Part shown: piece after piece, positions 1 through 64,000 of the stretch
How positions within the stretch are numbered: the stretch's first letter is position 1
Layout: each line of letters starts with the position of its first letter
Origin: an uncultured Candidatus Saccharibacteria bacterium
GTDB taxonomy: Bacteria; Patescibacteriota; Minisyncoccia; Phycocordibacterales; DSPV01
Length of the DNA: 64,000 nt
Assembly (NCBI GenBank): GCA_964574355.1
Contig: CAZNMD010000003.1
Coordinates: forward strand, 5,316-69,315
Direction: 5' to 3'
Notes under the pieces: model-generated
Told to the model about the DNA's origin: nothing
What the model saw: only the letters and a program-made list of their open reading frames with translations
Databases searched by the model: none
Position numbers and translations under genes: made by a program

Positions 1-3000
1 TGTGGGCAAAGCCAACAAGTCTTGTCGCGGGCGCACCGTTTATTTCAAAAGCAACAAATTCTGGTGGGGGGCAGGGGTGGTCGTTCGGTTTGCATAACGG
101 TACAGTGAGTAGTCTTAATTTTACGGTGTATGGATTTACGGTAAGTGATCTAACGGTAACAACAGTATCTGGAACTGTTGTTGTAGATGAGTGGGCTCAT
201 TATGTTGTGACGTGGGATGGGACAAATCAGTCGAGCGGTGTGAAGGTTTATAAAAATGGAGCCCTTCTTTCGACTGTTATTTCTCAAAATGGTGGTTCTT
301 CTAGTGCTCAGAGTGATGTTTCGAGAGATTTAAAATTTGCTCGAGAGAGTGGGTATGGCTCGAATTATTTCAATGGAGCCCTTGACGATGTTCGAATTTA
401 TAATCGGGTACTCGCAGAAAGTGATGTTCAAGGATTGTATGGAATGATTCATACTCCAAGTGGTCCACCCTCCGGTGATACGAGCGCACCTTCTGTTCCT
501 TTTAGTGTTTCTGCTCTTCTTGGTTCTCCTTCGGAAGCGACTATTGCATGGAGTGCTTCATCTGACGACGTTGGAGTAGTGGGGTATCGTGTCTATCGAA
601 ATGCAACATTACTTACGAGTGTAACAGGAACTACTTTTTTTGATACGGCCCTCTCTTCCAATACAACGTATACATATACGGTTTCTGCGTATGATGCGGC
701 GGGTAATGTATCTTTGCCTTCAGTTGCGGCAGTGGTGACGACACCGCTTCCGGTTACTCCGACCTATAGTCTTACTGTTTCAAGATCTGGTACAGGAACA
801 GGATCGGTGATTGGTAGTGGCATTACTTGTGGTACAGATTGTAGCGAGTCTCTCGTTGGTGGGAGCAGCGTGTTGTTACAAGCAAATCCGGGATCAGGTT
901 CATCTTTTGGGGGATGGAGTGGGGCGTGTACAGGTACAGGTTCATGTAGCTTTTTGATGAATAGTAATACTACGGTCCAAGCACTTTTTTCTGGAAGCGT
1001 ATCTTCGTCTCTTACTGCTCCTGTGAATCTTCGTGCTCACGAGACACATCAGGACGCTTCGTTGTATGGATTTGAGTTTCGGTGGGATGATCCTTCAAAA
1101 GGATTAATGGATGGATTTTTAGTTGAAAAATCTACGGATGGAGTAATGTACGAATTTGTGGCTACTACTCCCTATAACGATACGCATTACACAATAACGG
1201 TACCGAATGGTACGACTAATTGGCTTCGAATAAAAGCTTTCAAAGGAGGTGTCTATTCGGAACCAACGGCGGCAATGAAATTTACAACCATTATTGCTCC
1301 GTTGTACTACAAGGTCGCAGCAACCGAAAGTGGTAAGGTGCTGCTCACCTGGCGAGACATTTCAACTGATGAAACTGGTTTTATGATTGAGCGCAGTACA
1401 AATGGAAAAGATTTTCAAGTTATTGCCAAAAAACCAACTGCAGATTTTTTAACTCAGTCGTATTATCCAGACAAAATCTTTACTGATGATAATGCAGGAG
1501 CTGGTCTTTTGTTGGGTACAACGTATCACTATCGATTGACTGCCTACAATGCACTTGGTGTGTCTCCCTATCCTGAAGTTTTTGCCGTTGCTCCGGGTAT
1601 GGTTCCTGCGGCACCTTTGGCTACCCTTACTCTTACAAAAGATACAACGAATGGTGTAACTCCAAATACCGTACTTATTCAGGTGACCGATAATTCAAAT
1701 AATGAACAAGGCTTTGTTGCTGAACGGTCAACTGACGGGGTGACATGGACGCTCGCGGGGACCGTGTCTGCTGCGGCGGGCGAAAAGTGGATGTATGATC
1801 GAGGAATTACCCCCGGTGTTACATACCAGTACCGAATCGCTGCCTACAATCAGACGGGACGTTCGTCGTATGTAATGAAAACTATCTCTATACCCGCAGT
1901 TCCTCCTGTTGGAACGCGTTTGTGGTATGTGTCAAAAGGAGCTTTGGGGAGTCCAACGGGTGCGTCTTGGACAAATGCATGGAGAAGTTTAAATGAAATT
2001 AACTGGGTAGCTATAAAGCCAGGAGATACGTTGTATCTTGATGGTGGAACATACAATGAAGTTTTGTATGTATATAGTTCCGGTACAGTTTCTCAGCCGG
2101 TCACGATTCGTCCTGGTTCGGCATCGCCTTCTCCTTCCGGTCATAGTAGTCGTGTTGTTGTAAATGGTATACAAATTCGAGCGAAGAATGTGGTTGTTGA
2201 TGGCGGTTTGCAGCCGTCATTTGTTCCGGTACGAGCCTATGACATCGTTCCAAATATCAATATGGAAGTCACTAATTGTCCAAATTCGTGCGTATTTTCT
2301 TCAGACGCTGAGGGAATTACGGTGCGGTTTCTTAATGTGCATCATCCTGCTGTGTTGGGGGCCAATGGTATTTCTTTGGTAGGGAACAATGCTGATCGCT
2401 TAACTATTTACGGTAATCATATTCACGATATAACTCAAGATGGTATTGGATATCAAACTGGAGTTGGTGCAGGATTTGATTCTATTAAAGTTTCTTTCAA
2501 TCTCATTGAAAGAACAAACGATGATGGTATTGAGGCTGGCGGACATGCAACAATTAACAATAATGTTATTTCGGGAAATGGTGTTGCTGGAATTGGTCAT
2601 CCTGACGGTATGCAGCTGAAGGGTGACTATATAAAAATTTATAATAATTCAATTTATAATCGTTCTCGTTCGTCGTATGTTATTTCGATTGAAACCTATG
2701 GTCCAACATCCGGTCACTGGCATATTTTTAATAACCAACTTTATTTTTCAACATTAGCGGGAGGCAAAGCGGCTACCGCCTCAGAAGGTATTTTCTTGGG
2801 AGCACGTTCCCAGAAAGGGAATATTGTTTCGTTTCAAACAGAACAGGTATGGGACGATATTATTATTGCAAATAATACATTCGTTAATTTGCAAAATAGT
2901 AGTGTTATTGTTTTTGGCACTCGTGTTGAAGAGGTGGCGAAGGTTAGAATTTTACAACTTCTTATTGCTAATAATCTTTCATATAACAATACGGGTACAA

Positions 3001-5345
3001 GTGGTAGTACGATCAGTTTGAAAGGAGACGCAGCTTCTTCTGTGGTTTATGATAATCCGTCCAGTCTTGTTTTTAAGAATAATGTTGTTGCTGGTTCAAA
3101 CACCAACGTGACCTATAAAGGGGTGACGTACCCTACAGTTGAAGCGCTCGATGCGGCTGTTGGTTTTCAAAATAATTCAAGCAACCCTCCTATCTTTGTA
3201 AGTTATGAAGGTGCAGATTTCAGGCCAGCAAATAGTGATACTGTGGTAAAAAATCGTGGTGCAGATTTGTCATCTTTTTTTGCTTTTGATTATGCGAACA
3301 CTCCTCGTCCGGTTGGAACTTCTTGGGATATAGGAGCTTTTGAATCGGTAGGAGATGATGGTGCACCACCTATTCTTGCACCTGTAACTGCCGTTCTTAC
3401 TGTTCAAAAAGGGGGAACAGGAGTGGGTATTGTTACAGGGGTTGGTATTTCTTGCGGAAGTGATTGCTCGCATGTTGCTTCTGTTGGTGCATCAATAACG
3501 CTCACTGCAACACCTCAGGCGGGATCGGTTTTTTCTGGTTGGTCTGGTGGGGGTTGTTCAGGAACGGGGACGTGTAGCGTTTCACTTACAAGTGCACTTT
3601 CTGTTGTTGCTCTGTTTAGTTTACAAGGGGCGTCACCAATTTCGAGTGATTTACTCTTAAAAATTGATTTTGATACAGATACATTTGGCAATAGTTTTGC
3701 CGATCGATCTGGTCGTGGACAGATTGCAACTTGCCAACCCGCGTATTCACTTAATGGACTGATGCATAATCAGTGTCCAGCAAGCTCAATTGGGCCAGAT
3801 GGAAGTAAAGCCGCTCAATTTATAGGTAAAACATGTGTTGTCGATAGTGATTATATTGGTGTGGTGGACAATGCTTTTTTGAAAAATATGCAAAAAGGCA
3901 CAATTTCTGTTTGGGGATATTACGACCCAACCGCTTATGTTGGAGCTCAGCTTCTTGACTCGTGGTCATATGTGCCGGGAACATGGGGACTTGGACGTAA
4001 TTGGAATGCTTCAGGTGATGCCTGGATGCGAACTCGATTTGCTGTTGCCGATACATCAGTTACGACAAGTGGTTTTGGGCCGTATCTATTCTTGTTTCCT
4101 GATAAAGGCCAATCTCGTTGGAGTTTATATACAATTACCTGGGATGGTTCGCGGGTGAAGGGTTACTTTGATGGTGTCCAAATCGCTGATGTTCCCCAGA
4201 TTCTTAATGTAAGTACGAATAGTTTTTATTTGGCATTAGGGGCATTTACTCATTACGAACCAAGAAATGCTTTGGATGAAAGTTGTTCAACTTATTATGG
4301 TGTACCAAAAACTGAACAGCGTATTATGCCTAACAACGGCTTTCTTACGGGCAAGTTGGATGATGTTCGTATTTATAATCGACCACTTTCAGATGAGGAA
4401 GTTGTTCAATTGTATAAAGCGGCAGGAATGTCTCCGGTCTCTTCTAAGTTCGCACCTGGTTCACGAGTTCAAGTTTTGCAAACATTGAATACCCGAAGCG
4501 TTCCAACGACAGCTGGTTTTGCTTCAGGTACACACGGAAAAGGAGCTCTTGGAGTAATTGTTGCTGGTCCGATCGCGGCAGATGGTTATATTTGGTGGCG
4601 TGTTGATTATGATTCGGGTCAAGACGGTTGGTCTGTTGAAGATTTTCTTGGAAGTTCTAGTTCGCCGATACCTCCTAATCTTCCCTTACCTACAACACCA
4701 TCAGTTCCTGAATCACCGGTCCCACCAACACCATCAGTTCCATCGACTCCTCCTTCTGGAGGAGGGGGTGGCGGGGTTACTCCCGCTAGTCCTCAACCTG
4801 AAAAACCTCGTTTGACTACGTCAGTTAGTTCTGGAGGTGGCGGTGGGGCTTCGGTGTCTCCTTCAGGAACAGTTGTGCCGCCAAATACGATTCCTTCGGT
4901 TGCCTCAGAAGCTCGTTCCTCAGATGCTCCGGTGTTTCGCTTTACGCTGCCTCTTTATCGGGGGGCAACAGGCCCAGAGGTAGTTTCTTTGCAAAAAATT
5001 CTTATCTCTGAAAAACTTCTTTCTTCTGATGCGGCTACAGGTCTTTATGGATTACAGACGATGCGAGCGGTTGAATCTTATCAATTACGATATGGTATTG
5101 TTGCCGGCGGTGACGCTGCAACGACCGGATTTGGTTTGGTTGGTAAACAAACACGTACGCACCTTAATACTCAAATAGAGCAGAGAAAGTATGATTCAGT
5201 TTTTGGAGCAAAAACATCTTCAGCTGGTTCGTTAGGAGAGGCGGATCGTATTGCCTCTCTACAAAGACAAATTATCGAATTGCAAAAGATCGTTCAACTT
5301 CTTGTGTTGCAGTTGGCTCAAATGAAATTACCAAAGTCCCAGTAA
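1..5345 (+). CDS. Giant multidomain cell-surface protein, 5'-partial: the reading frame is open from nt 3, so the gene continues upstream of the window. Domain order read from the translation: LamG/concanavalin-like jellyroll (…FNGALDDVRIYNRVL…), FN3 repeats, InlB-type B-repeat (…TCGTDCS…GWSGACTGTGSCS…), more FN3 repeats, right-handed parallel beta-helix (NosD/pectate-lyase-like: …GNHIHDITQDGIGYQTG…INNNVISGNG…), a second InlB B-repeat, a second LamG (…GKLDDVRIYNRPL…), an SH3-like segment, a Pro/Gly-rich linker, a PG_binding_1-like peptidoglycan-binding domain (…LYRGATGPEVVSLQKIL…) and a C-terminal coiled coil.
   Basis: Six-frame ORF 90..5345 (TTG at 90), with no in-frame stop back to nt 3. 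Domain motifs were recognised directly in the translation. Confidence 0.8.
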   Translation, partial: WAKPTSLVAGAPFISKATNSGGGQGWSFGLHNGTVSSLNFTVYGFTVSDLTVTTVSGTVVVDEWAHYVVTWDGTNQSSGVKVYKNGALLSTVISQNGGSSSAQSDVSRDLKFARESGYGSNYFNGALDDVRIYNRVLAESDVQGLYGMIHTPSGPPSGDTSAPSVPFSVSALLGSPSEATIAWSASSDDVGVVGYRVYRNATLLTSVTGTTFFDTALSSNTTYTYTVSAYDAAGNVSLPSVAAVVTTPLPVTPTYSLTVSRSGTGTGSVIGSGITCGTDCSESLVGGSSVLLQANPGSGSSFGGWSGACTGTGSCSFLMNSNTTVQALFSGSVSSSLTAPVNLRAHETHQDASLYGFEFRWDDPSKGLMDGFLVEKSTDGVMYEFVATTPYNDTHYTITVPNGTTNWLRIKAFKGGVYSEPTAAMKFTTIIAPLYYKVAATESGKVLLTWRDISTDETGFMIERSTNGKDFQVIAKKPTADFLTQSYYPDKIFTDDNAGAGLLLGTTYHYRLTAYNALGVSPYPEVFAVAPGMVPAAPLATLTLTKDTTNGVTPNTVLIQVTDNSNNEQGFVAERSTDGVTWTLAGTVSAAAGEKWMYDRGITPGVTYQYRIAAYNQTGRSSYVMKTISIPAVPPVGTRLWYVSKGALGSPTGASWTNAWRSLNEINWVAIKPGDTLYLDGGTYNEVLYVYSSGTVSQPVTIRPGSASPSPSGHSSRVVVNGIQIRAKNVVVDGGLQPSFVPVRAYDIVPNINMEVTNCPNSCVFSSDAEGITVRFLNVHHPAVLGANGISLVGNNADRLTIYGNHIHDITQDGIGYQTGVGAGFDSIKVSFNLIERTNDDGIEAGGHATINNNVISGNGVAGIGHPDGMQLKGDYIKIYNNSIYNRSRSSYVISIETYGPTSGHWHIFNNQLYFSTLAGGKAATASEGIFLGARSQKGNIVSFQTEQVWDDIIIANNTFVNLQNSSVIVFGTRVEEVAKVRILQLLIANNLSYNNTGTSGSTISLKGDAASSVVYDNPSSLVFKNNVVAGSNTNVTYKGVTYPTVEALDAAVGFQNNSSNPPIFVSYEGADFRPANSDTVVKNRGADLSSFFAFDYANTPRPVGTSWDIGAFESVGDDGAPPILAPVTAVLTVQKGGTGVGIVTGVGISCGSDCSHVASVGASITLTATPQAGSVFSGWSGGGCSGTGTCSVSLTSALSVVALFSLQGASPISSDLLLKIDFDTDTFGNSFADRSGRGQIATCQPAYSLNGLMHNQCPASSIGPDGSKAAQFIGKTCVVDSDYIGVVDNAFLKNMQKGTISVWGYYDPTAYVGAQLLDSWSYVPGTWGLGRNWNASGDAWMRTRFAVADTSVTTSGFGPYLFLFPDKGQSRWSLYTITWDGSRVKGYFDGVQIADVPQILNVSTNSFYLALGAFTHYEPRNALDESCSTYYGVPKTEQRIMPNNGFLTGKLDDVRIYNRPLSDEEVVQLYKAAGMSPVSSKFAPGSRVQVLQTLNTRSVPTTAGFASGTHGKGALGVIVAGPIAADGYIWWRVDYDSGQDGWSVEDFLGSSSSPIPPNLPLPTTPSVPESPVPPTPSVPSTPPSGGGGGGVTPASPQPEKPRLTTSVSSGGGGGASVSPSGTVVPPNTIPSVASEARSSDAPVFRFTLPLYRGATGPEVVSLQKILISEKLLSSDAATGLYGLQTMRAVESYQLRYGIVAGGDAATTGFGLVGKQTRTHLNTQIEQRKYDSVFGAKTSSAGSLGEADRIASLQRQIIELQKIVQLLVLQLAQMKLPKSQ

Positions 5346-5437
5346 GTGTCCGGTCGTTAAGAGATCTTTACAGTTCTTGTGTATAAACAGAGATTGTTTG
5401 TCACCTATACACGGTATACTGAGAATACTTTCATCTT

Positions 5438-7867
5438 ATGAATAAAGAAGACGCGTTCATTCTTTGGTATAAAGATCTTTCAATTGCCGATGTTGCTTTT
5501 GCGGGCGGTAAAAATGCTGCCCTAGGAGAAATGGTAAGTAATCTTGGAGCAATGGGTATTTCTGTGCCGAACGGATACGCAGTCACCGCAAAAGCCTATC
5601 GTTACTTTCTTGAAGCAACAGGGCTAAAAGATAAAATTGCTCATATTCTTTCTGATTTAAATACAAGTGATATCCAAAACCTCCAAGCAAAAGGGAGAGA
5701 GGTAAGAGAAACTATCTTAGCGGCAACTATCCCGAAAGATCTCGATGATGCGATTCGGGTGGCGTACGCTGAAATGGAAAAGATGTATGGGGTCAATACT
5801 GACGTTGCTGTTCGTTCGTCAGCTACAGCAGAAGATTTGCCCGGAGCATCATTTGCTGGTCAGCAAGAGACTTATTTGAATGTTGTAGGAGCTGACGCTG
5901 TTATGGTTGCAACAAAAAAATGTATTGCGTCTCTGTTTACCGATCGTGCTATTTCTTATCGTGTTGATAAGGGATTTTCGCATACAGATTCAGCGCTTTC
6001 GGTAGGTGTTCAAAAAATGGTTCGTTCAGATATGGGGGCTTCAGGAGTTGCTTTTTCAATTGATACAGAAACAGGTTTTGATAAGGTGGTGGTCATTAAT
6101 GCGTCTTATGGTCTTGGAGAAATGGTGGTGCAAGGGAAAGTAACACCGGATGAATTTACTGTTTTTAAACCAACGCTTCAAGAAGGGTATCGTTCGATTA
6201 TTGCTCGCGATTTGGGGCCAAAAGAAGTAAAGATGATATATGATGGCTCGTCGACGAAAATTATTGATACACCAGACGAAGATCGAAAGCGTTTTAGTTT
6301 AACTGACGATGAGATTTTAAAACTTGCCGATTGGGTAACAAAAATCGAAACCTATTTTTCCAATAAGCATGGACATTATCAACCGATGGATACTGAGTGG
6401 GCAAAAGATGGTATTACCGGAGAGTTGTTTATTGTTCAGGCGCGCCCAGAAACAGTGCACGCGATGAAGGATAAGAACATAATGAAAACGTATCGGTTGA
6501 AAGAGAAAGGGAAAGTTTTGGTCACGGGAACCGCCGTTGGAAGCAAGATCGCAAGTGGTAAGGTCCGCGTTATTAAAGATGCGTCAAAGATAGGTGAGTT
6601 CCAAAAAGGAGAAGTGTTGGTCACAGAAATTACTGATCCTGATTGGGAGCCAATTATGAAAATTGCTTCAGCGATTGTGACTGATAAGGGTGGTCGTACA
6701 TCGCATGCCGCAATTGTGTCACGCGAACTTGGAATTACCTGCGTTGTTGGTACTGAAAAAGCAACTACTGTTCTTCAGACGGGTCAGGATGTTACCGTCG
6801 ATTCTTCGAGTGGTAAAACAGGTTTCATTTATGAGGGGGTTGTGCCATTTGATGTTGTTGAAGAGCGTCTCGATACGATTCCAACAACACGGACAAAAAT
6901 CATGTTGAATATCGGTTCACCAGAAGAAGCGTTTGAAAAATATCAGCTTCCGGTTCAAGGTGTTGGATTAGGACGACTTGAATTTATTATCATGGGCCAT
7001 ATTCAGATTCACCCAAACGCGCTCATTGATTATGAAAAAATAAAGGCTGAAATGGGGAATGATGAGTATAAACAGAAAGTCATTCGAAAGATTGATGAAA
7101 TGGCACCAAATTATCCTGACAAGAGAGACTTTTATGTTGATGAATTAGCCGAAGGAATTGGAAAAATTGCAGCTGCATTTTACCCACATGAAGTAATCAT
7201 TCGTTTTTCTGACTTTAAAACAAATGAGTATAGGACGCTTGTTGGAGGAGAGTTGTATGAACCTCATGAGGAAAATCCAATGATTGGGTGGCGTGGTTCG
7301 TCGCGTTATTACGATCCAAAATTTAAGGAAGCGTTCGGTCTTGAAGTGAAGGCCATGAAGAAGGTTCGCGAGGGTATGGGTCTTAAAAATGTTGTTGGGC
7401 TTATTCCTTTTTGTCGCACGGTAGAGGAGGGACAAAAGGTTGTTGAAACAATTAAAGAATTTGGCCTTGATCGAGCCTCTGATCCTTCATTTAAGTTGTA
7501 CCTTATGTGTGAGATACCTTCGAATGTTATTTTGATTGAGCAATTTTTGGAAATTTTTGATGGTATGTCAATTGGATCAAATGATCTTACCCAGTTAACG
7601 CTTGGTATGGATCGTGATTCTGGTATTGTGTCGCATATTGGTAATGAGCAAAATCCGGCAGTTAAAAAATTAATTCAAGATACAATTTGGAAATGCAAAG
7701 AGCGTGGCAAGTATATTGGGTTATGTGGTCAAGGGCCATCAGATTTTCCTGAGTTTGCGCAATTTCTGGTGGAAAGCGGTATCCAAAGTATGTCACTAAA
7801 TCCAGATACGATTTTGAAAACACTTATTGCGACCGCTGAGACTGAAAAGAGAGTAGGGTTTAGATAG
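5438..7867 (+). CDS. ppsA: Phosphoenolpyruvate synthase (pyruvate, water dikinase).
   Basis: 809 aa. N-terminus MNKEDAFILWY…VAFAGGKNAALGEM. The PEP-utilising mobile domain with its catalytic His is present (GGRTSHAAIVSRELGITCVVG). The C-terminal PEP/pyruvate-binding TIM-barrel region is present. Confidence 0.9.
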   Translation: MNKEDAFILWYKDLSIADVAFAGGKNAALGEMVSNLGAMGISVPNGYAVTAKAYRYFLEATGLKDKIAHILSDLNTSDIQNLQAKGREVRETILAATIPKDLDDAIRVAYAEMEKMYGVNTDVAVRSSATAEDLPGASFAGQQETYLNVVGADAVMVATKKCIASLFTDRAISYRVDKGFSHTDSALSVGVQKMVRSDMGASGVAFSIDTETGFDKVVVINASYGLGEMVVQGKVTPDEFTVFKPTLQEGYRSIIARDLGPKEVKMIYDGSSTKIIDTPDEDRKRFSLTDDEILKLADWVTKIETYFSNKHGHYQPMDTEWAKDGITGELFIVQARPETVHAMKDKNIMKTYRLKEKGKVLVTGTAVGSKIASGKVRVIKDASKIGEFQKGEVLVTEITDPDWEPIMKIASAIVTDKGGRTSHAAIVSRELGITCVVGTEKATTVLQTGQDVTVDSSSGKTGFIYEGVVPFDVVEERLDTIPTTRTKIMLNIGSPEEAFEKYQLPVQGVGLGRLEFIIMGHIQIHPNALIDYEKIKAEMGNDEYKQKVIRKIDEMAPNYPDKRDFYVDELAEGIGKIAAAFYPHEVIIRFSDFKTNEYRTLVGGELYEPHEENPMIGWRGSSRYYDPKFKEAFGLEVKAMKKVREGMGLKNVVGLIPFCRTVEEGQKVVETIKEFGLDRASDPSFKLYLMCEIPSNVILIEQFLEIFDGMSIGSNDLTQLTLGMDRDSGIVSHIGNEQNPAVKKLIQDTIWKCKERGKYIGLCGQGPSDFPEFAQFLVESGIQSMSLNPDTILKTLIATAETEKRVGFR

Positions 7868-7887
7868 TTTATTTTGTTCAAAAACAT

Positions 7888-7920
7888 AAAAACAAGGCCG
7901 TACAAAGGCCTTGTTTTTAT
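7888..7920 (+). terminator. Rho-independent terminator of ppsA.
   Basis: AAAAACAAGGCC-gtacaaa-GGCCTTGTTTTT: a 12-bp perfect stem followed by a T-run. Confidence 0.8.
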
Positions 7921-7948
7921 TGACGTAAGTATATAAATATGTTAATAT
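7920..7948 (+). promoter_or_regulatory. Near-consensus sigma-70 promoter, TTGACG-N17-TAATAT, driving the G+C-rich gene 8042..9409.
   Basis: Hexamers at 7920-7925 and 7943-7948 with a 17-nt spacer, read directly. Confidence 0.55.
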
Positions 7949-8007
7949 AGTCGAAGGTAGTACTCGATGGCACTATTGTGTTGTTCGAGGGGTGGTACAT
8001 CGAAAAC

Positions 8008-8021
8008 GGGGATATATCCCC
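8008..8021. promoter_or_regulatory. Perfect 14-bp palindrome GGGGATATATCCCC between the promoter and the RBS of the 8042 gene. It is a candidate operator.
   Basis: Read directly. It lies 20 nt upstream of a GAAAGG RBS and the GTG start. Confidence 0.4.
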
Positions 8022-8041
8022 ATCGGTAGAAAGGTTACACA

Positions 8042-9409
8042 GTGCACCATTCGAAAATTAAAATTATTGTTCATGAACGTCCTCATTGGGATGAAATCGT
8101 CGGAGTTTGGTTGGCACAAACGTATGGTGGTGGGAAGTATGTCGGCCTCGACAAGGCTGCAATTCGTTTTGTCGAAGAAGATCCTCTCGGTGGGGACAAT
8201 CGGTTTGACTCCGAAGGGTTGTATCCGATCGGTACCGGCAAGGGTCGGTGCGACGATAAGGGTCCGGATGGTAAGCGCAAGGCGGGAAAGTGTTCTGCTT
8301 TGCTTGTTGCCGAAGATCTTGGTGTCGAAAAAAACCAAGAACTCATTCTCCTTCTTGAGGAAACGCTTCATTGCGATACCCAAAAGGGGGTTCGTCTCAC
8401 ACAGCTCGCCGAAGCTTTGAAGTTGATAATGCTCAAGTTCGGTACGGCTGGTCAGGAGTTTTTTTTACAGCACTCGTTGACAGTTGTTGGTGCCATTGTG
8501 GCTCAGTGCGCGAATCGCTACACCGCCGGTCGTGGCGAGAAGGGAGCCCTCGACTTCTTTGAGGGTTTCGTCCGGAACGGAAGGTTTACCGACCAACGAA
8601 TTATCGGGTTTATGCGTAAGCAGCTCCAAATCGGAGCAGCTCATACAGAGTCGGTCACGGAGATCGACTTTGTTCTTCGGGCGATGCAGCGAAATGGTAC
8701 GTCTCTCAAAGATACCACCGAGTTTGCTCGCTTCATTCTCCAACACGTCTATCAGGTGCAGGAACACATTCGTGACCTTTCTCAGGTTATCAAGCCTGAC
8801 AACAAAACTCATCGAGGTCAAAACTCGAGGGAGTTTGTCACTACCGGCTTGTTTGATGATTGTGAGAGGCCGGTTCGTTTCATCATCGTTGATAGCGACG
8901 ATCCGTTTGCTCACCGTGCAACATCGTACCTTCGGTATGATGTTCATGTCATCAGGCAGTCAACGGGCAATGTTCAGGTCTTTGCCAACACATCGAAGGG
9001 TGTCAAACTTCATGTGGTGGCGGCGATGATTCGGTGGCTCGAGCTGCCGAGTGATCAAAAGACTGGATTCCTCGATGAGCTCGAGGACGCCGGAATAATT
9101 GAAGGTGTGTCACACTGGTACTACTTCGTGGAGGCACAGATGCTGTTTAATGGTTCGCAAACTCACACAGGTGTGCGACCGACAGAACTTGCTGGTCAGG
9201 CGATCGTTGATGTTCTTCGCCACGCGTTTCACCCACGTGAAATTGGGAAGTGGAAGGCGTTGCATGGAAAGGGTCGCTTTTCGCGTCAGGTTCGGTGTCC
9301 GGAAAGGTCGGTCAAGTCCAATGTCTCGGTCCAGTCTGCCGGGAAGGATTGGCCGACGGATATCGCCGCTGATCTCGAAAGGATTTGCAGTGGTCTCAAC
9401 GGAGAGTAA
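8042..9409 (+). CDS. Hypothetical 455-aa protein with no recognisable family. It is the G+C-rich 'island A'.
   Basis: Long uninterrupted ORF with a GTG start 7 nt after a GAAAGG RBS. It is visibly richer in GC codons than its neighbours. Several long overlapping ORFs on both strands were judged to be by-products of the GC richness. Confidence 0.6.
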   Translation: MHHSKIKIIVHERPHWDEIVGVWLAQTYGGGKYVGLDKAAIRFVEEDPLGGDNRFDSEGLYPIGTGKGRCDDKGPDGKRKAGKCSALLVAEDLGVEKNQELILLLEETLHCDTQKGVRLTQLAEALKLIMLKFGTAGQEFFLQHSLTVVGAIVAQCANRYTAGRGEKGALDFFEGFVRNGRFTDQRIIGFMRKQLQIGAAHTESVTEIDFVLRAMQRNGTSLKDTTEFARFILQHVYQVQEHIRDLSQVIKPDNKTHRGQNSREFVTTGLFDDCERPVRFIIVDSDDPFAHRATSYLRYDVHVIRQSTGNVQVFANTSKGVKLHVVAAMIRWLELPSDQKTGFLDELEDAGIIEGVSHWYYFVEAQMLFNGSQTHTGVRPTELAGQAIVDVLRHAFHPREIGKWKALHGKGRFSRQVRCPERSVKSNVSVQSAGKDWPTDIAADLERICSGLNGE

Positions 9410-9433
9410 TCTCCACACGTCTTTATGACGATC

Positions 9434-9471
9434 GAGGAGCGTACAGCGATAAGCTGGCGCTCCTTTTTTTA
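9434..9471 (+). terminator. Rho-independent terminator of the 8042..9409 gene.
   Basis: GAGGAGCG…(inner CAGC-gataa-GCTG)…CGCTCCTT followed by TTTTTTT. Confidence 0.7.
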
Positions 9472-9495
9472 TTCAATCAATGATACGATTCGGTT

Positions 9496-10836
9496 ATGGA
9501 ACAGGGAGGGTGGAAAGATTTTTTTAAAGGAAAACGAGTCACCCAGCTAGGGCTCGGTCTTTTGGGGCGAGGTGTGAATGATGCGCTTTTTTTAGCAAAG
9601 CACGGAGCGATTTTGACTGTCACTGATAAAAAAACAGCAAAAGAATTAGAGGTCTCGATTGAGAAATTAGCCGAGTATAAAGATGCTATAACATTTGTGT
9701 TGGGCGAGCACCGACTCGAAAATTTTCGTGAGTGTGATTTTGTTTTAAAAGCTGCAGGTGTGCCCCTTGATTCACCAGAAATTGCCGAAGCTCGAAAATA
9801 TGCTATCCCTGTTGAGATGGACGCTTCGCTTTTTGCCAAGCTTGCACCAAAGGGGGTGACGATAGTTGGAATTACAGGTACGCGTGGAAAATCAACGACG
9901 ACACATTTGATTTTTCATATCTTGAAAGAAGGCGGAAAGAGAGCATTTCTTGGTGGTAATGTGCGGGATATTGCAACTCTGCCACTTCTGGAAGAAGTTC
10001 AATCGGGTGATTATGTTGTGTTGGAGTTGGATAGTTGGCAATTACAAGGTTTCGGTGAAGCTAATATTTCTCCTCATGTTTCGGTGTTTACGACGTTTAT
10101 GGATGATCATCTTTTGTATTACAAAAATGATAGAGATTTATATTTCGCCGATAAAGCAAATATTTTTAAAAATCAAAAGAAGGGTGATGTGCTGATTGTG
10201 GGAGAGCAGGTTGCAGAAAAGATAAATGGAACGAAGCCTCCAGTTTCGCCGATAATTGCCCATGTTACTGACGTTGCCTCGTGGAAAACAAATTTAATTG
10301 GCGAGCATAATCAACTAAATATCGCATGTGCAGTTCTCGCAGCGCGGGCATTGAAAATTGATGAGGCTCTTATAAAAGAAGCAGTCGAAACATTCAAAGG
10401 TGTACCAGGCCGTCTTGAATTCATTCGCGAAATTAATGGTGTGAAAATCTATAACGATACAACCGCAACGACGCCGGCTGCCGTTTCGGTTGGTCTTACT
10501 GCGCTTGACCCTGAAGCGAAGAAAAATATTGTTTTAATTTGTGGTGGTTTCGATAAAGGGATTGACGCGGGTGAGCTTGTTGAAGTCATCTCGAAGCACA
10601 CCAAAGAAATCATTCTTCTTCCTGGTTCTGGTTCCGAAAAACTTTTGTCTCTTATTTCTCATCTCTCATCTCAAATATCCAGAGTTTCCACGATGTCCGA
10701 AGCTGTTGCGAAAGCCGTTAAATGTGCGAAACAAAACGATATCATCCTTCTTTCTCCTGGATTTGCGTCATTTGGTCTTTTTAAAAACGAATATGATCGA
10801 GGTGAGCAGTTTGATAGGGAAGTAAAAAATCTATAG
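9496..10836 (+). CDS. murD: UDP-N-acetylmuramoyl-L-alanine--D-glutamate ligase.
   Basis: 446 aa. Mur-ligase P-loop GITGTRGKSTTTHLIFHIL. Rossmann-like N-domain. C-terminal domain present. Confidence 0.85.
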   Translation: MEQGGWKDFFKGKRVTQLGLGLLGRGVNDALFLAKHGAILTVTDKKTAKELEVSIEKLAEYKDAITFVLGEHRLENFRECDFVLKAAGVPLDSPEIAEARKYAIPVEMDASLFAKLAPKGVTIVGITGTRGKSTTTHLIFHILKEGGKRAFLGGNVRDIATLPLLEEVQSGDYVVLELDSWQLQGFGEANISPHVSVFTTFMDDHLLYYKNDRDLYFADKANIFKNQKKGDVLIVGEQVAEKINGTKPPVSPIIAHVTDVASWKTNLIGEHNQLNIACAVLAARALKIDEALIKEAVETFKGVPGRLEFIREINGVKIYNDTTATTPAAVSVGLTALDPEAKKNIVLICGGFDKGIDAGELVEVISKHTKEIILLPGSGSEKLLSLISHLSSQISRVSTMSEAVAKAVKCAKQNDIILLSPGFASFGLFKNEYDRGEQFDREVKNL

Positions 10837-10843
10837 CAAACTA

Positions 10844-10877
10844 CTACTTGACATACATCAAGTAGTATGATAAATTG
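10844..10877 (+). promoter_or_regulatory. Perfect 9-bp inverted repeat ACTACTTGA-cataca-TCAAGTAGT with an embedded TTGACA, and a putative -10 (TAAATT) 17 nt downstream. It is a candidate promoter/operator for the sigma-factor gene.
   Basis: Read directly between the murD stop and the sigma gene. Confidence 0.4.
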
Positions 10878-10889
10878 AGTTAGGTTCTG

Positions 10890-10914
10890 TATACCAGAAG
10901 GTATACGGTTTTTC
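10890..10914 (+). terminator. Small hairpin GTATACC-agaa-GGTATAC followed by GGTTTTT. It could be a weak terminator or an attenuator-like element.
   Basis: 7-bp AT-rich stem plus a T-run. Confidence 0.3.
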
Positions 10915-10942
10915 TAAGAACTTTGTAACAAAGGAGAATAGA

Positions 10943-11710
10943 GTGAATACAACGCCTGCCAAGGACGTACCGGTTGAAGGTGAAGAACAGCAATTCTTGA
11001 ACTATCTACGGTTTACGGTTCAGATAGTTCAAACAATACTGAGTCGTCTACCTCCGCATGTCGAAAAAGATGATTTGCTATCAGTAGGACAGCTTGGTTT
11101 GCTGAAGGCGATTCGGACGTTTGATCCAAGCAAAGGTTCTACCTTCGGTGCGTATGCTCGTCATCGTATTCGCGGGGTAGTCCTCGATGAATTGCGAAAG
11201 ATGGATATCTTTCCTCGTTCGGTTCGCGAGAGAGCTCGAATGGTCGCCGAGGTGGAAGATTGTTTGGTGAATAGGTTGGGTCGGGAACCAACAGAGATGG
11301 AAATGGCGTCAGAGATGGGGCTCGGTCTTGCGGCCTATCGTAAACTGAGATCTGAGATCCAACCTGTAGACTTTTTGTGTCTTGACGATCTACCATCTTG
11401 GTTGAAAAACAACCACTATGATCATGGGCGTCATGATTGTTATGACGCTATTGCCGACCAAAGTCTTCCGCTCGGTGAGGAACTCGAGCGTCGGGATATG
11501 TTGGCGGTGGTTTATCACTCGATCAAGAGTCTTCCTCCAAGACAGCAACAAGTGCTCGCGCTGTATTACGTTGAAGGGTGGACTTTTCGAGAAATTGGAG
11601 AAGCTCTTGGTTTTACTGAGAGCTATGCTTGTATGGTTCACAAAGAGGCAATTGTGACGCTTCGTGAACATTTCCAAAAAGAAGATCGACGCTGTACATT
11701 GGCTGGGTAG
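10943..11710 (+). CDS. RNA polymerase sigma factor of the FliA/WhiG (sigma-28) family.
   Basis: 255 aa. GTG start 6 nt after AAAGGAG. Region 2 …FGAYARHRIRGVVLDELRKMD…. Region 4 …VLALYYVEGWTFREIGEALGFTESYACMVHKEAIVTLR. Confidence 0.8.
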   Translation: MNTTPAKDVPVEGEEQQFLNYLRFTVQIVQTILSRLPPHVEKDDLLSVGQLGLLKAIRTFDPSKGSTFGAYARHRIRGVVLDELRKMDIFPRSVRERARMVAEVEDCLVNRLGREPTEMEMASEMGLGLAAYRKLRSEIQPVDFLCLDDLPSWLKNNHYDHGRHDCYDAIADQSLPLGEELERRDMLAVVYHSIKSLPPRQQQVLALYYVEGWTFREIGEALGFTESYACMVHKEAIVTLREHFQKEDRRCTLAG

Positions 11711-11721
11711 GGAAATTCAAG

Positions 11722-11773
11722 CTCCGTTCGTTCAGGTAGCCGTTTAGGGCCATTTGAACGAACGGAGTTTTTC
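11722..11773 (+). terminator. Strong rho-independent terminator of the sigma-factor gene.
   Basis: CTCCGTTCGTTCA…TGAACGAACGGAG: 13-bp perfect stem followed by TTTTT. Confidence 0.8.
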
Positions 11774-11817
11774 TATTGTTCCTATTAGGCGAGAGGTTGG
11801 TTTTTTGAAATAAAAAA

Positions 11818-11840
11818 TCACCCGACAAAAAGTCGGGTGA
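11818..11840 (-). terminator. Terminator of the minus-strand gene 11853..12794.
   Basis: TCACCCGAC-aaaaa-GTCGGGTGA 9-bp stem. The T-run lies on the minus strand (plus-strand AAATAAAAAA at 11808-11817). Confidence 0.65.
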
Positions 11841-11852
11841 TGGTGTGGCTAT

Positions 11853-12794
11853 CTACGAGCCGCGATTGTAAATGACGACGAGATTTCTCATGGCTTTTTC
11901 TGCGGGTGTTTTACCACGAGCACTTGAGTGCCACATAGCTTCGCCGGTATCTGCGTAGGTGTCACCAAAAGTATCGATTTCATCATTAGCAATCTGACCT
12001 TCAGGGACGCCATGGTTGGCAAATTGCGTCCGAATGATTGCCGGTAGGCAGATTCCCCCGAATGCATTTGGGGCAAGTACACAGTAGTCGCCCAGTCGCT
12101 GGAAGTGCGCAATCAATTTCCGATTGGTGACTCCGTACTTTTGGTCAGTGGGTCGGTGGAAAAAATGTTCTCCACCGATACCGCACGTGATGAACACCTC
12201 AAGGTCTTGTGCGTGTTCGTTCCACTCAAAGAATTTGCACATAATTCCGTCGACAACGCTTTCGTGTGGTCGACTTGGCGTACCTGTTTCCAGGCGTGTT
12301 CGATCAACCAAACAATCTCGTCCAGCGTGTGCGGCGATAACTTTGCCACTAACACGAGATCGAGCAATGATGGTCGGACAATCTGCCGATGCGAGCATCA
12401 TATATTTTCCTCGCGGAATTTCACAACCATCAGCGCTTACGCCGCGGTAGATTTTTACTCCTTTACGTGGAGGCAGAGTAATTTTTTCGTGTGATAGGTC
12501 AATCTGGCCTTGATACACTTCAGTCAGTTCGTTGGGTGTGCAGATACGCGCGTTGAAGTCTGAAGGGCGGGGTGCATAGATCGAAGTTCGATCGCCGCCG
12601 CCAAATAAGGCGTTGATCAAGGAGTACGCCGAGCATTTCGCAACACCCGCGTTGTTTTTGAGTTCGGCAATGCTCCAGTCAGTTTGTCCGTCATTTCGCC
12701 CGCACAAAGTGACTTCAACGGGGCTCGTTCGGGTTCCATCACCAAACAGAGTGAAAACCCGAGTCGGTCTTGCTAATTCGATGTCCGTGTTCAT
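11853..12794 (-). CDS. YfiH/PgeF-like (Cu-oxidase_4 / DUF152) purine-nucleoside-phosphorylase / peptidoglycan-editing-factor family protein. It is the G+C-rich 'island B'.
   Basis: 313 aa. …SADC-PTIIARSRVSGKVIA-AHAGRD… matches the family signature ADC-x15-AHAGWRG with identical spacing. GC-rich codons. Confidence 0.5.
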   Translation of the reverse strand: MNTDIELARPTRVFTLFGDGTRTSPVEVTLCGRNDGQTDWSIAELKNNAGVAKCSAYSLINALFGGGDRTSIYAPRPSDFNARICTPNELTEVYQGQIDLSHEKITLPPRKGVKIYRGVSADGCEIPRGKYMMLASADCPTIIARSRVSGKVIAAHAGRDCLVDRTRLETGTPSRPHESVVDGIMCKFFEWNEHAQDLEVFITCGIGGEHFFHRPTDQKYGVTNRKLIAHFQRLGDYCVLAPNAFGGICLPAIIRTQFANHGVPEGQIANDEIDTFGDTYADTGEAMWHSSARGKTPAEKAMRNLVVIYNRGS

Positions 12795-12843
12795 TCAAGG
12801 TTCTTTCTTTTTGTTGTGGTTTACTGAAATTTTCCTGAGAGAC

Positions 12844-12870
12844 AGTATACTATTATTGACGATTTGTCAA
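12844..12870. promoter_or_regulatory. Divergent promoter region containing the palindrome TTGACGATTTGTCAA. It supplies a -35 on both strands: the minus-strand reading is TTGACA-N15/16-TATACT for 11853..12794, and the plus-strand -35 TTGACG serves murC.
   Basis: Read directly. Confidence 0.35.
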
Positions 12871-12900
12871 TAAAGCAGTTTTCTGTTACACTCGTTTTTA

Positions 12901-14243
12901 TGAAAGTTCTAAGGGCAAAAAAACCTTCAAAACAGTCGCTTAAAGTAAAAAGTTTCATTGAGCATCAACATGTCCACTTTGTGGGTATTGGTGGTTCTGG
13001 CATGTCTTCTTTGGCTCAACTTTTACATACTGATGGGCGGGTGATTACAGGGTCTGATTTAAAACCCTCAAAGGTAGCGGAGACTTTAGCGATTGCCGGA
13101 ATAAAAATTCTAATTGGTCAAGATGAGCATGCTATACCTCGGGGTGTCGAAGCTATTATTTATAGCGCCGCGATTCCCGAACTTGATCCAAAATTTTTTA
13201 AACAGCTTAAAAAAATTGGCGTTCCTTTGTATGAATATCATGAAGCTGTAGGTGAGTATGCAAATCAAAAACACACGGTTGCTATTGCTGGTACTCATGG
13301 AAAAACGACAACAACGGCAATGATCGCTTCAATTTTAAAAGCGGCGGATATTGGCGCGAGCGCTCTTGTTGGTGGCGTAATGAATGATACGGGTAGTGGC
13401 GTCTATGCGGGAACAGGAGATACGTTTGTGGTTGAAGCTGATGAGTATAAAAATGGCTTTTTGCATTTATCGCCATCAGTGTTGGTTATTACCAACATTG
13501 ATCATGATCACGTAAATTTTTTTACTGATTTGTCAGCTGTTCAAAACTCATTTAAGCAACTAATACGAAAAGTTCCTGTTGATGGAGTTATTATTTGTAA
13601 TCCGGAGGATCCTCATGTGGCTCCGGTCATTGCAAAAACAAAACATCCGGTTATTGATTACACATCGGTTTCGCTCGATGGAGTTGATCTTAAGGTTCCA
13701 GGTGAACATAATCGTAATAATGCGAAAGCGGCACTTGCGGCGGTTGGTATTCTTGGTATTTCTCCAGAAATTGCAACAAAAACACTTTCACATTTTTCAG
13801 GTACAGGTCGACGATTTGAATATAAAGGAAAAATGAAAAACGGTGCGCTTGTATACGATGATTATGCCCATAATTCTCAAAAGGTTTCTGCTGCGATTGC
13901 AGGTGCGCGCGAAGCATTTCCAGATAAAAAAGTAACAGTTGTTTTTCAGCCACACCTCTTTAGCCGAACACGCGCTTTCTTGGGAGATTTTGCGAAAGCG
14001 TTATCTTTGGCAGATTCCATTATTGTCACTGATATTTATGCAGCTCGTGAGAAATTAGATTTATCAGTTACCGCGAAAGATCTTGTTAGAGAGATACATA
14101 AACTTAATAAAAACGTTTCGCATAGTTCCGTTTTTGGGGAAGTGGTGAGTGAATTATGTATGAATGCGAGTGAAAAAGATTTGATTATGACGATGGGGGC
14201 CGGAGATATTACAAAGGTGTCAGATTTGTTGGTAGCTGCTTAG
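12901..14243 (+). CDS. murC: UDP-N-acetylmuramate--L-alanine ligase.
   Basis: …HFVGIGGSGMSSLAQLL…, …AIAGTHGKTTTTAMIASIL…. The ORF track extends to TTG 12864, but that codon sits inside the promoter palindrome, so ATG 12901 is preferred. Confidence 0.85.
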
Positions 14244-14244
14244 C

Positions 14245-14925
14245 ATGAGTACTCTCTACGTCGTCGCTACGCCTATAGGAAATCTTGAGGATATATCACC
14301 TCGAGCGCTTCGGATTTTGTCTGAAGTCGATGTCATTCTTTGTGAGGATACGCGAGTTACTAGAAAACTGTTATCGCATTTTGGAATTTCTACCAAAACA
14401 ATTTCATACCACGCAAGAACGGAAGTTTTGAAACTTGACTACGTTCTTTCTTTTTTTGAAGAAGGGAAAAATGTTGCACTTGTATCAGATGCCGGTACCC
14501 CAGCAATATCAGATCCGGGGGCAATTTTGGTTAAGGAAGTTCGAAAAAAGTTTCCAGAGGTGAATATTGTGGCTATTCCAGGGCCATCAGCGCTTACCGC
14601 AGCAGTATCAATTGCTGGTCTTTTGGTTTCAGATTTTACATTTCTTGGATTTTTGCCTCATAAAAAGGGTAGAGAGACGTTATTTAAAGAGATTAGAGAG
14701 TCTTCACGAACGATGGTGTTTTACGAGTCTCCCCATCGAATTGAAAAAACGCTTGAATCATTATCGATATATCTCGCTCCTGATCGTACTGTTAGTATTT
14801 GTCGAGAACTGACAAAAATGTATGAAAGTGTTATTTCTGGTAATCCTGATTTTGTAAAAAATCATTTTGCGACACATACAGATCAGGTGAGGGGAGAATT
14901 TGTTGTTATTGTTTCTCCAAAATAA
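14245..14925 (+). CDS. rsmI: 16S rRNA (cytidine1402-2'-O)-methyltransferase, tetrapyrrole-methylase family.
   Basis: MSTLYVVATPIGNLEDISPRALRIL…VILCEDTRVTRKLL. It starts 1 nt after the murC stop. Confidence 0.85.
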   Translation: MSTLYVVATPIGNLEDISPRALRILSEVDVILCEDTRVTRKLLSHFGISTKTISYHARTEVLKLDYVLSFFEEGKNVALVSDAGTPAISDPGAILVKEVRKKFPEVNIVAIPGPSALTAAVSIAGLLVSDFTFLGFLPHKKGRETLFKEIRESSRTMVFYESPHRIEKTLESLSIYLAPDRTVSICRELTKMYESVISGNPDFVKNHFATHTDQVRGEFVVIVSPK

Positions 14926-14928
14926 AAC

Positions 14929-14957
14929 CCCCTGTTCGTCTCGTAAAAACAGAGGGT
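14929..14957 (-). terminator. Terminator of the minus-strand gene 14965..15342. Convergent with the rsmI end.
   Basis: CCCCCTGTT…AACAGAGGG stem with one mismatch. The T-run is on the minus strand. Confidence 0.45.
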
Positions 14958-14964
14958 TGGTCAC

Positions 14965-15342
14965 CTAAGATACTAGGTGAGTTTGTAGGATTTCTTCGTA
15001 GTTTAGTAGTTGATGGTGTCCTGGCGGAAATAAAGTAAGATTTTCGCTGTTTGAAAAAAGAACAACTGTACCGTCTTTGGGTTGGGTTTGTTGAAGCTTG
15101 AGGTCTTCAAATTTTTGCATGACAGTAGAGGTTTCTCCTGATGGTGCCCAGCCTCGGCACTCTTTTGAAGCCGCGGTTGGATTACGCAGCTCAAGTAAGG
15201 GGCAAATTTCTACCCAAATCCGATAGGTTCGCCCTTCTTTGTGTGCGAGAACATCTACAATTCTGCCTCGATAGGTGCAATCTCTTGTTTGGCTTTGAAT
15301 ATCTCCACCGATAAAATTTCGGAAATTGATCGGTTCTTTCAC
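14965..15342 (-). CDS. Hypothetical protein, 125 aa.
   Basis: ORF only. No recognisable motif. Confidence 0.4.
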   Translation of the reverse strand: MKEPINFRNFIGGDIQSQTRDCTYRGRIVDVLAHKEGRTYRIWVEICPLLELRNPTAASKECRGWAPSGETSTVMQKFEDLKLQQTQPKDGTVVLFSNSENLTLFPPGHHQLLNYEEILQTHLVS

Positions 15343-15406
15343 GTTACCCTCTCTTTCTAACTACTAGTGTACAACCAAAGGAGATAAGGAGCATGTATGG
15401 TACAAT

Positions 15407-15643
15407 GTGGCCGTATTCATCATTTTTTACGCTATGCGCAGAAAATTAGAACTAATAATCGGTACGCTGTTGCTACTTGTGTTACTGGCAGGAGTTCCTA
15501 CTTCATGGAAGCTTTCGGTTTCCCTTGTTTCGGCTATTATCCTTATTATTTTTGGATTAATTAATCCCAGAAAACATTCAACTGAAACAAAAGATGCAGC
15601 TTTCGTTGAGCATGGACCACTATCAGACGAGACACCAAAGTAA
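15407..15643 (+). CDS. Small membrane protein, 78 aa, with two predicted TM helices.
   Basis: Hydrophobic segments LIIGTLLLLVLLAGV and LVSAIILIIFGLI. Confidence 0.4.
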   Translation: MAVFIIFYAMRRKLELIIGTLLLLVLLAGVPTSWKLSVSLVSAIILIIFGLINPRKHSTETKDAAFVEHGPLSDETPK

Positions 15644-15655
15644 AAAAGAGAAGAG

Positions 15656-16855
15656 ATGCCGTTTTTGGTGATCCATTTTTTGTTTTCTGTTTTTGTTCTT
15701 GCATTTGGGGGAGCTTTTGCGTATGGTTCCTATTTTTATATTCCAGAGCATTATCCAGTGCGCGTTTCTACCCCTGTTGTTTCTGAGATCGTGAAAGAAG
15801 AAAAAGCGAGTGATCATTTGAAAACACCTGTTCCGCTTCGGGCTATTTATATGACAGCCTGTGTTGCTGCAACAAAAGATTGGCGTGCTCGGATTTTGAA
15901 ATTTATTAATGAAACAGAAATTAATGCCATTGTTATAGATGTGAAGGACTATACGGGAACTATTTCTATTCCTGGAGATGAGACAAAACTTCCAGGTATT
16001 GCCGGGAAGGGGTGCAAGGTTCCTGATATGGCGGCGTTTATTGATGAACTCCATGCTCATAATATATATACGATTGCTCGCATTGCTGTGTTTCAAGATA
16101 AATTTTATGCGACAAAGTATCCAGAATTAGCGGTAAAGAAAAAGACTGATACTGCTGTGGTATGGAAGGATAGAAAAGGTTTGCCGTTTATTGATGCTGG
16201 CGCACAACCGTATTGGGATTACATTGTTGCTATCGGAGAAGCTTCGTACGATGCTGGTTTTGATGAACTTAATTTTGATTACATACGATTCCCGACTGAT
16301 GGAAATATGAGTGATATTTATTATCCTTGGAGTAACGCGACAGTAACGGCTGACCGTGCTTTAGGTAAGGCAAAAGTGGTCACCTCCTTTTTTGAACATT
16401 TGCGTGCGTCGTTTGCAACAACAGGACCAAAACTCTCAGCTGATTTATTTGGTATGACAACCACAAATCCAGACGATTTAGGTATTGGTCAGCTGTTAGA
16501 ATCTGCTGCACCAAATTTTGATTACATTGCGCCAATGGTGTATCCATCTCATTACCCGAAAGGATTTGAAGGGTACGAAGATGTAAATAAGCATCCGTAC
16601 GAGATTGTAAAGATTTCTATGGATAAGGCTGTTTCAAGATTAATTTTAGCGTCAACTACTCCGTCAAAGCTTCGGCCATGGCTTCAGGATAATGATTATC
16701 CGGTGCCCTATAGTGCTGATATGGTTCGTGCCCAGATTCAAGCAACATATGATGCGGGGCTCGATTCATGGATGCTTTGGGATCCTTCAAATGGATATAC
16801 CCGAGAAGCTCTTTTTGGACCAGAGGCAGAATTGAGAAATAAAATAGTGGAGTAA
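15656..16855 (+). CDS. Membrane-anchored putative TIM-barrel glycoside-hydrolase-like protein (GHL / DUF4015-like).
   Basis: N-terminal TM helix. …INAIVIDVKDYTGTISIPG… and …FDELNFDYIRFPTDGN…. Family assignment is from memory. Confidence 0.45.
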   Translation: MPFLVIHFLFSVFVLAFGGAFAYGSYFYIPEHYPVRVSTPVVSEIVKEEKASDHLKTPVPLRAIYMTACVAATKDWRARILKFINETEINAIVIDVKDYTGTISIPGDETKLPGIAGKGCKVPDMAAFIDELHAHNIYTIARIAVFQDKFYATKYPELAVKKKTDTAVVWKDRKGLPFIDAGAQPYWDYIVAIGEASYDAGFDELNFDYIRFPTDGNMSDIYYPWSNATVTADRALGKAKVVTSFFEHLRASFATTGPKLSADLFGMTTTNPDDLGIGQLLESAAPNFDYIAPMVYPSHYPKGFEGYEDVNKHPYEIVKISMDKAVSRLILASTTPSKLRPWLQDNDYPVPYSADMVRAQIQATYDAGLDSWMLWDPSNGYTREALFGPEAELRNKIVE

Positions 16856-16890
16856 CTCCTTCATGAGTTTTTAATTTTCCACTTTCTCTA

Positions 16891-16919
16891 TAGACAAGTC
16901 TGTATGGTAGGTATACACT
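16891..16919 (+). promoter_or_regulatory. Promoter-like TAGACA-N17-TACACT.
   Basis: Read directly upstream of the GC-rich island at 16.9–17.3 kb. Confidence 0.35.
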
Positions 16920-16925
16920 TATCTA

Positions 16926-17233
16926 CCGGGTAACGGGCTTTATCGGACGTTAGCTTACTGGCTAGCGGAGCCTGTGTTTCAATACAATCAGTGATGGAAA
17001 GATAGTTGCTATGAGTGAATCCAAGAAGGATGGTCCTAAACAGGTCGGAAAAGCGACAGCTGCTCAAATTCTCGGTGATTACGGTAGGGCAGCGGGCCCT
17101 CCTCGCCAAATCGTTTCTGAACCGGGACAGCCGATTAGGGAAGAGAGGCGCTGTATTACACCTCTGAACGCTCATCTGTTCGGCTGTTCCAGTGTCATCC
17201 ATCGGACCTAGAGTAAGGTCTTTCGTGTCGTTT
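16926..17233 (+). other. G+C-rich, apparently structured transcribed island. It is either a structured ncRNA or the leader plus coding region of a 66-aa GC-rich small protein (ORF 17011..17211, preceded by a GGAAAG RBS).
   Basis: Its composition differs from the flanks. It lies between a promoter-like element and a strong terminator. No tmRNA, RNase P P4 or SRP domain-IV signature could be confirmed by eye. Confidence 0.3.
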
Positions 17234-17274
17234 ACCCCCGAATCCAGTAGCAGGATTCGGGGGTGAATTTTTTT
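17234..17274 (+). terminator. Rho-independent terminator.
   Basis: CCCCCGAATCC-agtagca-GGATTCGGGGG 11-bp perfect stem, then TGAA and TTTTTTTT. Confidence 0.75.
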
Positions 17275-17304
17275 TGTGCATGAATAAGGTACTTCCCTTC
17301 GGGA

Positions 17305-19287
17305 ATGTCGGCTATAATAGAGATGAATATGGATGGGAACCCTATTTGTTATTTTGCTGAAACAGATGCGCGTAATAAGCGTGTAAAGTTTGGCATAAAA
17401 GAAAGAGATCGTACACGCCATATGTACGTCATTGGAAAGACGGGTATGGGTAAATCAACCTTGCTTGAAAATATGGCAATTCAAGATATGCAGCGAGGTG
17501 ATGGTATTGCGTTTATTGATCCTCACGGAAAAACAGCAGACCTTCTTTTAGAGTATGTTCCTGAATCGCGCATTAAAGATGTTTTGTATTTTGCACCGTT
17601 TGATCTTGAGTACCCCATTTCTTTTAATGTGATGGAAGATGTCGGTATGGATAAGCGGCACTTGGTGGTTTCTGGTCTCATGAGTGCGTTTAAGAAAATT
17701 TGGCTCGATGCGTGGTCTGCCCGTATGGAGTACATATTGAGTAATATTCTTTTGGCACTTCTTGAATATCCTGGTTCAACAATTCTTGGAGTGAATCGTA
17801 TGCTTGCTGATAAGGATTATCGCAAGAAGGTTGTTGAAAACGTGAAGGATGTATCAGTTCGAGCATTTTGGCTTGATGAGTTTGCAAAGTATGGTGATCG
17901 ATATATGCAAGAGGCGGGAGCAGCAATTCAAAATAAAGTTGGTCAATTTGTAAGTAATCCGCTGATTCGTAATATTATCGGTCAGCCACAATCAACATTT
18001 GATTTACGAGCAATGATGGATCAGAGAAAGATTATCATTGTGAATCTTTCAAAAGGTCGGGTTGGTGAACAGAACGCAAATCTTTTGGGTAGTATGTTTG
18101 TGACCAAGTTGTATCTTGCGGCAATGTCTCGTGCTGATTTAAGTGATGCTGCACTTGCTCGTTCGCCAAATTTTAATTTGTATGTGGATGAGTTTCAATC
18201 GTTTGCTAATGAGTCCTTTGCAAACATTCTTTCTGAGGCTCGCAAATATCGTCTTTCTTTAACGATTGCCCATCAATACATTGAACAAATGTCGGAAGAA
18301 GTTCGAGCGGCGGTATTTGGAAACGTGGGGACGATGGTTGTGTTTCGTGTGGGTGCATATGATGCTGAAATTCTTGAGAAGGAATATGCTCCACGATTTA
18401 CTGCTGAAGATATTGTAAATCTTGGTTTCGCTCAGATTTATTTGAAACTCATGATTGATGGTGTTACTTCGCCGCCATTTTCTGCAACAACATTGCCGCC
18501 ACTTGAAAAGGCGCCGGTTTCTTTTCGCGATGATGTTATTGAATGGACAAGACGAACCTATGCAAGAAATCGTGCAGAGGTTGAAGTTGATATTCGTACC
18601 TGGAGTGAAAATGAGCGACCAGCTGAAGGATCGCATGACGCGAAGCGAAAACCTCAACCGTCCCGTGGAGTTTCTGATAGAGCGCCAGATGCCCGTGTAC
18701 GAACCGCAGAAGTTCGAAGACAGCCTATCCCTCCTCGTGAATATCGTTCGGTTCAAGTCCCTGAACTTTCTGGGAGCGCGGTTTCAAAAGCTACTCCTCC
18801 TGTTGTTGAGAGCCCGGTTGTGGCACCAAATGTGTCATTAACACCTTTACCAAAAATAGAAGGTGGGGAAGGAGGTTTTGTTTCTCTTAAAGATCTTAAG
18901 TCTGGGGCGGTAGTTTCTACATCCGTCTCTCCTCGTGCTCCTAAAATAATTTCAAGAGAAAAACCTGTTATATCTCAACAGCCCTCTGTTCGTGTTGATC
19001 AAGGTTCAAAAAAGGAAACGTTGGTTGGTGCTCAAGATCAAAAATCGGTTCTTCGAGACGCTCTTGCATCAGTATTGAAGAATAACGCTCCAATAGATCA
19101 TCAGCATCAACCATCAGGACATGTTCAAAAAAATCAATCTGTACATTCAACAACCTCGGGTCATCATCGGCCACATCCTCCCCAGGTTAGTTCTTCTGGA
19201 GAAGTGCATGAAACTAAGTCAAAGGCAGGAGAAGTTTCTGTTGATGAAGTAAGGCGTATTTTAGATATTCCTCGACCAAAAGAATGA
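17305..19287 (+). CDS. Soluble FtsK/TraD/VirD4-like (type-IV-coupling-protein-like) P-loop ATPase with a C-terminal low-complexity tail of about 250 aa.
   Basis: Walker A VIGKTGMGKST. Walker B NLYVDEFQSF. …RKYRLSLTIAHQYIEQM… resembles the TrwB_AAD_bind / TraG-D_C family. There are no N-terminal TM segments. The tail is P/S/V/K/R-rich. Confidence 0.6.
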   Translation: MSAIIEMNMDGNPICYFAETDARNKRVKFGIKERDRTRHMYVIGKTGMGKSTLLENMAIQDMQRGDGIAFIDPHGKTADLLLEYVPESRIKDVLYFAPFDLEYPISFNVMEDVGMDKRHLVVSGLMSAFKKIWLDAWSARMEYILSNILLALLEYPGSTILGVNRMLADKDYRKKVVENVKDVSVRAFWLDEFAKYGDRYMQEAGAAIQNKVGQFVSNPLIRNIIGQPQSTFDLRAMMDQRKIIIVNLSKGRVGEQNANLLGSMFVTKLYLAAMSRADLSDAALARSPNFNLYVDEFQSFANESFANILSEARKYRLSLTIAHQYIEQMSEEVRAAVFGNVGTMVVFRVGAYDAEILEKEYAPRFTAEDIVNLGFAQIYLKLMIDGVTSPPFSATTLPPLEKAPVSFRDDVIEWTRRTYARNRAEVEVDIRTWSENERPAEGSHDAKRKPQPSRGVSDRAPDARVRTAEVRRQPIPPREYRSVQVPELSGSAVSKATPPVVESPVVAPNVSLTPLPKIEGGEGGFVSLKDLKSGAVVSTSVSPRAPKIISREKPVISQQPSVRVDQGSKKETLVGAQDQKSVLRDALASVLKNNAPIDHQHQPSGHVQKNQSVHSTTSGHHRPHPPQVSSSGEVHETKSKAGEVSVDEVRRILDIPRPKE

Positions 19288-20738
19288 TAAAAATTTTGTT
19301 TATAACTACATTCGTTATATATGCGTTTACGCAAAACGCATATGCCCAGGTAGTGATAAACGAGATTATGTATGATGTTGCGGGAGGTGACGATGGCCAC
19401 GAATGGATTGAGGTAAAAAATACAGGTACTACGGCTATCGATCTTTCCTTGTATCGCTTTTTTGAGGCGGGAGTACATCATAAACTTAGTGCTGTTTTAG
19501 GTACGACTCTTTCTTCTGGCGGGTATGCAGTTATTGCTGATGATGCAGTAAAATTTCAAATTGATTTTCCTTCTTTTTCCGGAGTTCTTTATGACAGTTC
19601 ATTTTCTCTTTCAAATGTGGGGGAAACACTTTCTATAAAGCTTGACGATAGTGTTATTGATTCTGTGAGTTATGTTCCGAGTGAGTTAGCTAATGGTACT
19701 GGTGCCACACTTCAGAAGGTTGGATCGTCTTTTGTTTCGCTTGCTGCTACTCCTGGAGCTTCATCTGATGCAGGGAATCCTGTTGTGAATGAACCACCTG
19801 GGACCGAAGATCCAAATACTCCAAGTAATCAATCTTCACAAAATTCATCGAGTGGAAGTGGAGGAACAGTAGCTGATCCTGATCCGACTCGAATTGTTCC
19901 AGATGCGGGGGCGGATCAAACTGTGATTGCGGGCGCGCCTGTCCTTATGTCTGGTAAAGCCAGTATTGGAGGAAAACCAGTTTCTGATACAGCACGCTTT
20001 TTGTGGAATTTCGGAGACGGCGCCACGTTTATTGGCCGTACCACAAATCATGTGTATCGATCGCCTGGACGATATGTGGTCTCGCTTTCTGTGTCTTCTG
20101 GTGAAACGAGTGCTACCGATATGCTTACCATCACTGTTGTTGAATCGCCAATATCGATTGCGTCAACGGTTCCTGGTCCGGAGGGGTATGTCTCCTTATT
20201 CAATGCCTCGAAAGGTGTTGTTGATATTTCAACATGGTATCTTCAGGTTAAAGAACAGATATTTGTTTTTCCTCCCGGTACGTTTATTGCTGGTTCATCG
20301 GTTGTGCGTTTTGATGCGGCTATAACCAGGCTTTCTTTCGCTTCACCTCAAGAAGTGTTTTTGCGTTTTCCAAATGGAAAAGAGGCTTCTGTTGGTATAC
20401 AGGATGTTGTTACCCCAAAAGCTGCTGTTTCTGTTCAGGCGACCCCAAAACCTCACGTTGATCAATCAAAAATGACAACAGCTCCTGAAAAGGGTCTTTC
20501 AAAGAGCCTTGTTGTGGAAGCTGTTCCAGAAACACGCAAAGAAGAGGATGTTACAGATAAACTTTTACAAGGGGCATTAGTGGAAGAAACGATTGATCAG
20601 GGTCAAACACAAAAGAGTGGGATGTTTTGGTGGTATGGTGCACTTGTACTGGTTTTGGCTCTTGGCACGGTCGGAGTGATTTTGATTGAGAAAAAGAAGC
20701 CAGTGGACGAGTTTGAGATAATTGAGGCAGACGAGTAG
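19284..20738 (+). CDS. Secreted lamin-tail-domain (LTD)–PKD–LTD-like protein with a C-terminal TM anchor.
   Basis: Signal peptide MIKILFITTFVIYAFTQNAYA. LTD motif VVINEIMYDVAGGDDGHEWIEVKNTGTTAIDLS. PKD motif FLWNFGDGATF…HVYRSPGRY. C-terminal TM WWYGALVLVLALGTVGVILI. Its start overlaps the upstream stop (ATGA). Confidence 0.65.
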   Translation: MIKILFITTFVIYAFTQNAYAQVVINEIMYDVAGGDDGHEWIEVKNTGTTAIDLSLYRFFEAGVHHKLSAVLGTTLSSGGYAVIADDAVKFQIDFPSFSGVLYDSSFSLSNVGETLSIKLDDSVIDSVSYVPSELANGTGATLQKVGSSFVSLAATPGASSDAGNPVVNEPPGTEDPNTPSNQSSQNSSSGSGGTVADPDPTRIVPDAGADQTVIAGAPVLMSGKASIGGKPVSDTARFLWNFGDGATFIGRTTNHVYRSPGRYVVSLSVSSGETSATDMLTITVVESPISIASTVPGPEGYVSLFNASKGVVDISTWYLQVKEQIFVFPPGTFIAGSSVVRFDAAITRLSFASPQEVFLRFPNGKEASVGIQDVVTPKAAVSVQATPKPHVDQSKMTTAPEKGLSKSLVVEAVPETRKEEDVTDKLLQGALVEETIDQGQTQKSGMFWWYGALVLVLALGTVGVILIEKKKPVDEFEIIEADE

Positions 20739-20747
20739 TATAAGGGG

Positions 20748-21887
20748 ATGGTACCAAAACGCATTCTTATATTTTCATATGCATACGCACCTCTTGTTGG
20801 AGGGGCAGAAGTTGCAGTTCGTGAAATTACTGATCGTATTTCATCAAGCGAAATTGAATTCGATATGGTCACTGCGCGACCAAAAAATACAGTACCTGTT
20901 GAGAAAATAGGTAACGTCACCGTATATCGTGTTGGTGGTATTGGCGGGTTATGGAAATTTTTATTTCCGTATATTGCTTTTAGGAAAGCAAAAAAACTTC
21001 ATCAGAAGAAACCGTATCAAGGGGTGTGGTCTATTATGGCAGCCTATGCTGGTTTTGCTACAAGTTTTTTCAAAAAAAGATTCCCAGATGTTCCTTTTAT
21101 ATTAACGCTTCAAGAGGGGGATCCTCCAGAATACATTAGGCGAAAGGTTCGATTTGTTCGTCCGTTGTTTCGTACTATTTTTAAACGAGCTGACAAAATT
21201 CAGGCTATTTCTTCGTATCTTGGAATATTTGCAAAAGAAGAAGGTGCTAAAGTTGTACCTAGTGTGATTGGTAATGGTGTTGATGTTTCTTTATTTTCTA
21301 AAAAAATTACAGTGAGTGAGCGTCAGGCACTTCGTCGACCGTATGGTATTGATGATAACGATATTGTGCTTTTTACGGCATCTCGGCTAGTTACCAAAAA
21401 TGCGGTTGATGTGATTATGAGATCTCTCGTTTTACTTTCGCCTACCGTGAAGCTTGTTATCGCTGGTGATGGTCCCGAACGTCTGCGGCTTGAATCTTTG
21501 GCAAAAGAGCAGGGAGTTGCTAATCGAGTTTGTTTTTTGGGAACAGTTTCTTATGCCGAGTTGCCTCGATGGTATCAGGCAGCTGATATCGTTACTCGTC
21601 CGAGCCGATCTGAAGGATTTGGAAATGTTTTTGCAGAAGCGATGGCGGCAGGTGTTCCAGTGATTGCCACGTCAGTTGGAGGAATTCCCGATATTGTTAT
21701 AGATGGAAATACAGGCCTTGTTTGTCAGGTTGATGATCCAAAAGATTTGGCTCACAAGATTGAGACGCTCATCGCGGATCAATCCTTAAGACAACGTCTC
21801 GTTCAAAACGGTCTTATCCTTGTTGGAGAAAAATATGATTGGGAGGTCATTGCCCAAAGGATGAAAAAAGAAGTCTTCGGGGTGTAG
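20748..21887 (+). CDS. Glycosyltransferase family 4 (GT-B).
   Basis: …SRSEGFGNVFAEAMAAGVPVIATSVGGIPDIV…. Confidence 0.8.
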   Translation: MVPKRILIFSYAYAPLVGGAEVAVREITDRISSSEIEFDMVTARPKNTVPVEKIGNVTVYRVGGIGGLWKFLFPYIAFRKAKKLHQKKPYQGVWSIMAAYAGFATSFFKKRFPDVPFILTLQEGDPPEYIRRKVRFVRPLFRTIFKRADKIQAISSYLGIFAKEEGAKVVPSVIGNGVDVSLFSKKITVSERQALRRPYGIDDNDIVLFTASRLVTKNAVDVIMRSLVLLSPTVKLVIAGDGPERLRLESLAKEQGVANRVCFLGTVSYAELPRWYQAADIVTRPSRSEGFGNVFAEAMAAGVPVIATSVGGIPDIVIDGNTGLVCQVDDPKDLAHKIETLIADQSLRQRLVQNGLILVGEKYDWEVIAQRMKKEVFGV

Positions 21888-21906
21888 TAGTGGTGACAAT
21901 GAGTTA

Positions 21907-21935
21907 TTGACATAGCATTTTTTACATGCTATTAT
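21907..21935 (+). promoter_or_regulatory. Near-consensus sigma-70 promoter TTGACA-N17-TATTAT for the GC-rich 'island C'.
   Basis: Read directly. Confidence 0.5.
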
Positions 21936-22025
21936 TCAAACCAGATAGTTTTCGTTTTGCTGTTTGAAACCTCAACAAAGTCACGTCCTAAAAGGTTGTG
22001 GCGCAATGAAGAAAGGTCGGTAATC

Positions 22026-22664
22026 ATGAGTGAGACAATGACAGAGGCTGAAATTCGGGCGATGTTGCAGACCGAGTTCGATCAGGTCTTTGTAAGGCCA
22101 CCGAGTAGTTTGCCGTTTTTCCCGCATGTGGTCGTGTTTTTGTCGGCGCCTCAGGATGTTACTCGCCCTACAGAAGACGACGCTCACGAAATGAGTGCCG
22201 AGAATCTTGTCCGGGCCATGTACTCGGTGTTGCTGCTCGAATCCGAAGGTGGCAGTAACTCCACCATCCTTTTGAATGGTGAGACTGAGCAGTTGCCGGC
22301 AATGAAGCGTCTCGTTGAAGGTTTCGGTTGCAGACAGTACTTGCCTATCAATTCCGGCGATCGTGGTAAGAGCCACACGGGAACTCAGTTCGTTCAGTTG
22401 GCCAACTGGCTTCGAGAGCAACCTTTCAATTCCACGGTTGGAATTGTTTTGGTGACCAGTCAGTACCACGTGCCTCGGGTCCGCCGGTATGCTGCCAAGC
22501 ATATCTCTCGTGGGGATTACAAATGGCAGGTTGTCGGCGTGCCGAACGATGTCGGTCTCTATGATCGAGAGAAAAAGGTTGCCGGCGAAATCGACCGGAT
22601 CATCAAGTACTCGAAGGATGGAACTTTCGACCTCTTCCCGGACCTCGGTGAAGGGAATTCGTAA
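22026..22664 (+). CDS. DUF218 / YdcF-ElyC-SanA-like protein. It is the G+C-rich 'island C'.
   Basis: …LLNGETEQLPAMKRLVEGFG…INSGDRGKSHTGTQFVQLANWL…VGIVLVTSQYHVPRVRRY… matches the DUF218 pattern (E…S.nT.eNA…VTS.yHm.RA). The ORF extends to 21957, but the ATG at 22026 (MSETM…) is preferred. Confidence 0.45.
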   Translation: MSETMTEAEIRAMLQTEFDQVFVRPPSSLPFFPHVVVFLSAPQDVTRPTEDDAHEMSAENLVRAMYSVLLLESEGGSNSTILLNGETEQLPAMKRLVEGFGCRQYLPINSGDRGKSHTGTQFVQLANWLREQPFNSTVGIVLVTSQYHVPRVRRYAAKHISRGDYKWQVVGVPNDVGLYDREKKVAGEIDRIIKYSKDGTFDLFPDLGEGNS

Positions 22665-22687
22665 CGTGTCCTTCAATTAGAAATCGA

Positions 22688-22734
22688 ACAGCTCGCGTGT
22701 ATGCCAAATGTGGTGTACCGCGAGCTGTTTTTTT
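22688..22734 (+). terminator. Terminator located between convergent genes.
   Basis: ACAGCTCGCG…CGCGAGCTGT 10-bp stem followed by TTTTTTTATTTTTTT. Confidence 0.6.
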
Positions 22735-23782
22735 ATTTTTTTAAATATCGAAGTGTGCGGGCGATTGTATCGCGTATGCCACTTACTATTATTTTGAACC
22801 GATACAGCTCATTCGCTCCGTCTATAGTATAGCGAGGTAAACAAAAAAGATTTTTCGTATGCTCTGCTGTTCCGGGGATGGTTGTTAACGCAGCCTCATA
22901 TGTATTTTCTTTGAGAATGCGATAGGTGGTTGGGGTGAAATCATTACTTCCGCCGTTTGGATAGGCAAAAATACGTAAAGGGTTTTTTGTGTTTCGTTTT
23001 ACCGTTGCTGTTGAGTTTTGTATTTCCTTTCTAGCTTCTTCTTCTGATAGGTTTGATAGCACAGGATGAGAAACTGTGTGCGCCGCAAAAGTCATGCCGT
23101 TTGTCTCCATTTCTTGTATGTCTGGCCAGCTCATCGGTTCGTAGCCACTTCCTATAAGATTATCTGCCAGATTTTTTCCTGTTTTTCTAATCAGTTCATC
23201 AATAATCATGTCGACTTGTTGTGGAGGTAGCCTTTTAATTTTTGAACGTATTGTTTTATCTGCCTCTAGACGATTTTTTATTGTGTCGAGGGTAAAATGT
23301 TCTTTTCCTCCTTTTTGTTCCAAGGTGATATTTTTTTGTTCGGTTGTATTGATGGCATACTCGATTTGATCAACAGGAAGGGGAATATTCTTTTCAATAA
23401 AGTTAGTTGTTATAAAAAAAGTCGCAGGAACATTTTCTTTTTTAAGAATGGGGTAAGCTTCAGTAAAGTTGTTTTTATATCCGTCATCAAAGGTAATTGC
23501 GACCAAAGATCGAGAGAAAGGTTTTTTTGTGGCAACTGTTTCTACGAGTTCAGTAAGAGAAACAACGTCAAAGTTTTTTTTGAGATATATGAGGTGTTGC
23601 TCAAAAGCGCTTGGTGAAATGAATTTTTTTCTATAGTTAAAAATGCCACTTCCTTTTTGTGAGCTGACCCCGTGATATAAAAGAATAATCGCTTGTGGTT
23701 TTTTGAGTGATAGAATAAGGCGTGGGAGCCCTATAAAATCAATTATTCTCATGGCGATTGATATAAGTAATTTTGTGGACAT
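22733..23782 (-). CDS. Polysaccharide deacetylase (NodB homology / CE4) with an N-terminal TM helix.
   Basis: …LVAITFDDGYKNNFTEAYPILKKENVPATFFITTNFIE…. Confidence 0.8.
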   Translation of the reverse strand: MSTKLLISIAMRIIDFIGLPRLILSLKKPQAIILLYHGVSSQKGSGIFNYRKKFISPSAFEQHLIYLKKNFDVVSLTELVETVATKKPFSRSLVAITFDDGYKNNFTEAYPILKKENVPATFFITTNFIEKNIPLPVDQIEYAINTTEQKNITLEQKGGKEHFTLDTIKNRLEADKTIRSKIKRLPPQQVDMIIDELIRKTGKNLADNLIGSGYEPMSWPDIQEMETNGMTFAAHTVSHPVLSNLSEEEARKEIQNSTATVKRNTKNPLRIFAYPNGGSNDFTPTTYRILKENTYEAALTTIPGTAEHTKNLFCLPRYTIDGANELYRFKIIVSGIRDTIARTLRYLKK

Positions 23783-23873
23783 GAGTTAGTGGGTGAGTCC
23801 TTCTCTCTCGGTGGGTTCTATTATAGGATGAGAATTCTTAAAAAAGAATTGTTTGATGGTTCGTGGTTAACGT

Positions 23874-25610
23874 ATGCAACAGAATATACAAAAACGTGCA
23901 CCGGTGTTGGTTCTGGGAGATAGTATGCGAAGTACGCTCGCGGTTGTTCGATCGTTGGGGCGACGGGGTATTTCTGTGCATCTTGGTGTGTCTTACGTAA
24001 CCCTTTCTGTTACACGTTCCAAGTATGTGAGGCGTGTCATTGTATTACCCTCGGAGAAACACCACCGTTCTGCCTGGCTTCAGACGCTCCTTAAGATTGT
24101 CGAGGAGACGTCATACTCGCTCTTGATTCCGACGACTGAAGGGGTTGCGCTTCCGGTGATTGAAGACCAAAAAGTCATTGAGCCTTTTGTTCGCCTTGCC
24201 GTCCCTTCCTTTTCTTTGTTTGAAGAGACGTTTGATAAAAGAAAAACGGTCGAACTTGCAAAGGCTTCTAATGTCCCTTTTCCAAAAACAGCAATCATAG
24301 AAACAGAACAGATGTTGGAAGAAATTCTAGGAAAGGCAACATTTCCCCTTGTTATTAAACCAGCATTTTCAAAGAAAACGACCAAAGAAAACCAGGTTGG
24401 GCTGAGTGTGAGCGTTGCGAAAACGAAAGAGGAGGCTCGTGAACTGGCTTTGGTTCGATTACGTCAGGTGCCGGTTCTTTTTCAGGAGTATGTTGCAGGG
24501 GTTGGTGTTGGGCAAGAATTTTTGTGTGACAATGGAAAAATTCTTCTTTCATTTCAACATGAGCGAGTCCGAGAACAGTCAGGAAGTGGGGGAAGTACAT
24601 ATCGGGTGAGTGCTTCACTTCATCCAGGCATGCTAGAAGCGTCAAAGAAAATGCTTGAAAAGATTAACTGGACGGGGGTTGTTATGGTTGAGTATCGTTG
24701 GAATAAAGATACTGATTCTTTTTTTCTTATAGAGATTAATGGGAGGTTGTGGGGTTCGTTGCCGCTTCCAGTCGCTCTTTCGGTTGATTTTCCGTATGCC
24801 ATGTATTCTTTTTTTGTCGAAGGGAAAAAAGATTTTTCGGGAACGTATAAAACAGGAGTGTATGGGCGTGATGTTTTTTCCGATGTTCGTCTTTTGTTAA
24901 GGTTGTCACGTTCTTTGGGAGTCATGTTTTTGATGAAGGAATTTTTTGTTGCTTTTAGTCGGATTATGATGGGGCGCGAACGGTGGGATATGGTTGCTTT
25001 TGACGATATGTATCCTGCACTTAAAGAGACTATGCGAGTTGCTAAAAAAGAGTTTGAACAATTGAGTCGTGCTGTAGGTGTTGTGGTACGAAACAAGGTA
25101 CGTCGTTTATCGGTTACCAAGCGATTAAAAACCGAGTGTATTAATTCTCTTGCTGAGGCAAAAAATATTTTGTTTGTGTGTTATGGGAACGTTAACCGTA
25201 GTGTTTTCGCTGAGCAGTATACCCGAAGTATTCTTTCCGAAAAACAAAAAGAATTTTTTACAGTACGGTCGGCAGGAACAATTTCAAAAGAGGGCAGAGA
25301 GGCCTCTTTTGAGGCACAAGAAATCGCGAAAAAATATGGTGTGTCGCTCGATACACACCGTTCTGTTTCGGTTTCCCCAAAGATTATTGATGAAGCTGAT
25401 CTTATTTTTTATGTTGATACGAAAACTCGTAATGAATTGTTGAGTCGTTTTTCTGGAGCGGCAAAAAAAATGTATCCATTAAGTTTTCTTGCCAGTGACG
25501 TGCCGGAAGAAATTGATGATCCTTATGGTAAGGATAGTGATTACTTTAGAAGGGTATTTGATTATATAAAGAAGAGCGTTGATGCTTTGTATGTACATAT
25601 GAAGCCGTGA
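23874..25610 (+). CDS. Fusion protein: an N-terminal ATP-grasp ligase domain (about 420 aa) joined to a C-terminal low-molecular-weight protein-tyrosine-phosphatase domain.
   Basis: ATP-grasp end motif …FLIEINGRLWGS…. LMW-PTP P-loop ILFVCYGNVNRSVFAEQY (C-x5-R-S) and a DPYG general-acid motif. Confidence 0.7.
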   Translation: MQQNIQKRAPVLVLGDSMRSTLAVVRSLGRRGISVHLGVSYVTLSVTRSKYVRRVIVLPSEKHHRSAWLQTLLKIVEETSYSLLIPTTEGVALPVIEDQKVIEPFVRLAVPSFSLFEETFDKRKTVELAKASNVPFPKTAIIETEQMLEEILGKATFPLVIKPAFSKKTTKENQVGLSVSVAKTKEEARELALVRLRQVPVLFQEYVAGVGVGQEFLCDNGKILLSFQHERVREQSGSGGSTYRVSASLHPGMLEASKKMLEKINWTGVVMVEYRWNKDTDSFFLIEINGRLWGSLPLPVALSVDFPYAMYSFFVEGKKDFSGTYKTGVYGRDVFSDVRLLLRLSRSLGVMFLMKEFFVAFSRIMMGRERWDMVAFDDMYPALKETMRVAKKEFEQLSRAVGVVVRNKVRRLSVTKRLKTECINSLAEAKNILFVCYGNVNRSVFAEQYTRSILSEKQKEFFTVRSAGTISKEGREASFEAQEIAKKYGVSLDTHRSVSVSPKIIDEADLIFYVDTKTRNELLSRFSGAAKKMYPLSFLASDVPEEIDDPYGKDSDYFRRVFDYIKKSVDALYVHMKP

Positions 25611-25675
25611 TTTATTGAGGCGCAGTAAGAAGTTTTTTCTTTAATACATAACCTCTGATTTTTAGTATGATGGGT

Positions 25676-25711
25676 ATATGCGAATTTTGATTGCTACAGG
25701 GATTTATCCGC
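25676..25711 (+). repeat. Direct repeat, copy 1 (36 bp: atATGCGAATTTTGATTGCTACAGGGATTTATCCGC). It duplicates the start of the GT gene at 26816.
   Basis: Perfect 36/36 identity with 26814..26849. Confidence 0.9.
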
Positions 25712-25731
25712 TGGGTCATTTGGTTGCGTAA
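25678..25731 (+). pseudogene. Remnant 5' fragment of the glycosyltransferase gene (MRILIATGIYPLGHLVA*).
   Basis: The first 11 codons are identical to the GT gene at 26816. A stop follows after 17 codons. Confidence 0.45.
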
Positions 25732-25765
25732 ACTAATCAATACTTTCGTAACACTTCTTCCGGTG

Positions 25766-25795
25766 ATTGACATTTATATACATTTTATGCTATAA
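25766..25795 (+). promoter_or_regulatory. Consensus sigma-70 promoter TTGACA-N18-TATAAT for the GC-rich 'island D'.
   Basis: Both hexamers are perfect consensus. Confidence 0.55.
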
Positions 25796-25902
25796 TTAGC
25801 ATAGATTTTGGATAGGTCTAAAGGTCGATTATTTTGCCAAAGGCGAGATAAGGAAACAGACAGAGGATATGTCCGAAACAAAGAAAGGATAGGTTCATTG
25901 AT

Positions 25903-26619
25903 ATGAACGCGTCTGAATTCGGTTGTGGTCACGCTCATCAAGTTGCGATTACAGCAGCGAAAGCTGGCTGGGAGATCGCTGATTTCACAGCTCTTCAACA
26001 AAGTGAAGAACTTTGTCGAGTTGTCCTTGGAGTCATTCGAAACGGTGGTTTACCGACTGGACTCGGTTCTACTGAGGAGCAACTCGTTTCATGGAGAAAC
26101 TTCTACACGAAGTATTTCGGCATCGAATGTGGAGACATTAAAATCCCAACTCGCACTATCGGTTTCGACCGACTCATTGTTGTTCCGCAAGGGATCACAA
26201 TGAACCGGATCGTTGAGGTGGCGCGAAAGCAGATTGAGATTTCTCTCTATGTCGAAGATCTTGATGCAAACGTTCCGACCAACGACCGGGATCCGAAGAG
26301 TGGTGGCTATGCCATTTGGGTTCGCGAACGACAAGAAGCCGATGAGGAACTCAAAAACCTCTCAGCGATCGCACTCGCAGAGAAAAGTGTAAAAGGAATC
26401 ACACTTCTCGAACGCCTCCTTTACGGTTTCAAGTATTTTCTCGAGACCGAAAAGTGTCTCGACGAGACGAACTGGACACTGTGTTCAGGTTCCCGCGGTT
26501 TGGATGGCGATGTGCCGCGCGTGCGTTGGAATCCCGATGCTCGTTGCGTGGGGGTCTATTGGTCGTATCTGCGGGGTGCGCGTGTGTTCCTCCGTTCCCG
26601 TGCAGTTGTTACCTTGTAA
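25903..26619 (+). CDS. Hypothetical 238-aa protein with no recognisable family. It is the G+C-rich 'island D'.
   Basis: GGATAGG RBS 9 nt upstream of the ATG. GC-rich codons. Confidence 0.55.
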   Translation: MNASEFGCGHAHQVAITAAKAGWEIADFTALQQSEELCRVVLGVIRNGGLPTGLGSTEEQLVSWRNFYTKYFGIECGDIKIPTRTIGFDRLIVVPQGITMNRIVEVARKQIEISLYVEDLDANVPTNDRDPKSGGYAIWVRERQEADEELKNLSAIALAEKSVKGITLLERLLYGFKYFLETEKCLDETNWTLCSGSRGLDGDVPRVRWNPDARCVGVYWSYLRGARVFLRSRAVVTL

Positions 26620-26641
26620 CTTCTGCCTTGTTCTCTTCAAA

Positions 26642-26671
26642 CCCCTCGCGATCTGATCGCGAGGGGTTTTT
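26642..26671 (+). terminator. Strong terminator of island D.
   Basis: CCCCTCGCGA-tctga-TCGCGAGGGG followed by TTTTT. Confidence 0.8.
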
Positions 26672-26813
26672 CATGTAAAATAATATCGGTTGTGAAATTG
26701 GTCCATTATAGCGGAATAGTGATTCCTATCGGGGTATACTTATCTATCTTATTTAAGGAAAAAAGTTAGAAAAAGTATTTCGTGAAGCAGCTAGTTTCAT
26801 TGTATAGTAACTG

Positions 26814-26849
26814 ATATGCGAATTTTGATTGCTACAGGGATTTATCCGC
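26814..26849 (+). repeat. Direct repeat, copy 2. It lies at the true start of the GT gene.
   Basis: Identical to 25676..25711. Confidence 0.9.
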
Positions 26850-27826
26850 CAGAGGTTGGTGGGCCGGCACGATATGCGGCCGAACTTCAAAGGATATGGA
26901 AAAAAGAAGGTGATGTTGTTTTTGTTGCGGTGGCGAGCCGATTTAAGTGGCTGCCCTTTATTGTGCGACAGGTCGCCTTTTTTAAGTGGTGCATAGTAAA
27001 AGCAGTTCGGGCGAATGTTATTTTTGCTCTCGATACTTTTTCTGCCGCAGTACCGGCATTTTATGCCGCACGAATTTTAAGAAAACCCTTTGTTGTTCGT
27101 GTTGGGGGAGATTTTTTATGGGAAATGTATACTGAACGTACAAAAAAAGACATAACACTTAAAACATTTTGTGAAAATATTCCACATGATCTATCAATAA
27201 AAGAAAAAATTGTTTTTTATTTTATACGAAATATGCTTCGTGGCGCCTCTCGGGTGATATTTTCTGTTCCTTGGTATGAGACACTTGCAAAAAAAGCATA
27301 TGGGCCATTGAGAACCAGTAGTATTGTTGAAAATCCAAATGGTCCACGAGAACGTTCTTACGAACCGCAGAAAAAAGTGTTTCTTTTGGCTGGCAGAAAA
27401 ATGTTTTTAAAAAATGCTGATCGTTTTAGAAAAGCATTTGTGGAAGCGCAAAAACATAGTGATATTAGTTTTGTTGAGGATAGGGTTTCTCGAGAAAAAT
27501 ATATTGAACTATTAAAAACATGTTATGTGGTTGCGATTCCATCACTTTCTGAGGTGAGTCCAAATACCGCCCTTGATGCTATTCGTTTTGGTAAGCCAAT
27601 TATTTTAACAAAAGAGTGTGGATATGCTGAACGTTTTGGTGCGGCGGCAGTGTTGGTTGATCCATTAAGTGAGGTCTCAATTCGGTCTGCTATCGAGTTA
27701 TTGAGTTCATCTGTTGCGTATGCTGAGGCGGCGCGCGCCGCAGAAGCAATTTCTTGTACAAGAAATTTTGAAGAAGTGGCGTTAGAAATTCGCGGTATCA
27801 TAAAGGATATATGCGCGTTATCGTAA
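26816..27826 (+). CDS. Glycosyltransferase (GT-B, GT4-like).
   Basis: MRILIATGIYPPEVGGPARYAAEL…. Confidence 0.65.
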   Translation: MRILIATGIYPPEVGGPARYAAELQRIWKKEGDVVFVAVASRFKWLPFIVRQVAFFKWCIVKAVRANVIFALDTFSAAVPAFYAARILRKPFVVRVGGDFLWEMYTERTKKDITLKTFCENIPHDLSIKEKIVFYFIRNMLRGASRVIFSVPWYETLAKKAYGPLRTSSIVENPNGPRERSYEPQKKVFLLAGRKMFLKNADRFRKAFVEAQKHSDISFVEDRVSREKYIELLKTCYVVAIPSLSEVSPNTALDAIRFGKPIILTKECGYAERFGAAAVLVDPLSEVSIRSAIELLSSSVAYAEAARAAEAISCTRNFEEVALEIRGIIKDICALS

Positions 27827-28977
27827 TTGGTTCAGAGAGAAATTTGTTTAAAGAGGGAAGTGCTGCCCGAGAACGTATCGCGGGATACGGGGCGCTTTTT
27901 GAGGAACTTCACCTTATTGTTTTTACTGGGCGAGGATCTGAATTTAGAGAACAAAAAATTGCTGATAATGTATTTGTGTATCCGACACGATCATGGTCAC
28001 GCTTTTTTTATGTTTTTGACGCAAAGAACATTGCTCGTCGACTACGGCGTTCTTTTTCGACTCATCCGTTGAGCGACTCACGGGTTGTTGTTTCTGCACA
28101 GGATCCTTTTGAAGCTGGTCTTGTTGCAAGGCAAGTGGCATCTTTGTTTCCTGCCAAACTTCATCTCCAGATTCATACGGATTTTTTGTCACCCTATTTT
28201 GGTTCCTCTGTTCTTAATCGGACGCGAGTTGCTATTGCAAAGAGAATTTTACCGTTCGCCGATTCTGTGCGGGTAGTCTCGAAGACGATAGAACAAGGGC
28301 TTGTTGAGTCCGGTCTGGTTGATAAAGAGAAAATAAGAGTACTCCCAATTTATGTTGATGGTTCGACTTTTGATGAACATGTCGTTATTGATTCTGATAC
28401 TGATTTACGAAAAAAATTTCCTGAATATAAATTTATTGCCCTTATGGCTTCGCGTTTAGCTCCTGAAAAAGATATGGGGCTTGCGATTCGAGCTATTGGA
28501 AAATTAGCAAAAGAAAATCAACATATTGGTCTTGTTTTAGTGGGTGAGGGGCCAGAAAAGCACCGTCTCATGAAACTCGCTGGTACCTGCGGAGCGGGAA
28601 AAAATGTTCGATTTCTTCCTTGGCAAAGACATTTAGGGAGTCTCTATAAGACGGCTAATGTATTTATCCTTACTTCTTCATTCGAGGGCTATGGAATGGC
28701 GCTGGTTGAAGCTGCTCTTTCGGGAACTCCTATTATTTCAACAAAGGTTGGTATCGCCGTTGAATTAAAAGATGGTAAGGAGGCTCTTTTGTGTGATGTT
28801 GGAGACGAAGAGTGTTTTCTTAAAAAAATGCGTCTTTTAGTGCATGATCATTCCCTGCGACAACTTCTTAAAGCAAATGCTCGTTTGTGGATGCTTTCTC
28901 ATTTGCCAGATAAAGAGACGTATCTCAGGCAGTATAAAGAATCATTTGAGCTTGCCTTTACTATAGGGGCCAGGTGA
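27811..28977 (+). CDS. Glycosyltransferase family 4.
   Basis: …SSFEGYGMALVEAALSGTPIISTKVG…. It overlaps the upstream gene by 16 nt. Confidence 0.75.
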   Translation: MRVIVIGSERNLFKEGSAARERIAGYGALFEELHLIVFTGRGSEFREQKIADNVFVYPTRSWSRFFYVFDAKNIARRLRRSFSTHPLSDSRVVVSAQDPFEAGLVARQVASLFPAKLHLQIHTDFLSPYFGSSVLNRTRVAIAKRILPFADSVRVVSKTIEQGLVESGLVDKEKIRVLPIYVDGSTFDEHVVIDSDTDLRKKFPEYKFIALMASRLAPEKDMGLAIRAIGKLAKENQHIGLVLVGEGPEKHRLMKLAGTCGAGKNVRFLPWQRHLGSLYKTANVFILTSSFEGYGMALVEAALSGTPIISTKVGIAVELKDGKEALLCDVGDEECFLKKMRLLVHDHSLRQLLKANARLWMLSHLPDKETYLRQYKESFELAFTIGAR

Positions 28978-29117
28978 TAATGCCCCGCGTGTCAGTTTCA
29001 ATGAAAAACAGTTTGGAAAAGACAAAGAGGGCGTTATGCTGTTGAGAGCCCTTGAAAAGAAAAATATAGAGTTGCTGGTTGATTCTCAAAAAGATCCTGA
29101 CCTTCTTCAAGGAGTAT

Positions 29118-30176
29118 ATGGTAAAAAAATTACTCATCGTCACACAAAAAGTAGATAAGAACGATCCCGTTCTTGGTTTTTTTCATACGTGGCTTTTGGA
29201 GTTTGCTAAACAAGTTGAACAGGTGATTGTAATCGGACTTTCGGTTGGGGAACATAATTTGCCGAAGAATGTTCGTGTGATTTCGCTTGAAAAAGAAAAG
29301 GGAAAAGGAAGAATTGCTCGAACAATAACTTTTTTACAAACCATTATTGCACTGAAAAGAGAGTATGATTCTGTGTTTGTTCATATGAACCCGGAATACG
29401 TCGCTCTTGCGGGACTTATATGGCAAGGAATGAGAAAAAAGGTTTCTTTGTGGTATACCCATCGAAATGTTGATCTCAAGTTAAAACTTGCTGTTACATT
29501 TTCTGACGTTGTTTTTACTGCGTCACCCGAAAGTTGTCGTATTAAAAGTAAAAAAATTAAAATTATTGGGCACGGAGTTGATGTTGATCTTTTTAATGCG
29601 GTTGTTCACGACAAATCAGTTGATGTAAATCGTACTATTCGCATTGCTCACATTGGTCGTATTACGCCGATAAAAAATTGCGAAACACTTATCGAAGCGA
29701 TTTCGTTGATAAATCGTGAGCGGCCCGTTAGTCTTACTTTTGTGGGAGGAGGGGTAATGGCAGGTGATACGTCGTACGAGGCCAATCTTTCTCGATTGAT
29801 TAAAGAGCGAGGTCTTGAAGATCAAGTGATTTTTAAGGGCAGTATTGTTCATGCGGCATTACCGGCATTTTTAAGTTCAGTTGATGTGACCATCAATGGT
29901 ACGCCAACGGGAGGCCTTGATAAGGTTGTGCTTGAATCAATGGCGGCCGGGGTACCTGTTTTGACTAGTAATACCTCTTTTTCGCCATTCTTTGGAGATA
30001 ATGCTTCACGACTTATCTTTAAAGAGCGTGATGCAAAAGATCTTGCTTTTAAAATAGTCGCACTGTGTTCAAGCCAAGATTTTTTATCCTTAGGCGAATT
30101 TCTTAAAAAAAGTGCTTCACGTTTCGGTATTCCACGTCTTATTGGTCAAATAATTACAGAACTTAAGACGGAATAA
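29118..30176 (+). CDS. Glycosyltransferase family 4.
   Basis: MVKKLLIVTQK…; …GGLDKVVLESMAAGVPVLTSN…. The ORF track starts at 29079 (TTG), but the ATG at 29118 is preferred. Confidence 0.75.
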   Translation: MVKKLLIVTQKVDKNDPVLGFFHTWLLEFAKQVEQVIVIGLSVGEHNLPKNVRVISLEKEKGKGRIARTITFLQTIIALKREYDSVFVHMNPEYVALAGLIWQGMRKKVSLWYTHRNVDLKLKLAVTFSDVVFTASPESCRIKSKKIKIIGHGVDVDLFNAVVHDKSVDVNRTIRIAHIGRITPIKNCETLIEAISLINRERPVSLTFVGGGVMAGDTSYEANLSRLIKERGLEDQVIFKGSIVHAALPAFLSSVDVTINGTPTGGLDKVVLESMAAGVPVLTSNTSFSPFFGDNASRLIFKERDAKDLAFKIVALCSSQDFLSLGEFLKKSASRFGIPRLIGQIITELKTE

Positions 30177-30220
30177 ATACAGTATTATTTCGGGACTTTT
30201 TATGATATCCTCAACCCACT

Positions 30221-31288
30221 ATGAGAGTATGCTATTTTGGCATCTTTGATCCGGCCTATTGTCGTAATAAAAACATCATTAAGGGCTTACGAAAAGCCGG
30301 AGTGGGTGTCATTGAGGTTATTGATACCACTCGGGGACCTATTAAATTTTGGCGGCTTTTGAAGAAGTACTGGCCGATTCGAAAAGATTATGATGCTATG
30401 ATTGTCGGTTTTCCGGGGCAAATTATTGTTCCGTTTGCAAAGCTTTTAACTCGCCGGCCAGTTATTTTTGATCTGCATGTTTCTTACTACGACAGTATCA
30501 TCAAAGAGAGAAAGCAATTTGGAGATAAAACTTGGGCTGCTCTTAAATTTTATCTCATGGATTGGGTCGCTTGTCGGATGGCTGATCTTGTACTACTTGA
30601 TACCGAAGAACATGTTCGTTATGTCGCCGAGCTTTTACACATTTCGCCGAAAAAATTTGGAGTGGTTCGACATGGTATAGATAATGAGCTTTTTGCTCCG
30701 CCGGCTGCTCGGGTGCAAAAAAATCCCGGCGATCCAATGATAGTTTCGTTCCATGGGTATATCCAACTTTTAAATGGAATGGATTTGGTTGTTCGGGCAA
30801 TGGATCAGCTTAAAAATGAACCCATAAAGCTTTGGATTATTGGTGGTGGTAGCGAGTATCCAAAAATGCAGACATTGGCCCGAGAATTGAATCTTTCTAA
30901 TGTAGAATTTTTCCCGCCGATGGCACCACCAGATTTGGCTAAAAAAATTGCTAATGCTGATGTTGGTTTAGGATTTTTCTCAAAGAGTTTAAAAATTGAT
31001 CGTGTGATTGCGAATAAGGTTGTTGAACTTATGGCTTTAAAGGTTCCGGTTCTGACAGGAGATTCTGTTGCGATGCGAGAGTGTTTTACTCAAAAGGAAG
31101 AAGTTTTTTATTGTGAACGAGGGAGTGTTGAATCTATTGTGGCGGCATTAAGGGAGTTGGCTCTAAAACCAGATATGCGCTCAAAAATTGCTGAAGGTGG
31201 GTATAAGAGGGTGACGGGTGGCATGACGTATGTTGATGCGGGTAAACAAACAGTTGCTCTTGTTGAGCGTTTTGTGAAATCAAAATAA
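30221..31288 (+). CDS. Glycosyltransferase family 4.
   Basis: …ELMALKVPVLTGDSVAMRECF…. Confidence 0.7.
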   Translation: MRVCYFGIFDPAYCRNKNIIKGLRKAGVGVIEVIDTTRGPIKFWRLLKKYWPIRKDYDAMIVGFPGQIIVPFAKLLTRRPVIFDLHVSYYDSIIKERKQFGDKTWAALKFYLMDWVACRMADLVLLDTEEHVRYVAELLHISPKKFGVVRHGIDNELFAPPAARVQKNPGDPMIVSFHGYIQLLNGMDLVVRAMDQLKNEPIKLWIIGGGSEYPKMQTLARELNLSNVEFFPPMAPPDLAKKIANADVGLGFFSKSLKIDRVIANKVVELMALKVPVLTGDSVAMRECFTQKEEVFYCERGSVESIVAALRELALKPDMRSKIAEGGYKRVTGGMTYVDAGKQTVALVERFVKSK

Positions 31289-31290
31289 AT

Positions 31291-32283
31291 ATGGCAAACG
31301 TTAAGCATAAAAAACGAGAGGATTCGAGAATTCGAGTTTTAGTTACCGGTGGGGCCGGGTACGTTGGTGGTGCAGTTACTGATATTTTGGCCTCAATGCC
31401 GGAGAGATATGAATTTCGAGTGTATGACACTTTGTTATATGAGGAGTCGTATAGGAAACCGGTACCGTTTGTGTATGGTGATATTTTAGATATTCCTCGC
31501 CTTAAAGAACAATTAGAATGGGCAGATGCTGTTATTTGGCTCGCTGCAATTGTTGGTGATGGTGCATGTAAGTGGGACGAAGTTTTGACTACAAAAACTA
31601 ACCAAGAATCATTAGGGTGGCTCGCAGAAAATTTTTCAGGACGAATTATTTTTGCTTCCACGTGTTCGGTGTATGGGGCACAAGAGACGGCTTTATTAAC
31701 AGAATCTTCTCCTTTAAATCCCCTCTCTTTGTATGCGTACACAAAAATTGAGGCAGAAAAATTGCTTGCTAAAAAGGATGCGGTGATATTTCGATTAGGC
31801 ACACTTTTTGGTGTATCTGATATTTTTTCTCGTGTCCGTATGGATTTGGTTGCCAATTTATTAACCGCGAGGGCGCTTATGACCGGTACAATTGATGTGT
31901 TTGGGGGTGAGCAGTATCGTCCGCTTCTTCATGTGAAAGATGCTGCGGTCGCGTTTGTTTCAGCTCTTGAGGTTTCTTCGCTCAAGCAGGCCGAGATTTA
32001 TAATATTTCTTACAAAAATATACGAATGCTTGAGTTGGCAAATCTTGTTGTTAAGCATTTTCCAAAAGTTAAGGTAAAAGTTACGGATATGCCGTTTGAG
32101 GATTTACGTAATTACTCAGTTTCGCCAGAGAAAGCAAAAAAAGAACTTGGGTTTAATCCAACCCATACGATTGATGAAGGTATTACTGAAGTTGCCGCCC
32201 TCTTGACTGATAAGCGGGTTAAGGATTTTAATAATCCTCGTTATAGTAACCAATCGTTCTTAAAAGATATGTTAAAGCGATAA
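31291..32283 (+). CDS. NAD-dependent nucleotide-sugar epimerase/dehydratase (SDR).
   Basis: RVLVTGGAGYVGGAVTDIL…. Confidence 0.75.
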   Translation: MANVKHKKREDSRIRVLVTGGAGYVGGAVTDILASMPERYEFRVYDTLLYEESYRKPVPFVYGDILDIPRLKEQLEWADAVIWLAAIVGDGACKWDEVLTTKTNQESLGWLAENFSGRIIFASTCSVYGAQETALLTESSPLNPLSLYAYTKIEAEKLLAKKDAVIFRLGTLFGVSDIFSRVRMDLVANLLTARALMTGTIDVFGGEQYRPLLHVKDAAVAFVSALEVSSLKQAEIYNISYKNIRMLELANLVVKHFPKVKVKVTDMPFEDLRNYSVSPEKAKKELGFNPTHTIDEGITEVAALLTDKRVKDFNNPRYSNQSFLKDMLKR

Positions 32284-32302
32284 ATGGTAGGTATGTAATT
32301 TT

Positions 32303-32752
32303 ATGAAAGATACACCGACACTTATTGAGGGGGGGCTTGCGGTTGATGATCGCGGGTATGTGGCGTTTTCAAATGGCTTTGCGTTTGAAGGAGTAAAGCG
32401 TTTTTATGCAGTAGAAAATTTTAATAAAGATACTATTCGAGCGTGGCACGGGCACGAGAAGGAAGGGAAATACGTTTTTGTTTCGAGTGGCACTGCGATA
32501 GTGGCAGCGGTGAAGATGACTGATACAAAAAAACCGAGTAAGAAAGAAAAAATTGAGAGATATGTGCTCTCGTCTCGAAAACCTTCGATTCTTTGGATTC
32601 CCTCGGGATATGCAAATGGTTTTAAGTCACTTGAATCGGGTACGAAGTTGTTTTTCTTTTCAACTTCAACACTTGAAGAGTCAAAGGGTGATGATTATCG
32701 ATTTCCGGTCGATTATTGGGGAGACACTATATGGCAGGTAGAAAACAGGTAA
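32303..32752 (+). CDS. Cupin-fold sugar 3,5-epimerase / 3,4-ketoisomerase-like protein (RmlC / FdtA-WxcM-like).
   Basis: 149 aa. …RAWHGHEKEGKYVFV…. Confidence 0.45.
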   Translation: MKDTPTLIEGGLAVDDRGYVAFSNGFAFEGVKRFYAVENFNKDTIRAWHGHEKEGKYVFVSSGTAIVAAVKMTDTKKPSKKEKIERYVLSSRKPSILWIPSGYANGFKSLESGTKLFFFSTSTLEESKGDDYRFPVDYWGDTIWQVENR

Positions 32753-33678
32753 AGAGAAAAACTCCCGTTGCGGTGAAAAAAGATGCTCGACCTCGAGTGT
32801 TGGTTCTTGGTATTACGGGAATGTTAGGTTCAATGATGTTTCGTTACCTAAACAAACAAGGTTTTTTGGTTGCTGGTACAGTTCGGAATAAAAAATTTAT
32901 ACCGAAAAAAAGCACTACTCCTATTTTTGATTTTGATGCTGAAAAAGCAGTTCTCGATGAGCGAGTTTTCAAAAAATGGAAGCCAACATATGTTATTAAT
33001 TGTATTGGTATTATTAAGCCCTATTGTAAGGATGATGATCCTCTTGGTGTTTTGCGCGCTATTCGAGTAAATGCATTGTTTCCCCATCTTCTCGCTCAGC
33101 TTGGTGAGCGATACGGTTTTCGAACAATTCAAATTGCGACAGATTGTGTGTATAGTGGGACTAAGGGTGGGTATGTTGAGACTGATTTGCATGACGCTCT
33201 TGATGTGTACGGTAAAACAAAAAGTCTTGGCGAGGTTCATCGTGGAAAATTTTTAAATATCCGAACTTCAATTATTGGTCCAGAAGAGAAGGGCAAGCTT
33301 TCACTTTTGGAATGGTTTTTATCTCAACCAAAGGGTTCGTCTATTAAAGGTTTTGCACATCATCGCTGGAATGGGGTGACGGTTTTACAGTTTGCCGAGC
33401 TTGTTGCGGGTATCATTAATCGTGGCGCGCAACATTTTGATACGTTAGTGGCAACTTCTTTTGTTCATCATTTTGTTCCCAATAAACCGGTTGATAAATA
33501 TGAATTGATGCATATTTTTAACGAGGTGTTTAAGCGTGATCTTGTTATTGATCGGGTTGATACGATTGGGCCACCGGTTGATCGGACTCTTCATACTCGT
33601 TTTGCTTTGGTGCAAGGAGGTGTTGAGTTGCCAATGAAAGAAGCGATTGAAGCTTTGGTAGCATATATCAATAAGTAA
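32716..33678 (+). CDS. RmlD-like NAD(P)-dependent sugar-nucleotide reductase (SDR).
   Basis: RVLVLGITGMLGSMMF…. RmlD-like substrate-binding region. Confidence 0.55.
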   Translation: MGRHYMAGRKQVKRKTPVAVKKDARPRVLVLGITGMLGSMMFRYLNKQGFLVAGTVRNKKFIPKKSTTPIFDFDAEKAVLDERVFKKWKPTYVINCIGIIKPYCKDDDPLGVLRAIRVNALFPHLLAQLGERYGFRTIQIATDCVYSGTKGGYVETDLHDALDVYGKTKSLGEVHRGKFLNIRTSIIGPEEKGKLSLLEWFLSQPKGSSIKGFAHHRWNGVTVLQFAELVAGIINRGAQHFDTLVATSFVHHFVPNKPVDKYELMHIFNEVFKRDLVIDRVDTIGPPVDRTLHTRFALVQGGVELPMKEAIEALVAYINK

Positions 33679-33708
33679 TAATAGTGAGTGTAGTACACTG
33701 ATATTTCT

Positions 33709-34365
33709 ATGAGCGAAGTCATAAAAGATTTTTATAACAATCATAAGGCGTTTGGCATTAATTCTTTGCGTCGTCGCAAAATTCACGCACTTGCCAATAA
33801 AGCATTTGCTGGAGAAAAAAAACGTGTTTTGGATGTTGGGTGTACAAGCGGCTACGTGTCAGCTCCTCTTAAAGAGGCTGGGCATTATGTTGTTGGGATT
33901 GATATCGCGGATAAGCCGATTGCTGAAGCGAAAAAAGTTCTTAATGAAGCCTACGTTGTAGATATCGAGCGTTATCCGTGGCCCAAGGAGGTAGAAGGGA
34001 AAAAATTTGATCTTATTATTCTAGGTGAAGTTATTGAACACCTTTTTGATCAGTCAGCAATTCTTCAGCAATTGAAGAAATTGCTTTCGCCAGGGGGGTA
34101 TATTTTAGTAACGACGCCAAATCTTTTAATTTGGAGTGAGCGTGTTCGGATGCTTTTGGGTACGTACGAAAATAAGGATGCGGGACATATTCGAATGCTT
34201 TCATTTAGAACGTTTAGGATGTTATGTGATAAAGAGGGTTTGTTGATTGTTGCCGAGGATCATGTTTGGAAACCAAACTGGTTAGAACGTTTTCAAGCGT
34301 TTCTTCCGGCAAATATGTTTGCGTATCAGATTGTTACGTTGCTTCAAGATAATCATTCGTCATGA
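33709..34365 (+). CDS. Class I SAM-dependent methyltransferase.
   Basis: VLDVGCTSGYVSAPLKEAGHYVVGIDIA…. Confidence 0.7.
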   Translation: MSEVIKDFYNNHKAFGINSLRRRKIHALANKAFAGEKKRVLDVGCTSGYVSAPLKEAGHYVVGIDIADKPIAEAKKVLNEAYVVDIERYPWPKEVEGKKFDLIILGEVIEHLFDQSAILQQLKKLLSPGGYILVTTPNLLIWSERVRMLLGTYENKDAGHIRMLSFRTFRMLCDKEGLLIVAEDHVWKPNWLERFQAFLPANMFAYQIVTLLQDNHSS

Positions 34366-35357
34366 TGAGTGCGAGTGAAAAACGAGCCGTTGCGGTTATT
34401 AACCCACGGGAGGCGGATGGTTTAGCTAGAACATTGCTTGATGGATTTTCTTTGTTGGCCGAGCGAGGAGATATTGAACTAAAATTGTCGTCCTCTTTTG
34501 AATATGATGTACCGCTCTCTGATAAGATTTTATCCCGACCCGATTTTATTTCTTTTGCTCGAAAAGCTGATGCGGTCGTTCTTATAAACGGAAAATATGG
34601 TACCGATGTGCGACTTGCTGAAGATGTTGATTCTTTTGAAAAAACAGCTTTTATTGATGGTTCAGAGTTGGGTGGTAATAATCGTTTAGATGTTGAAGTG
34701 TTGCGTCGTGTACTTGATGGCACATACAAAGGAAAAGGTGCTATCGATAAGGATATGCTTGCTCGATGTCTTCTCTATATGCGTCGAGAAAAGCCATATG
34801 TAAAAGGGGTAGTACCCCTTCCTTTTGGAATAGAGAGTTTGTATACAAGGGCGTGGACTGCTCGTCCACCAAAAGACATTGATTTTGTCTGTATATTTGG
34901 TCAAGAAGAGTATCCGCCGTTTAGGCGTTATGTAAGAGAGGAATTAGAACGGTTTTGTAAAAAGGAAGGCTTTGTTTGTGTTACAGATAAAATGCCTCGT
35001 TCGGAATTTTATCGAACATTGGCCCGTGCGAAGGTAGGGGTTTCTGTTGGTGGCGGAGGGTTTGACACGTTACGTTTTTGGGAAATTTTAGGAGCAAATG
35101 CTGTTTTGATGACTGAGACAATTGATATTTTTCCAAAATATGACACATCTCTTGATTTTGAGCGGATTTGGCAATTTAATAATCTGTTCGATTTTTCTTA
35201 TGAATTAGAAAGAGTAGGGGCATTTCTTAAGGAGGAGTATACAAAAGTTTTTCAAACGAAAGCTTGGCAGGATGAATATGATACTATTCTCGCAACACAT
35301 GGTTCAATTGCTCGTGCGCAGACTGTGTTGAATGAAATTGCAAAAAGACGACCATGA
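34362..35357 (+). CDS. Putative glycosyltransferase (CgeB / Glyco_trans_1_2-like).
   Basis: …RSEFYRTLARAKVGVSVGGGGFDTLRFWEILGANAVLMTE…. Weak resemblance only. Confidence 0.3.
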   Translation: MMSASEKRAVAVINPREADGLARTLLDGFSLLAERGDIELKLSSSFEYDVPLSDKILSRPDFISFARKADAVVLINGKYGTDVRLAEDVDSFEKTAFIDGSELGGNNRLDVEVLRRVLDGTYKGKGAIDKDMLARCLLYMRREKPYVKGVVPLPFGIESLYTRAWTARPPKDIDFVCIFGQEEYPPFRRYVREELERFCKKEGFVCVTDKMPRSEFYRTLARAKVGVSVGGGGFDTLRFWEILGANAVLMTETIDIFPKYDTSLDFERIWQFNNLFDFSYELERVGAFLKEEYTKVFQTKAWQDEYDTILATHGSIARAQTVLNEIAKRRP

Positions 35358-36163
35358 ACAACGTATCTTCTTTAGAAAAAAAAGAAACATGTGCGATTCT
35401 TATCGCTTCGTGTAAGGCCTATAGTGATTCATGGAAGCCATTTTTTACTCAGTTTTTTAAATATTGGACTGATTGTCCGTTTCCAATATATTTAGTGACT
35501 GAGGGGGGAGAGTCACCAGATCCACGTGTGAATATGATTATGCTTCAAAAAGATTTGGGTTGGTCTGATAATGTACGCGAGGCTTTACGAATCATTAATT
35601 TGCCGTATGTGATTTATATTCTTGATGATGTGCCATTAATGAGTAAGGTTGATACGCAAAGAATCCTTTCTCTTCTTTCTCTTATGAAAAAAGAAAAGGC
35701 AGGATATTTACGTTTGTATCCGGCGCCAGGTCCACAGCATTCATATAAAAATTATGGTGAAGTGGGTGAAATTGCTAAAGATGCATTGTATCGAACCTCA
35801 ACGATGGCGGCTCTTTGGGACGTGAACACTTTTCGATCTTTATTGGTGCCCGGTGAAAATGCGTGGCAGTTTGAAATTATTGGCACTGAGCGATCTCGAG
35901 TACTTTCGGAGCCTTTTTTGTCGGTGTGGCCAAAAGATGGTGCTGCAATAAATCATTTTGCAACTGCTATAAAAAAAGGTAAGTGGCAGTGGGACGCTGC
36001 ACGATTTTTGCGTCGAGAAGGAGTTGAAATAGATCGTGCCCGACGTGCAGTTGAGTCGTTTCCAAAATATATTGTTCGAACCATGGGAGGCATGCCGGTG
36101 ATCGGCCGTGTTGTTGGTGTTATTAATCATCGTATAAAAAAAGTATTAAAAAAGCGGGGATAG
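35354..36163 (+). CDS. Hypothetical protein, 269 aa.
   Basis: ORF in operon context. No recognisable motif. Confidence 0.4.
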   Translation: MNNVSSLEKKETCAILIASCKAYSDSWKPFFTQFFKYWTDCPFPIYLVTEGGESPDPRVNMIMLQKDLGWSDNVREALRIINLPYVIYILDDVPLMSKVDTQRILSLLSLMKKEKAGYLRLYPAPGPQHSYKNYGEVGEIAKDALYRTSTMAALWDVNTFRSLLVPGENAWQFEIIGTERSRVLSEPFLSVWPKDGAAINHFATAIKKGKWQWDAARFLRREGVEIDRARRAVESFPKYIVRTMGGMPVIGRVVGVINHRIKKVLKKRG

Positions 36164-36220
36164 AATTTTTGTCCAAGACTATTTTCCCTTCTTGTATCCT
36201 TGTGATAGCATTCGCCCACA

Positions 36221-37282
36221 ATGCTTTGGACAAAAAAGGATAAAGTCGCTCTTATAACGGGTATTACTGGCCAAGACGGGAGCTATTTGGCTGAATTTTT
36301 GCTGAAGAAAGGCTATATGGTTCATGGTATTATTCGCCGGGCAAGTACGTTTAATACATCGCGAATCAATCATATTTTTGAAGATCCTCATACTCCGGGT
36401 AAGAGACTTATTTTGCACTACGGTGATTTAACGGATAGTACTAATATTGCAAAACTGATTAGAAATATTAGGCCAGATGAAATTTATCATTTGGGTGCCC
36501 AAAGTCATGTTCGGGTTAGTTTTGATATTCCAGAATATACGGCAGACGCAACAGGTGTTTCGACTGTACGACTTCTTGAAGCAATTCGTGAATCGGGTGT
36601 GGATACAAAGTTCTATCAAGCGTCATCTTCTGAGATGTTTGGTAAGGTGCTTGAAGTTCCCCAAAAAGAAACAACACCATTTTATCCTCGATCACCATAT
36701 GGTGCCGCAAAAGTATTTGCGTATTGGCTGACCGTTAATTATCGTGAGAGCTATAACATGTTTGCTGTGAATGGGATTCTTTTTAATCACGAATCTCCGC
36801 GCCGAGGTGAAACATTTGTTACTCGAAAAATTACTCGTGGTTTAGCGCGTATTAAGCTTGAGCTGGAGACAACTCTCTTTTTGGGAAATTTGCACGCAAA
36901 GCGTGATTGGGGCTATGCGCCTGATTATGTTGAAGCCATGTGGTTAATGCTTCAGCATGATACACCGGAAGATTTTGTTATTGCCACAGGAGAAACTCAT
37001 ACAGTGCGAGAATTTGTTGAAGAGGCTTCACGGGCGATTGGTTTTGATCTTGTATGGAAAGGTGAGGGAGTAGACGAGGTTGGGGTTGATAAGAAAACAG
37101 GTAAGGTTATTCTTCGAATTGATAAGAATTATTTTCGTCCAACTGAAGTTGATTTATTAATTGGCGATGCGTCGAAAGCAAAAAGGCTTCTTGGGTGGGA
37201 GCCATCAGTGCGATTTCATGAGCTTGTCGATATAATGGCTAAAGCAGATTATGAACGCGAAAAAAGATTGGCCGGTAAATAA
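36221..37282 (+). CDS. gmd: GDP-mannose 4,6-dehydratase.
   Basis: [35 protein letters not shown]…. Confidence 0.9.
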
Positions 37283-37288
37283 AATCTA

Positions 37289-38458
37289 ATGTTTATAAAA
37301 CTTATCAAATCGACATTTCATAACGAGAAAGAAACAAAGCGCCGATTAGTTAAGTTTATTGAAGGTGCACGATCTCTTTCTATGGGTGAACAGTGCCGGA
37401 ATTTTGAGGAACAGTTTGCCAAAAAACAGGGAAGAAAATATGCAGTTTTTGTAAACAGTGGTTCCTCTGCAAATCTTGTTTTGATCCAAGCTCTTTTGAA
37501 TCTTGGGCGCTTGAAGCAGGGTGATAGGGTTGGTGTATCGGCGATTACCTGGGCAACAAACGTTATGCCAATTCTTCAAATGGGTTTACAACCTGTCGCT
37601 ATTGATTGCGAGCTTTCAACTCTTAATATTTCTTCAAAAACTCTCGCTCCACATCTTAAGGGTTTGAAGGCTTTATTTTTAACCAATGTTCTTGGATTTT
37701 CATCCGATATTAGCGCAATCAAAAACGCCTGTGCTAAGGCTAAAGTAATGCTTCTGGAAGATAATTGTGAATCTTTAGGTTCAAAGGTTGATGGTAAACT
37801 ACTTGGCAATTTTGGTCTCGCAGCCACATTTTCTTTTTTTGTTGGACACCATCTTTCAACAATTGAAGGTGGGATGGTTGTGACCGATGACGAAAAATTG
37901 CACGATATGTTGGTGATGGTTCGCGCTCATGGGTGGGATCGGCACTTACCTTTACATAAACAGAAAAAACTAAGGACACGTCACGAGATTGATGAACACT
38001 ATGGTAAGTATACATTTTATGAGCTCGCATATAATGTTCGGCCAACTGAAATTCAAGGATTTTTAGGACTTGAATCTTTGCGTTACTGGGATGAAATTGT
38101 CGGTGCTCGTGAGCAAAATTTTCATAAAATTTTTTCAGCAGTTCTTGATCATAAAGATTTTCATAATCTTGATGTTTCCCATATGGATATTGTTTCCAAT
38201 TTTGCCTTTCCTGTTATTGCCAAAAGTGAACGTCTTGCAAAAGAGTATCGAAAGCGTTTTGAAAATGCTGGTGTTGAAGTTCGGCCGATTATTTCTGGCG
38301 ATATTACTCTCCATCCATTTTGGAAAAAGTATGTGGGCACAGCCCCTATCTTAAAAAATAGTCGTACGGTTCACTATCAAGGTTTCTATTTTGGCAATAA
38401 TCCCGATCTCACGAAAAAAGAAATTGATTTTTTATGCTCACTATTTTCCGTTAAATAA
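37289..38458 (+). CDS. DegT/DnrJ/EryC1/StrS-family PLP-dependent sugar aminotransferase/dehydratase (perosamine-synthase-like).
   Basis: …FEEQFAKKQGRKYAVFVNSGSSANLVLIQAL…. Confidence 0.75.
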   Translation: MFIKLIKSTFHNEKETKRRLVKFIEGARSLSMGEQCRNFEEQFAKKQGRKYAVFVNSGSSANLVLIQALLNLGRLKQGDRVGVSAITWATNVMPILQMGLQPVAIDCELSTLNISSKTLAPHLKGLKALFLTNVLGFSSDISAIKNACAKAKVMLLEDNCESLGSKVDGKLLGNFGLAATFSFFVGHHLSTIEGGMVVTDDEKLHDMLVMVRAHGWDRHLPLHKQKKLRTRHEIDEHYGKYTFYELAYNVRPTEIQGFLGLESLRYWDEIVGAREQNFHKIFSAVLDHKDFHNLDVSHMDIVSNFAFPVIAKSERLAKEYRKRFENAGVEVRPIISGDITLHPFWKKYVGTAPILKNSRTVHYQGFYFGNNPDLTKKEIDFLCSLFSVK

Positions 38459-38462
38459 AAAA

Positions 38463-38487
38463 CTACCCTAGTTTGTGGCTAGGGTAG
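38463..38487 (-). terminator. Terminator of the minus-strand gene 38504..39244.
   Basis: CTACCCTAG-tttgtgg-CTAGGGTAG 9-bp perfect stem. The T-run is on the minus strand. Confidence 0.65.
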
Positions 38488-38503
38488 AGTAGAGTTGGTG
38501 TGA

Positions 38504-39244
38504 CTATTGTGCCCACACCAGGCTCGGTTTCAGACCAGTAAAATCAGCTTCAGTTTGCATTGCGCGAATGAGATCAATACGTTGCTTGTCTCGTTTTGCC
38601 CGCATTGTCTCGTCGTCTTCAACCATTTGTTCAATCGGGTGAATGTAATCAACGGTAACAGAACCGATCGTCCAGCCCCTTTGAATCATATCGATCATCG
38701 GCACAAAAAGAATCTCCCAATTATCGCCGTGGCGACCGTTGTATCCTGCCATCAATTCCGCTGCTTTGCGGGTCATGATGCGAGGTCCCACCCACAGATC
38801 TAGGTCAGGTCGACCGGTAATGTTGGCTGCTTCCCAGTTTGCCCACACTTCACAGTAGTGCTGATATTGGGGGTAGTTCGTGAAGGTTTTTCGTCGTGGA
38901 ATAACGATCTCACACCCTTGGTTTACGAGGTGATTGATACAGGGTTGAAAGAGTGGCACCATCGGATGTTTTTCCGGTTCAAGCCAAATGATAGTGTCAG
39001 CTTCAGTTGAGAGGCCAAGATTTAGGCACTGGCGCCGCGAGTTTCCCATTCCTGGCTCTTTTTGACGATGAACAGTTGCGCCTCGAGCTGAAAGTTCATT
39101 CTCGATTTTCGGATCGGGTGATCCGTCTACCACAATGAGTGGATAGTTGGCTTTTCTCGCCTCTTCTGCGGTTTTGAGTGCCAATGTGGCACGCATGTCG
39201 TCGACGTTTGGTGAGAAAGTTGTTGTAACAAGGCAGACGCTCAC
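38504..39244 (-). CDS. GT-A-fold glycosyltransferase-like protein. It is the G+C-rich 'island E' and is the only minus-strand gene in this part of the cluster.
   Basis: …YPLIVVDGSPDP… (GT2-like DxD region). GTG start 6 nt after AAGGA. GC-rich codons. Confidence 0.4.
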   Translation of the reverse strand: MSVCLVTTTFSPNVDDMRATLALKTAEEARKANYPLIVVDGSPDPKIENELSARGATVHRQKEPGMGNSRRQCLNLGLSTEADTIIWLEPEKHPMVPLFQPCINHLVNQGCEIVIPRRKTFTNYPQYQHYCEVWANWEAANITGRPDLDLWVGPRIMTRKAAELMAGYNGRHGDNWEILFVPMIDMIQRGWTIGSVTVDYIHPIEQMVEDDETMRAKRDKQRIDLIRAMQTEADFTGLKPSLVWAQ

Positions 39245-39356
39245 GCGTGTTCCTTTTTGTTGAGGTTTTGGTTCTCCGAATCCAGAAGCAAGCTAACACA
39301 AAAATTAATATTAGGCAAGAGAGCTTAAAATCTTTCTAAAATGTTACAATGCCGCT

Positions 39357-40295
39357 ATGGATAAGAGTAAAAAGCTTTATTTGGCCGGCCATCGTGGGCT
39401 TGTGGGATCCGCAATTCATCGTCGGCTTCAAAAAAGTGGTCATGATAGTCTTTTGACACGAACACATAAAGAACTTGATCTTTTAGATCAAAAGAAGGTT
39501 CGCAGTTTTTTTGAAAAAGAAAAGCCGGCCTATGTTATTTTGGCTGCTGCGAAAGTTGGTGGTATTAAAGCTAATATGGGTGCACCGGCAGATTTTTTGT
39601 ATCAAAATCTTCAAATTCAAAATAATGTTATTTGGGCAGCACATGAATGTGGTGTTGAAAAATTACTTTTTCTGGGTTCAAGTTGTGTCTATCCACGCGA
39701 ATCACCACAACCAATGAAAGAAGAATACTTATTAGAGGGTAGACCTGAGCCAACCAACGAAGGCTATGCGCTTGCCAAGATTGCTGGGCTTAAGTTGTGC
39801 GAAACGATATATACCCAATATGGAAAGAAATTTATTTCTTGTATGCCGCCGAATATCTATGGGGAAGGGGATCATTTTGATCTTGAGTCATCACACGTTA
39901 TTTCAGCTTTGATTCGTCGTATGCACGAAGCAAAAGAGATAAAAGCTCCAGACGTTTCAATTTGGGGCGATGGTACTGCGCGTCGCGAATTTTTATATGT
40001 CGAAGATTTAGCAGATGCTGCACTTTTTCTTATGGAAAATTACGATAAAAAAGAATTTATCAATGTGGGTGTTGGTGTTGATGTTTCTATTAAAGAGCTT
40101 GCGGAAATGATTAAAAAAGTTGTTGGCTACGAAGGCACGCTTTCCTTTGACTCATCAAAACCAAATGGTATGCCACAAAAATTGTTGGATGTTTCAAGGG
40201 TTACTAGTTTGGGGTGGAAATATTCAACATCACTTTCCGAGGGACTGCGAAGAACGTACGAATATTACAAGCATCACGTTTTGAAAACGTTATAA
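39357..40295 (+). CDS. fcl: GDP-L-fucose synthase (GDP-4-keto-6-deoxy-D-mannose 3,5-epimerase/4-reductase).
   Basis: KLYLAGHRGLVGSAIHRRL…. Confidence 0.85.
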   Translation: MDKSKKLYLAGHRGLVGSAIHRRLQKSGHDSLLTRTHKELDLLDQKKVRSFFEKEKPAYVILAAAKVGGIKANMGAPADFLYQNLQIQNNVIWAAHECGVEKLLFLGSSCVYPRESPQPMKEEYLLEGRPEPTNEGYALAKIAGLKLCETIYTQYGKKFISCMPPNIYGEGDHFDLESSHVISALIRRMHEAKEIKAPDVSIWGDGTARREFLYVEDLADAALFLMENYDKKEFINVGVGVDVSIKELAEMIKKVVGYEGTLSFDSSKPNGMPQKLLDVSRVTSLGWKYSTSLSEGLRRTYEYYKHHVLKTL

Positions 40296-40305
40296 TTTTT
40301 TATCC

Positions 40306-41352
40306 ATGCTTTCAGTGTATGTTGGTAAATTATTACCCCCACGATTTCACCATCTAGAGTTTTTGTATCCAAATCTTGGTTTTTCAGCCGAAACAAATGA
40401 TTTTGGAGAACCGAATCCCTTTTTGCACACAAATTCTATTGTTAAAACGGTTAGTTCGCCCTATGAGGCTGATGCGTATCTTTTACCGTATGGGGTTCGG
40501 TTGGCAGAAAAGGAGGGCTCATATTTGTCTGAGTTTTTAAGAATGATAGAAGAGGTTCCAAAACCGCTTATTGTGTGTGCCTATGGTGATTCTCCGGAAC
40601 CATCGCCTGTACCCGCGGCTATTGTTCTTCGAACCTCAGCCTATCGTTCTACCCTTCAAAAAAATGAGCTTCTTGTTCCTCCGCATATTCCTGATGTGGG
40701 AAAGCTGTATGGGGTATTACCAAAACAAAAAGAAGACGCTCCAACGGTAGCGTTTTGTGGATATGCGGCGTTTCCTTCAATGAAAGCGCGTCTTACATTT
40801 TTCTATAAAAATACTTTAGCTGGCATAGGTGCTGTTTTTTCTGATTCGATCGCGGTTCGCCGTCAGGGTATATATTTTCGAAAAAAAGCAATGCGAGCTC
40901 TTTCGGGGACTTCTCGGATACAGACAAAATTTATTACCCGTTCATTTTATTCCGGCAGTCGTAAGACGATTGGTATGGATGCTAAAGTTGCACGTAGAGA
41001 ATACGTTGAAAATATGCAAAGTGCTGATTTAGCTCTTGCACCAAAAGGTGATGGAAATTATTCATTGCGTTTTTATGAAGCGCTTTCTCTTGGGCGAATT
41101 CCTATTCTTATTGATACGGATACACCACTTCCTGGTAATGAGGAATGGTATAAAGATGCGGTTGTTCGCGTGTCTTGGAAAGATATTGAAACGTTGCCAG
41201 AAATTGTTACAGAATGGTTTGCCTCGATTTCGAACGATGAATTTATCCTCATGCAGGAACGAGCTCGTACTCTTTTTACTGATCATTTGTTTGCACCACA
41301 ATTTTATACTGAGCTTTTTATTGATATTGAAAAAAGAATTAAGACAATGTAA
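40306..41352 (+). CDS. Exostosin (GT47)-like glycosyltransferase.
   Basis: …LALAPKGDGNYSLRFYEALSLGRIPILID…. Confidence 0.45.
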   Translation: MLSVYVGKLLPPRFHHLEFLYPNLGFSAETNDFGEPNPFLHTNSIVKTVSSPYEADAYLLPYGVRLAEKEGSYLSEFLRMIEEVPKPLIVCAYGDSPEPSPVPAAIVLRTSAYRSTLQKNELLVPPHIPDVGKLYGVLPKQKEDAPTVAFCGYAAFPSMKARLTFFYKNTLAGIGAVFSDSIAVRRQGIYFRKKAMRALSGTSRIQTKFITRSFYSGSRKTIGMDAKVARREYVENMQSADLALAPKGDGNYSLRFYEALSLGRIPILIDTDTPLPGNEEWYKDAVVRVSWKDIETLPEIVTEWFASISNDEFILMQERARTLFTDHLFAPQFYTELFIDIEKRIKTM

Positions 41353-41409
41353 AAATAACTTTGTGGGTATAGCATGTTGCTAGTAGAGAATTAATCTCGG
41401 ATATATTTT

Positions 41410-42060
41410 TTATGAAGTGTAGTTGGTTGTTTCGGGTATTGATTTTACAAGTTGTTGTTTAAATACAAAAAACCGAAAGGCTATAAAGTTCCACGTCATG
41501 GATATGACAGCGGTCAGTAGTTTTACGATGTTAATCCAGAGGGCTTCAGCCGTGCCATTTGGTGCGCCGGTTATTGTGGTGAGAATGTAAAGAATAATGA
41601 TATTAATGAGGAAGCTACCGAGTGATACAAGGGTGAAATTACTGAATTCTTTTAAACTTGCTACCTCTTTGGTTCCAAATGACCACGAGCGATTAATAAA
41701 ATATGAAAAGACAAGAATTATGAAAAAAGAAAGTGTGGAAATTGCAATGAGTGGCCAACCTGCATAGGCAAAAAACAAGAAAGAGAGTAGGTTAACGATG
41801 CTGATGTCGAATGTAGTATTAAAGACACCAGTAATGAAAAATTTGGTGAAAGTAAAAAGAATTGGCCAACGCGCATCGAGTGCGCGGGTTATTAAAATAA
41901 CTACATTGCAAAGAATGATCGCTCCGATAACAACAAGGGCTCCTAATGTTACACCAATGTGAAGAGCTCGTTCGTGCAGGTGCACCAAAGGTGGTATTAA
42001 AAAGATACCAATAGCAAAAGCGAGTAGTGTGGCAAGTCTAAAATCTTGATTAGTTAACAT
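41410..42060 (-). CDS. Polytopic membrane protein with about 6 TM helices.
   Basis: Hydrophobicity pattern only. Confidence 0.45.
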   Translation of the reverse strand: MLTNQDFRLATLLAFAIGIFLIPPLVHLHERALHIGVTLGALVVIGAIILCNVVILITRALDARWPILFTFTKFFITGVFNTTFDISIVNLLSFLFFAYAGWPLIAISTLSFFIILVFSYFINRSWSFGTKEVASLKEFSNFTLVSLGSFLINIIILYILTTITGAPNGTAEALWINIVKLLTAVISMTWNFIAFRFFVFKQQLVKSIPETTNYTS

Positions 42061-42065
42061 GCTTT

Positions 42066-43160
42066 TTATGTCGTCGTGTGTTTTGGTTCTTTAACATGTT
42101 GTTTCCCAGCTTTTACGGTCATGAAAAGGAAGGGAGAAATCCATTTTCGAACAAAAGGGTAATTGGTGGCATTGTGATCGTGGTGAAGATGCAACTGTGT
42201 TTCTTTGAGCCATTCGTATACTTCATCATATGTATGGTGGGTCGCTATAGGTGCAGTGTACCAGTCAAAAATATAGTGAGGGTGTGCTTCCCATCGAACA
42301 AATGCATTGATTATTTTATGGAGGAAGGTGTGAGGAATGAGAGATGCAATAAATGCTCCTATTTTTGAAAGTTGGTACATTAAAGAAAGGGGAAGGTGGG
42401 TTGTGATTGCTCGCGTTGTTGCATCCACGATTTCGTATATAAAATTTCCCTTATGATACAGGTGGATAGTGATTTTTCCTTGTTCTGTAAGTAAAGGAAC
42501 AAGCGAGAGAAAAGCTCCTTTTGCGTTTCCGGTGTGCATAAGGACACCGTTTGAGAAAATAAAGTCGAAAGAGCTGTTTTTAAAGGGAAGTTTAAAAAGG
42601 TCCGCCTGAACAATATGAGCTTTTGGATTTTCGTGAAGATTATTTTCGGCAGCATCCACTGCGTGTGAAAGGTCGACGCTCACAACTTCCGCGCCATAGT
42701 CGAGTGCGATTTTTGAATAGCGGCCATTACCACAGCCGGCATCAAGGACCAGCTTGCCTTTAATTTCTTCAGGTGTAAAAAGCACTTTGTAATCAAAGTG
42801 ACGCTTCGCCCCTTCTGGGGTTTGTCCTTCTCCCCAACCAAATTTGTTCCATGTTTCCCATTCGCTCCCGAAGTTTTTTATGGTTTCTTTTTTTAGTTTG
42901 GAAATATGTTGAGCATTTATTGTTGCTCCGCTTTTTCTAATTTCGTTTTCATATTGTTCAGTAAATTTTTCGTGTCGAGAAAAAGCGTCAGGTAAAAAAC
43001 GTGGAACGTATGAGACGAGCGGATATGTTGTTTGGCAATGTGTGCATATAAAAATTCCATCAGCAATATTTCCAGAAGTATCTGGTTTTGAAAAAGAGGT
43101 AAAAGAGATTTCTCCCTTACATGAGGGACAACAGAGAAGAGGAAGAAGGGTGGTGCGCAT
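42066..43160 (-). CDS. Class I SAM-dependent methyltransferase with an N-terminal Trm112-like zinc ribbon.
   Basis: CCPSCKG…CTHCQTTYPLVSYVPRFL; …VLDAGCGNGRYS…. The ORF extends to 43247, but the ATG at 43160 is preferred because it avoids overlap with the downstream GT and has an AGGA RBS. Confidence 0.65.
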   Translation of the reverse strand: MRTTLLPLLCCPSCKGEISFTSFSKPDTSGNIADGIFICTHCQTTYPLVSYVPRFLPDAFSRHEKFTEQYENEIRKSGATINAQHISKLKKETIKNFGSEWETWNKFGWGEGQTPEGAKRHFDYKVLFTPEEIKGKLVLDAGCGNGRYSKIALDYGAEVVSVDLSHAVDAAENNLHENPKAHIVQADLFKLPFKNSSFDFIFSNGVLMHTGNAKGAFLSLVPLLTEQGKITIHLYHKGNFIYEIVDATTRAITTHLPLSLMYQLSKIGAFIASLIPHTFLHKIINAFVRWEAHPHYIFDWYTAPIATHHTYDEVYEWLKETQLHLHHDHNATNYPFVRKWISPFLFMTVKAGKQHVKEPKHTTT

Positions 43161-43203
43161 GGAGACAATCCTAACAGTTTTTTTGAACTTGGTCAGGTGG
43201 GAT

Positions 43204-44355
43204 TTAGAGTGTTCTATCAAGGCGACGAATAAAAGCGAGAATGTCATTGGCCCGTTTCTCCCAAGTGTAGTTTTGAGCTCGGTCGTGAGCTGTTGCGCCT
43301 AATTTTGCCGCTCGTTGTTTATCATGAAGTGCTGATGAGAATACTTGCGCAAGTGATTCAGGGTTATCTGCGGTGAAAAAGAGTGCGCAGGTTTCATCGA
43401 GAATTTCTCGTAATGAGGGCAGATTTGAAGCGATAATTGCTTTTCCCATAGCCATTGCTTCAAATAATTTGAGGGGTGAAGTGTGATGACTTCCTAAGCG
43501 TTCCTTGCCCGATGTGGGGATAATGACGTAGTCCGCTGCCTGAAGGTAGTCCGGAATTTTTGTGTGTGGCTGTTGACCTTCAAAACGGACCCGAGCTTTA
43601 ATTTTTCTTGCTTTTTCCTTTAACTCAGTTTCATATCCCGCACCTCCTCCCACGATGATAACTTCCTGATTTTCTTTGAGGTGTACTGAAGCTTCAACAA
43701 GCGTATCGACACCCTTCCATTTAAAAAGTTGTCCGGTATAGACCACAATTTGTTTTTTTTGGTCAATGCCGAGTATTTTTCGGGCGTCTTCTTTGGTTTT
43801 GTTTGAAGAAAAACGAGTAAGATCAACGGCGTCGGGGGCAACAAACAGTTTGTGGGCAGGTGCTCCGACGGCGATTAATTCGTTGCGTAAGTTTTGAGTA
43901 ATACAAATAATGGCGATACAACGTTCAAAAGCTTCTTTGAATCTTTCTGGGCGATTTGGGACCGTGTGTGTTTCGTATACGGTCGGTAAACCGCTTTCTG
44001 CGAGACGAATGAAGGTTTGATCATCGCGTATGTAGTAAATGTCAGCGGTATTTTTTTGAGCATCTTTGTGTGCATTTTTTGCAAAAGAACGATACAGCAA
44101 GGCATATGGTATTTTTCCCAAAAGAGGCGCTAAAGGGGTCAGGTTTAGAATCGGTAGTGTTCGTAAAGAAAAAGTAGGAGGAATAGTATAGTAGGCAAAG
44201 AGTTCAGTTTCTGATTTTTTTTGGGTATATCTTCTGGGGATGACAAGTTCTACCTCTGCACCTGCCGCCGCAAAGGCCTGACACATGGAGACGATTTGAA
44301 TGCCGTGAGCTTTTTCTGTTGGTAGCCGGGCACTAGTAAGGTAGCGTAGTTTCAT
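43204..44355 (-). CDS. Glycosyltransferase family 4.
   Basis: …GKERLGSHHTSPLKLFEAMAMGKAIIASNLPSLREIL…. Confidence 0.75.
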   Translation of the reverse strand: MKLRYLTSARLPTEKAHGIQIVSMCQAFAAAGAEVELVIPRRYTQKKSETELFAYYTIPPTFSLRTLPILNLTPLAPLLGKIPYALLYRSFAKNAHKDAQKNTADIYYIRDDQTFIRLAESGLPTVYETHTVPNRPERFKEAFERCIAIICITQNLRNELIAVGAPAHKLFVAPDAVDLTRFSSNKTKEDARKILGIDQKKQIVVYTGQLFKWKGVDTLVEASVHLKENQEVIIVGGGAGYETELKEKARKIKARVRFEGQQPHTKIPDYLQAADYVIIPTSGKERLGSHHTSPLKLFEAMAMGKAIIASNLPSLREILDETCALFFTADNPESLAQVFSSALHDKQRAAKLGATAHDRAQNYTWEKRANDILAFIRRLDRTL

Positions 44356-44363
44356 TGATGATA

Positions 44364-46190
44364 TTAGACAGTGAGTTTATAGCGTTCAAAAAAATCTGCA
44401 AGAACAAAGATTGCATAATAACTATGCCCTAGAATAGGGAGCATTTCTTTCAGCCCGTTTCTGGTTTGCGTTTTATGTATACCAATATCAATCGTTGGTA
44501 TAAGGCCAGGGAAGGTTTTTTTGTACCATTCGAGGGCAGACAGGAGTTTTTCTGTCTGATGTTCGGCTAGTAGTTGCGAAATGGGAACACTGAAACCCTC
44601 TTTTTTTCGTTCAATAAGATTTTCTTTCAGTGTTGTTTTTAAGAATCGGCGAAGGGGTATTTTTCCGGTCTTACCTTCTCGTTTCCAGGTTGCTGGAGCG
44701 CCACCAACCAGGCGGAATAATTTTCGGTCAAGTAACGGGACTCGTCCCTCGATTCCATGGGCCATAGTTGTGGTATCGATTTTTAACAAGAGCTTATCAG
44801 GGAGAGCAATAAGTCGGTCAAATGCTAAACCTCGATCGGGGGTTTCTCGTTCTTTAATTCGTCCGCGAATACGTTCTTTAATTGAAGCATCTTGAACTAA
44901 ACCGGCGGAGGTGGCTGTTTCGGTTAAAAACAAACCAAGCGCGTCGCCGCGAATTGTTTTTATTCGACGAGTAATACCCCGGGCTATACGTAGGGGAAAA
45001 TGGGCAGGAGATAGAGGGAAGCCGAGACGTATGAGCGCATCAAGGGTTTTTCCTGTTCGTCCTGATTGAATGTCTGCAGAAAGGCCGGCAAGACGTTTTG
45101 CTCGTGGGTATCCGCCAAAAAGTTCGTCTCCCCCCTCTCCGGAGAGAACAACTTTTACTTCTTCTTTGGCTAATTTTGAAACGGTGTAGGTTGGCATTAG
45201 TGATGAGTCTCCAAGGGGTTCGTCCATGTGTGCGAGAGCTTCTTCGAGGAGTGTATTTGCGTGTGTTTCTGAAAGAGTGAATGTGTTTAATTTTATACCG
45301 CAATGCTCAGTAATCTTTCTTGCAAATTCAATATCCTTTTTCCCAGGAACTTCTACATGAAAGGCGGTTAGATGAACCCCTAGTTCTTTTAATGTGAGAG
45401 CAAGAACAGAAGAATCGATTCCACCTGAAAAGAAGAGACCTACAGGCACATCGGCAATGAGATGATGTTTTACAGAGTCAAAGAGGGTGGTTTTGAGCTC
45501 GTCGTCAGTTGGGGGTTCTTTGGTGGGTGCTTCAAGGCGAGATATATAAGATTTTTCTGTTGTATCAATAACATTAATGAGGATACTTTCTCCAGGGAGA
45601 AGGGAACGAGCATTTTTTAGTATTGTTTTTGGGGCAACGATGTAGCCCAAGAAAACAAGATCGCGCACGGCCTCGTGATCAATAGTCTTATTAATTTCTG
45701 GTAGAGCGAGTAATCCTCGAATTTCTGAGGATAATGCTATTGTTTTTTCATCTCGGTATAGGTATAAGGGTTTAATTCCAAAATGATCTCGTGAAAGAAA
45801 GAGTGTTTTGTTGTCACGATCATAAATTGCAAAAGCCCACATACCACGAAAGAGATCGACGCATGAAGGACCCCATTTTTCGTAGGCATATAAAATTACT
45901 TCAGTATCTGATCCTCCGCGGAAAGTTACACCAAGATGTTCAAGTTCATTTCTAAGGGTTGCGGCGTTATATACTTCACCATTGTAGACAATTGTGTAGC
46001 GACCATTTTGTGTGGTCATTGGTTGCGCCCCTGTTTCAGTAAGATCAACTATGGAAAGTCGATTATGACCAAGTGTGCATTGTGGAAACAGGGCGATGTT
46101 TGTCTGGTCTGGCCCACGATGAGCCGTGGCTTGATTCATGGCTTTAATCGCCTTTTCGTTGTTACCAAGGATACCATTGATGCCACACAT
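44364..46190 (-). CDS. asnB: Asparagine synthetase (glutamine-hydrolysing).
   Basis: MCGINGILG… N-terminal nucleophile. …LSGGIDSS… PP-loop. Confidence 0.85.
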   Translation of the reverse strand: MCGINGILGNNEKAIKAMNQATAHRGPDQTNIALFPQCTLGHNRLSIVDLTETGAQPMTTQNGRYTIVYNGEVYNAATLRNELEHLGVTFRGGSDTEVILYAYEKWGPSCVDLFRGMWAFAIYDRDNKTLFLSRDHFGIKPLYLYRDEKTIALSSEIRGLLALPEINKTIDHEAVRDLVFLGYIVAPKTILKNARSLLPGESILINVIDTTEKSYISRLEAPTKEPPTDDELKTTLFDSVKHHLIADVPVGLFFSGGIDSSVLALTLKELGVHLTAFHVEVPGKKDIEFARKITEHCGIKLNTFTLSETHANTLLEEALAHMDEPLGDSSLMPTYTVSKLAKEEVKVVLSGEGGDELFGGYPRAKRLAGLSADIQSGRTGKTLDALIRLGFPLSPAHFPLRIARGITRRIKTIRGDALGLFLTETATSAGLVQDASIKERIRGRIKERETPDRGLAFDRLIALPDKLLLKIDTTTMAHGIEGRVPLLDRKLFRLVGGAPATWKREGKTGKIPLRRFLKTTLKENLIERKKEGFSVPISQLLAEHQTEKLLSALEWYKKTFPGLIPTIDIGIHKTQTRNGLKEMLPILGHSYYAIFVLADFFERYKLTV

Positions 46191-46256
46191 ACCCTCTAGT
46201 ATAGCCGAATTTTTGGTTTAGAGAGATCGTTATAAATAATCTCTTTGTGTTAAAGT

Positions 46257-47615
46257 ATGTTGGTGCAAAAGACACTTACACGAACTATTGGAGAGGGGAC
46301 GGCATGGACCACGGCAAGTACGCTGATTGTAAAGGTTGTTAGTTTAGCAACAATTTTTATTACATTGCGTACTCTTTCTGTATACGAATATGGTGTTGCT
46401 GAGCTTGCAATTGCTGCAGTTGGATTTTTTAGTATTTTTCAACTGCCCGGTCTGACCTCCGTTGTTGTTGCCGATATGGGGGTTTTGAAGGGTAAAGGAA
46501 GTATAGCTGAAGCAAAAGGGATTTATTGGAGTTTCCTTAAGCTTTCAGGGGGGATGGCTTTACTTGCTACGATCGTTCTTTTTTTTGGAGCTGAAGTTAT
46601 TGGGTCTTTTTATCCTGAACATATTGCCAGTTATTTTCGTATTTTAGCTTTTACGTTTCCTCTTTCGGTTATAGGGACGGCATATGGTGCACTTTTTTCT
46701 GTCACGTTTCGTTATTTTGAACAGTCAGTTTCCTCTTTTCTCCAAGAGTTTTTTAAACTTGTTATTCTTGCTGTGTGTGTTTTTGTTTTTGGTCTTAAGG
46801 TTGAGGCAATTCTCTTCGGTATGATTGGCGGTCAGGCGTTTACATTCATTGTTCAGTTTCCTGCGGCCTTGCGCGCATATCGATCTCTCGGAAATGTCAG
46901 ACCAGCTTCTTTTTCAATGTGGAGAACAATATACGAACACGGTAAGTGGAGTGTTTTTTCTACGTACTTAGGTTCATTTGGAAATAATATTCGTACATAT
47001 ATCGTTAAGTTATTTTTAGGAACGGAAGCGGTAGCCCTTTTTGCCGTTGCGGTAGGTGTGATTGGTCATACTTCAGCACTTGTGCCTATTGGTAGCGTTG
47101 TGACACCTATTATTCCTCAATATCTTTCTGACAAGGAGCGGTTTCTTCGAATTATTGGTAAAGCAATTAAATATCAAGTTGTTGGCTATCTTTTAGTTGG
47201 TGTCGTTGCGGCCATTATTTTTCCTCCTATCATTGTTTTTCTGTTTCCAAAGTATGAGGCAGCGATGTCTCTATACAGGATAATGTTACCAGCCTTGATT
47301 CCTCTTGGAATTATGTCCGTTTTTACGACAATATTTTTTGCTTACAAAGCTCAAAAGAACCTCTTTTTTGCTGTTATGGTAAAGACGGTATATTTTACTT
47401 TTTTCACCGCTTTATTTGCTTGGCTATTTGGCATTGTTGGTGTCGCGTGCGCATACGTAGTCACTGTCTTTTTATATACATTAGAAAGATACAGACAGGT
47501 TCGAAAATTAGTACCCAATTACAAGTTTCGCTTTAGTGAGATGTTTTCATTTGATGAACTTGATCGTGTTATTTTAGAAAAATTTCGTGGCGCCCTAAGA
47601 AGGGTGTTTATATAA
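46257..47615 (+). CDS. Polysaccharide-unit flippase (Wzx-like, MOP superfamily).
   Basis: 452 aa with about 12 TM segments. Confidence 0.6.
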   Translation: MLVQKTLTRTIGEGTAWTTASTLIVKVVSLATIFITLRTLSVYEYGVAELAIAAVGFFSIFQLPGLTSVVVADMGVLKGKGSIAEAKGIYWSFLKLSGGMALLATIVLFFGAEVIGSFYPEHIASYFRILAFTFPLSVIGTAYGALFSVTFRYFEQSVSSFLQEFFKLVILAVCVFVFGLKVEAILFGMIGGQAFTFIVQFPAALRAYRSLGNVRPASFSMWRTIYEHGKWSVFSTYLGSFGNNIRTYIVKLFLGTEAVALFAVAVGVIGHTSALVPIGSVVTPIIPQYLSDKERFLRIIGKAIKYQVVGYLLVGVVAAIIFPPIIVFLFPKYEAAMSLYRIMLPALIPLGIMSVFTTIFFAYKAQKNLFFAVMVKTVYFTFFTALFAWLFGIVGVACAYVVTVFLYTLERYRQVRKLVPNYKFRFSEMFSFDELDRVILEKFRGALRRVFI

Positions 47616-47625
47616 TTTTTTTTCA

Positions 47626-48288
47626 ATGAAATCTTTTATAAAAAAAATAGTAAAAAAGGCAGGTTTTTCTTTTTTTAGGGGTAATGTGATTCCTTTCGAT
47701 ACGCGTCAGATGAGGAATGTTCTTTTGTACGCTGCTATTTGGGAAAAAATAACAGACCTATCAGGATCGATTGTTGAGTGTGGGGTTGGAAAAGGTAGGT
47801 CAATTCTTATTTTAACTTTTCTTGCCGCGCGTGAAAAAAATAATCGTCATGTGTGGGGGTTTGATTCTTTTTGTGGTTTTCCGGAAATTTCTTCTGAAGA
47901 TGATAGTGTTCGTCATCCCAAAAAAGGAGATTGGTCAGGTACGAGTATGTCTGATATTCAATCAATCCTTGATAGGGCAGGTCTTTCAGAATATAGACTG
48001 AAGGGAAATAGTATTTTGGTACCAGGTTTTTTTGAGGATAGTTTAAATAAATATACCGGTGGGCCAATAGCTTTTTTACACGTTGACTGTGATTTGTATC
48101 AGTCTTATAAATTTGTCCTTGAGCATATGGTTCCGCTCGTTGTTCCTGGAGGTGTGGTTTTATTTGATGAATACAATGAAGAAAAATGGCCGGGTGCAAA
48201 AAAGGCAGTCGATGAATTTCTCAAAAAAAATGCGTATGTACTTGAACAAGAACTAATAGGGGGTAAGTACTTTTTTATAAAAAAATGA
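47626..48288 (+). CDS. TylF/MycF-family O-methyltransferase.
   Basis: …HVDCDLYQSYKFVLEHMVPLVVPGGVVLFDEY…. Confidence 0.55.
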   Translation: MKSFIKKIVKKAGFSFFRGNVIPFDTRQMRNVLLYAAIWEKITDLSGSIVECGVGKGRSILILTFLAAREKNNRHVWGFDSFCGFPEISSEDDSVRHPKKGDWSGTSMSDIQSILDRAGLSEYRLKGNSILVPGFFEDSLNKYTGGPIAFLHVDCDLYQSYKFVLEHMVPLVVPGGVVLFDEYNEEKWPGAKKAVDEFLKKNAYVLEQELIGGKYFFIKK

Positions 48289-49001
48289 AACTAATTCAGA
48301 AAATTCGTTCAATTATTGGTCCTTATGTAGATAAGGTTTTAAATAAGCGAGCTTTATCAAAAATACAAAAAAGAGAAGAGCTATGGGGGATATTACAAAC
48401 GGTGATTTCTCCTTCAACGGGATGCTCTTTTTCTGATTACTGGGCTTTATATAGCTATATAAAAAAACAAAAACCACTGGAGGTTTTGGAGTTAGGGTCT
48501 GGTATTTCAACCCTTGTTATTGCTCAAGCGCTTTTAGAAAATGGTATAGGCCGGGTAACTTCCATGGAAGAATCTTGGAAGTATCGTGATGCGACTGATA
48601 AAACAATTCCAAATTCCCTCAGGTCGTTTGTTGATCTTTGTGTCAGTCCAGCTGTTGAGTATCGTTGGGGTCCGTTTGTGGGGACCGTATACAAGGAAAT
48701 ACCAGAAAGAGAATATGATTTTGTTTTTGTTGATGGTCCTCAGTATGATGCAACGAATTCATTTGATGCTGATCTTTTGAGGTTAATTAGTCGGTCTGAA
48801 AGGCCGGTATCCGCGTTGATTGATATGAGAACAGGTACATCCTTGATGTACTATTTTTTGTTAGGTAATAAATTTTCATATAACTATATTGAGAATCGTG
48901 GTTTCGTAAAAGGCGCCACAAAAAAAGATGTTTCAACGTATTCTAAATTGGTCGCTCGATATATGAAGAAGCACGCATTTCGAAGGTCTTTTTTTGTCTA
49001 A
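48285..49001 (+). CDS. Putative class I SAM-dependent methyltransferase.
   Basis: …LELGSGISTLVIAQALL…FVFVDGP…. Confidence 0.4.
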   Translation: MKLIQKIRSIIGPYVDKVLNKRALSKIQKREELWGILQTVISPSTGCSFSDYWALYSYIKKQKPLEVLELGSGISTLVIAQALLENGIGRVTSMEESWKYRDATDKTIPNSLRSFVDLCVSPAVEYRWGPFVGTVYKEIPEREYDFVFVDGPQYDATNSFDADLLRLISRSERPVSALIDMRTGTSLMYYFLLGNKFSYNYIENRGFVKGATKKDVSTYSKLVARYMKKHAFRRSFFV

Positions 49002-49047
49002 TACTGTAAGATGTGGCAGTAAAGTATGAAATGCTATAAGAGATAAT

Positions 49048-50421
49048 GTGTGTTGTTTAGGTAAAATGAAAACAGTTATTATTCCTCTTTTTGACGGTAT
49101 GATTGCTCGGAATATTTTGCATACGGACGTTGCGAGTATTTTACGTGATCAGGGAATTAGAATCGTAATTATTCCCCCTGAAGGAAAGAGTGATTTGTAT
49201 GTAAAAAAATTTTCTGACGGAAAAACAACTTTTGTTGAGTCCTCTGATGATGCGTGGAAGAATTCTAGACTCGATTCCATTCTTCTTAATCTTTTTCTCC
49301 AATCAATCCCGACCCGTTTTATGCGTATTCGGCAAGTGGATTGGTATTTACATAATAAAAAATATATTCACTATGTTGTGGTTACTGTGCTCCGATTTTT
49401 GGGACGTTTCAAATTGTACAGAGCTCTTATAAGGAAGGTTGCTCTTTTTCAACCTATTAAACCACGCGCCAGAGAAATTTTTGAAAAATGGAAACCTGAT
49501 GCAGTTTTTGCCCCCACAATGATTTCTGGAATTGAAGTAGCTCTTCTTCGTCTAGCAAAAGAAAAAGGGAAAATTACGATTGGTATGGCAAAATCGTGGG
49601 ATAACTTTACGAGTAAGGCGTTTATTCGGGTTTTTCCTGACTGGATTATTGTGCACAACGAGTTGCAAATTGAAGAAGCTGCGACCCTCTTTGATTATCC
49701 TCGTGACAAAGTTAAAGTGACTGGAATTCCGCAAATGGATCATTATCGAGACGATTCTTTTGTTGAGACAAGGATTGAATTTTGTAAAAAACTTGGTTTA
49801 GATCCAGAGAAGAAAATTATTTTGTATGCGCCGGCTGGTGATTGGATGAATCCAAATGACAAGGAAACGCTAGAAATTATTCTTGATTGGATTAACGATG
49901 GAACGTTGTCAAATTGCCAAGTGTTATTACGACTCCATCCTGGGTATCATTCACGAACTGAAGAGTTAAAGGGTAGGGCGAATCTTATTGTTGAACGTCC
50001 CGGTAAACATTTCGGAGTCCGTTTGAAGTCTGTTGAATTTGAAGAAGATGATATGCGGCATCTTGCCTCTTCTTTGAAACACAGTGCTGTCGTTTTGCAC
50101 ACGGCGTCTACTATTGGTATGGAGGCGGCGTATCTTGACCGTCCGGTTATTCATATTGGGTTTGATGGAAAGCAAAAATTGTCTTACTGGAAATCTGTTG
50201 TTCGCTACTACGACCGTGAACATTGCGTGCCACTTGTTGCGTCGGGGGGAGGGCGGTTAGTAAAAGATAGTAGAGAGCTTAAGCAGGCTCTTTTAGCCTA
50301 TCTCACTACCCCTTCCTTGGATCATGAGGGGCGTGAGCGGTTGGTTTCAATGCTATGCTACAAGCCTGATGGTCATGCTGGTAGGAGGTTGGGGGAATTT
50401 CTTGTTCAAAAAATAAAATGA
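49048..50421 (+). CDS. CDP-glycerol glycerophosphotransferase (TagB/TagF)-like protein.
   Basis: …HTASTIGMEAAYLDRPVIHIGFD…. Confidence 0.45.
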   Translation: MCCLGKMKTVIIPLFDGMIARNILHTDVASILRDQGIRIVIIPPEGKSDLYVKKFSDGKTTFVESSDDAWKNSRLDSILLNLFLQSIPTRFMRIRQVDWYLHNKKYIHYVVVTVLRFLGRFKLYRALIRKVALFQPIKPRAREIFEKWKPDAVFAPTMISGIEVALLRLAKEKGKITIGMAKSWDNFTSKAFIRVFPDWIIVHNELQIEEAATLFDYPRDKVKVTGIPQMDHYRDDSFVETRIEFCKKLGLDPEKKIILYAPAGDWMNPNDKETLEIILDWINDGTLSNCQVLLRLHPGYHSRTEELKGRANLIVERPGKHFGVRLKSVEFEEDDMRHLASSLKHSAVVLHTASTIGMEAAYLDRPVIHIGFDGKQKLSYWKSVVRYYDREHCVPLVASGGGRLVKDSRELKQALLAYLTTPSLDHEGRERLVSMLCYKPDGHAGRRLGEFLVQKIK

Positions 50422-51833
50422 TGTTTTATCAAAACGTGAATGAACAGAAAATAGTAACGCCACTTAGAAGGTTGTGGTATTTTGCCCTGATACTCTTTTT
50501 TGTTGCTCTTTTTGCTCGACTTTTAGTGTTTGGGGGATTAATTGCGTATGACGGACCAGTTAAAGGGTTTGTGTTTGGTGATGGAACTCGTTATTTTGGT
50601 CTTGCTGAAAGTGTTGTAGAGGGTCGGGGGTATGTGTATGAAGACGGCATTGAGTCATATCGACCTCCTGGTTACCCGGCCTATCTTATGCCATTTATTT
50701 TTCTCGGGCTTCCTGTTTGGTTTGCTGTGTTCGTTCAGCTTCTTATTGCTTCCTGTATACCAGTTGCAGTTTTGTTTGTGGCGACGCGTTCTTTTCATTT
50801 ACCATTGTGGGTTGGTATGGTCGCGGGTCTTTTTGCTGCTCTTGAGCCTGTTCAAGTTTTTTACAGCGTAACTCTCACTCCCGACGTTTTTTTTACCGTA
50901 GGTCTTTTTCTTTCTCTTTATTTTCTTGTTCGGTATGTTGAGACAGGGTGGTGGATGAATATGGTGTTTGCCGGGTTAGCCCTTGGGTGTGCAAATTATA
51001 TGAGGCCTGCCGGTATATATGCCGCGTTTGTTTTGATCGCTAGTCTGTGGGTATTTTTGTTTATAAAAAATCTTTTTTCTAAAAAAAGTATTATTCACGG
51101 AATGCTTTTTGTTGCGGTTTCTGTTCTTACGATTGTTCCGTGGTGTATTCGAAATTATTATACGTTCGATTCATTTTCGTTCGTTTCTTCCAGCGCCTAT
51201 ACTTTTTTTGCATATGGTGGAGTTGCAACACAAGCGGTTGCTGATAATCGAGATTATAACGTTGTTAAAAAAGAATTTCTTAATGAGCTTGCTCAAAAGG
51301 CTCCGGATCCATTACGTCCGACGAGTCTTCGAAATAAATCGTATTTAGTCGATAAGACAATTAACGTTATTAAGCAACATCCAGTTGCCTACATAAAAAC
51401 CTACCTTCTTGGCGTTAATACTCTCTTTTTTTCAGGTAACTATCATTACCTCCTTTCTCGATACAAGTTGATTGATCGCCCTGACGGACTCGTTTCTTTT
51501 TCTCTCGTTTTTGCTTCTGAAGGTTTTTTTGGTTTATTAAAGGCTATTTCTCGGCTTATTTTTGAACCATATGTTTTGTTGGCTGTAGCCGGAAAAATCA
51601 TGTGGATGGGACTTGTTTTGTGTTCAGTTGTGGGGGCGATTGTTATGCGTCGTCACCCGTTAGCAATACTTTTTTTGGCAAGCATGTTTTATTTTGCGGT
51701 AACAATTTTAGCGACAACAATTGGGGTGGAAGCGAGACATCGTTATGCTTTGAATCCTCTCATTTTCCTCTTTGTCTCGGTTGTGTTTTACTTACTCTAT
51801 GAAAAAGGTATCCGTCGTCGCGCCGGTCTTTAA
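50418..51833 (+). CDS. GT-C-fold glycosyltransferase (ArnT / PMT family 39/83-like).
   Basis: Polytopic protein of about 11 TM helices. …YRPPGYPAYLMPF…. Confidence 0.6.
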   Translation: MMFYQNVNEQKIVTPLRRLWYFALILFFVALFARLLVFGGLIAYDGPVKGFVFGDGTRYFGLAESVVEGRGYVYEDGIESYRPPGYPAYLMPFIFLGLPVWFAVFVQLLIASCIPVAVLFVATRSFHLPLWVGMVAGLFAALEPVQVFYSVTLTPDVFFTVGLFLSLYFLVRYVETGWWMNMVFAGLALGCANYMRPAGIYAAFVLIASLWVFLFIKNLFSKKSIIHGMLFVAVSVLTIVPWCIRNYYTFDSFSFVSSSAYTFFAYGGVATQAVADNRDYNVVKKEFLNELAQKAPDPLRPTSLRNKSYLVDKTINVIKQHPVAYIKTYLLGVNTLFFSGNYHYLLSRYKLIDRPDGLVSFSLVFASEGFFGLLKAISRLIFEPYVLLAVAGKIMWMGLVLCSVVGAIVMRRHPLAILFLASMFYFAVTILATTIGVEARHRYALNPLIFLFVSVVFYLLYEKGIRRRAGL

Positions 51834-52740
51834 TGAAGAGGAGACTGTTGTAGAGCTTGTCTCTCGAATTTCAAACGCTCTGAAGGCTCTGAAGGGTTGG
51901 GAGGGCGATATTGTGATTGTGGACGATGGCTCTCGTGATGGGACACTTGCCCATCTGACGCAACTTTCCCTAGAGAATCCAAAGCTTTCGGTTGTTTCAT
52001 TTTCAAGAAATTTTGGACATCAAGCTGCTGTGACTGCGGGGATAGATTATGCAGAGGGTGACGCTATTGTTGTTATGGATGGAGACTTGCAAGATCCGCC
52101 AGAACTTATTCCCGAGTTGCTTCAAAAACACGAAGAAGGATTTGATGTTGTGTATGCGGTTCGAGCAAAACGCAAAGAAGGGTTTTTAAAGAGAGGCGCC
52201 TATTCAATTTTTTATAGGATTTTTCGACTTTTTTCAAATCATGTTTTGATGCCGCGCGATGCTGGTGATTTTTCACTTATTTCAAGACGTGTGGCTGAGG
52301 TGATGAAGCGTATGCCAGAAAGAAATCGTTTTGTTCGTGGGTTACGAGCGTGGGCAGGATTTTCTCAGGTTGGTATTTCATATCAACGCGATCATCGGTA
52401 TGCAGGTAAACCAAAATATTCATTTTTGAAATTGTTACGTTTAGCGTACGATGGTATTTTTTCATTCTCGTACGTACCTATCACGCTCGTAACGGTAGCT
52501 GGTTTTGTCTCAGCAATTCTTTCGTTCATTGGGATTGTGTATGTTCTCTATTTTCGAATTACTGAAGGACGAGAAGTTCCAGGGTTTGCAACCTTGGCAA
52601 TTTTTATTCTTTTCCTTGGTGGGTTACAGCTTATGGCGCTAGGTGTTTTGGGTGAATATATTCGTCGGATGTATGACGAGGTTAAACAGCGACCTCACTA
52701 TGTTGTTCGGACGATTCTTGGAAGTGTTTCTAAAAAATAA
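51799..52740 (+). CDS. Polyprenyl-phosphate sugar glycosyltransferase, GT2 (ArnC/DPM1-like), with C-terminal TM helices.
   Basis: MKKVSVVAPVFNEEE…IVIVDDGSRDGT…VMDGDLQDPPE…. Confidence 0.8.
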   Translation: MKKVSVVAPVFNEEETVVELVSRISNALKALKGWEGDIVIVDDGSRDGTLAHLTQLSLENPKLSVVSFSRNFGHQAAVTAGIDYAEGDAIVVMDGDLQDPPELIPELLQKHEEGFDVVYAVRAKRKEGFLKRGAYSIFYRIFRLFSNHVLMPRDAGDFSLISRRVAEVMKRMPERNRFVRGLRAWAGFSQVGISYQRDHRYAGKPKYSFLKLLRLAYDGIFSFSYVPITLVTVAGFVSAILSFIGIVYVLYFRITEGREVPGFATLAIFILFLGGLQLMALGVLGEYIRRMYDEVKQRPHYVVRTILGSVSKK

Positions 52741-52748
52741 ACGGGTCT

Positions 52749-53459
52749 ATGAAAAAAGAAGCGTTTGATCTTATGAAAAGTGGTGAGGATTCGTGGTGGT
52801 ATGTTGGACGTCAGCGTGTTGTTGGTGTACTCCTCAATCGTTTTTTATCAGAGAAAAAAGGTGATCAACAGCTTTTGGATGTTGGTGCAGGCTTCGGTTC
52901 GATGTTTCAAGCTCTCACTTCGTTTGGTTTTGTTGATGCCTTTGAGCCAGAGGAACGGCTTCATGAGGTTTTACAACAGCGGGGATACCGTTCTTTATTT
53001 CTTACCTGGAAGGATGTATTTCGTTCCAATGAAACATATGATGTTGTTGGCGCGTTTGATGTTGTTGAACATTCTAAAGATGAAGATTATATTCTTTCAA
53101 ACATGTATCAAGTGCTTCGACCGGGTGGAAAAGTTATTATTTCTGTTCCAGCGTATCAATGGTTATGGTCAAAGCATGATGAGATAAATAATCATTATCG
53201 TCGGTATACAAAAAAGATGCTTTCCAATTCGTTGAAGCGTGTAGGGTTTACAGTGGAGTATGTTGGTTACTGGAATACATTCTTGTTTCCGCTTGCTCTT
53301 GTTGCTCGTCTGTTAAATCGTTCAGGTGGTGCAGCGTTTACTAACCGTGGTTTTATAAACAGTTTGTTCGTTGCTGTTGTGTCTCTGGAGGCCCATCTCA
53401 TGCGTTTTGTGTCATTACCCTTTGGTTTATCTGTCTTTGTTGTTGCAAAGAAAGTTTAA
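52749..53459 (+). CDS. Class I SAM-dependent methyltransferase.
   Basis: LLDVGAGFGSMFQAL…. Confidence 0.7.
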   Translation: MKKEAFDLMKSGEDSWWYVGRQRVVGVLLNRFLSEKKGDQQLLDVGAGFGSMFQALTSFGFVDAFEPEERLHEVLQQRGYRSLFLTWKDVFRSNETYDVVGAFDVVEHSKDEDYILSNMYQVLRPGGKVIISVPAYQWLWSKHDEINNHYRRYTKKMLSNSLKRVGFTVEYVGYWNTFLFPLALVARLLNRSGGAAFTNRGFINSLFVAVVSLEAHLMRFVSLPFGLSVFVVAKKV

Positions 53460-53464
53460 AAAAT

Positions 53465-54178
53465 ATGGCGTCAGCCTCGTTTCACTTAATTGTCCCGGCC
53501 TACAATGAAGCGGCAGTGATTGCCGAAACAGTTCGCGAGCTTGATCGAGTTCTTTCGAAAGTTCCAAAATTGACGTATGAAATTATTGTTGCCGATAATG
53601 GTTCAACTGATGGAACGGCCGAGATTGCGCAGGGTGTTAATCTTCCACACCTCAAAGTCTTGTCGGTACCCCAAAGGGGTAAAGGTTTTGCCATAACTCA
53701 TGCAGCAAAATTTTCTGATGCGGATGTTTTTGGTTTTTGCGACGCAGATTTGTCAGCCGATCCTTCTTCGCTACCCGATATGCTTTTTCATATAGAAAAC
53801 GGCGCGCATGTGGTTGTTGGTTCGCGCCTGTTGGACGAACACCTTGTTAGGCGGGCATTTTGGCGCACATTTTCTTCAAAGGTTTTTAACGTTGCTCGCC
53901 GAATGATTCTTGGTATTCGTGTTGCTGATAGTCAATGTGGTCTGAAATTATTTAAAGGAACACATATTCATCTTGTCAGAGACTCGGTTGAAACAGGTTG
54001 GTTTTTGGATATGGAAATTCTTGCCCGCGCCGAACGCGAAAAATTAACAATTGTTGAGGTTCCCGTCTCGTGGACCGAGTTTCGCTACGCAGATCGTAAA
54101 AGTAAGTTGAGAGTTTTACGTGATGGCTTTGGAGCTTTGGTGGCGATGGTGCGTATTCGGTATCGTTTAATGATGTAG
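53465..54178 (+). CDS. Glycosyltransferase family 2 (DPM1-like).
   Basis: LIVPAYNEAAVIAETVREL…IIVADNGSTDGT…. Confidence 0.75.
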   Translation: MASASFHLIVPAYNEAAVIAETVRELDRVLSKVPKLTYEIIVADNGSTDGTAEIAQGVNLPHLKVLSVPQRGKGFAITHAAKFSDADVFGFCDADLSADPSSLPDMLFHIENGAHVVVGSRLLDEHLVRRAFWRTFSSKVFNVARRMILGIRVADSQCGLKLFKGTHIHLVRDSVETGWFLDMEILARAEREKLTIVEVPVSWTEFRYADRKSKLRVLRDGFGALVAMVRIRYRLMM

Positions 54179-54219
54179 AGTTTCCTTTTTTATTACTAGG
54201 CGTATATAATCGCTTCACA

Positions 54220-54936
54220 ATGAATATTATCGCTATTATTCCGGCACGGGGCGGTTCCAAGGGAGTATTAGGGAAAAACGTAAAGTTATTGGAGGGAAAG
54301 CCTCTGATTGCGTGGACCATAGAAGCGGCAAAGGCGGTGCCGTTAATCAGTCGCGTTATTGTGAATACTGATGATGCGGAAATAGCAAAGGTATCAAAAA
54401 AATATGGTGCTGAAATTTTTGACCGACCGAAAGAATTAGCCGAAGATTTAACGCTTGATTTTCCTGTCTTTGAGCATCATTTGCATGATCTTGAAAAAAA
54501 AGGTGAGTTGCCCGATATGGTTGTTGATTTACGTGCGACAGCGCCGCTTCGACAATCACATCGAATCGCTGAGGGTATCGAGTTGCTTATTAAGGCAGGA
54601 CAAAAGAAAGCTGATTCGGTTCGTGCAGTTTCTAAAGCTGCTAAGCATCCGTACAAAATGTGGAAACTTCAAAATGGATTTATCCAACCATTTCTTCCGG
54701 AATCATTTACGGGGATGAAAGAGCCGTATAATGCTGCCCGCCAAATGCTTCCACCGGTATTTCAAAATAATGGCAGTATGAATGCGTTTTGGCCAGAAGT
54801 TGTTTTAAAGAAAAAAAGCATGACAGGTGAGAAAATTTTGGGCTATAGTATGGAAGATTGGGAGTCGGTAAATATTGATAGTGAGATTGATTTTTTACTC
54901 GCTGAAGAGTTAATGAAAAAACATCTTAAGAAATAA
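54220..54936 (+). CDS. neuA: CMP-nonulosonic-acid (N-acylneuraminate) cytidylyltransferase.
   Basis: MNIIAIIPARGGSKGVLGKNVKLLEGKPLIAWTI…. Confidence 0.8.
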   Translation: MNIIAIIPARGGSKGVLGKNVKLLEGKPLIAWTIEAAKAVPLISRVIVNTDDAEIAKVSKKYGAEIFDRPKELAEDLTLDFPVFEHHLHDLEKKGELPDMVVDLRATAPLRQSHRIAEGIELLIKAGQKKADSVRAVSKAAKHPYKMWKLQNGFIQPFLPESFTGMKEPYNAARQMLPPVFQNNGSMNAFWPEVVLKKKSMTGEKILGYSMEDWESVNIDSEIDFLLAEELMKKHLKK

Positions 54937-54946
54937 CCGTACTGAT

Positions 54947-56023
54947 ATGGCATATAAAGCAAAAATTTTTGGAGCGGGTTCAATCGGTAATCATTTGGCG
55001 CAAGCGTGTCGTCGGGCAGGGTGGGATGTGGTGGTTGTTGATCGGGACCCAAAAGCGTTGAAACGGATGAAAGAGGAAATTTATCCAACACGTTATGGTG
55101 CATGGGATGACGCCATCCAACTTTTTGAATCTGGCAAGGACCCGAAAGGTAGCTTCGATGCTATTTTTATCGGAACGCCGCCCCATGTGCGTATGCCGAT
55201 TGCCATGGAAGCACTTGCAGAAAAACCAAAAGTGCTTCAGTTGGAAAAACCCCTTGGTATGCCATCTTTGGAGGGTATTGCACCGTTTGTTGCGAAGGTA
55301 AAAAAAGGAAAAACTGCGGTGATTGTGGGCTATGATCATTCTGTTTCGGATGCGGCAGAGTTTATTGTTTCACTTCTCAGATCAAATACGATTGGTGGCA
55401 TTGAAACACTTGATGTTGAATTTCGTGAACATTGGGGAGGAATATTTAAGGCCCACCCATGGCTTTCTGGGCCAGCTGATACATACTTGGGTTTTACAGA
55501 AAAAGGTGGTGGCGCATCAGGTGAGCATTCACACGCGATGCACTTGTGGATTTATTTGGCTAAAATTGCAGGCTTTGGTTCACCGAAAGGGGTTTCAGCA
55601 ATGTATGAATGGCGAAAAGAAGGAAAAGCGGTTTATGATGCGATTGCAACATTTTCACTTTTAACGGATAAAAAGAAAGTTGGTCGCGTTGTTCAAGATG
55701 TGGTGACATCACCAACTCGAAAGTGGATCCGCGTGCAAGGAAAAAATGGTTTTATTGAGTGGTACTGCAATGGTAAGCCAGAGGGTGACCATGTTATTTG
55801 GAAGGTTGGTGATCAGCCGATTAGCGAAAAAGTTTTTCCCAAAAAACGTCCCGATGATTTTTTCCGTGAAGTACAGCATATAGAGGCGATTCTTTCAGGT
55901 AAGGTGAAAGCAAAAGATTCTCCGATGTCGCTTCAGAATGCTCTTGATGTTATGAGTGTTCTTTCGGCTGCAAGGAAAAAGAAAGGGGTTGTTTCGACGC
56001 CTGTAAAATTAATAAAGGCCTAG
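54947..56023 (+). CDS. Gfo/Idh/MocA-family oxidoreductase.
   Basis: KIFGAGSIGNHLAQACRRAGWDVVVVDRD…. Confidence 0.6.
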   Translation: MAYKAKIFGAGSIGNHLAQACRRAGWDVVVVDRDPKALKRMKEEIYPTRYGAWDDAIQLFESGKDPKGSFDAIFIGTPPHVRMPIAMEALAEKPKVLQLEKPLGMPSLEGIAPFVAKVKKGKTAVIVGYDHSVSDAAEFIVSLLRSNTIGGIETLDVEFREHWGGIFKAHPWLSGPADTYLGFTEKGGGASGEHSHAMHLWIYLAKIAGFGSPKGVSAMYEWRKEGKAVYDAIATFSLLTDKKKVGRVVQDVVTSPTRKWIRVQGKNGFIEWYCNGKPEGDHVIWKVGDQPISEKVFPKKRPDDFFREVQHIEAILSGKVKAKDSPMSLQNALDVMSVLSAARKKKGVVSTPVKLIKA

Positions 56024-56031
56024 TGTGCTTG

Positions 56032-56059
56032 TTGACTTTTTTGTGAAGCATAGTATTTT
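56032..56059 (+). promoter_or_regulatory. Promoter-like TTGACT-N16-TATTTT. Its -10 lies only about 8 nt before the ATG, so the mRNA may be leaderless.
   Basis: Read directly. Confidence 0.35.
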
Positions 56060-56067
56060 GCGTTTGT

Positions 56068-56739
56068 ATGTCGCACTTAGTTCTTTCATTTGATGTTGAT
56101 GGGACACTCACAAGGCGTGGTGAGCCGCTTAAACAAGAAGCGTGGGATCTACTTCTACGTGGTCGACCAATGGATGTATGGGAAGCGCTGCTCAAGGCTC
56201 GGGATAAGTATTCTGGAGGCAAGGGTTCTCGGTACGATATTATTCGAGAAATGCTCCAAGAAATTGGTGTTACAGGCGGAGAGCTTGAGATGAAAACAGA
56301 AGAGTGGGCAGAAGCATATCAGGTGGCGGTCATGTCGCTGATCCGTGCTGATTTTCGGCCAGAAGCGAGATCGGTCTTGGAGACTCTCAAAGAGCGATAT
56401 AGGCTCTATGTGAATTCCGCGACAGAAGAGGAAGGCCTGAAGAGGTGTTTAGCGGAAGTTGATTTCTCACAATTCTTCGAAGAGATATTTGGCTACCCCA
56501 AAGATGGTAGTCGAAAGAAAACTGACAACCTCCGGTTGATTCTTCAGGTTGAAGGCGTGGACCCAGAACGTTTGATTCACGTCGGTGATTCAAAATCTGA
56601 TGTCGACGCGGCTCACGCGGTCGGGTGTATCTTTATTGGTGTTGCAAATGATGACAATAGGTGGGTTCCAGAGCGAGAACCCTTTGTCGTAGTTCATTCG
56701 CTTTCTGACCTCGAAGAGGCTATCGACACTGTTTTATAG
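56068..56739 (+). CDS. HAD-superfamily phosphatase. It is the G+C-rich 'island F'.
   Basis: Motif I FDVDGTL. Motif IV …GDSKSDVDAA…. GC-rich codons. Confidence 0.65.
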   Translation: MSHLVLSFDVDGTLTRRGEPLKQEAWDLLLRGRPMDVWEALLKARDKYSGGKGSRYDIIREMLQEIGVTGGELEMKTEEWAEAYQVAVMSLIRADFRPEARSVLETLKERYRLYVNSATEEEGLKRCLAEVDFSQFFEEIFGYPKDGSRKKTDNLRLILQVEGVDPERLIHVGDSKSDVDAAHAVGCIFIGVANDDNRWVPEREPFVVVHSLSDLEEAIDTVL

Positions 56740-56756
56740 GAGAACACAAAAAAGTA

Positions 56757-56786
56757 AACGCTACCCCTTGCACGGGTGGCGTTTTT
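56757..56786 (+). terminator. Terminator of the HAD gene.
   Basis: AACGCTACCCC-ttgcac-GGGTGGCGTT followed by TTTT. Confidence 0.7.
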
Positions 56787-56804
56787 CACTATAGTGTACC
56801 CACG

Positions 56805-58352
56805 ATGCTAGAACGCAAGAAAAAGCCGTGGGAGAGAGAAAAACTTGATTTTACGGGTCTCTTTACCTTTGAATTGGCTAATAATCATGGTGGTTCGGTT
56901 GAACATGGCCGACGAATAATCAGGGAAGTTGGTACGGTGGCAAAAAAGGCAGGTATTAAGGCGGCGTTTAAATTTCAGTTTCGTGACTTAGATACCTTTA
57001 TTCATCCTGATTACCGAAACGATAGAAACAACAAACACATAGCTCGTTTCCTTGGTACAGCATTATCAAAGAAGCAATTTAAAGAACTTGTGGAAGAGGT
57101 TCGTGCGAATGGTTTTTATACGATGGCAACGCCGTTTGACGAGAAATCGGTTGAACTGATTGAAGAGCTTGATATTGATATTGCAAAAGTGGCTTCTTGT
57201 TCGGCGAAGGATTGGCCTCTCTTAGAACGTATTATTGAGGCCGGTAAACCAATCATTGCCTCAACTGGCGGGCTGACCCTTGAGGAAATTGATAATCTTG
57301 TTTCATTTCTTGATCATAAATATGCACATTTTGCGATTATGCACTGTGTTTCTATTTATCCAACTCCTGTTGAAAAACTTGAATTAAATCAGATACAGTT
57401 GCTGTGTCGACGTTACCCAGGAGTTGCGATTGGTTTTTCAACCCATGAGAGTCCTGATAACTACGAGGCAATTCAAGTTGCGTATACAAAAGGAGCTACT
57501 ATTTTTGAAAGACATGTTGGTATTCCAACAGAAACAGTCCCTCTAAATAAATATTCTTCAACTCCTGATCAGGTGGGGAAATGGATTGATTCATATAAAC
57601 GAGCAGTTGCTTCAGTTGGCAGTAGTGAACGGGGTGAGCCTGATCCAGATGAGGTTCGTGATTTAAAATCGTTGATGCGGGGCGTCTTTGCAAAACGAGA
57701 TATTCGTCCCGGTGAAGAGATTCAAAAAGAAGATGTGTTTTTTGCAATTCCTCTTATGCCTGGGCAAATGACTTCTGGTGAATGGAAGCCGGGATTTATT
57801 GCTTCGAGCGCTCTTACTCGAGGTGCGCCATTACCAGCATCAATGTCTGTTGGTAGAAAAGAAAAAGGGCAGTATGTCTATCGTATCGTACATGAAGTAA
57901 AAGGATTTCTTCGTGAGGCCGGTATACCAGTTGTTCCAAGTATGGACGTAGAACTTTCTCATCATTACGGTATCGAACATTTTAGAGAGGTTGGTGCAAC
58001 GATTATTGATTGTATTAATCGTGATTATTGCAAAAAAATTATTGTTGTGTTGCCGGGCCAGAGGCATCCTTATCATCATCACAAAAAGAAAGAAGAAACT
58101 TTTCACGTGCTTTCAGGAGAGTTGATAATAGAAATAGAGGGTAGGGAAAAAATACTTGTTCCTGGTGATATTCAGGTGGTTGAACGAGGAATTCGACATT
58201 CTTTTTGGTCAAAGAAAGGTGTTGTGTTTGAAGAGGTTTCAACTACACACTTTAATAACGATTCAATTTATGAGGATCCAGCTATAAACAAGATGGCTCG
58301 GGAGGAGCGTAAGACAAAACTTGTTAATTGGGGAAGGCACCAATTTGAATAA
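56805..58352 (+). CDS. Sialic-acid-synthase-like protein (NeuB TIM barrel + SAF domain) fused to a C-terminal cupin domain.
   Basis: …ELANNHGGSVEHGRRII… NeuB. …PGEEIQKEDVFFAIP… SAF. …PYHHHKKKEETFHVLSGELIIEIEG… cupin. Confidence 0.75.
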   Translation: MLERKKKPWEREKLDFTGLFTFELANNHGGSVEHGRRIIREVGTVAKKAGIKAAFKFQFRDLDTFIHPDYRNDRNNKHIARFLGTALSKKQFKELVEEVRANGFYTMATPFDEKSVELIEELDIDIAKVASCSAKDWPLLERIIEAGKPIIASTGGLTLEEIDNLVSFLDHKYAHFAIMHCVSIYPTPVEKLELNQIQLLCRRYPGVAIGFSTHESPDNYEAIQVAYTKGATIFERHVGIPTETVPLNKYSSTPDQVGKWIDSYKRAVASVGSSERGEPDPDEVRDLKSLMRGVFAKRDIRPGEEIQKEDVFFAIPLMPGQMTSGEWKPGFIASSALTRGAPLPASMSVGRKEKGQYVYRIVHEVKGFLREAGIPVVPSMDVELSHHYGIEHFREVGATIIDCINRDYCKKIIVVLPGQRHPYHHHKKKEETFHVLSGELIIEIEGREKILVPGDIQVVERGIRHSFWSKKGVVFEEVSTTHFNNDSIYEDPAINKMAREERKTKLVNWGRHQFE

Positions 58353-58437
58353 AAACTGACTTTTGTTGAGTCATTGCTAGCGTTGGGTCCGTTGGTCTGT
58401 TACGATAAGAGGCGTTAATTCAATCGTAATAAAAGGG

Positions 58438-60879
58438 ATGAAAACTAATTTTTACTTAAAGACGGCTATTATCGGTGGGCTTTTTGCTGTTCCATTTGTT
58501 CCTCTCATTATTGCACCGTCACTTTTCTTTCCGTTTATTGCGGGTAAGGGCTTTGCTTTTCGTATTCTTGTTGAAATTATTTTTGCTCTCTGGCTCATTC
58601 TCGCACTTCGAGACCCTGAGTATCGTCCCCGCATGTCGCATCTTTTGACACTCACGTCTCTTTTTGTGGGCATTATTTTGCTCGCTGATATTTTTGGAGT
58701 TGCTCCGTATAAAAGTCTTTGGTCAAATTTTGAACGCATGGAAGGTTTTGTTTCTCTCCTCCATCACTTCTTGTATTTTATTGTTGCGGGTGCCATTCTC
58801 TCCACGGAACGTCTCTGGTCGCTATTCTTTCACACTTCAGTAGGGGTTTCGCTTTTTGTTGGTTTTTATTCAACGCTTCAATTGTTGGGTGAATTAGTTA
58901 TTAATCAGGGTGGTGTGCGTGTCGATGGGACATTTGGAAACGCTGCGTATCTTGCGGCATACTTGCTCATTCATATTTTTATTCTGTGCTTCTTTTTGTC
59001 GCGCGATCGTTTGTCTCGATCAGGTGATGTCCTTATCTCCGTTGCCCTTGGTTCTGTTTCGTTTTTAATTTATTACGGAATTCACATTGCGCGTTTGGGG
59101 ACTAGTGTTGTTCAAAATGCTGGAGCGTCGGTATTGGTTGTTGCTTTACTCCTTCTTACTGCATCTCTTTCAATTTATGCAACAAGCCGGCGGGCAATCT
59201 GGTATATTCGTTTTGGCGAGCCGATCGTCTATTCTCTGTCGATACTTTTTCTTGGTATTATTTTGGTGTATACCGCGACCCGCGGAGCAATTCTTGGACT
59301 TCTTGGGGGCGCCCTCTTGACCGCTCTTTTAGTTGTTTTGTTTGAGCGTGAGAACAAAACGGCGAGACGTGTTGGAATTGCCGCCCTTGTTGGTGTTGTT
59401 ATGGTTGTTGGAGCATTTTTTGTCCTTAAAGATTCGACCGTTGTTCGTGATCATCCAGTTTTGTCTCGTCTTGCTTCGATTAGTTTATCTGAAGGAACGC
59501 CACGTTTTACTATTTGGAATATCGGTTGGCAAGGTTTTCTAGAGAGACCGATTTTGGGATGGGGACAAGAAAATTTCAATTATTCTTTCAACACCCATTA
59601 CCATCCACGAATGTATGGCCAAGAGCAGTGGTTTGATCGGGCTCACAATATTTTCTTTGATTGGTTAACTGCGGGGGGTGTTTTGGGAATTCTCTCGTAC
59701 TTATCTTTATATGGTGCAGCCCTCTGGCTTATTTGGAAGCGAGATTTTAAAAAAGGTTGGCTCTCTCGGTTGATGGGGAAGATTCATTCTGTTCCTGATA
59801 ATAGTTTTTCAGTCACTGAACGGGCATTGTTAACGGGACTCCTGGCCGCGTATTTGTTTCAAAACATGTTTGTGTTCGATAACATCGTAACGTATATTTT
59901 GTTCTTTACGATTCTTGCATATATTCACGCTACACACAGTTCTCCTCTTTCTGATGTGTGGCAGAAAAGAATTTCTTTTGATCTTGGTTTTGTGAATAAA
60001 GTTCTTGCTCCGCTTATCGTCGTTATTCTTTTTGCGGGTATATACGTTATTAATATTAGACCCATTCAGGCCGGTTCAACCTTGATTCAAGGATTACGAA
60101 AGCAACAAGAGGGTGATCTTGATACTACCTATGCTAAATACCAAGAAGTTTTTGCCCTTAAGACGTTTGCTGATAGTGAGGCACGTGAACAGTTGATTCA
60201 AACAGCAATCAATGTTTCTAATAGTCCGAGTGTTGATGTAACGACCAAACAAAAGTTTTTAACTTTGGCAAAATCTGAACTTGAAAAACAGCTTGTTCGA
60301 ACTCCCAACGATGCTCGTTACGTCCTCTTTTTTGGATATCTTCTCAATAGGACAAATCAACCAAAAGAAGCACTTACGTATTTGAACAGGGCCGTTGATT
60401 TGTCTCCAAAAAAACAAACAATGTATTTCGAGCTCGGTAGTGCGTATCTTTCTGCAGGTTTGACGACGGAGGCGTATGAAACATTCAAGACTGCGTATGA
60501 ATTTGAGCCAAAATATAAAGATGCTGCTGTATTTTTTGCACTCGGTGCTATGTACAATGGGAAAAAGACTGAAGCGGTTACTGCGCTGAATCAAACGTAT
60601 GGAACCACAACGGTAAGCGATGATCGGTTGGTGAAAGCTTTTTTTGAGAAGCAAGAATGGGGCTTGTTGATGCCTATTCTTCTTTCAAGGGTTGCTTCAA
60701 GTCCAACAAATGATCAATACAGAATTAATTTAGCCGCAGCGTATCTTCAGATGAAACAGCCCCAAAAGGCAATTCAAGAACTTACCATTTTACGTGGTTT
60801 TGAAAGTGTGGATGCGGAAGGTAAGGCAATGATTGATCAATGGATTGCTGATATTAAGGCCGGACGAAACCCTCAGTAA
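58438..60879 (+). CDS. O-antigen-ligase (Wzy_C)-like polytopic membrane protein with a C-terminal TPR-repeat domain.
   Basis: About 12 TM helices in the first ~500 aa. TPR-like repeats occupy the last ~250 aa. Confidence 0.55.
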   Translation: MKTNFYLKTAIIGGLFAVPFVPLIIAPSLFFPFIAGKGFAFRILVEIIFALWLILALRDPEYRPRMSHLLTLTSLFVGIILLADIFGVAPYKSLWSNFERMEGFVSLLHHFLYFIVAGAILSTERLWSLFFHTSVGVSLFVGFYSTLQLLGELVINQGGVRVDGTFGNAAYLAAYLLIHIFILCFFLSRDRLSRSGDVLISVALGSVSFLIYYGIHIARLGTSVVQNAGASVLVVALLLLTASLSIYATSRRAIWYIRFGEPIVYSLSILFLGIILVYTATRGAILGLLGGALLTALLVVLFERENKTARRVGIAALVGVVMVVGAFFVLKDSTVVRDHPVLSRLASISLSEGTPRFTIWNIGWQGFLERPILGWGQENFNYSFNTHYHPRMYGQEQWFDRAHNIFFDWLTAGGVLGILSYLSLYGAALWLIWKRDFKKGWLSRLMGKIHSVPDNSFSVTERALLTGLLAAYLFQNMFVFDNIVTYILFFTILAYIHATHSSPLSDVWQKRISFDLGFVNKVLAPLIVVILFAGIYVINIRPIQAGSTLIQGLRKQQEGDLDTTYAKYQEVFALKTFADSEAREQLIQTAINVSNSPSVDVTTKQKFLTLAKSELEKQLVRTPNDARYVLFFGYLLNRTNQPKEALTYLNRAVDLSPKKQTMYFELGSAYLSAGLTTEAYETFKTAYEFEPKYKDAAVFFALGAMYNGKKTEAVTALNQTYGTTTVSDDRLVKAFFEKQEWGLLMPILLSRVASSPTNDQYRINLAAAYLQMKQPQKAIQELTILRGFESVDAEGKAMIDQWIADIKAGRNPQ

Positions 60880-60905
60880 GGCATAGTTGGTTTAGTTCGT
60901 TCTAT

Positions 60906-60940
60906 ACACATCCCACTATGTTCTGGTGGGATGTGTTTTA
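60906..60940 (+). terminator. Rho-independent terminator.
   Basis: ACACATCCCAC-tatgttctg-GTGGGATGTGT followed by TTTA. Confidence 0.7.
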
Positions 60941-61025
60941 TAACAAGTTGCCTCTTTTTTCTGCAGAGGTAGTATGAGGTGATATGTTGTTCAAATAATG
61001 TGTGGTTGCTCTAAAACATAAGGGT

Positions 61026-62054
61026 ATGCTTTCAATCCAAGAAAACAATTTACTTTCGACATATACCACATTTAAAACAGGGGGGCCGGCTCGTTTTTTC
61101 GCGGAAGTATCAAATGATACGGAAATGGTCTCTGCGATTTCCTTTGCTCGTAAACGAGACCTTCCTGTTTTCTTTTTGGGTAGTGGTAGTAATAGCTTGG
61201 TGAGCGATCGAGGTTTTTTGGGGTTGGTTATAAAAGTGATGTATCGAGGTGTGTCATGTGAACCAATTTCTGATTCCCGTATAAGGCTTTTGGTTGGAGC
61301 CGGAGAAGTATGGGATGATGTCGTTTCTTTTTCTGTGAAAAAAGGATTATGGGGAATTGAAAATTTGTCTGGTATTCCTGGTACTGTGGGCGGGGCAGTT
61401 GTTGGGAATATTGGTGCATATGGAGAAGAGGTTAAAGATACGCTCGATTTTGTTACAACATATGATTGTCTAACGGGAGAAGAAAAGATTTTTTCTGCTA
61501 ATGAGATTTCACTTTCCTACCGTTCAAGTTTTTTTAAATCAAAAGAAGGTAGACGGTATGTTGTTGTTTCGGCCGCGTTTCAGTTATCTACAAAAGGTAA
61601 ACCATCTATTGAATATAAAGATCTCGCACTCTATTTTAGAGAGAAAACTCCTTCCTCTATAGAGGAAGTACGTGAGGCTGTTCTTTCGATACGAGCGGCA
61701 AAATTACCTGATTGGCGCCAGGTTCCAACAGTTGGTTCTTATTTTAAGAATCCTCGCGTCACGAGTAGTGTGTACGAAACATTAAAAGTACGTTTTCCTG
61801 AGATTCCACCGGCTCGAAATGAAGAGGGTGTGGTAAAAATTTCCGCAGCATGGCTTTTAGATAAAGTTTGCGGGTTAAAAGGTTTTACTCTTGGAAATGT
61901 TTCTACACATGATCGCCAGGCTTTAGTTGTGATTACAAACGGAAAAGCAACGTCGAAAGAAATTTTTATGTTTGGGGAAATGATATCAAAAAAAGTTTTT
62001 GATGCGACTGGTATTATTCTCGAAAGAGAAGTTGAATTGATTGGAGATTTTTAA
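61026..62054 (+). CDS. murB: UDP-N-acetylenolpyruvoylglucosamine reductase.
   Basis: …FKTGGPARFFAEV…PVFFLGSGSNSLVSD… FAD-binding region. The ORF track starts at 61002; MLSIQ… at 61026 is also possible. Confidence 0.85.
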   Translation: MLSIQENNLLSTYTTFKTGGPARFFAEVSNDTEMVSAISFARKRDLPVFFLGSGSNSLVSDRGFLGLVIKVMYRGVSCEPISDSRIRLLVGAGEVWDDVVSFSVKKGLWGIENLSGIPGTVGGAVVGNIGAYGEEVKDTLDFVTTYDCLTGEEKIFSANEISLSYRSSFFKSKEGRRYVVVSAAFQLSTKGKPSIEYKDLALYFREKTPSSIEEVREAVLSIRAAKLPDWRQVPTVGSYFKNPRVTSSVYETLKVRFPEIPPARNEEGVVKISAAWLLDKVCGLKGFTLGNVSTHDRQALVVITNGKATSKEIFMFGEMISKKVFDATGIILEREVELIGDF

Positions 62055-62230
62055 AAAAATAATTTTTTTAAAAGTTTTCCACATTTTAAAATAAAAAATG
62101 TAGTATTACGTTTGAATTGGGCGCATACTAATAACAGTGAATGTTACTTCGCTTCGCTTTGTGCGAATTGGTCGAGAAGTCATTCTCCTATTGTTAGATT
62201 AATTTGTGCATGCTCTTGATGCACCAATCT

Positions 62231-62308
62231 TATGGCAAAAAAGAAAGCTCGAAAGGCAAAGAAAACAACGAAGGCTTCAAAAAAGCGAAAGACAAAGAAG
62301 CGCCGATA
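62231..62308 (+). CDS. Possible tiny, extremely basic peptide (MAKKKARKAKKTTKASKKRKTKKRR, 25 aa).
   Basis: ATG-initiated ORF followed at 62319..62354 by a hairpin and T-run. It is too short for the ORF track. Coding status is uncertain. Confidence 0.25.
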
Positions 62309-62318
62309 ATGTATTTCA

Positions 62319-62354
62319 AAAAAGTGGTTCATCGTGAGCCACTTTTTTGTTTTT
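62319..62354 (+). terminator. Terminator-like hairpin.
   Basis: AAAAGTGG-ttcatcgtgag-CCACTTTT followed by TTGTTTT. Confidence 0.5.
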
Positions 62355-62445
62355 AAGACTGTGTATGCCCTTGTTAGCTCACTAAAAAAAGATCATATTG
62401 TCTCCTGGTGTTGGCTGCTTATAAAATGGTATGATAGTCCAACTT

Positions 62446-64000
62446 ATGCTAGCCCTGTTTGAAAAATTGTTTGGCAATGATGCAGCAAAACGGATTAAGG
62501 AAATAGAGCCGATTGTTCAACGTATTAATGCTCTTGAGCCAGAAATGCAGGGTATGTCTGATACCGATTTTTTCTCTAAAACTGCTCAATTGAAAGAGCG
62601 TCTCACTCAAGGAGAAACACTTGATGATATTTTACCCGAAGCATTTGCGTTGGTTCGAGAAGCTGCAAAAAGAGAGCTTGGTGAGCGTCATTACGATGTT
62701 CAGCTTATTGGAGGAGTAGTACTCCATCGTCGTGGTATCGCTGAGATGCGTACAGGTGAAGGTAAAACTCTTGTTGGAACGTTACCGGTTTATTTAAACG
62801 CACTTACGGGGCGGGGTGTTCATGTTGTTACTGTAAATGATTATCTTTCTCGACGTGATGCTGTGTGGATGGGTCAGGTGTATGCAAAGCTCGGTTTATC
62901 GGTTGGAGTTGTTAATCACGAGGCATCGTTTTTGTATGATCGTACGCATAGTGAAAAAGATAAAGAACGTGATGAGAAGGGTTCGTTCCATGTCGTGCAT
63001 GAGTTTTTGAGACCAGTGACGCGACGAGAGGCGTACGAAGCAGATATTACTTATGGGACGAACAATGAATTTGGTTTTGACTATCTTCGCGACAATCTTG
63101 AACGTGAAGCAAAAAATCTTCGTCAGCGTCCATTTTATTTTGCGATCGTTGATGAGGTCGACAGTATTTTGATTGATGAGGCTCGTACACCATTGATTAT
63201 TTCTGGTCCTACGGCAGAATCAGAAAGTTTATATAAAAAATTTGCAGGTATTGCGGCCGGTCTTACGGAAGAAGTTGATTACACTGTTGATTTAAAACAG
63301 CAAGCTATTTCACTTACTGAGGCGGGTATTGATAAAGTTGAAAAAGAATTACAGATAGAAAATTTGTATACAGAAGGTGGTGTAAAATCTGTGCACCATT
63401 TAGAAACAGCTGTTCGGGCCAAGGCGTTGTTCCATAAAGATAAAGAATATGTTGTACGTGATGGAAAAGTAATTATTGTTGATCAGTTCACTGGGCGTAT
63501 GCAACCTGGACGACGTTGGTCTGAAGGGCTCCATCAAGCAATTGAAGCTAAAGAGGGTGTTGAACTAGAACGAGAGAGTAGGACGTATGCATCAGTCACG
63601 TACCAAAATTATTTTAAATTGTATGAAAAATTAGCTGGCATGACTGGTACGGCATATACTAGTCGCGAAGAGTTTGCAAAGGTATATGGGCTTGATGTAG
63701 TTCCAATTCCGACAAATAAAAAGATTTCTCGTATTGATCACGAAGATTTAATTTTTCAAACTGAACACGGAAAGTTTTTAGCTACAGCGAAGCGAGTTAA
63801 AGAGTTGCATGAAAAGGGTCAACCGGTCTTGATCGGTACAGTTTCAATTGAAAAAAACGAGCTTTTATCAAAATATCTTGAAGCTGATGGTATCCCTCAT
63901 CAGGTATTGAATGCAAAAAACCACGAACGTGAAGGAGAAATTATTGCTCAGGCTGGCAAGAAAGGTGCTGTGACTATTGCAACCAATATGGCTGGTCGTG
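62446..64000 (+). CDS. secA: Preprotein translocase ATPase SecA, 3'-partial (it runs off the window end).
   Basis: [19 protein letters not shown]…[24 protein letters not shown]…. DEAD-motor motifs. The reading frame is open to nt 64000. Confidence 0.9.

Follow-up and report, generated by a model that had tools for sequence, protein, structure and literature searches.

A widespread gene cassette with an isomerase-fused NeuB-type synthase that may make a CMP-activated, amino-free ulosonic acid

Four contiguous open reading frames (ORFs) on the + strand occupy positions 54220-58352 of the window, the whole 64-kb stretch of DNA analysed here, and encode in this order a cytidylyltransferase, an oxidoreductase, a HAD phosphatase and a NeuB-SAF-cupin synthase. 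The first-pass annotation had placed NeuA-like, Gfo/Idh/MocA, HAD and NeuB-family genes side by side, and the ORF coordinates and Pfam matches bear this out. The features are as follows.

49048-50421, + strand: Glyphos_transf-like GT-B protein (Pfam PF04464, 4.3e-11), for context only
54220-54936, + strand: CMP-nonulosonate-type cytidylyltransferase (NeuA/PseF-like), 238 aa (CTP_transf_3, 6.5e-23)
54947-56023, + strand: NAD-dependent sugar oxidoreductase of the Gfo/Idh/MocA fold, cassette-specific family, 358 aa
56032-56059, + strand: putative promoter-like site TTGACT-16-TATTTT (consensus scan), ending 8 nt before the HAD ATG
56068-56739, + strand: HAD-superfamily phosphatase with a C1-type cap (HAD-IA-like), 223 aa (Pfam Hydrolase/HAD_2)
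56756-56786, + strand: putative terminator-like hairpin (RNA fold), AAACGCUACCC, 7-nt loop, GGGUGGCGUUU, then UU
56787-56796, + strand: 10-bp palindrome CACTATAGTG with -10-like TATAGT, 9 nt before the NeuB start codon (sequence inspection)
56805-58352, + strand: tri-domain synthase, 515 aa (Pfam NeuB, SAF, Cupin_2 and Lyx_isomer)
56859-57629, + strand: NeuB TIM barrel of the synthase, ~aa 19-275 (Pfam NeuB, 148 bits, 4e-43)
57681-57845, + strand: SAF domain of the synthase, aa 293-347 (Pfam SAF, 24.7 bits, 3.5e-5)
57858-58349, + strand: D-lyxose/D-mannose-isomerase-type cupin of the synthase, aa 352-515 (Cupin_2, 45.4 bits, 6.5e-12; Lyx_isomer, 24.9 bits, 1.3e-5)
58438-60879, + strand: Wzy_C (O-antigen ligase/polymerase-like) membrane protein with C-terminal TPRs (Wzy_C, 1.3e-19, and TPR families), for context only

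The extra C-terminal cupin ascribed earlier to the synthase is genuine. NeuB and Cupin_2 were present together in all of the best 120 homologues, nearly all of which were ~502-525 aa long (a few were longer, two of them with an extra CTP_transf_3 domain), and the cupin was strongly conserved across 21 aligned homologues; the possibility that it arose from a missed stop was ruled out by these observations. The AF2 model of the tri-domain protein had a pLDDT of 88.5, and the structure 3g8r matched the synthase at 8.6e-93 (45% identity, Foldseek TM 0.91). The NeuB part falls within an uncharacterised, deep clade for which 3g8r is the only structure; we found no functional study of 3g8r in the literature, and no member of the clade, 3g8r included, has a known substrate. 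This clade is equally distant from NeuB and PseI, and the equivalog scores were 144 for NeuB (cut-off 399.65) and 125 for PseI (cut-off 340.25). The assignment to the NeuB-type family held: the domain groups with NeuB/PseI structures (24% identity, TM ~0.8), and a place among KDO8P or DAHP synthases (12-18% identity) was rejected. H214 and H237 align with the metal histidines of NmNeuB, and the PEP-binding Lys/Ser of NmNeuB also align with counterparts in the synthase. At the position of Arg314, which is essential in NmNeuB, the family has a variable hydrophobic residue, and Glu134 is replaced by an invariant Ser.

The profile of the cupin region matched 2y0o at 4e-13, covering residues 7-171 of 175, and Foldseek superposed the two with a TM of 0.71 and an rmsd of 1.7 Å over 166 columns; 7nzo and 3kmh were further fold matches, and 7zvm, a cupin annotated as mannose-6-phosphate isomerase, matched the profile at 6e-7. 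Six residues (H424, H426, K429, E431, H465 and E476) were invariant in the 21 aligned homologues, and this His-x-His...Lys-x-Glu...His...Glu set aligns with 2y0o. The Gram-negative lyxose isomerase equivalog model scored 26, under its cut-off of 350. Judged by sequence, fold and predicted catalytic residues, the cupin is a complete D-lyxose/D-mannose-isomerase domain, and the earlier suggestion of an isomerase acting on the hexose precursor is borne out as to the class, a hexose/pentose aldose-ketose isomerase. The solved lyxose isomerases that match it include D-fructose and D-mannose complexes, and lyxose isomerases have a wider substrate range of manno, lyxo and talo types. In the alignment, R406 and K411 are family-specific basic residues absent from free-sugar lyxose isomerases; two more, R502 and K503, lie in a conserved basic C-terminal tail, RKTKLxNWGRHQFD, beyond the part aligned with 2y0o. 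These residues could bind phosphate, which would speak against a free sugar as substrate.

The cytidylyltransferase scored 82 bits against Pfam CTP_transf_3 (cut-off 22.6) and 130 bits against PseF TIGR03584, under the cut-off of 205.7. Its nearest solved relatives are CMP-Neu5Ac synthetases (6ifd, 2e-34; 1eyr, 3.6e-19), far nearer than KdsB, which matched at 1e-5 and at the N-terminus only; this supports the annotated CMP-nonulosonic-acid-type module. The oxidoreductase matched Pfam GFO_IDH_MocA at 31.3 bits (cut-off 24, 3.6e-7), and its AF2 model (pLDDT 94) resembled sugar dehydrogenases in Foldseek at TM 0.72-0.80 and 13-19% identity, with GxGxxG, D32 and an EKP motif invariant.

With these four genes the window carries its copy of a cassette that is widespread, conserved and previously unstudied; our literature search found no paper on this NeuB-SAF-cupin cassette family. 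The architecture had been called unusual but is not rare, since at least 80 species-representative genomes spanning more than 10 phyla carry full-length copies, as do 52 IMG/VR contigs classed as viral. Among cultured strains, Thalassospira sp. HF15, Desulfofustis glycolicus DSM 9705 and Rhodocytophaga aerolata KACC 12507 carry the cassette. Gene neighbourhoods were compared for 82 related loci from more than 10 phyla. A cytidylyltransferase homologue stood alongside the synthase in 74 of the 82, the oxidoreductase in 68 (41-60% identity) and a HAD phosphatase in 57 (23-38% identity, many phyla), the last usually between synthase and cytidylyltransferase and missing from ~30% of cassettes. Minimal cassettes with only the cytidylyltransferase and NeuB-cupin occur in Bacteroidota (L052, L071 and L082), and fusions join NeuB-cupin to the cytidylyltransferase (P0017, P0063, L012 and L046) or the oxidoreductase to CTP_transf_3 (P0134). 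A small DxDxT protein is encoded directly 3' of the synthase in 27 of the 52 viral loci, and in three CPR loci the protein carries a fused RfaE-domain-II-like (heptose-1-phosphate adenylyltransferase-like) domain. The conserved core of the 82 loci contained no aminotransferase or acetyltransferase; a NeuC-like gene was found in only 4 of them, and none within the window. Two close relatives, L083 and L084, share the gene order seen here.

The HAD protein shows a DVDGT motif I and a Pfam HAD match at 5.8e-17, and the best-fitting NCBIfam model is phosphoglycolate-phosphatase-like, with 50.6 bits (cut-off 225). A check on whether it groups with Neu5Ac-9-P or KDO-8-P phosphatases had been proposed; none of the solved KdsC, KDN-9-P or Neu5Ac-9-P phosphatases matched it at E <= 0.01. 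The gene had also been described as GC-rich and as an apparent insert with its own promoter and terminator and perhaps a leaderless mRNA. Its GC of 0.479 (window mean 0.42, sd 0.038) and GC3 of 0.438 (mean 0.339, sd 0.076) are a mild excess (z ~1.5) and no outlier, the gene ranking 7th of 49 ORFs in GC3. The promoter-like match alone is at chance level (8 such sites in the region, 8.2 expected), but its -35 box and spacing are kept in L083 and L084. The 11-bp hairpin with its U-run 3' of the gene (-20 kcal/mol, z = -3.1 against shuffles) matched no Rfam family and is nearly identical in both relatives, with one T-to-C change in L084 that turns a G.U pair into G-C; the palindrome CACTATAGTG is invariant in three relatives. 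A leaderless mRNA is plausible but not special to this gene, as starts of this kind are typical of this genome: 39% of window ORFs are preceded by a TANNNT box at -17..-5 (12% background) and 12% by an SD-like motif (9% background), and the cytidylyltransferase, with a TATAAT box 9 nt upstream of its ATG, and the NeuB gene have start arrangements like that of HAD. Because HAD homologues lie in 57 of the 82 cassettes, the gene is a cassette member and not an insertion. Recent insertion of HAD as foreign DNA with no part in the pathway is thus highly improbable, despite the somewhat raised GC and the flanking signals of the gene, as relatives at 94% and 81% identity keep the order with only a small HAD GC excess and adjacent -10 boxes are usual in this genome.

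We observed directly which domains are present, that their catalytic residues are intact, which genes are linked or fused and that amino-sugar genes are missing. On this footing we consider it about an even chance that the cassette makes a CMP-activated, amino-free 3-deoxy-2-ulosonic acid of the Kdn type through an isomerase-coupled synthase. The C-terminal isomerase domain would turn a fructose-type ketose into a manno-configured aldose, the SAF-capped NeuB barrel fused to it would join this aldose to phosphoenolpyruvate, and the NeuA-like enzyme would attach CMP to the ulosonic acid. The aldose need not be mannose, because characterised lyxose isomerases vary widely in substrate. Transferases of the surrounding ~40-kb glycan island would add the sugar to a surface polymer; the Glyphos_transf-like GT-B protein, homologues of which lie near the cassette in 20 of the 82 loci (in L002 directly upstream of the cytidylyltransferase), is a candidate, and the Wzy_C protein is found at this place in L083 and L084 as well. 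Going by the labels of the best hits, the DNA comes from a CPR bacterium; that such a sugar would serve host mimicry or adhesion in a CPR symbiont, as suggested earlier, is conjecture. What the enzymes act on, where in the pathway HAD works, what the oxidoreductase does and which sugar results are all inferred. In the order we prefer, HAD would act first and dephosphorylate the ketose (e.g., fructose 6-phosphate to fructose), leaving unphosphorylated sugars for the isomerase and the synthase. The Gfo/Idh/MocA enzyme may tailor the ulosonic acid or its CMP ester by redox chemistry or epimerisation. The Kdn-type reading is favoured by the likeness of the cytidylyltransferase to CMP-Neu5Ac synthetases rather than KdsB, by a core lacking amino-sugar genes, by the minimal cassettes and by the replacement of both Arg314 and Glu134. 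There is also a precedent in Serratia marcescens, whose Kdn capsule (KL1/KL2) needs only neuA and a neuB with an extra sugar isomerase/epimerase domain (PMC9000132). Against it, the oxidoreductase is the best-conserved partner, although a plain Kdn route would do without one.

The usual HAD position and that of the viral DxDxT protein fit equally well the 9-phosphate route suggested earlier, which we regard as possible but less probable. Such a route is used by animals and by Bacteroides, the work on the latter being cited in PMC9000132; here the cupin would convert fructose 6-phosphate to mannose 6-phosphate, NeuB would form Kdn-9-phosphate, HAD would dephosphorylate it and the cytidylyltransferase would activate Kdn. 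The HAD linkage, the 7zvm match and the conserved basic residues of the isomerase domain all agree with this. However, the cupin matches free-sugar D-lyxose isomerases full-length and better than the phosphosugar cupin 7zvm, HAD is missing from ~30% of cassettes, and this HAD has no specific similarity to the solved phosphatases of such routes. The Serratia Kdn locus also lacks a phosphatase (PMC9000132).

The frequency of the oxidoreductase, which has no role in known Kdn routes, raises the unlikely alternative of another non-aminated ulosonic acid: an epimer or keto derivative made with the help of the oxidoreductase, an acid of 8 carbons with D-lyxose as precursor or one of 10 carbons starting from a sedoheptulose-derived manno-heptose. 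The sugar complexes of the matching lyxose isomerases, the equal distance of the clade from NeuB and PseI and the RfaE-like fusions are in its favour, as are mass-spectrometric hints of higher-carbon ulosonic acids in microbes (PMC8157484; bioRxiv 10.64898/2026.04.20.719630). The Magnetospirillum acids among these, however, were initially interpreted as acetylated or methylated relatives of acetamido/acetamidino nonulosonic acids (bioRxiv 10.64898/2026.04.20.719630) and for this reason appear nitrogen-bearing. The NeuA/PseF-like cytidylyltransferase speaks against an 8-carbon product, and minimal cassettes do without the oxidoreductase.

A classical module for an amino-nonulosonic acid (Neu5Ac, legionaminic or pseudaminic acid) with precursor genes elsewhere is very improbable. 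The NeuB and NeuA-like families are common to those pathways and a DegT aminotransferase lies 17 kb upstream, but that gene has a GDP-mannose 4,6-dehydratase as its partner and looks like part of a perosamine-type route, the equivalog scores are far under their cut-offs, the essential Arg314 is not conserved, the window has no NeuC and the conserved core no amino-sugar gene, and a fused aldose-ketose isomerase has no role there.

Among known systems, NeuB/NeuA of Neisseria meningitidis and E. coli K1 share with the cassette the PEP-dependent TIM barrel, SAF cap, metal histidines and NeuA-type CMP activation; the cassette synthase differs in its low identity and in Arg314 and Glu134, and the cassette lacks NeuC and adds an isomerase domain, an oxidoreductase and HAD. 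Serratia marcescens KL1/KL2 likewise pairs NeuA with a NeuB that carries a sugar isomerase-type domain, the product being nitrogen-free Kdn, but the locus has neither oxidoreductase nor HAD and the extra domain is of the COG1082 type. COG1082-type domains have a TIM-barrel fold and are not cupins; judged by domain type, the two fusions therefore appear independent. The Bacteroides thetaiotaomicron Kdn-9-phosphate and animal Neu5Ac-9-phosphate routes also combine synthase, HAD phosphatase and cytidylyltransferase, but their synthases have no isomerase domain, and the phosphatase of Bacteroides is a KdsC-type HAD with no cap, whereas the cassette HAD has a cap and a phosphoglycolate-phosphatase-like top match. 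The Kdo pathway KdsD-KdsA-KdsC-KdsB (SIS isomerase, KDO8P synthase, C0 HAD and KdsB) follows the same logic of ketose-to-aldose isomerisation, PEP condensation, dephosphorylation by a HAD and CMP activation, but all protein families differ (12-17% identity between the cassette synthase and KDO8P synthases). 3g8r, a structural-genomics entry for Chromobacterium violaceum 'SpsE', shares the NeuB clade but is 350 aa long and has no cupin. The D-lyxose/D-mannose isomerases YdaE (2y0o), Thermofilum LI (7nzo) and E. coli Z5688 (3kmh) share the whole-domain fold with aligned metal and catalytic residues, whereas the cassette domain, at 21-27% identity, is fused to a synthase and carries the basic tail.

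Four contiguous forward-strand genes lie at 54220-58352, and their ORFs were found at exactly the coordinates given in the first-pass annotation:

54220-54936, + strand: CTP_transf_3 cytidylyltransferase (PF02348; 82 bits against a Pfam threshold of 22.6)
54947-56023, + strand: Gfo/Idh/MocA oxidoreductase (31.3 bits against a Pfam threshold of 24, weak yet above threshold)
56068-56739, + strand: HAD hydrolase with a cap domain (Pfam)
56805-58352, + strand: tri-domain synthase of 515 aa (Pfam NeuB at residues 45-274, SAF at 293-347 and Cupin_2 at 413-469, plus a Lyx_isomer match)

The NeuB-SAF-cupin synthase had been described as unusual; the tri-domain protein is real, but it is common rather than rare. 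The possibility that the cupin arose from a missed stop was excluded, because the C-terminal 165 residues rank among the best conserved in an alignment of 21 homologues. NeuB and Cupin_2 occurred together in all 120 of the best database relatives, nearly all of about 502-525 aa; a few were longer, and two of these additionally carried CTP_transf_3. When species representatives were scanned (one genome per species), relatives were detected in at least 588 genomes, and in the best 80 of them the synthase match always reached the protein end. These best 80 came from Saccharibacteria, Paceibacteria, Elusimicrobia, Planctomycetota, Verrucomicrobiota, Chloroflexota, Acidobacteriota, Desulfobacterota, Alphaproteobacteria, Nitrospirales and Bacteroidota, and Thalassospira sp. 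HF15, Desulfofustis glycolicus DSM 9705 and Rhodocytophaga aerolata are cultured carriers. With the cupin part alone as query, 117 clusters were returned at E <= 1e-30 from 1.84 billion cluster representatives, the majority matching at residues about 345-505 within proteins of roughly 500 aa. The tri-domain gene was not found in the plasmid collection, where only NeuB/PseI-like genes of 25-33% identity were seen. One apparent split architecture, a stand-alone cupin (P0267) adjoining a 345-aa NeuB, was set aside as a possible frameshift, since its contig has other split genes.

The scores of the NeuB domain (148 bits against a Pfam threshold of 22.1) and of SAF (24.7 against 21) place the protein in PF03102 with a C-terminal SAF domain. 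H214, H237, K128 and S131 align with His215, His236, Lys129 and Ser132 of Neisseria meningitidis NeuB (NmNeuB), and this metal-binding His pair and the PEP-binding Lys and Ser are invariant or nearly so in the 21 homologues. The equivalog models for NeuB_NnaB (TIGR03569, 143.9 bits against a cut-off of 399.65) and PseI (TIGR03586, 124.9 against 340.25) were both missed. The N-terminal two thirds matched most strongly the Chromobacterium violaceum "SpsE" structural-genomics entry 3g8r (8.6e-93, compared with about 1e-22 for true NeuB and 5e-18 for PseI), which is 350 aa long and has no cupin. The AF2 model of the synthase (pLDDT 88.5) superposed on 3g8r with a TM score of 0.91 and on NeuB/PseI with about 0.8 at 24% identity. 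Grouping with KDO8P/DAHP synthases would have spoken against the NeuB assignment, but Foldseek placed these further away (12-18% identity, E about 1e-10 to 1e-11) than NeuB/PseI (24%, 1e-22 to 1e-25); the placement of the domain is based on bit scores against solved chains and on equivalog models, which stand in for a reference phylogeny. Two NmNeuB positions differ in the tri-domain family. An invariant Ser stands in place of Glu134, and Arg314 in the SAF domain, the residue mutated in 4ipi (R314A) and 4ipj (R314K), aligns with I315 in a variable hydrophobic column, so that the Arg is not kept. Arg314 is essential for catalysis in N-acetylneuraminate synthase.

The suggestion that the cupin is an isomerase gained support from family score, fold and catalytic residues. 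Lyx_isomer (PF07385) scored 24.9 bits against a Pfam cut-off of 20.8, and a profile of the cupin region matched Bacillus subtilis YdaE, a D-lyxose isomerase (2y0o), at 4e-13 over residues 7-171 of 175. The AF2 model aligned with 2y0o over 166 columns (TM 0.71, rmsd 1.7 Å) and superposed too on the Thermofilum and E. coli O157 enzymes. H424, H426, K429, E431, H465 and E476, all invariant in the 21 homologues, match the His-x-His...Lys-x-Glu...His...Glu pattern of YdaE. The equivalog for the Gram-negative D-lyxose/D-mannose isomerase (NF051472) was missed, with 26.3 bits against 350. As judged from sequence and model, the C-terminal part is a whole domain of the D-lyxose/D-mannose-isomerase type, and its predicted activity is that of an isomerase.

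The cytidylyltransferase is nearer to the NeuA type, as it matched the CMP-Neu5Ac synthetase 6ifd at 2e-34 and KdsB at 1e-5; it missed the PseF equivalog (about 130 bits against 205.7). In the oxidoreductase, the GxGxxG motif (G9, G11, G14), D32 and the EKP motif (E100-K101-P102) are invariant. Its AF2 model (pLDDT 94) matched sugar-ring dehydrogenases of the Gfo/Idh/MocA fold with TM scores of 0.72-0.80 at 13-19% identity, among them sulfoquinovosidases, scyllo-inositol dehydrogenase, 1,5-anhydrofructose reductase, WlbA, levoglucosan dehydrogenase and E. coli YjhC, which acts on a sialic acid derivative. The Foldseek matches of this model were generic sugar dehydrogenases, giving no clue to the substrate.

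We then compared the window proteins with 82 related loci by tblastn. The cytidylyltransferase was present in 74 of the 82, the oxidoreductase in 68 (41-60% identity) and the HAD protein in 57 (23-38% identity). When all ORFs were clustered independently, the same four families emerged as the sole ones in most loci, followed in rank by methyltransferases, NAD epimerase, and GT-B-like and Glyphos_transf-like proteins; the clustered core contained no aminotransferase or acetyltransferase. A NeuC-like gene occurred in only four loci and was not found within the 64-kb window. Outside CPR the common gene order was oxidoreductase, NeuB-cupin, HAD, cytidylyltransferase, and three Bacteroidota loci (L052, L071 and L082) had a minimal cassette of cytidylyltransferase and NeuB-cupin only. 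Gene fusions in the sequences tie the cassette genes together: NeuB-cupin is joined to the cytidylyltransferase in P0017, P0063, L012 and L046, and the oxidoreductase to the cytidylyltransferase in P0134. Three CPR loci also carried a nucleotidyltransferase domain resembling RfaE domain II (L012 8729-11548, L046 97-3105 and L021 3305-3715; 75 bits to the heptose-1-phosphate adenylyltransferase model, under its cut-off of 181). In L012 and L046 this domain lies between cytidylyltransferase and NeuB-cupin, producing single ORFs of 939 and 1002 aa; the window has none. Each part of the cassette comes from a known family. The literature found describes neither this NeuB clade, nor its joining to a lyxose-isomerase domain, nor the four genes as a conserved cassette.

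The HAD gene had been regarded as a GC-rich inserted unit with its own promoter and terminator. Insertion of a foreign unit does not agree with its membership of the cassette in 57 of the 82 loci or with the same order in close relatives: in L083 and L084, whose synthases are 94% and 81% identical to that of the window, cytidylyltransferase, oxidoreductase, HAD, NeuB-cupin, Wzy, MurB and SecA follow one another as in the window. Its GC content (0.479; GC3 0.438) is indeed about 1.3-1.5 sd over the window mean, but it ranks only seventh among 49 ORFs, and the GC excess in relatives is 1-4 points. A promoter and a terminator are both plausible. All three relatives retain TTGAC(T/G), a spacer of 16-17 nt and a -10-like hexamer 6-8 nt 5' of the HAD ATG. 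Between HAD and NeuB, the 65-nt spacer (56740-56804) is near-identical at 9936-10000 in both L083 and L084, where the flanking proteins are 81-94% identical, and its predicted fold is an 11-bp hairpin with a U-run behind it (-20 kcal/mol, z = -3.1 versus shuffles). The GC-rich hairpin, U-run and stability beyond shuffles are those of an intrinsic terminator, and termination is predicted here. A perfect 10-bp palindrome, CACTATAGTG, lies 3' of the hairpin and 9 nt before the NeuB start codon; the spacer matched no Rfam family.

The promoter-like site is, however, not peculiar to HAD, as -10-like starts are general in this genome. Boxes of this kind directly 5' of start codons are enriched three to six times among window ORFs: a TANNNT box at -17 to -5 precedes 39% (background 12%), whereas SD-like motifs precede 12% (background 9%), and TATAAT lies 9 nt before the cytidylyltransferase ATG. 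Such boxes lie 6-9 nt upstream of starts and SD motifs are scarce overall, which suggests that leaderless mRNAs, or mRNAs with very short leaders, are widespread. Leaderless-style starts appear to be a habit of the genome, and HAD is not singled out by its predicted start.

The best-supported reading of the cassette is an isomerase-coupled ulosonic acid pathway. The cupin domain would turn a ketose into a manno-type aldose, the fused NeuB barrel would condense this aldose with PEP, and the NeuA-like enzyme would make the CMP ester. A nine-carbon acid is favoured because the cytidylyltransferase is much nearer to CMP-Neu5Ac synthetases than to KdsB, and a nitrogen-free, Kdn-type product because amino-sugar genes are absent and Arg314 is lost. 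In the preferred order, the HAD protein would act before the isomerase, with unphosphorylated sugars throughout, because the enzymes characterised from the two fused families act mostly on free sugars and the minimal cassettes have no HAD gene.

The first-pass annotation had proposed instead that the synthase makes a 9-phosphate from which HAD then removes the phosphate before CMP activation. Gene order, a small DxDxT protein 3' of synthase copies on viral contigs and family-specific basic residues in the isomerase domain agree with this order, but the minimal cassettes without HAD do not, and HAD showed no match at E <= 0.01 to KdsC, KDN-9-P or Neu5Ac-9-P phosphatases among solved chains. Either order fits the data, and we consider this one the less likely of the two, though worth keeping in view. 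The best NCBIfam model for HAD was phosphoglycolate-phosphatase-like, far below its cut-off, and a word-index search returned five close relatives and nothing further. That the product is a different or modified sugar instead of plain Kdn seems rather doubtful to us; room for it is left by the conserved oxidoreductase, which is absent from known Kdn routes. An eight-carbon, Kdo-type product was rejected on account of the NeuA-like cytidylyltransferase.

Copies of the full NeuB-SAF-cupin gene were also found on 52 IMG/VR contigs classed as viral (L087-L138; 37-50% identity), which are mostly low in GC and some of which exceed 100 kb. A divergent CTP_transf_3 gene and a 100-aa DxDxT protein each occurred in 27 of the 52 loci, in the representative locus just upstream and just downstream of the synthase, respectively; other neighbours were a 4,6-dehydratase-like gene, a C-methyltransferase, a TPP enzyme and glycosyltransferases. 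No full-length match to the tri-domain gene was detected in a GenBank phage collection of 50,697 records. Another 28 viral contigs (L139-L166) carried a 3g8r-like NeuB of 36-43% identity whose match ends at about residue 316-346 (408 in one), and thus before the cupin.

In the window, the cassette stands at the end of a single glycan-biosynthesis island of about 40 kb (20748-60879), which contains several GT4 genes, GT2 enzymes, a polysaccharide deacetylase, a GDP-mannose 4,6-dehydratase next to a DegT aminotransferase, a GT47-like gene, GtrA, an asparagine-synthase-like amidotransferase, a Wzx flippase, methyltransferases including two TylF-type O-methyltransferases, a Glyphos_transf-like gene, PMT_2 and a Wzy_C-TPR protein. 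The Glyphos_transf-like protein was linked to the cassette in 20 of the 82 loci, directly adjoining it in L002, and is a candidate transferase. The dehydratase-aminotransferase pair of the island, and one further ORF of the window, have these coordinates:

36221-37282: GDP-mannose 4,6-dehydratase, forming a perosamine-like pair with the next gene
37289-38458: DegT aminotransferase
90-5345: ORF of 1751 aa

The ORF at 23874-25610 combines ATP-grasp with a C-terminal low-molecular-weight phosphotyrosine phosphatase domain, and 17305-20738 encodes a HerA/TrwB-like ATPase (T4SS coupling-protein-like) and then a protein with lamin-tail and PKD domains. Read from its listed TTG start, the GT2 ORF shares 62 nt (51772-51833) with the end of the PMT_2 ORF; an alternative in-frame ATG is at 51799. 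The whole 64-kb window contained no tRNA genes and no Rfam families at gathering score.

Taken together, one possible interpretation, which we offer tentatively and regard as somewhat unlikely as a whole, is that the four-gene cassette with its lyxose-isomerase-fused 3g8r-clade synthase underlies, so far unrecognised, the making of a nitrogen-free acid of nonulosonic or higher-carbon type in more than 10 bacterial phyla, including CPR, and on IMG/VR viral contigs, and that the oxidoreductase may make an undescribed sugar rather than plain Kdn. With at least 80 species-level genomes carrying it, and more than 500 carrying related synthase genes, such a conserved cassette would provide a concrete genetic marker for Kdn-type sugars and a simple enzymatic route to them from ketose and PEP, and would assign a function to 3g8r, an orphan structure. 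In CPR bacteria it would suggest that surface polymers bear an acidic cap resembling sialic acid, and the IMG/VR copies make it conceivable that viruses use this sugar to remodel the surfaces of their hosts. Mass-spectrometric surveys found Kdn/Neu-type acids about as frequent in environmental prokaryotes as the bacterial Pse/Leg types (PMC8157484), and the cassette may be linked to the Kdn-type acids so widely detected.

The logic of the cassette mirrors that of both the Kdo and the Kdn routes. Bacterial Kdn genetics is known from few cases, the nearest being Serratia marcescens, whose Kdn-containing capsule requires neuA together with a neuB that has an added sugar isomerase/epimerase domain (PMC9000132); that extra domain, however, belongs to another family than the cassette cupin.
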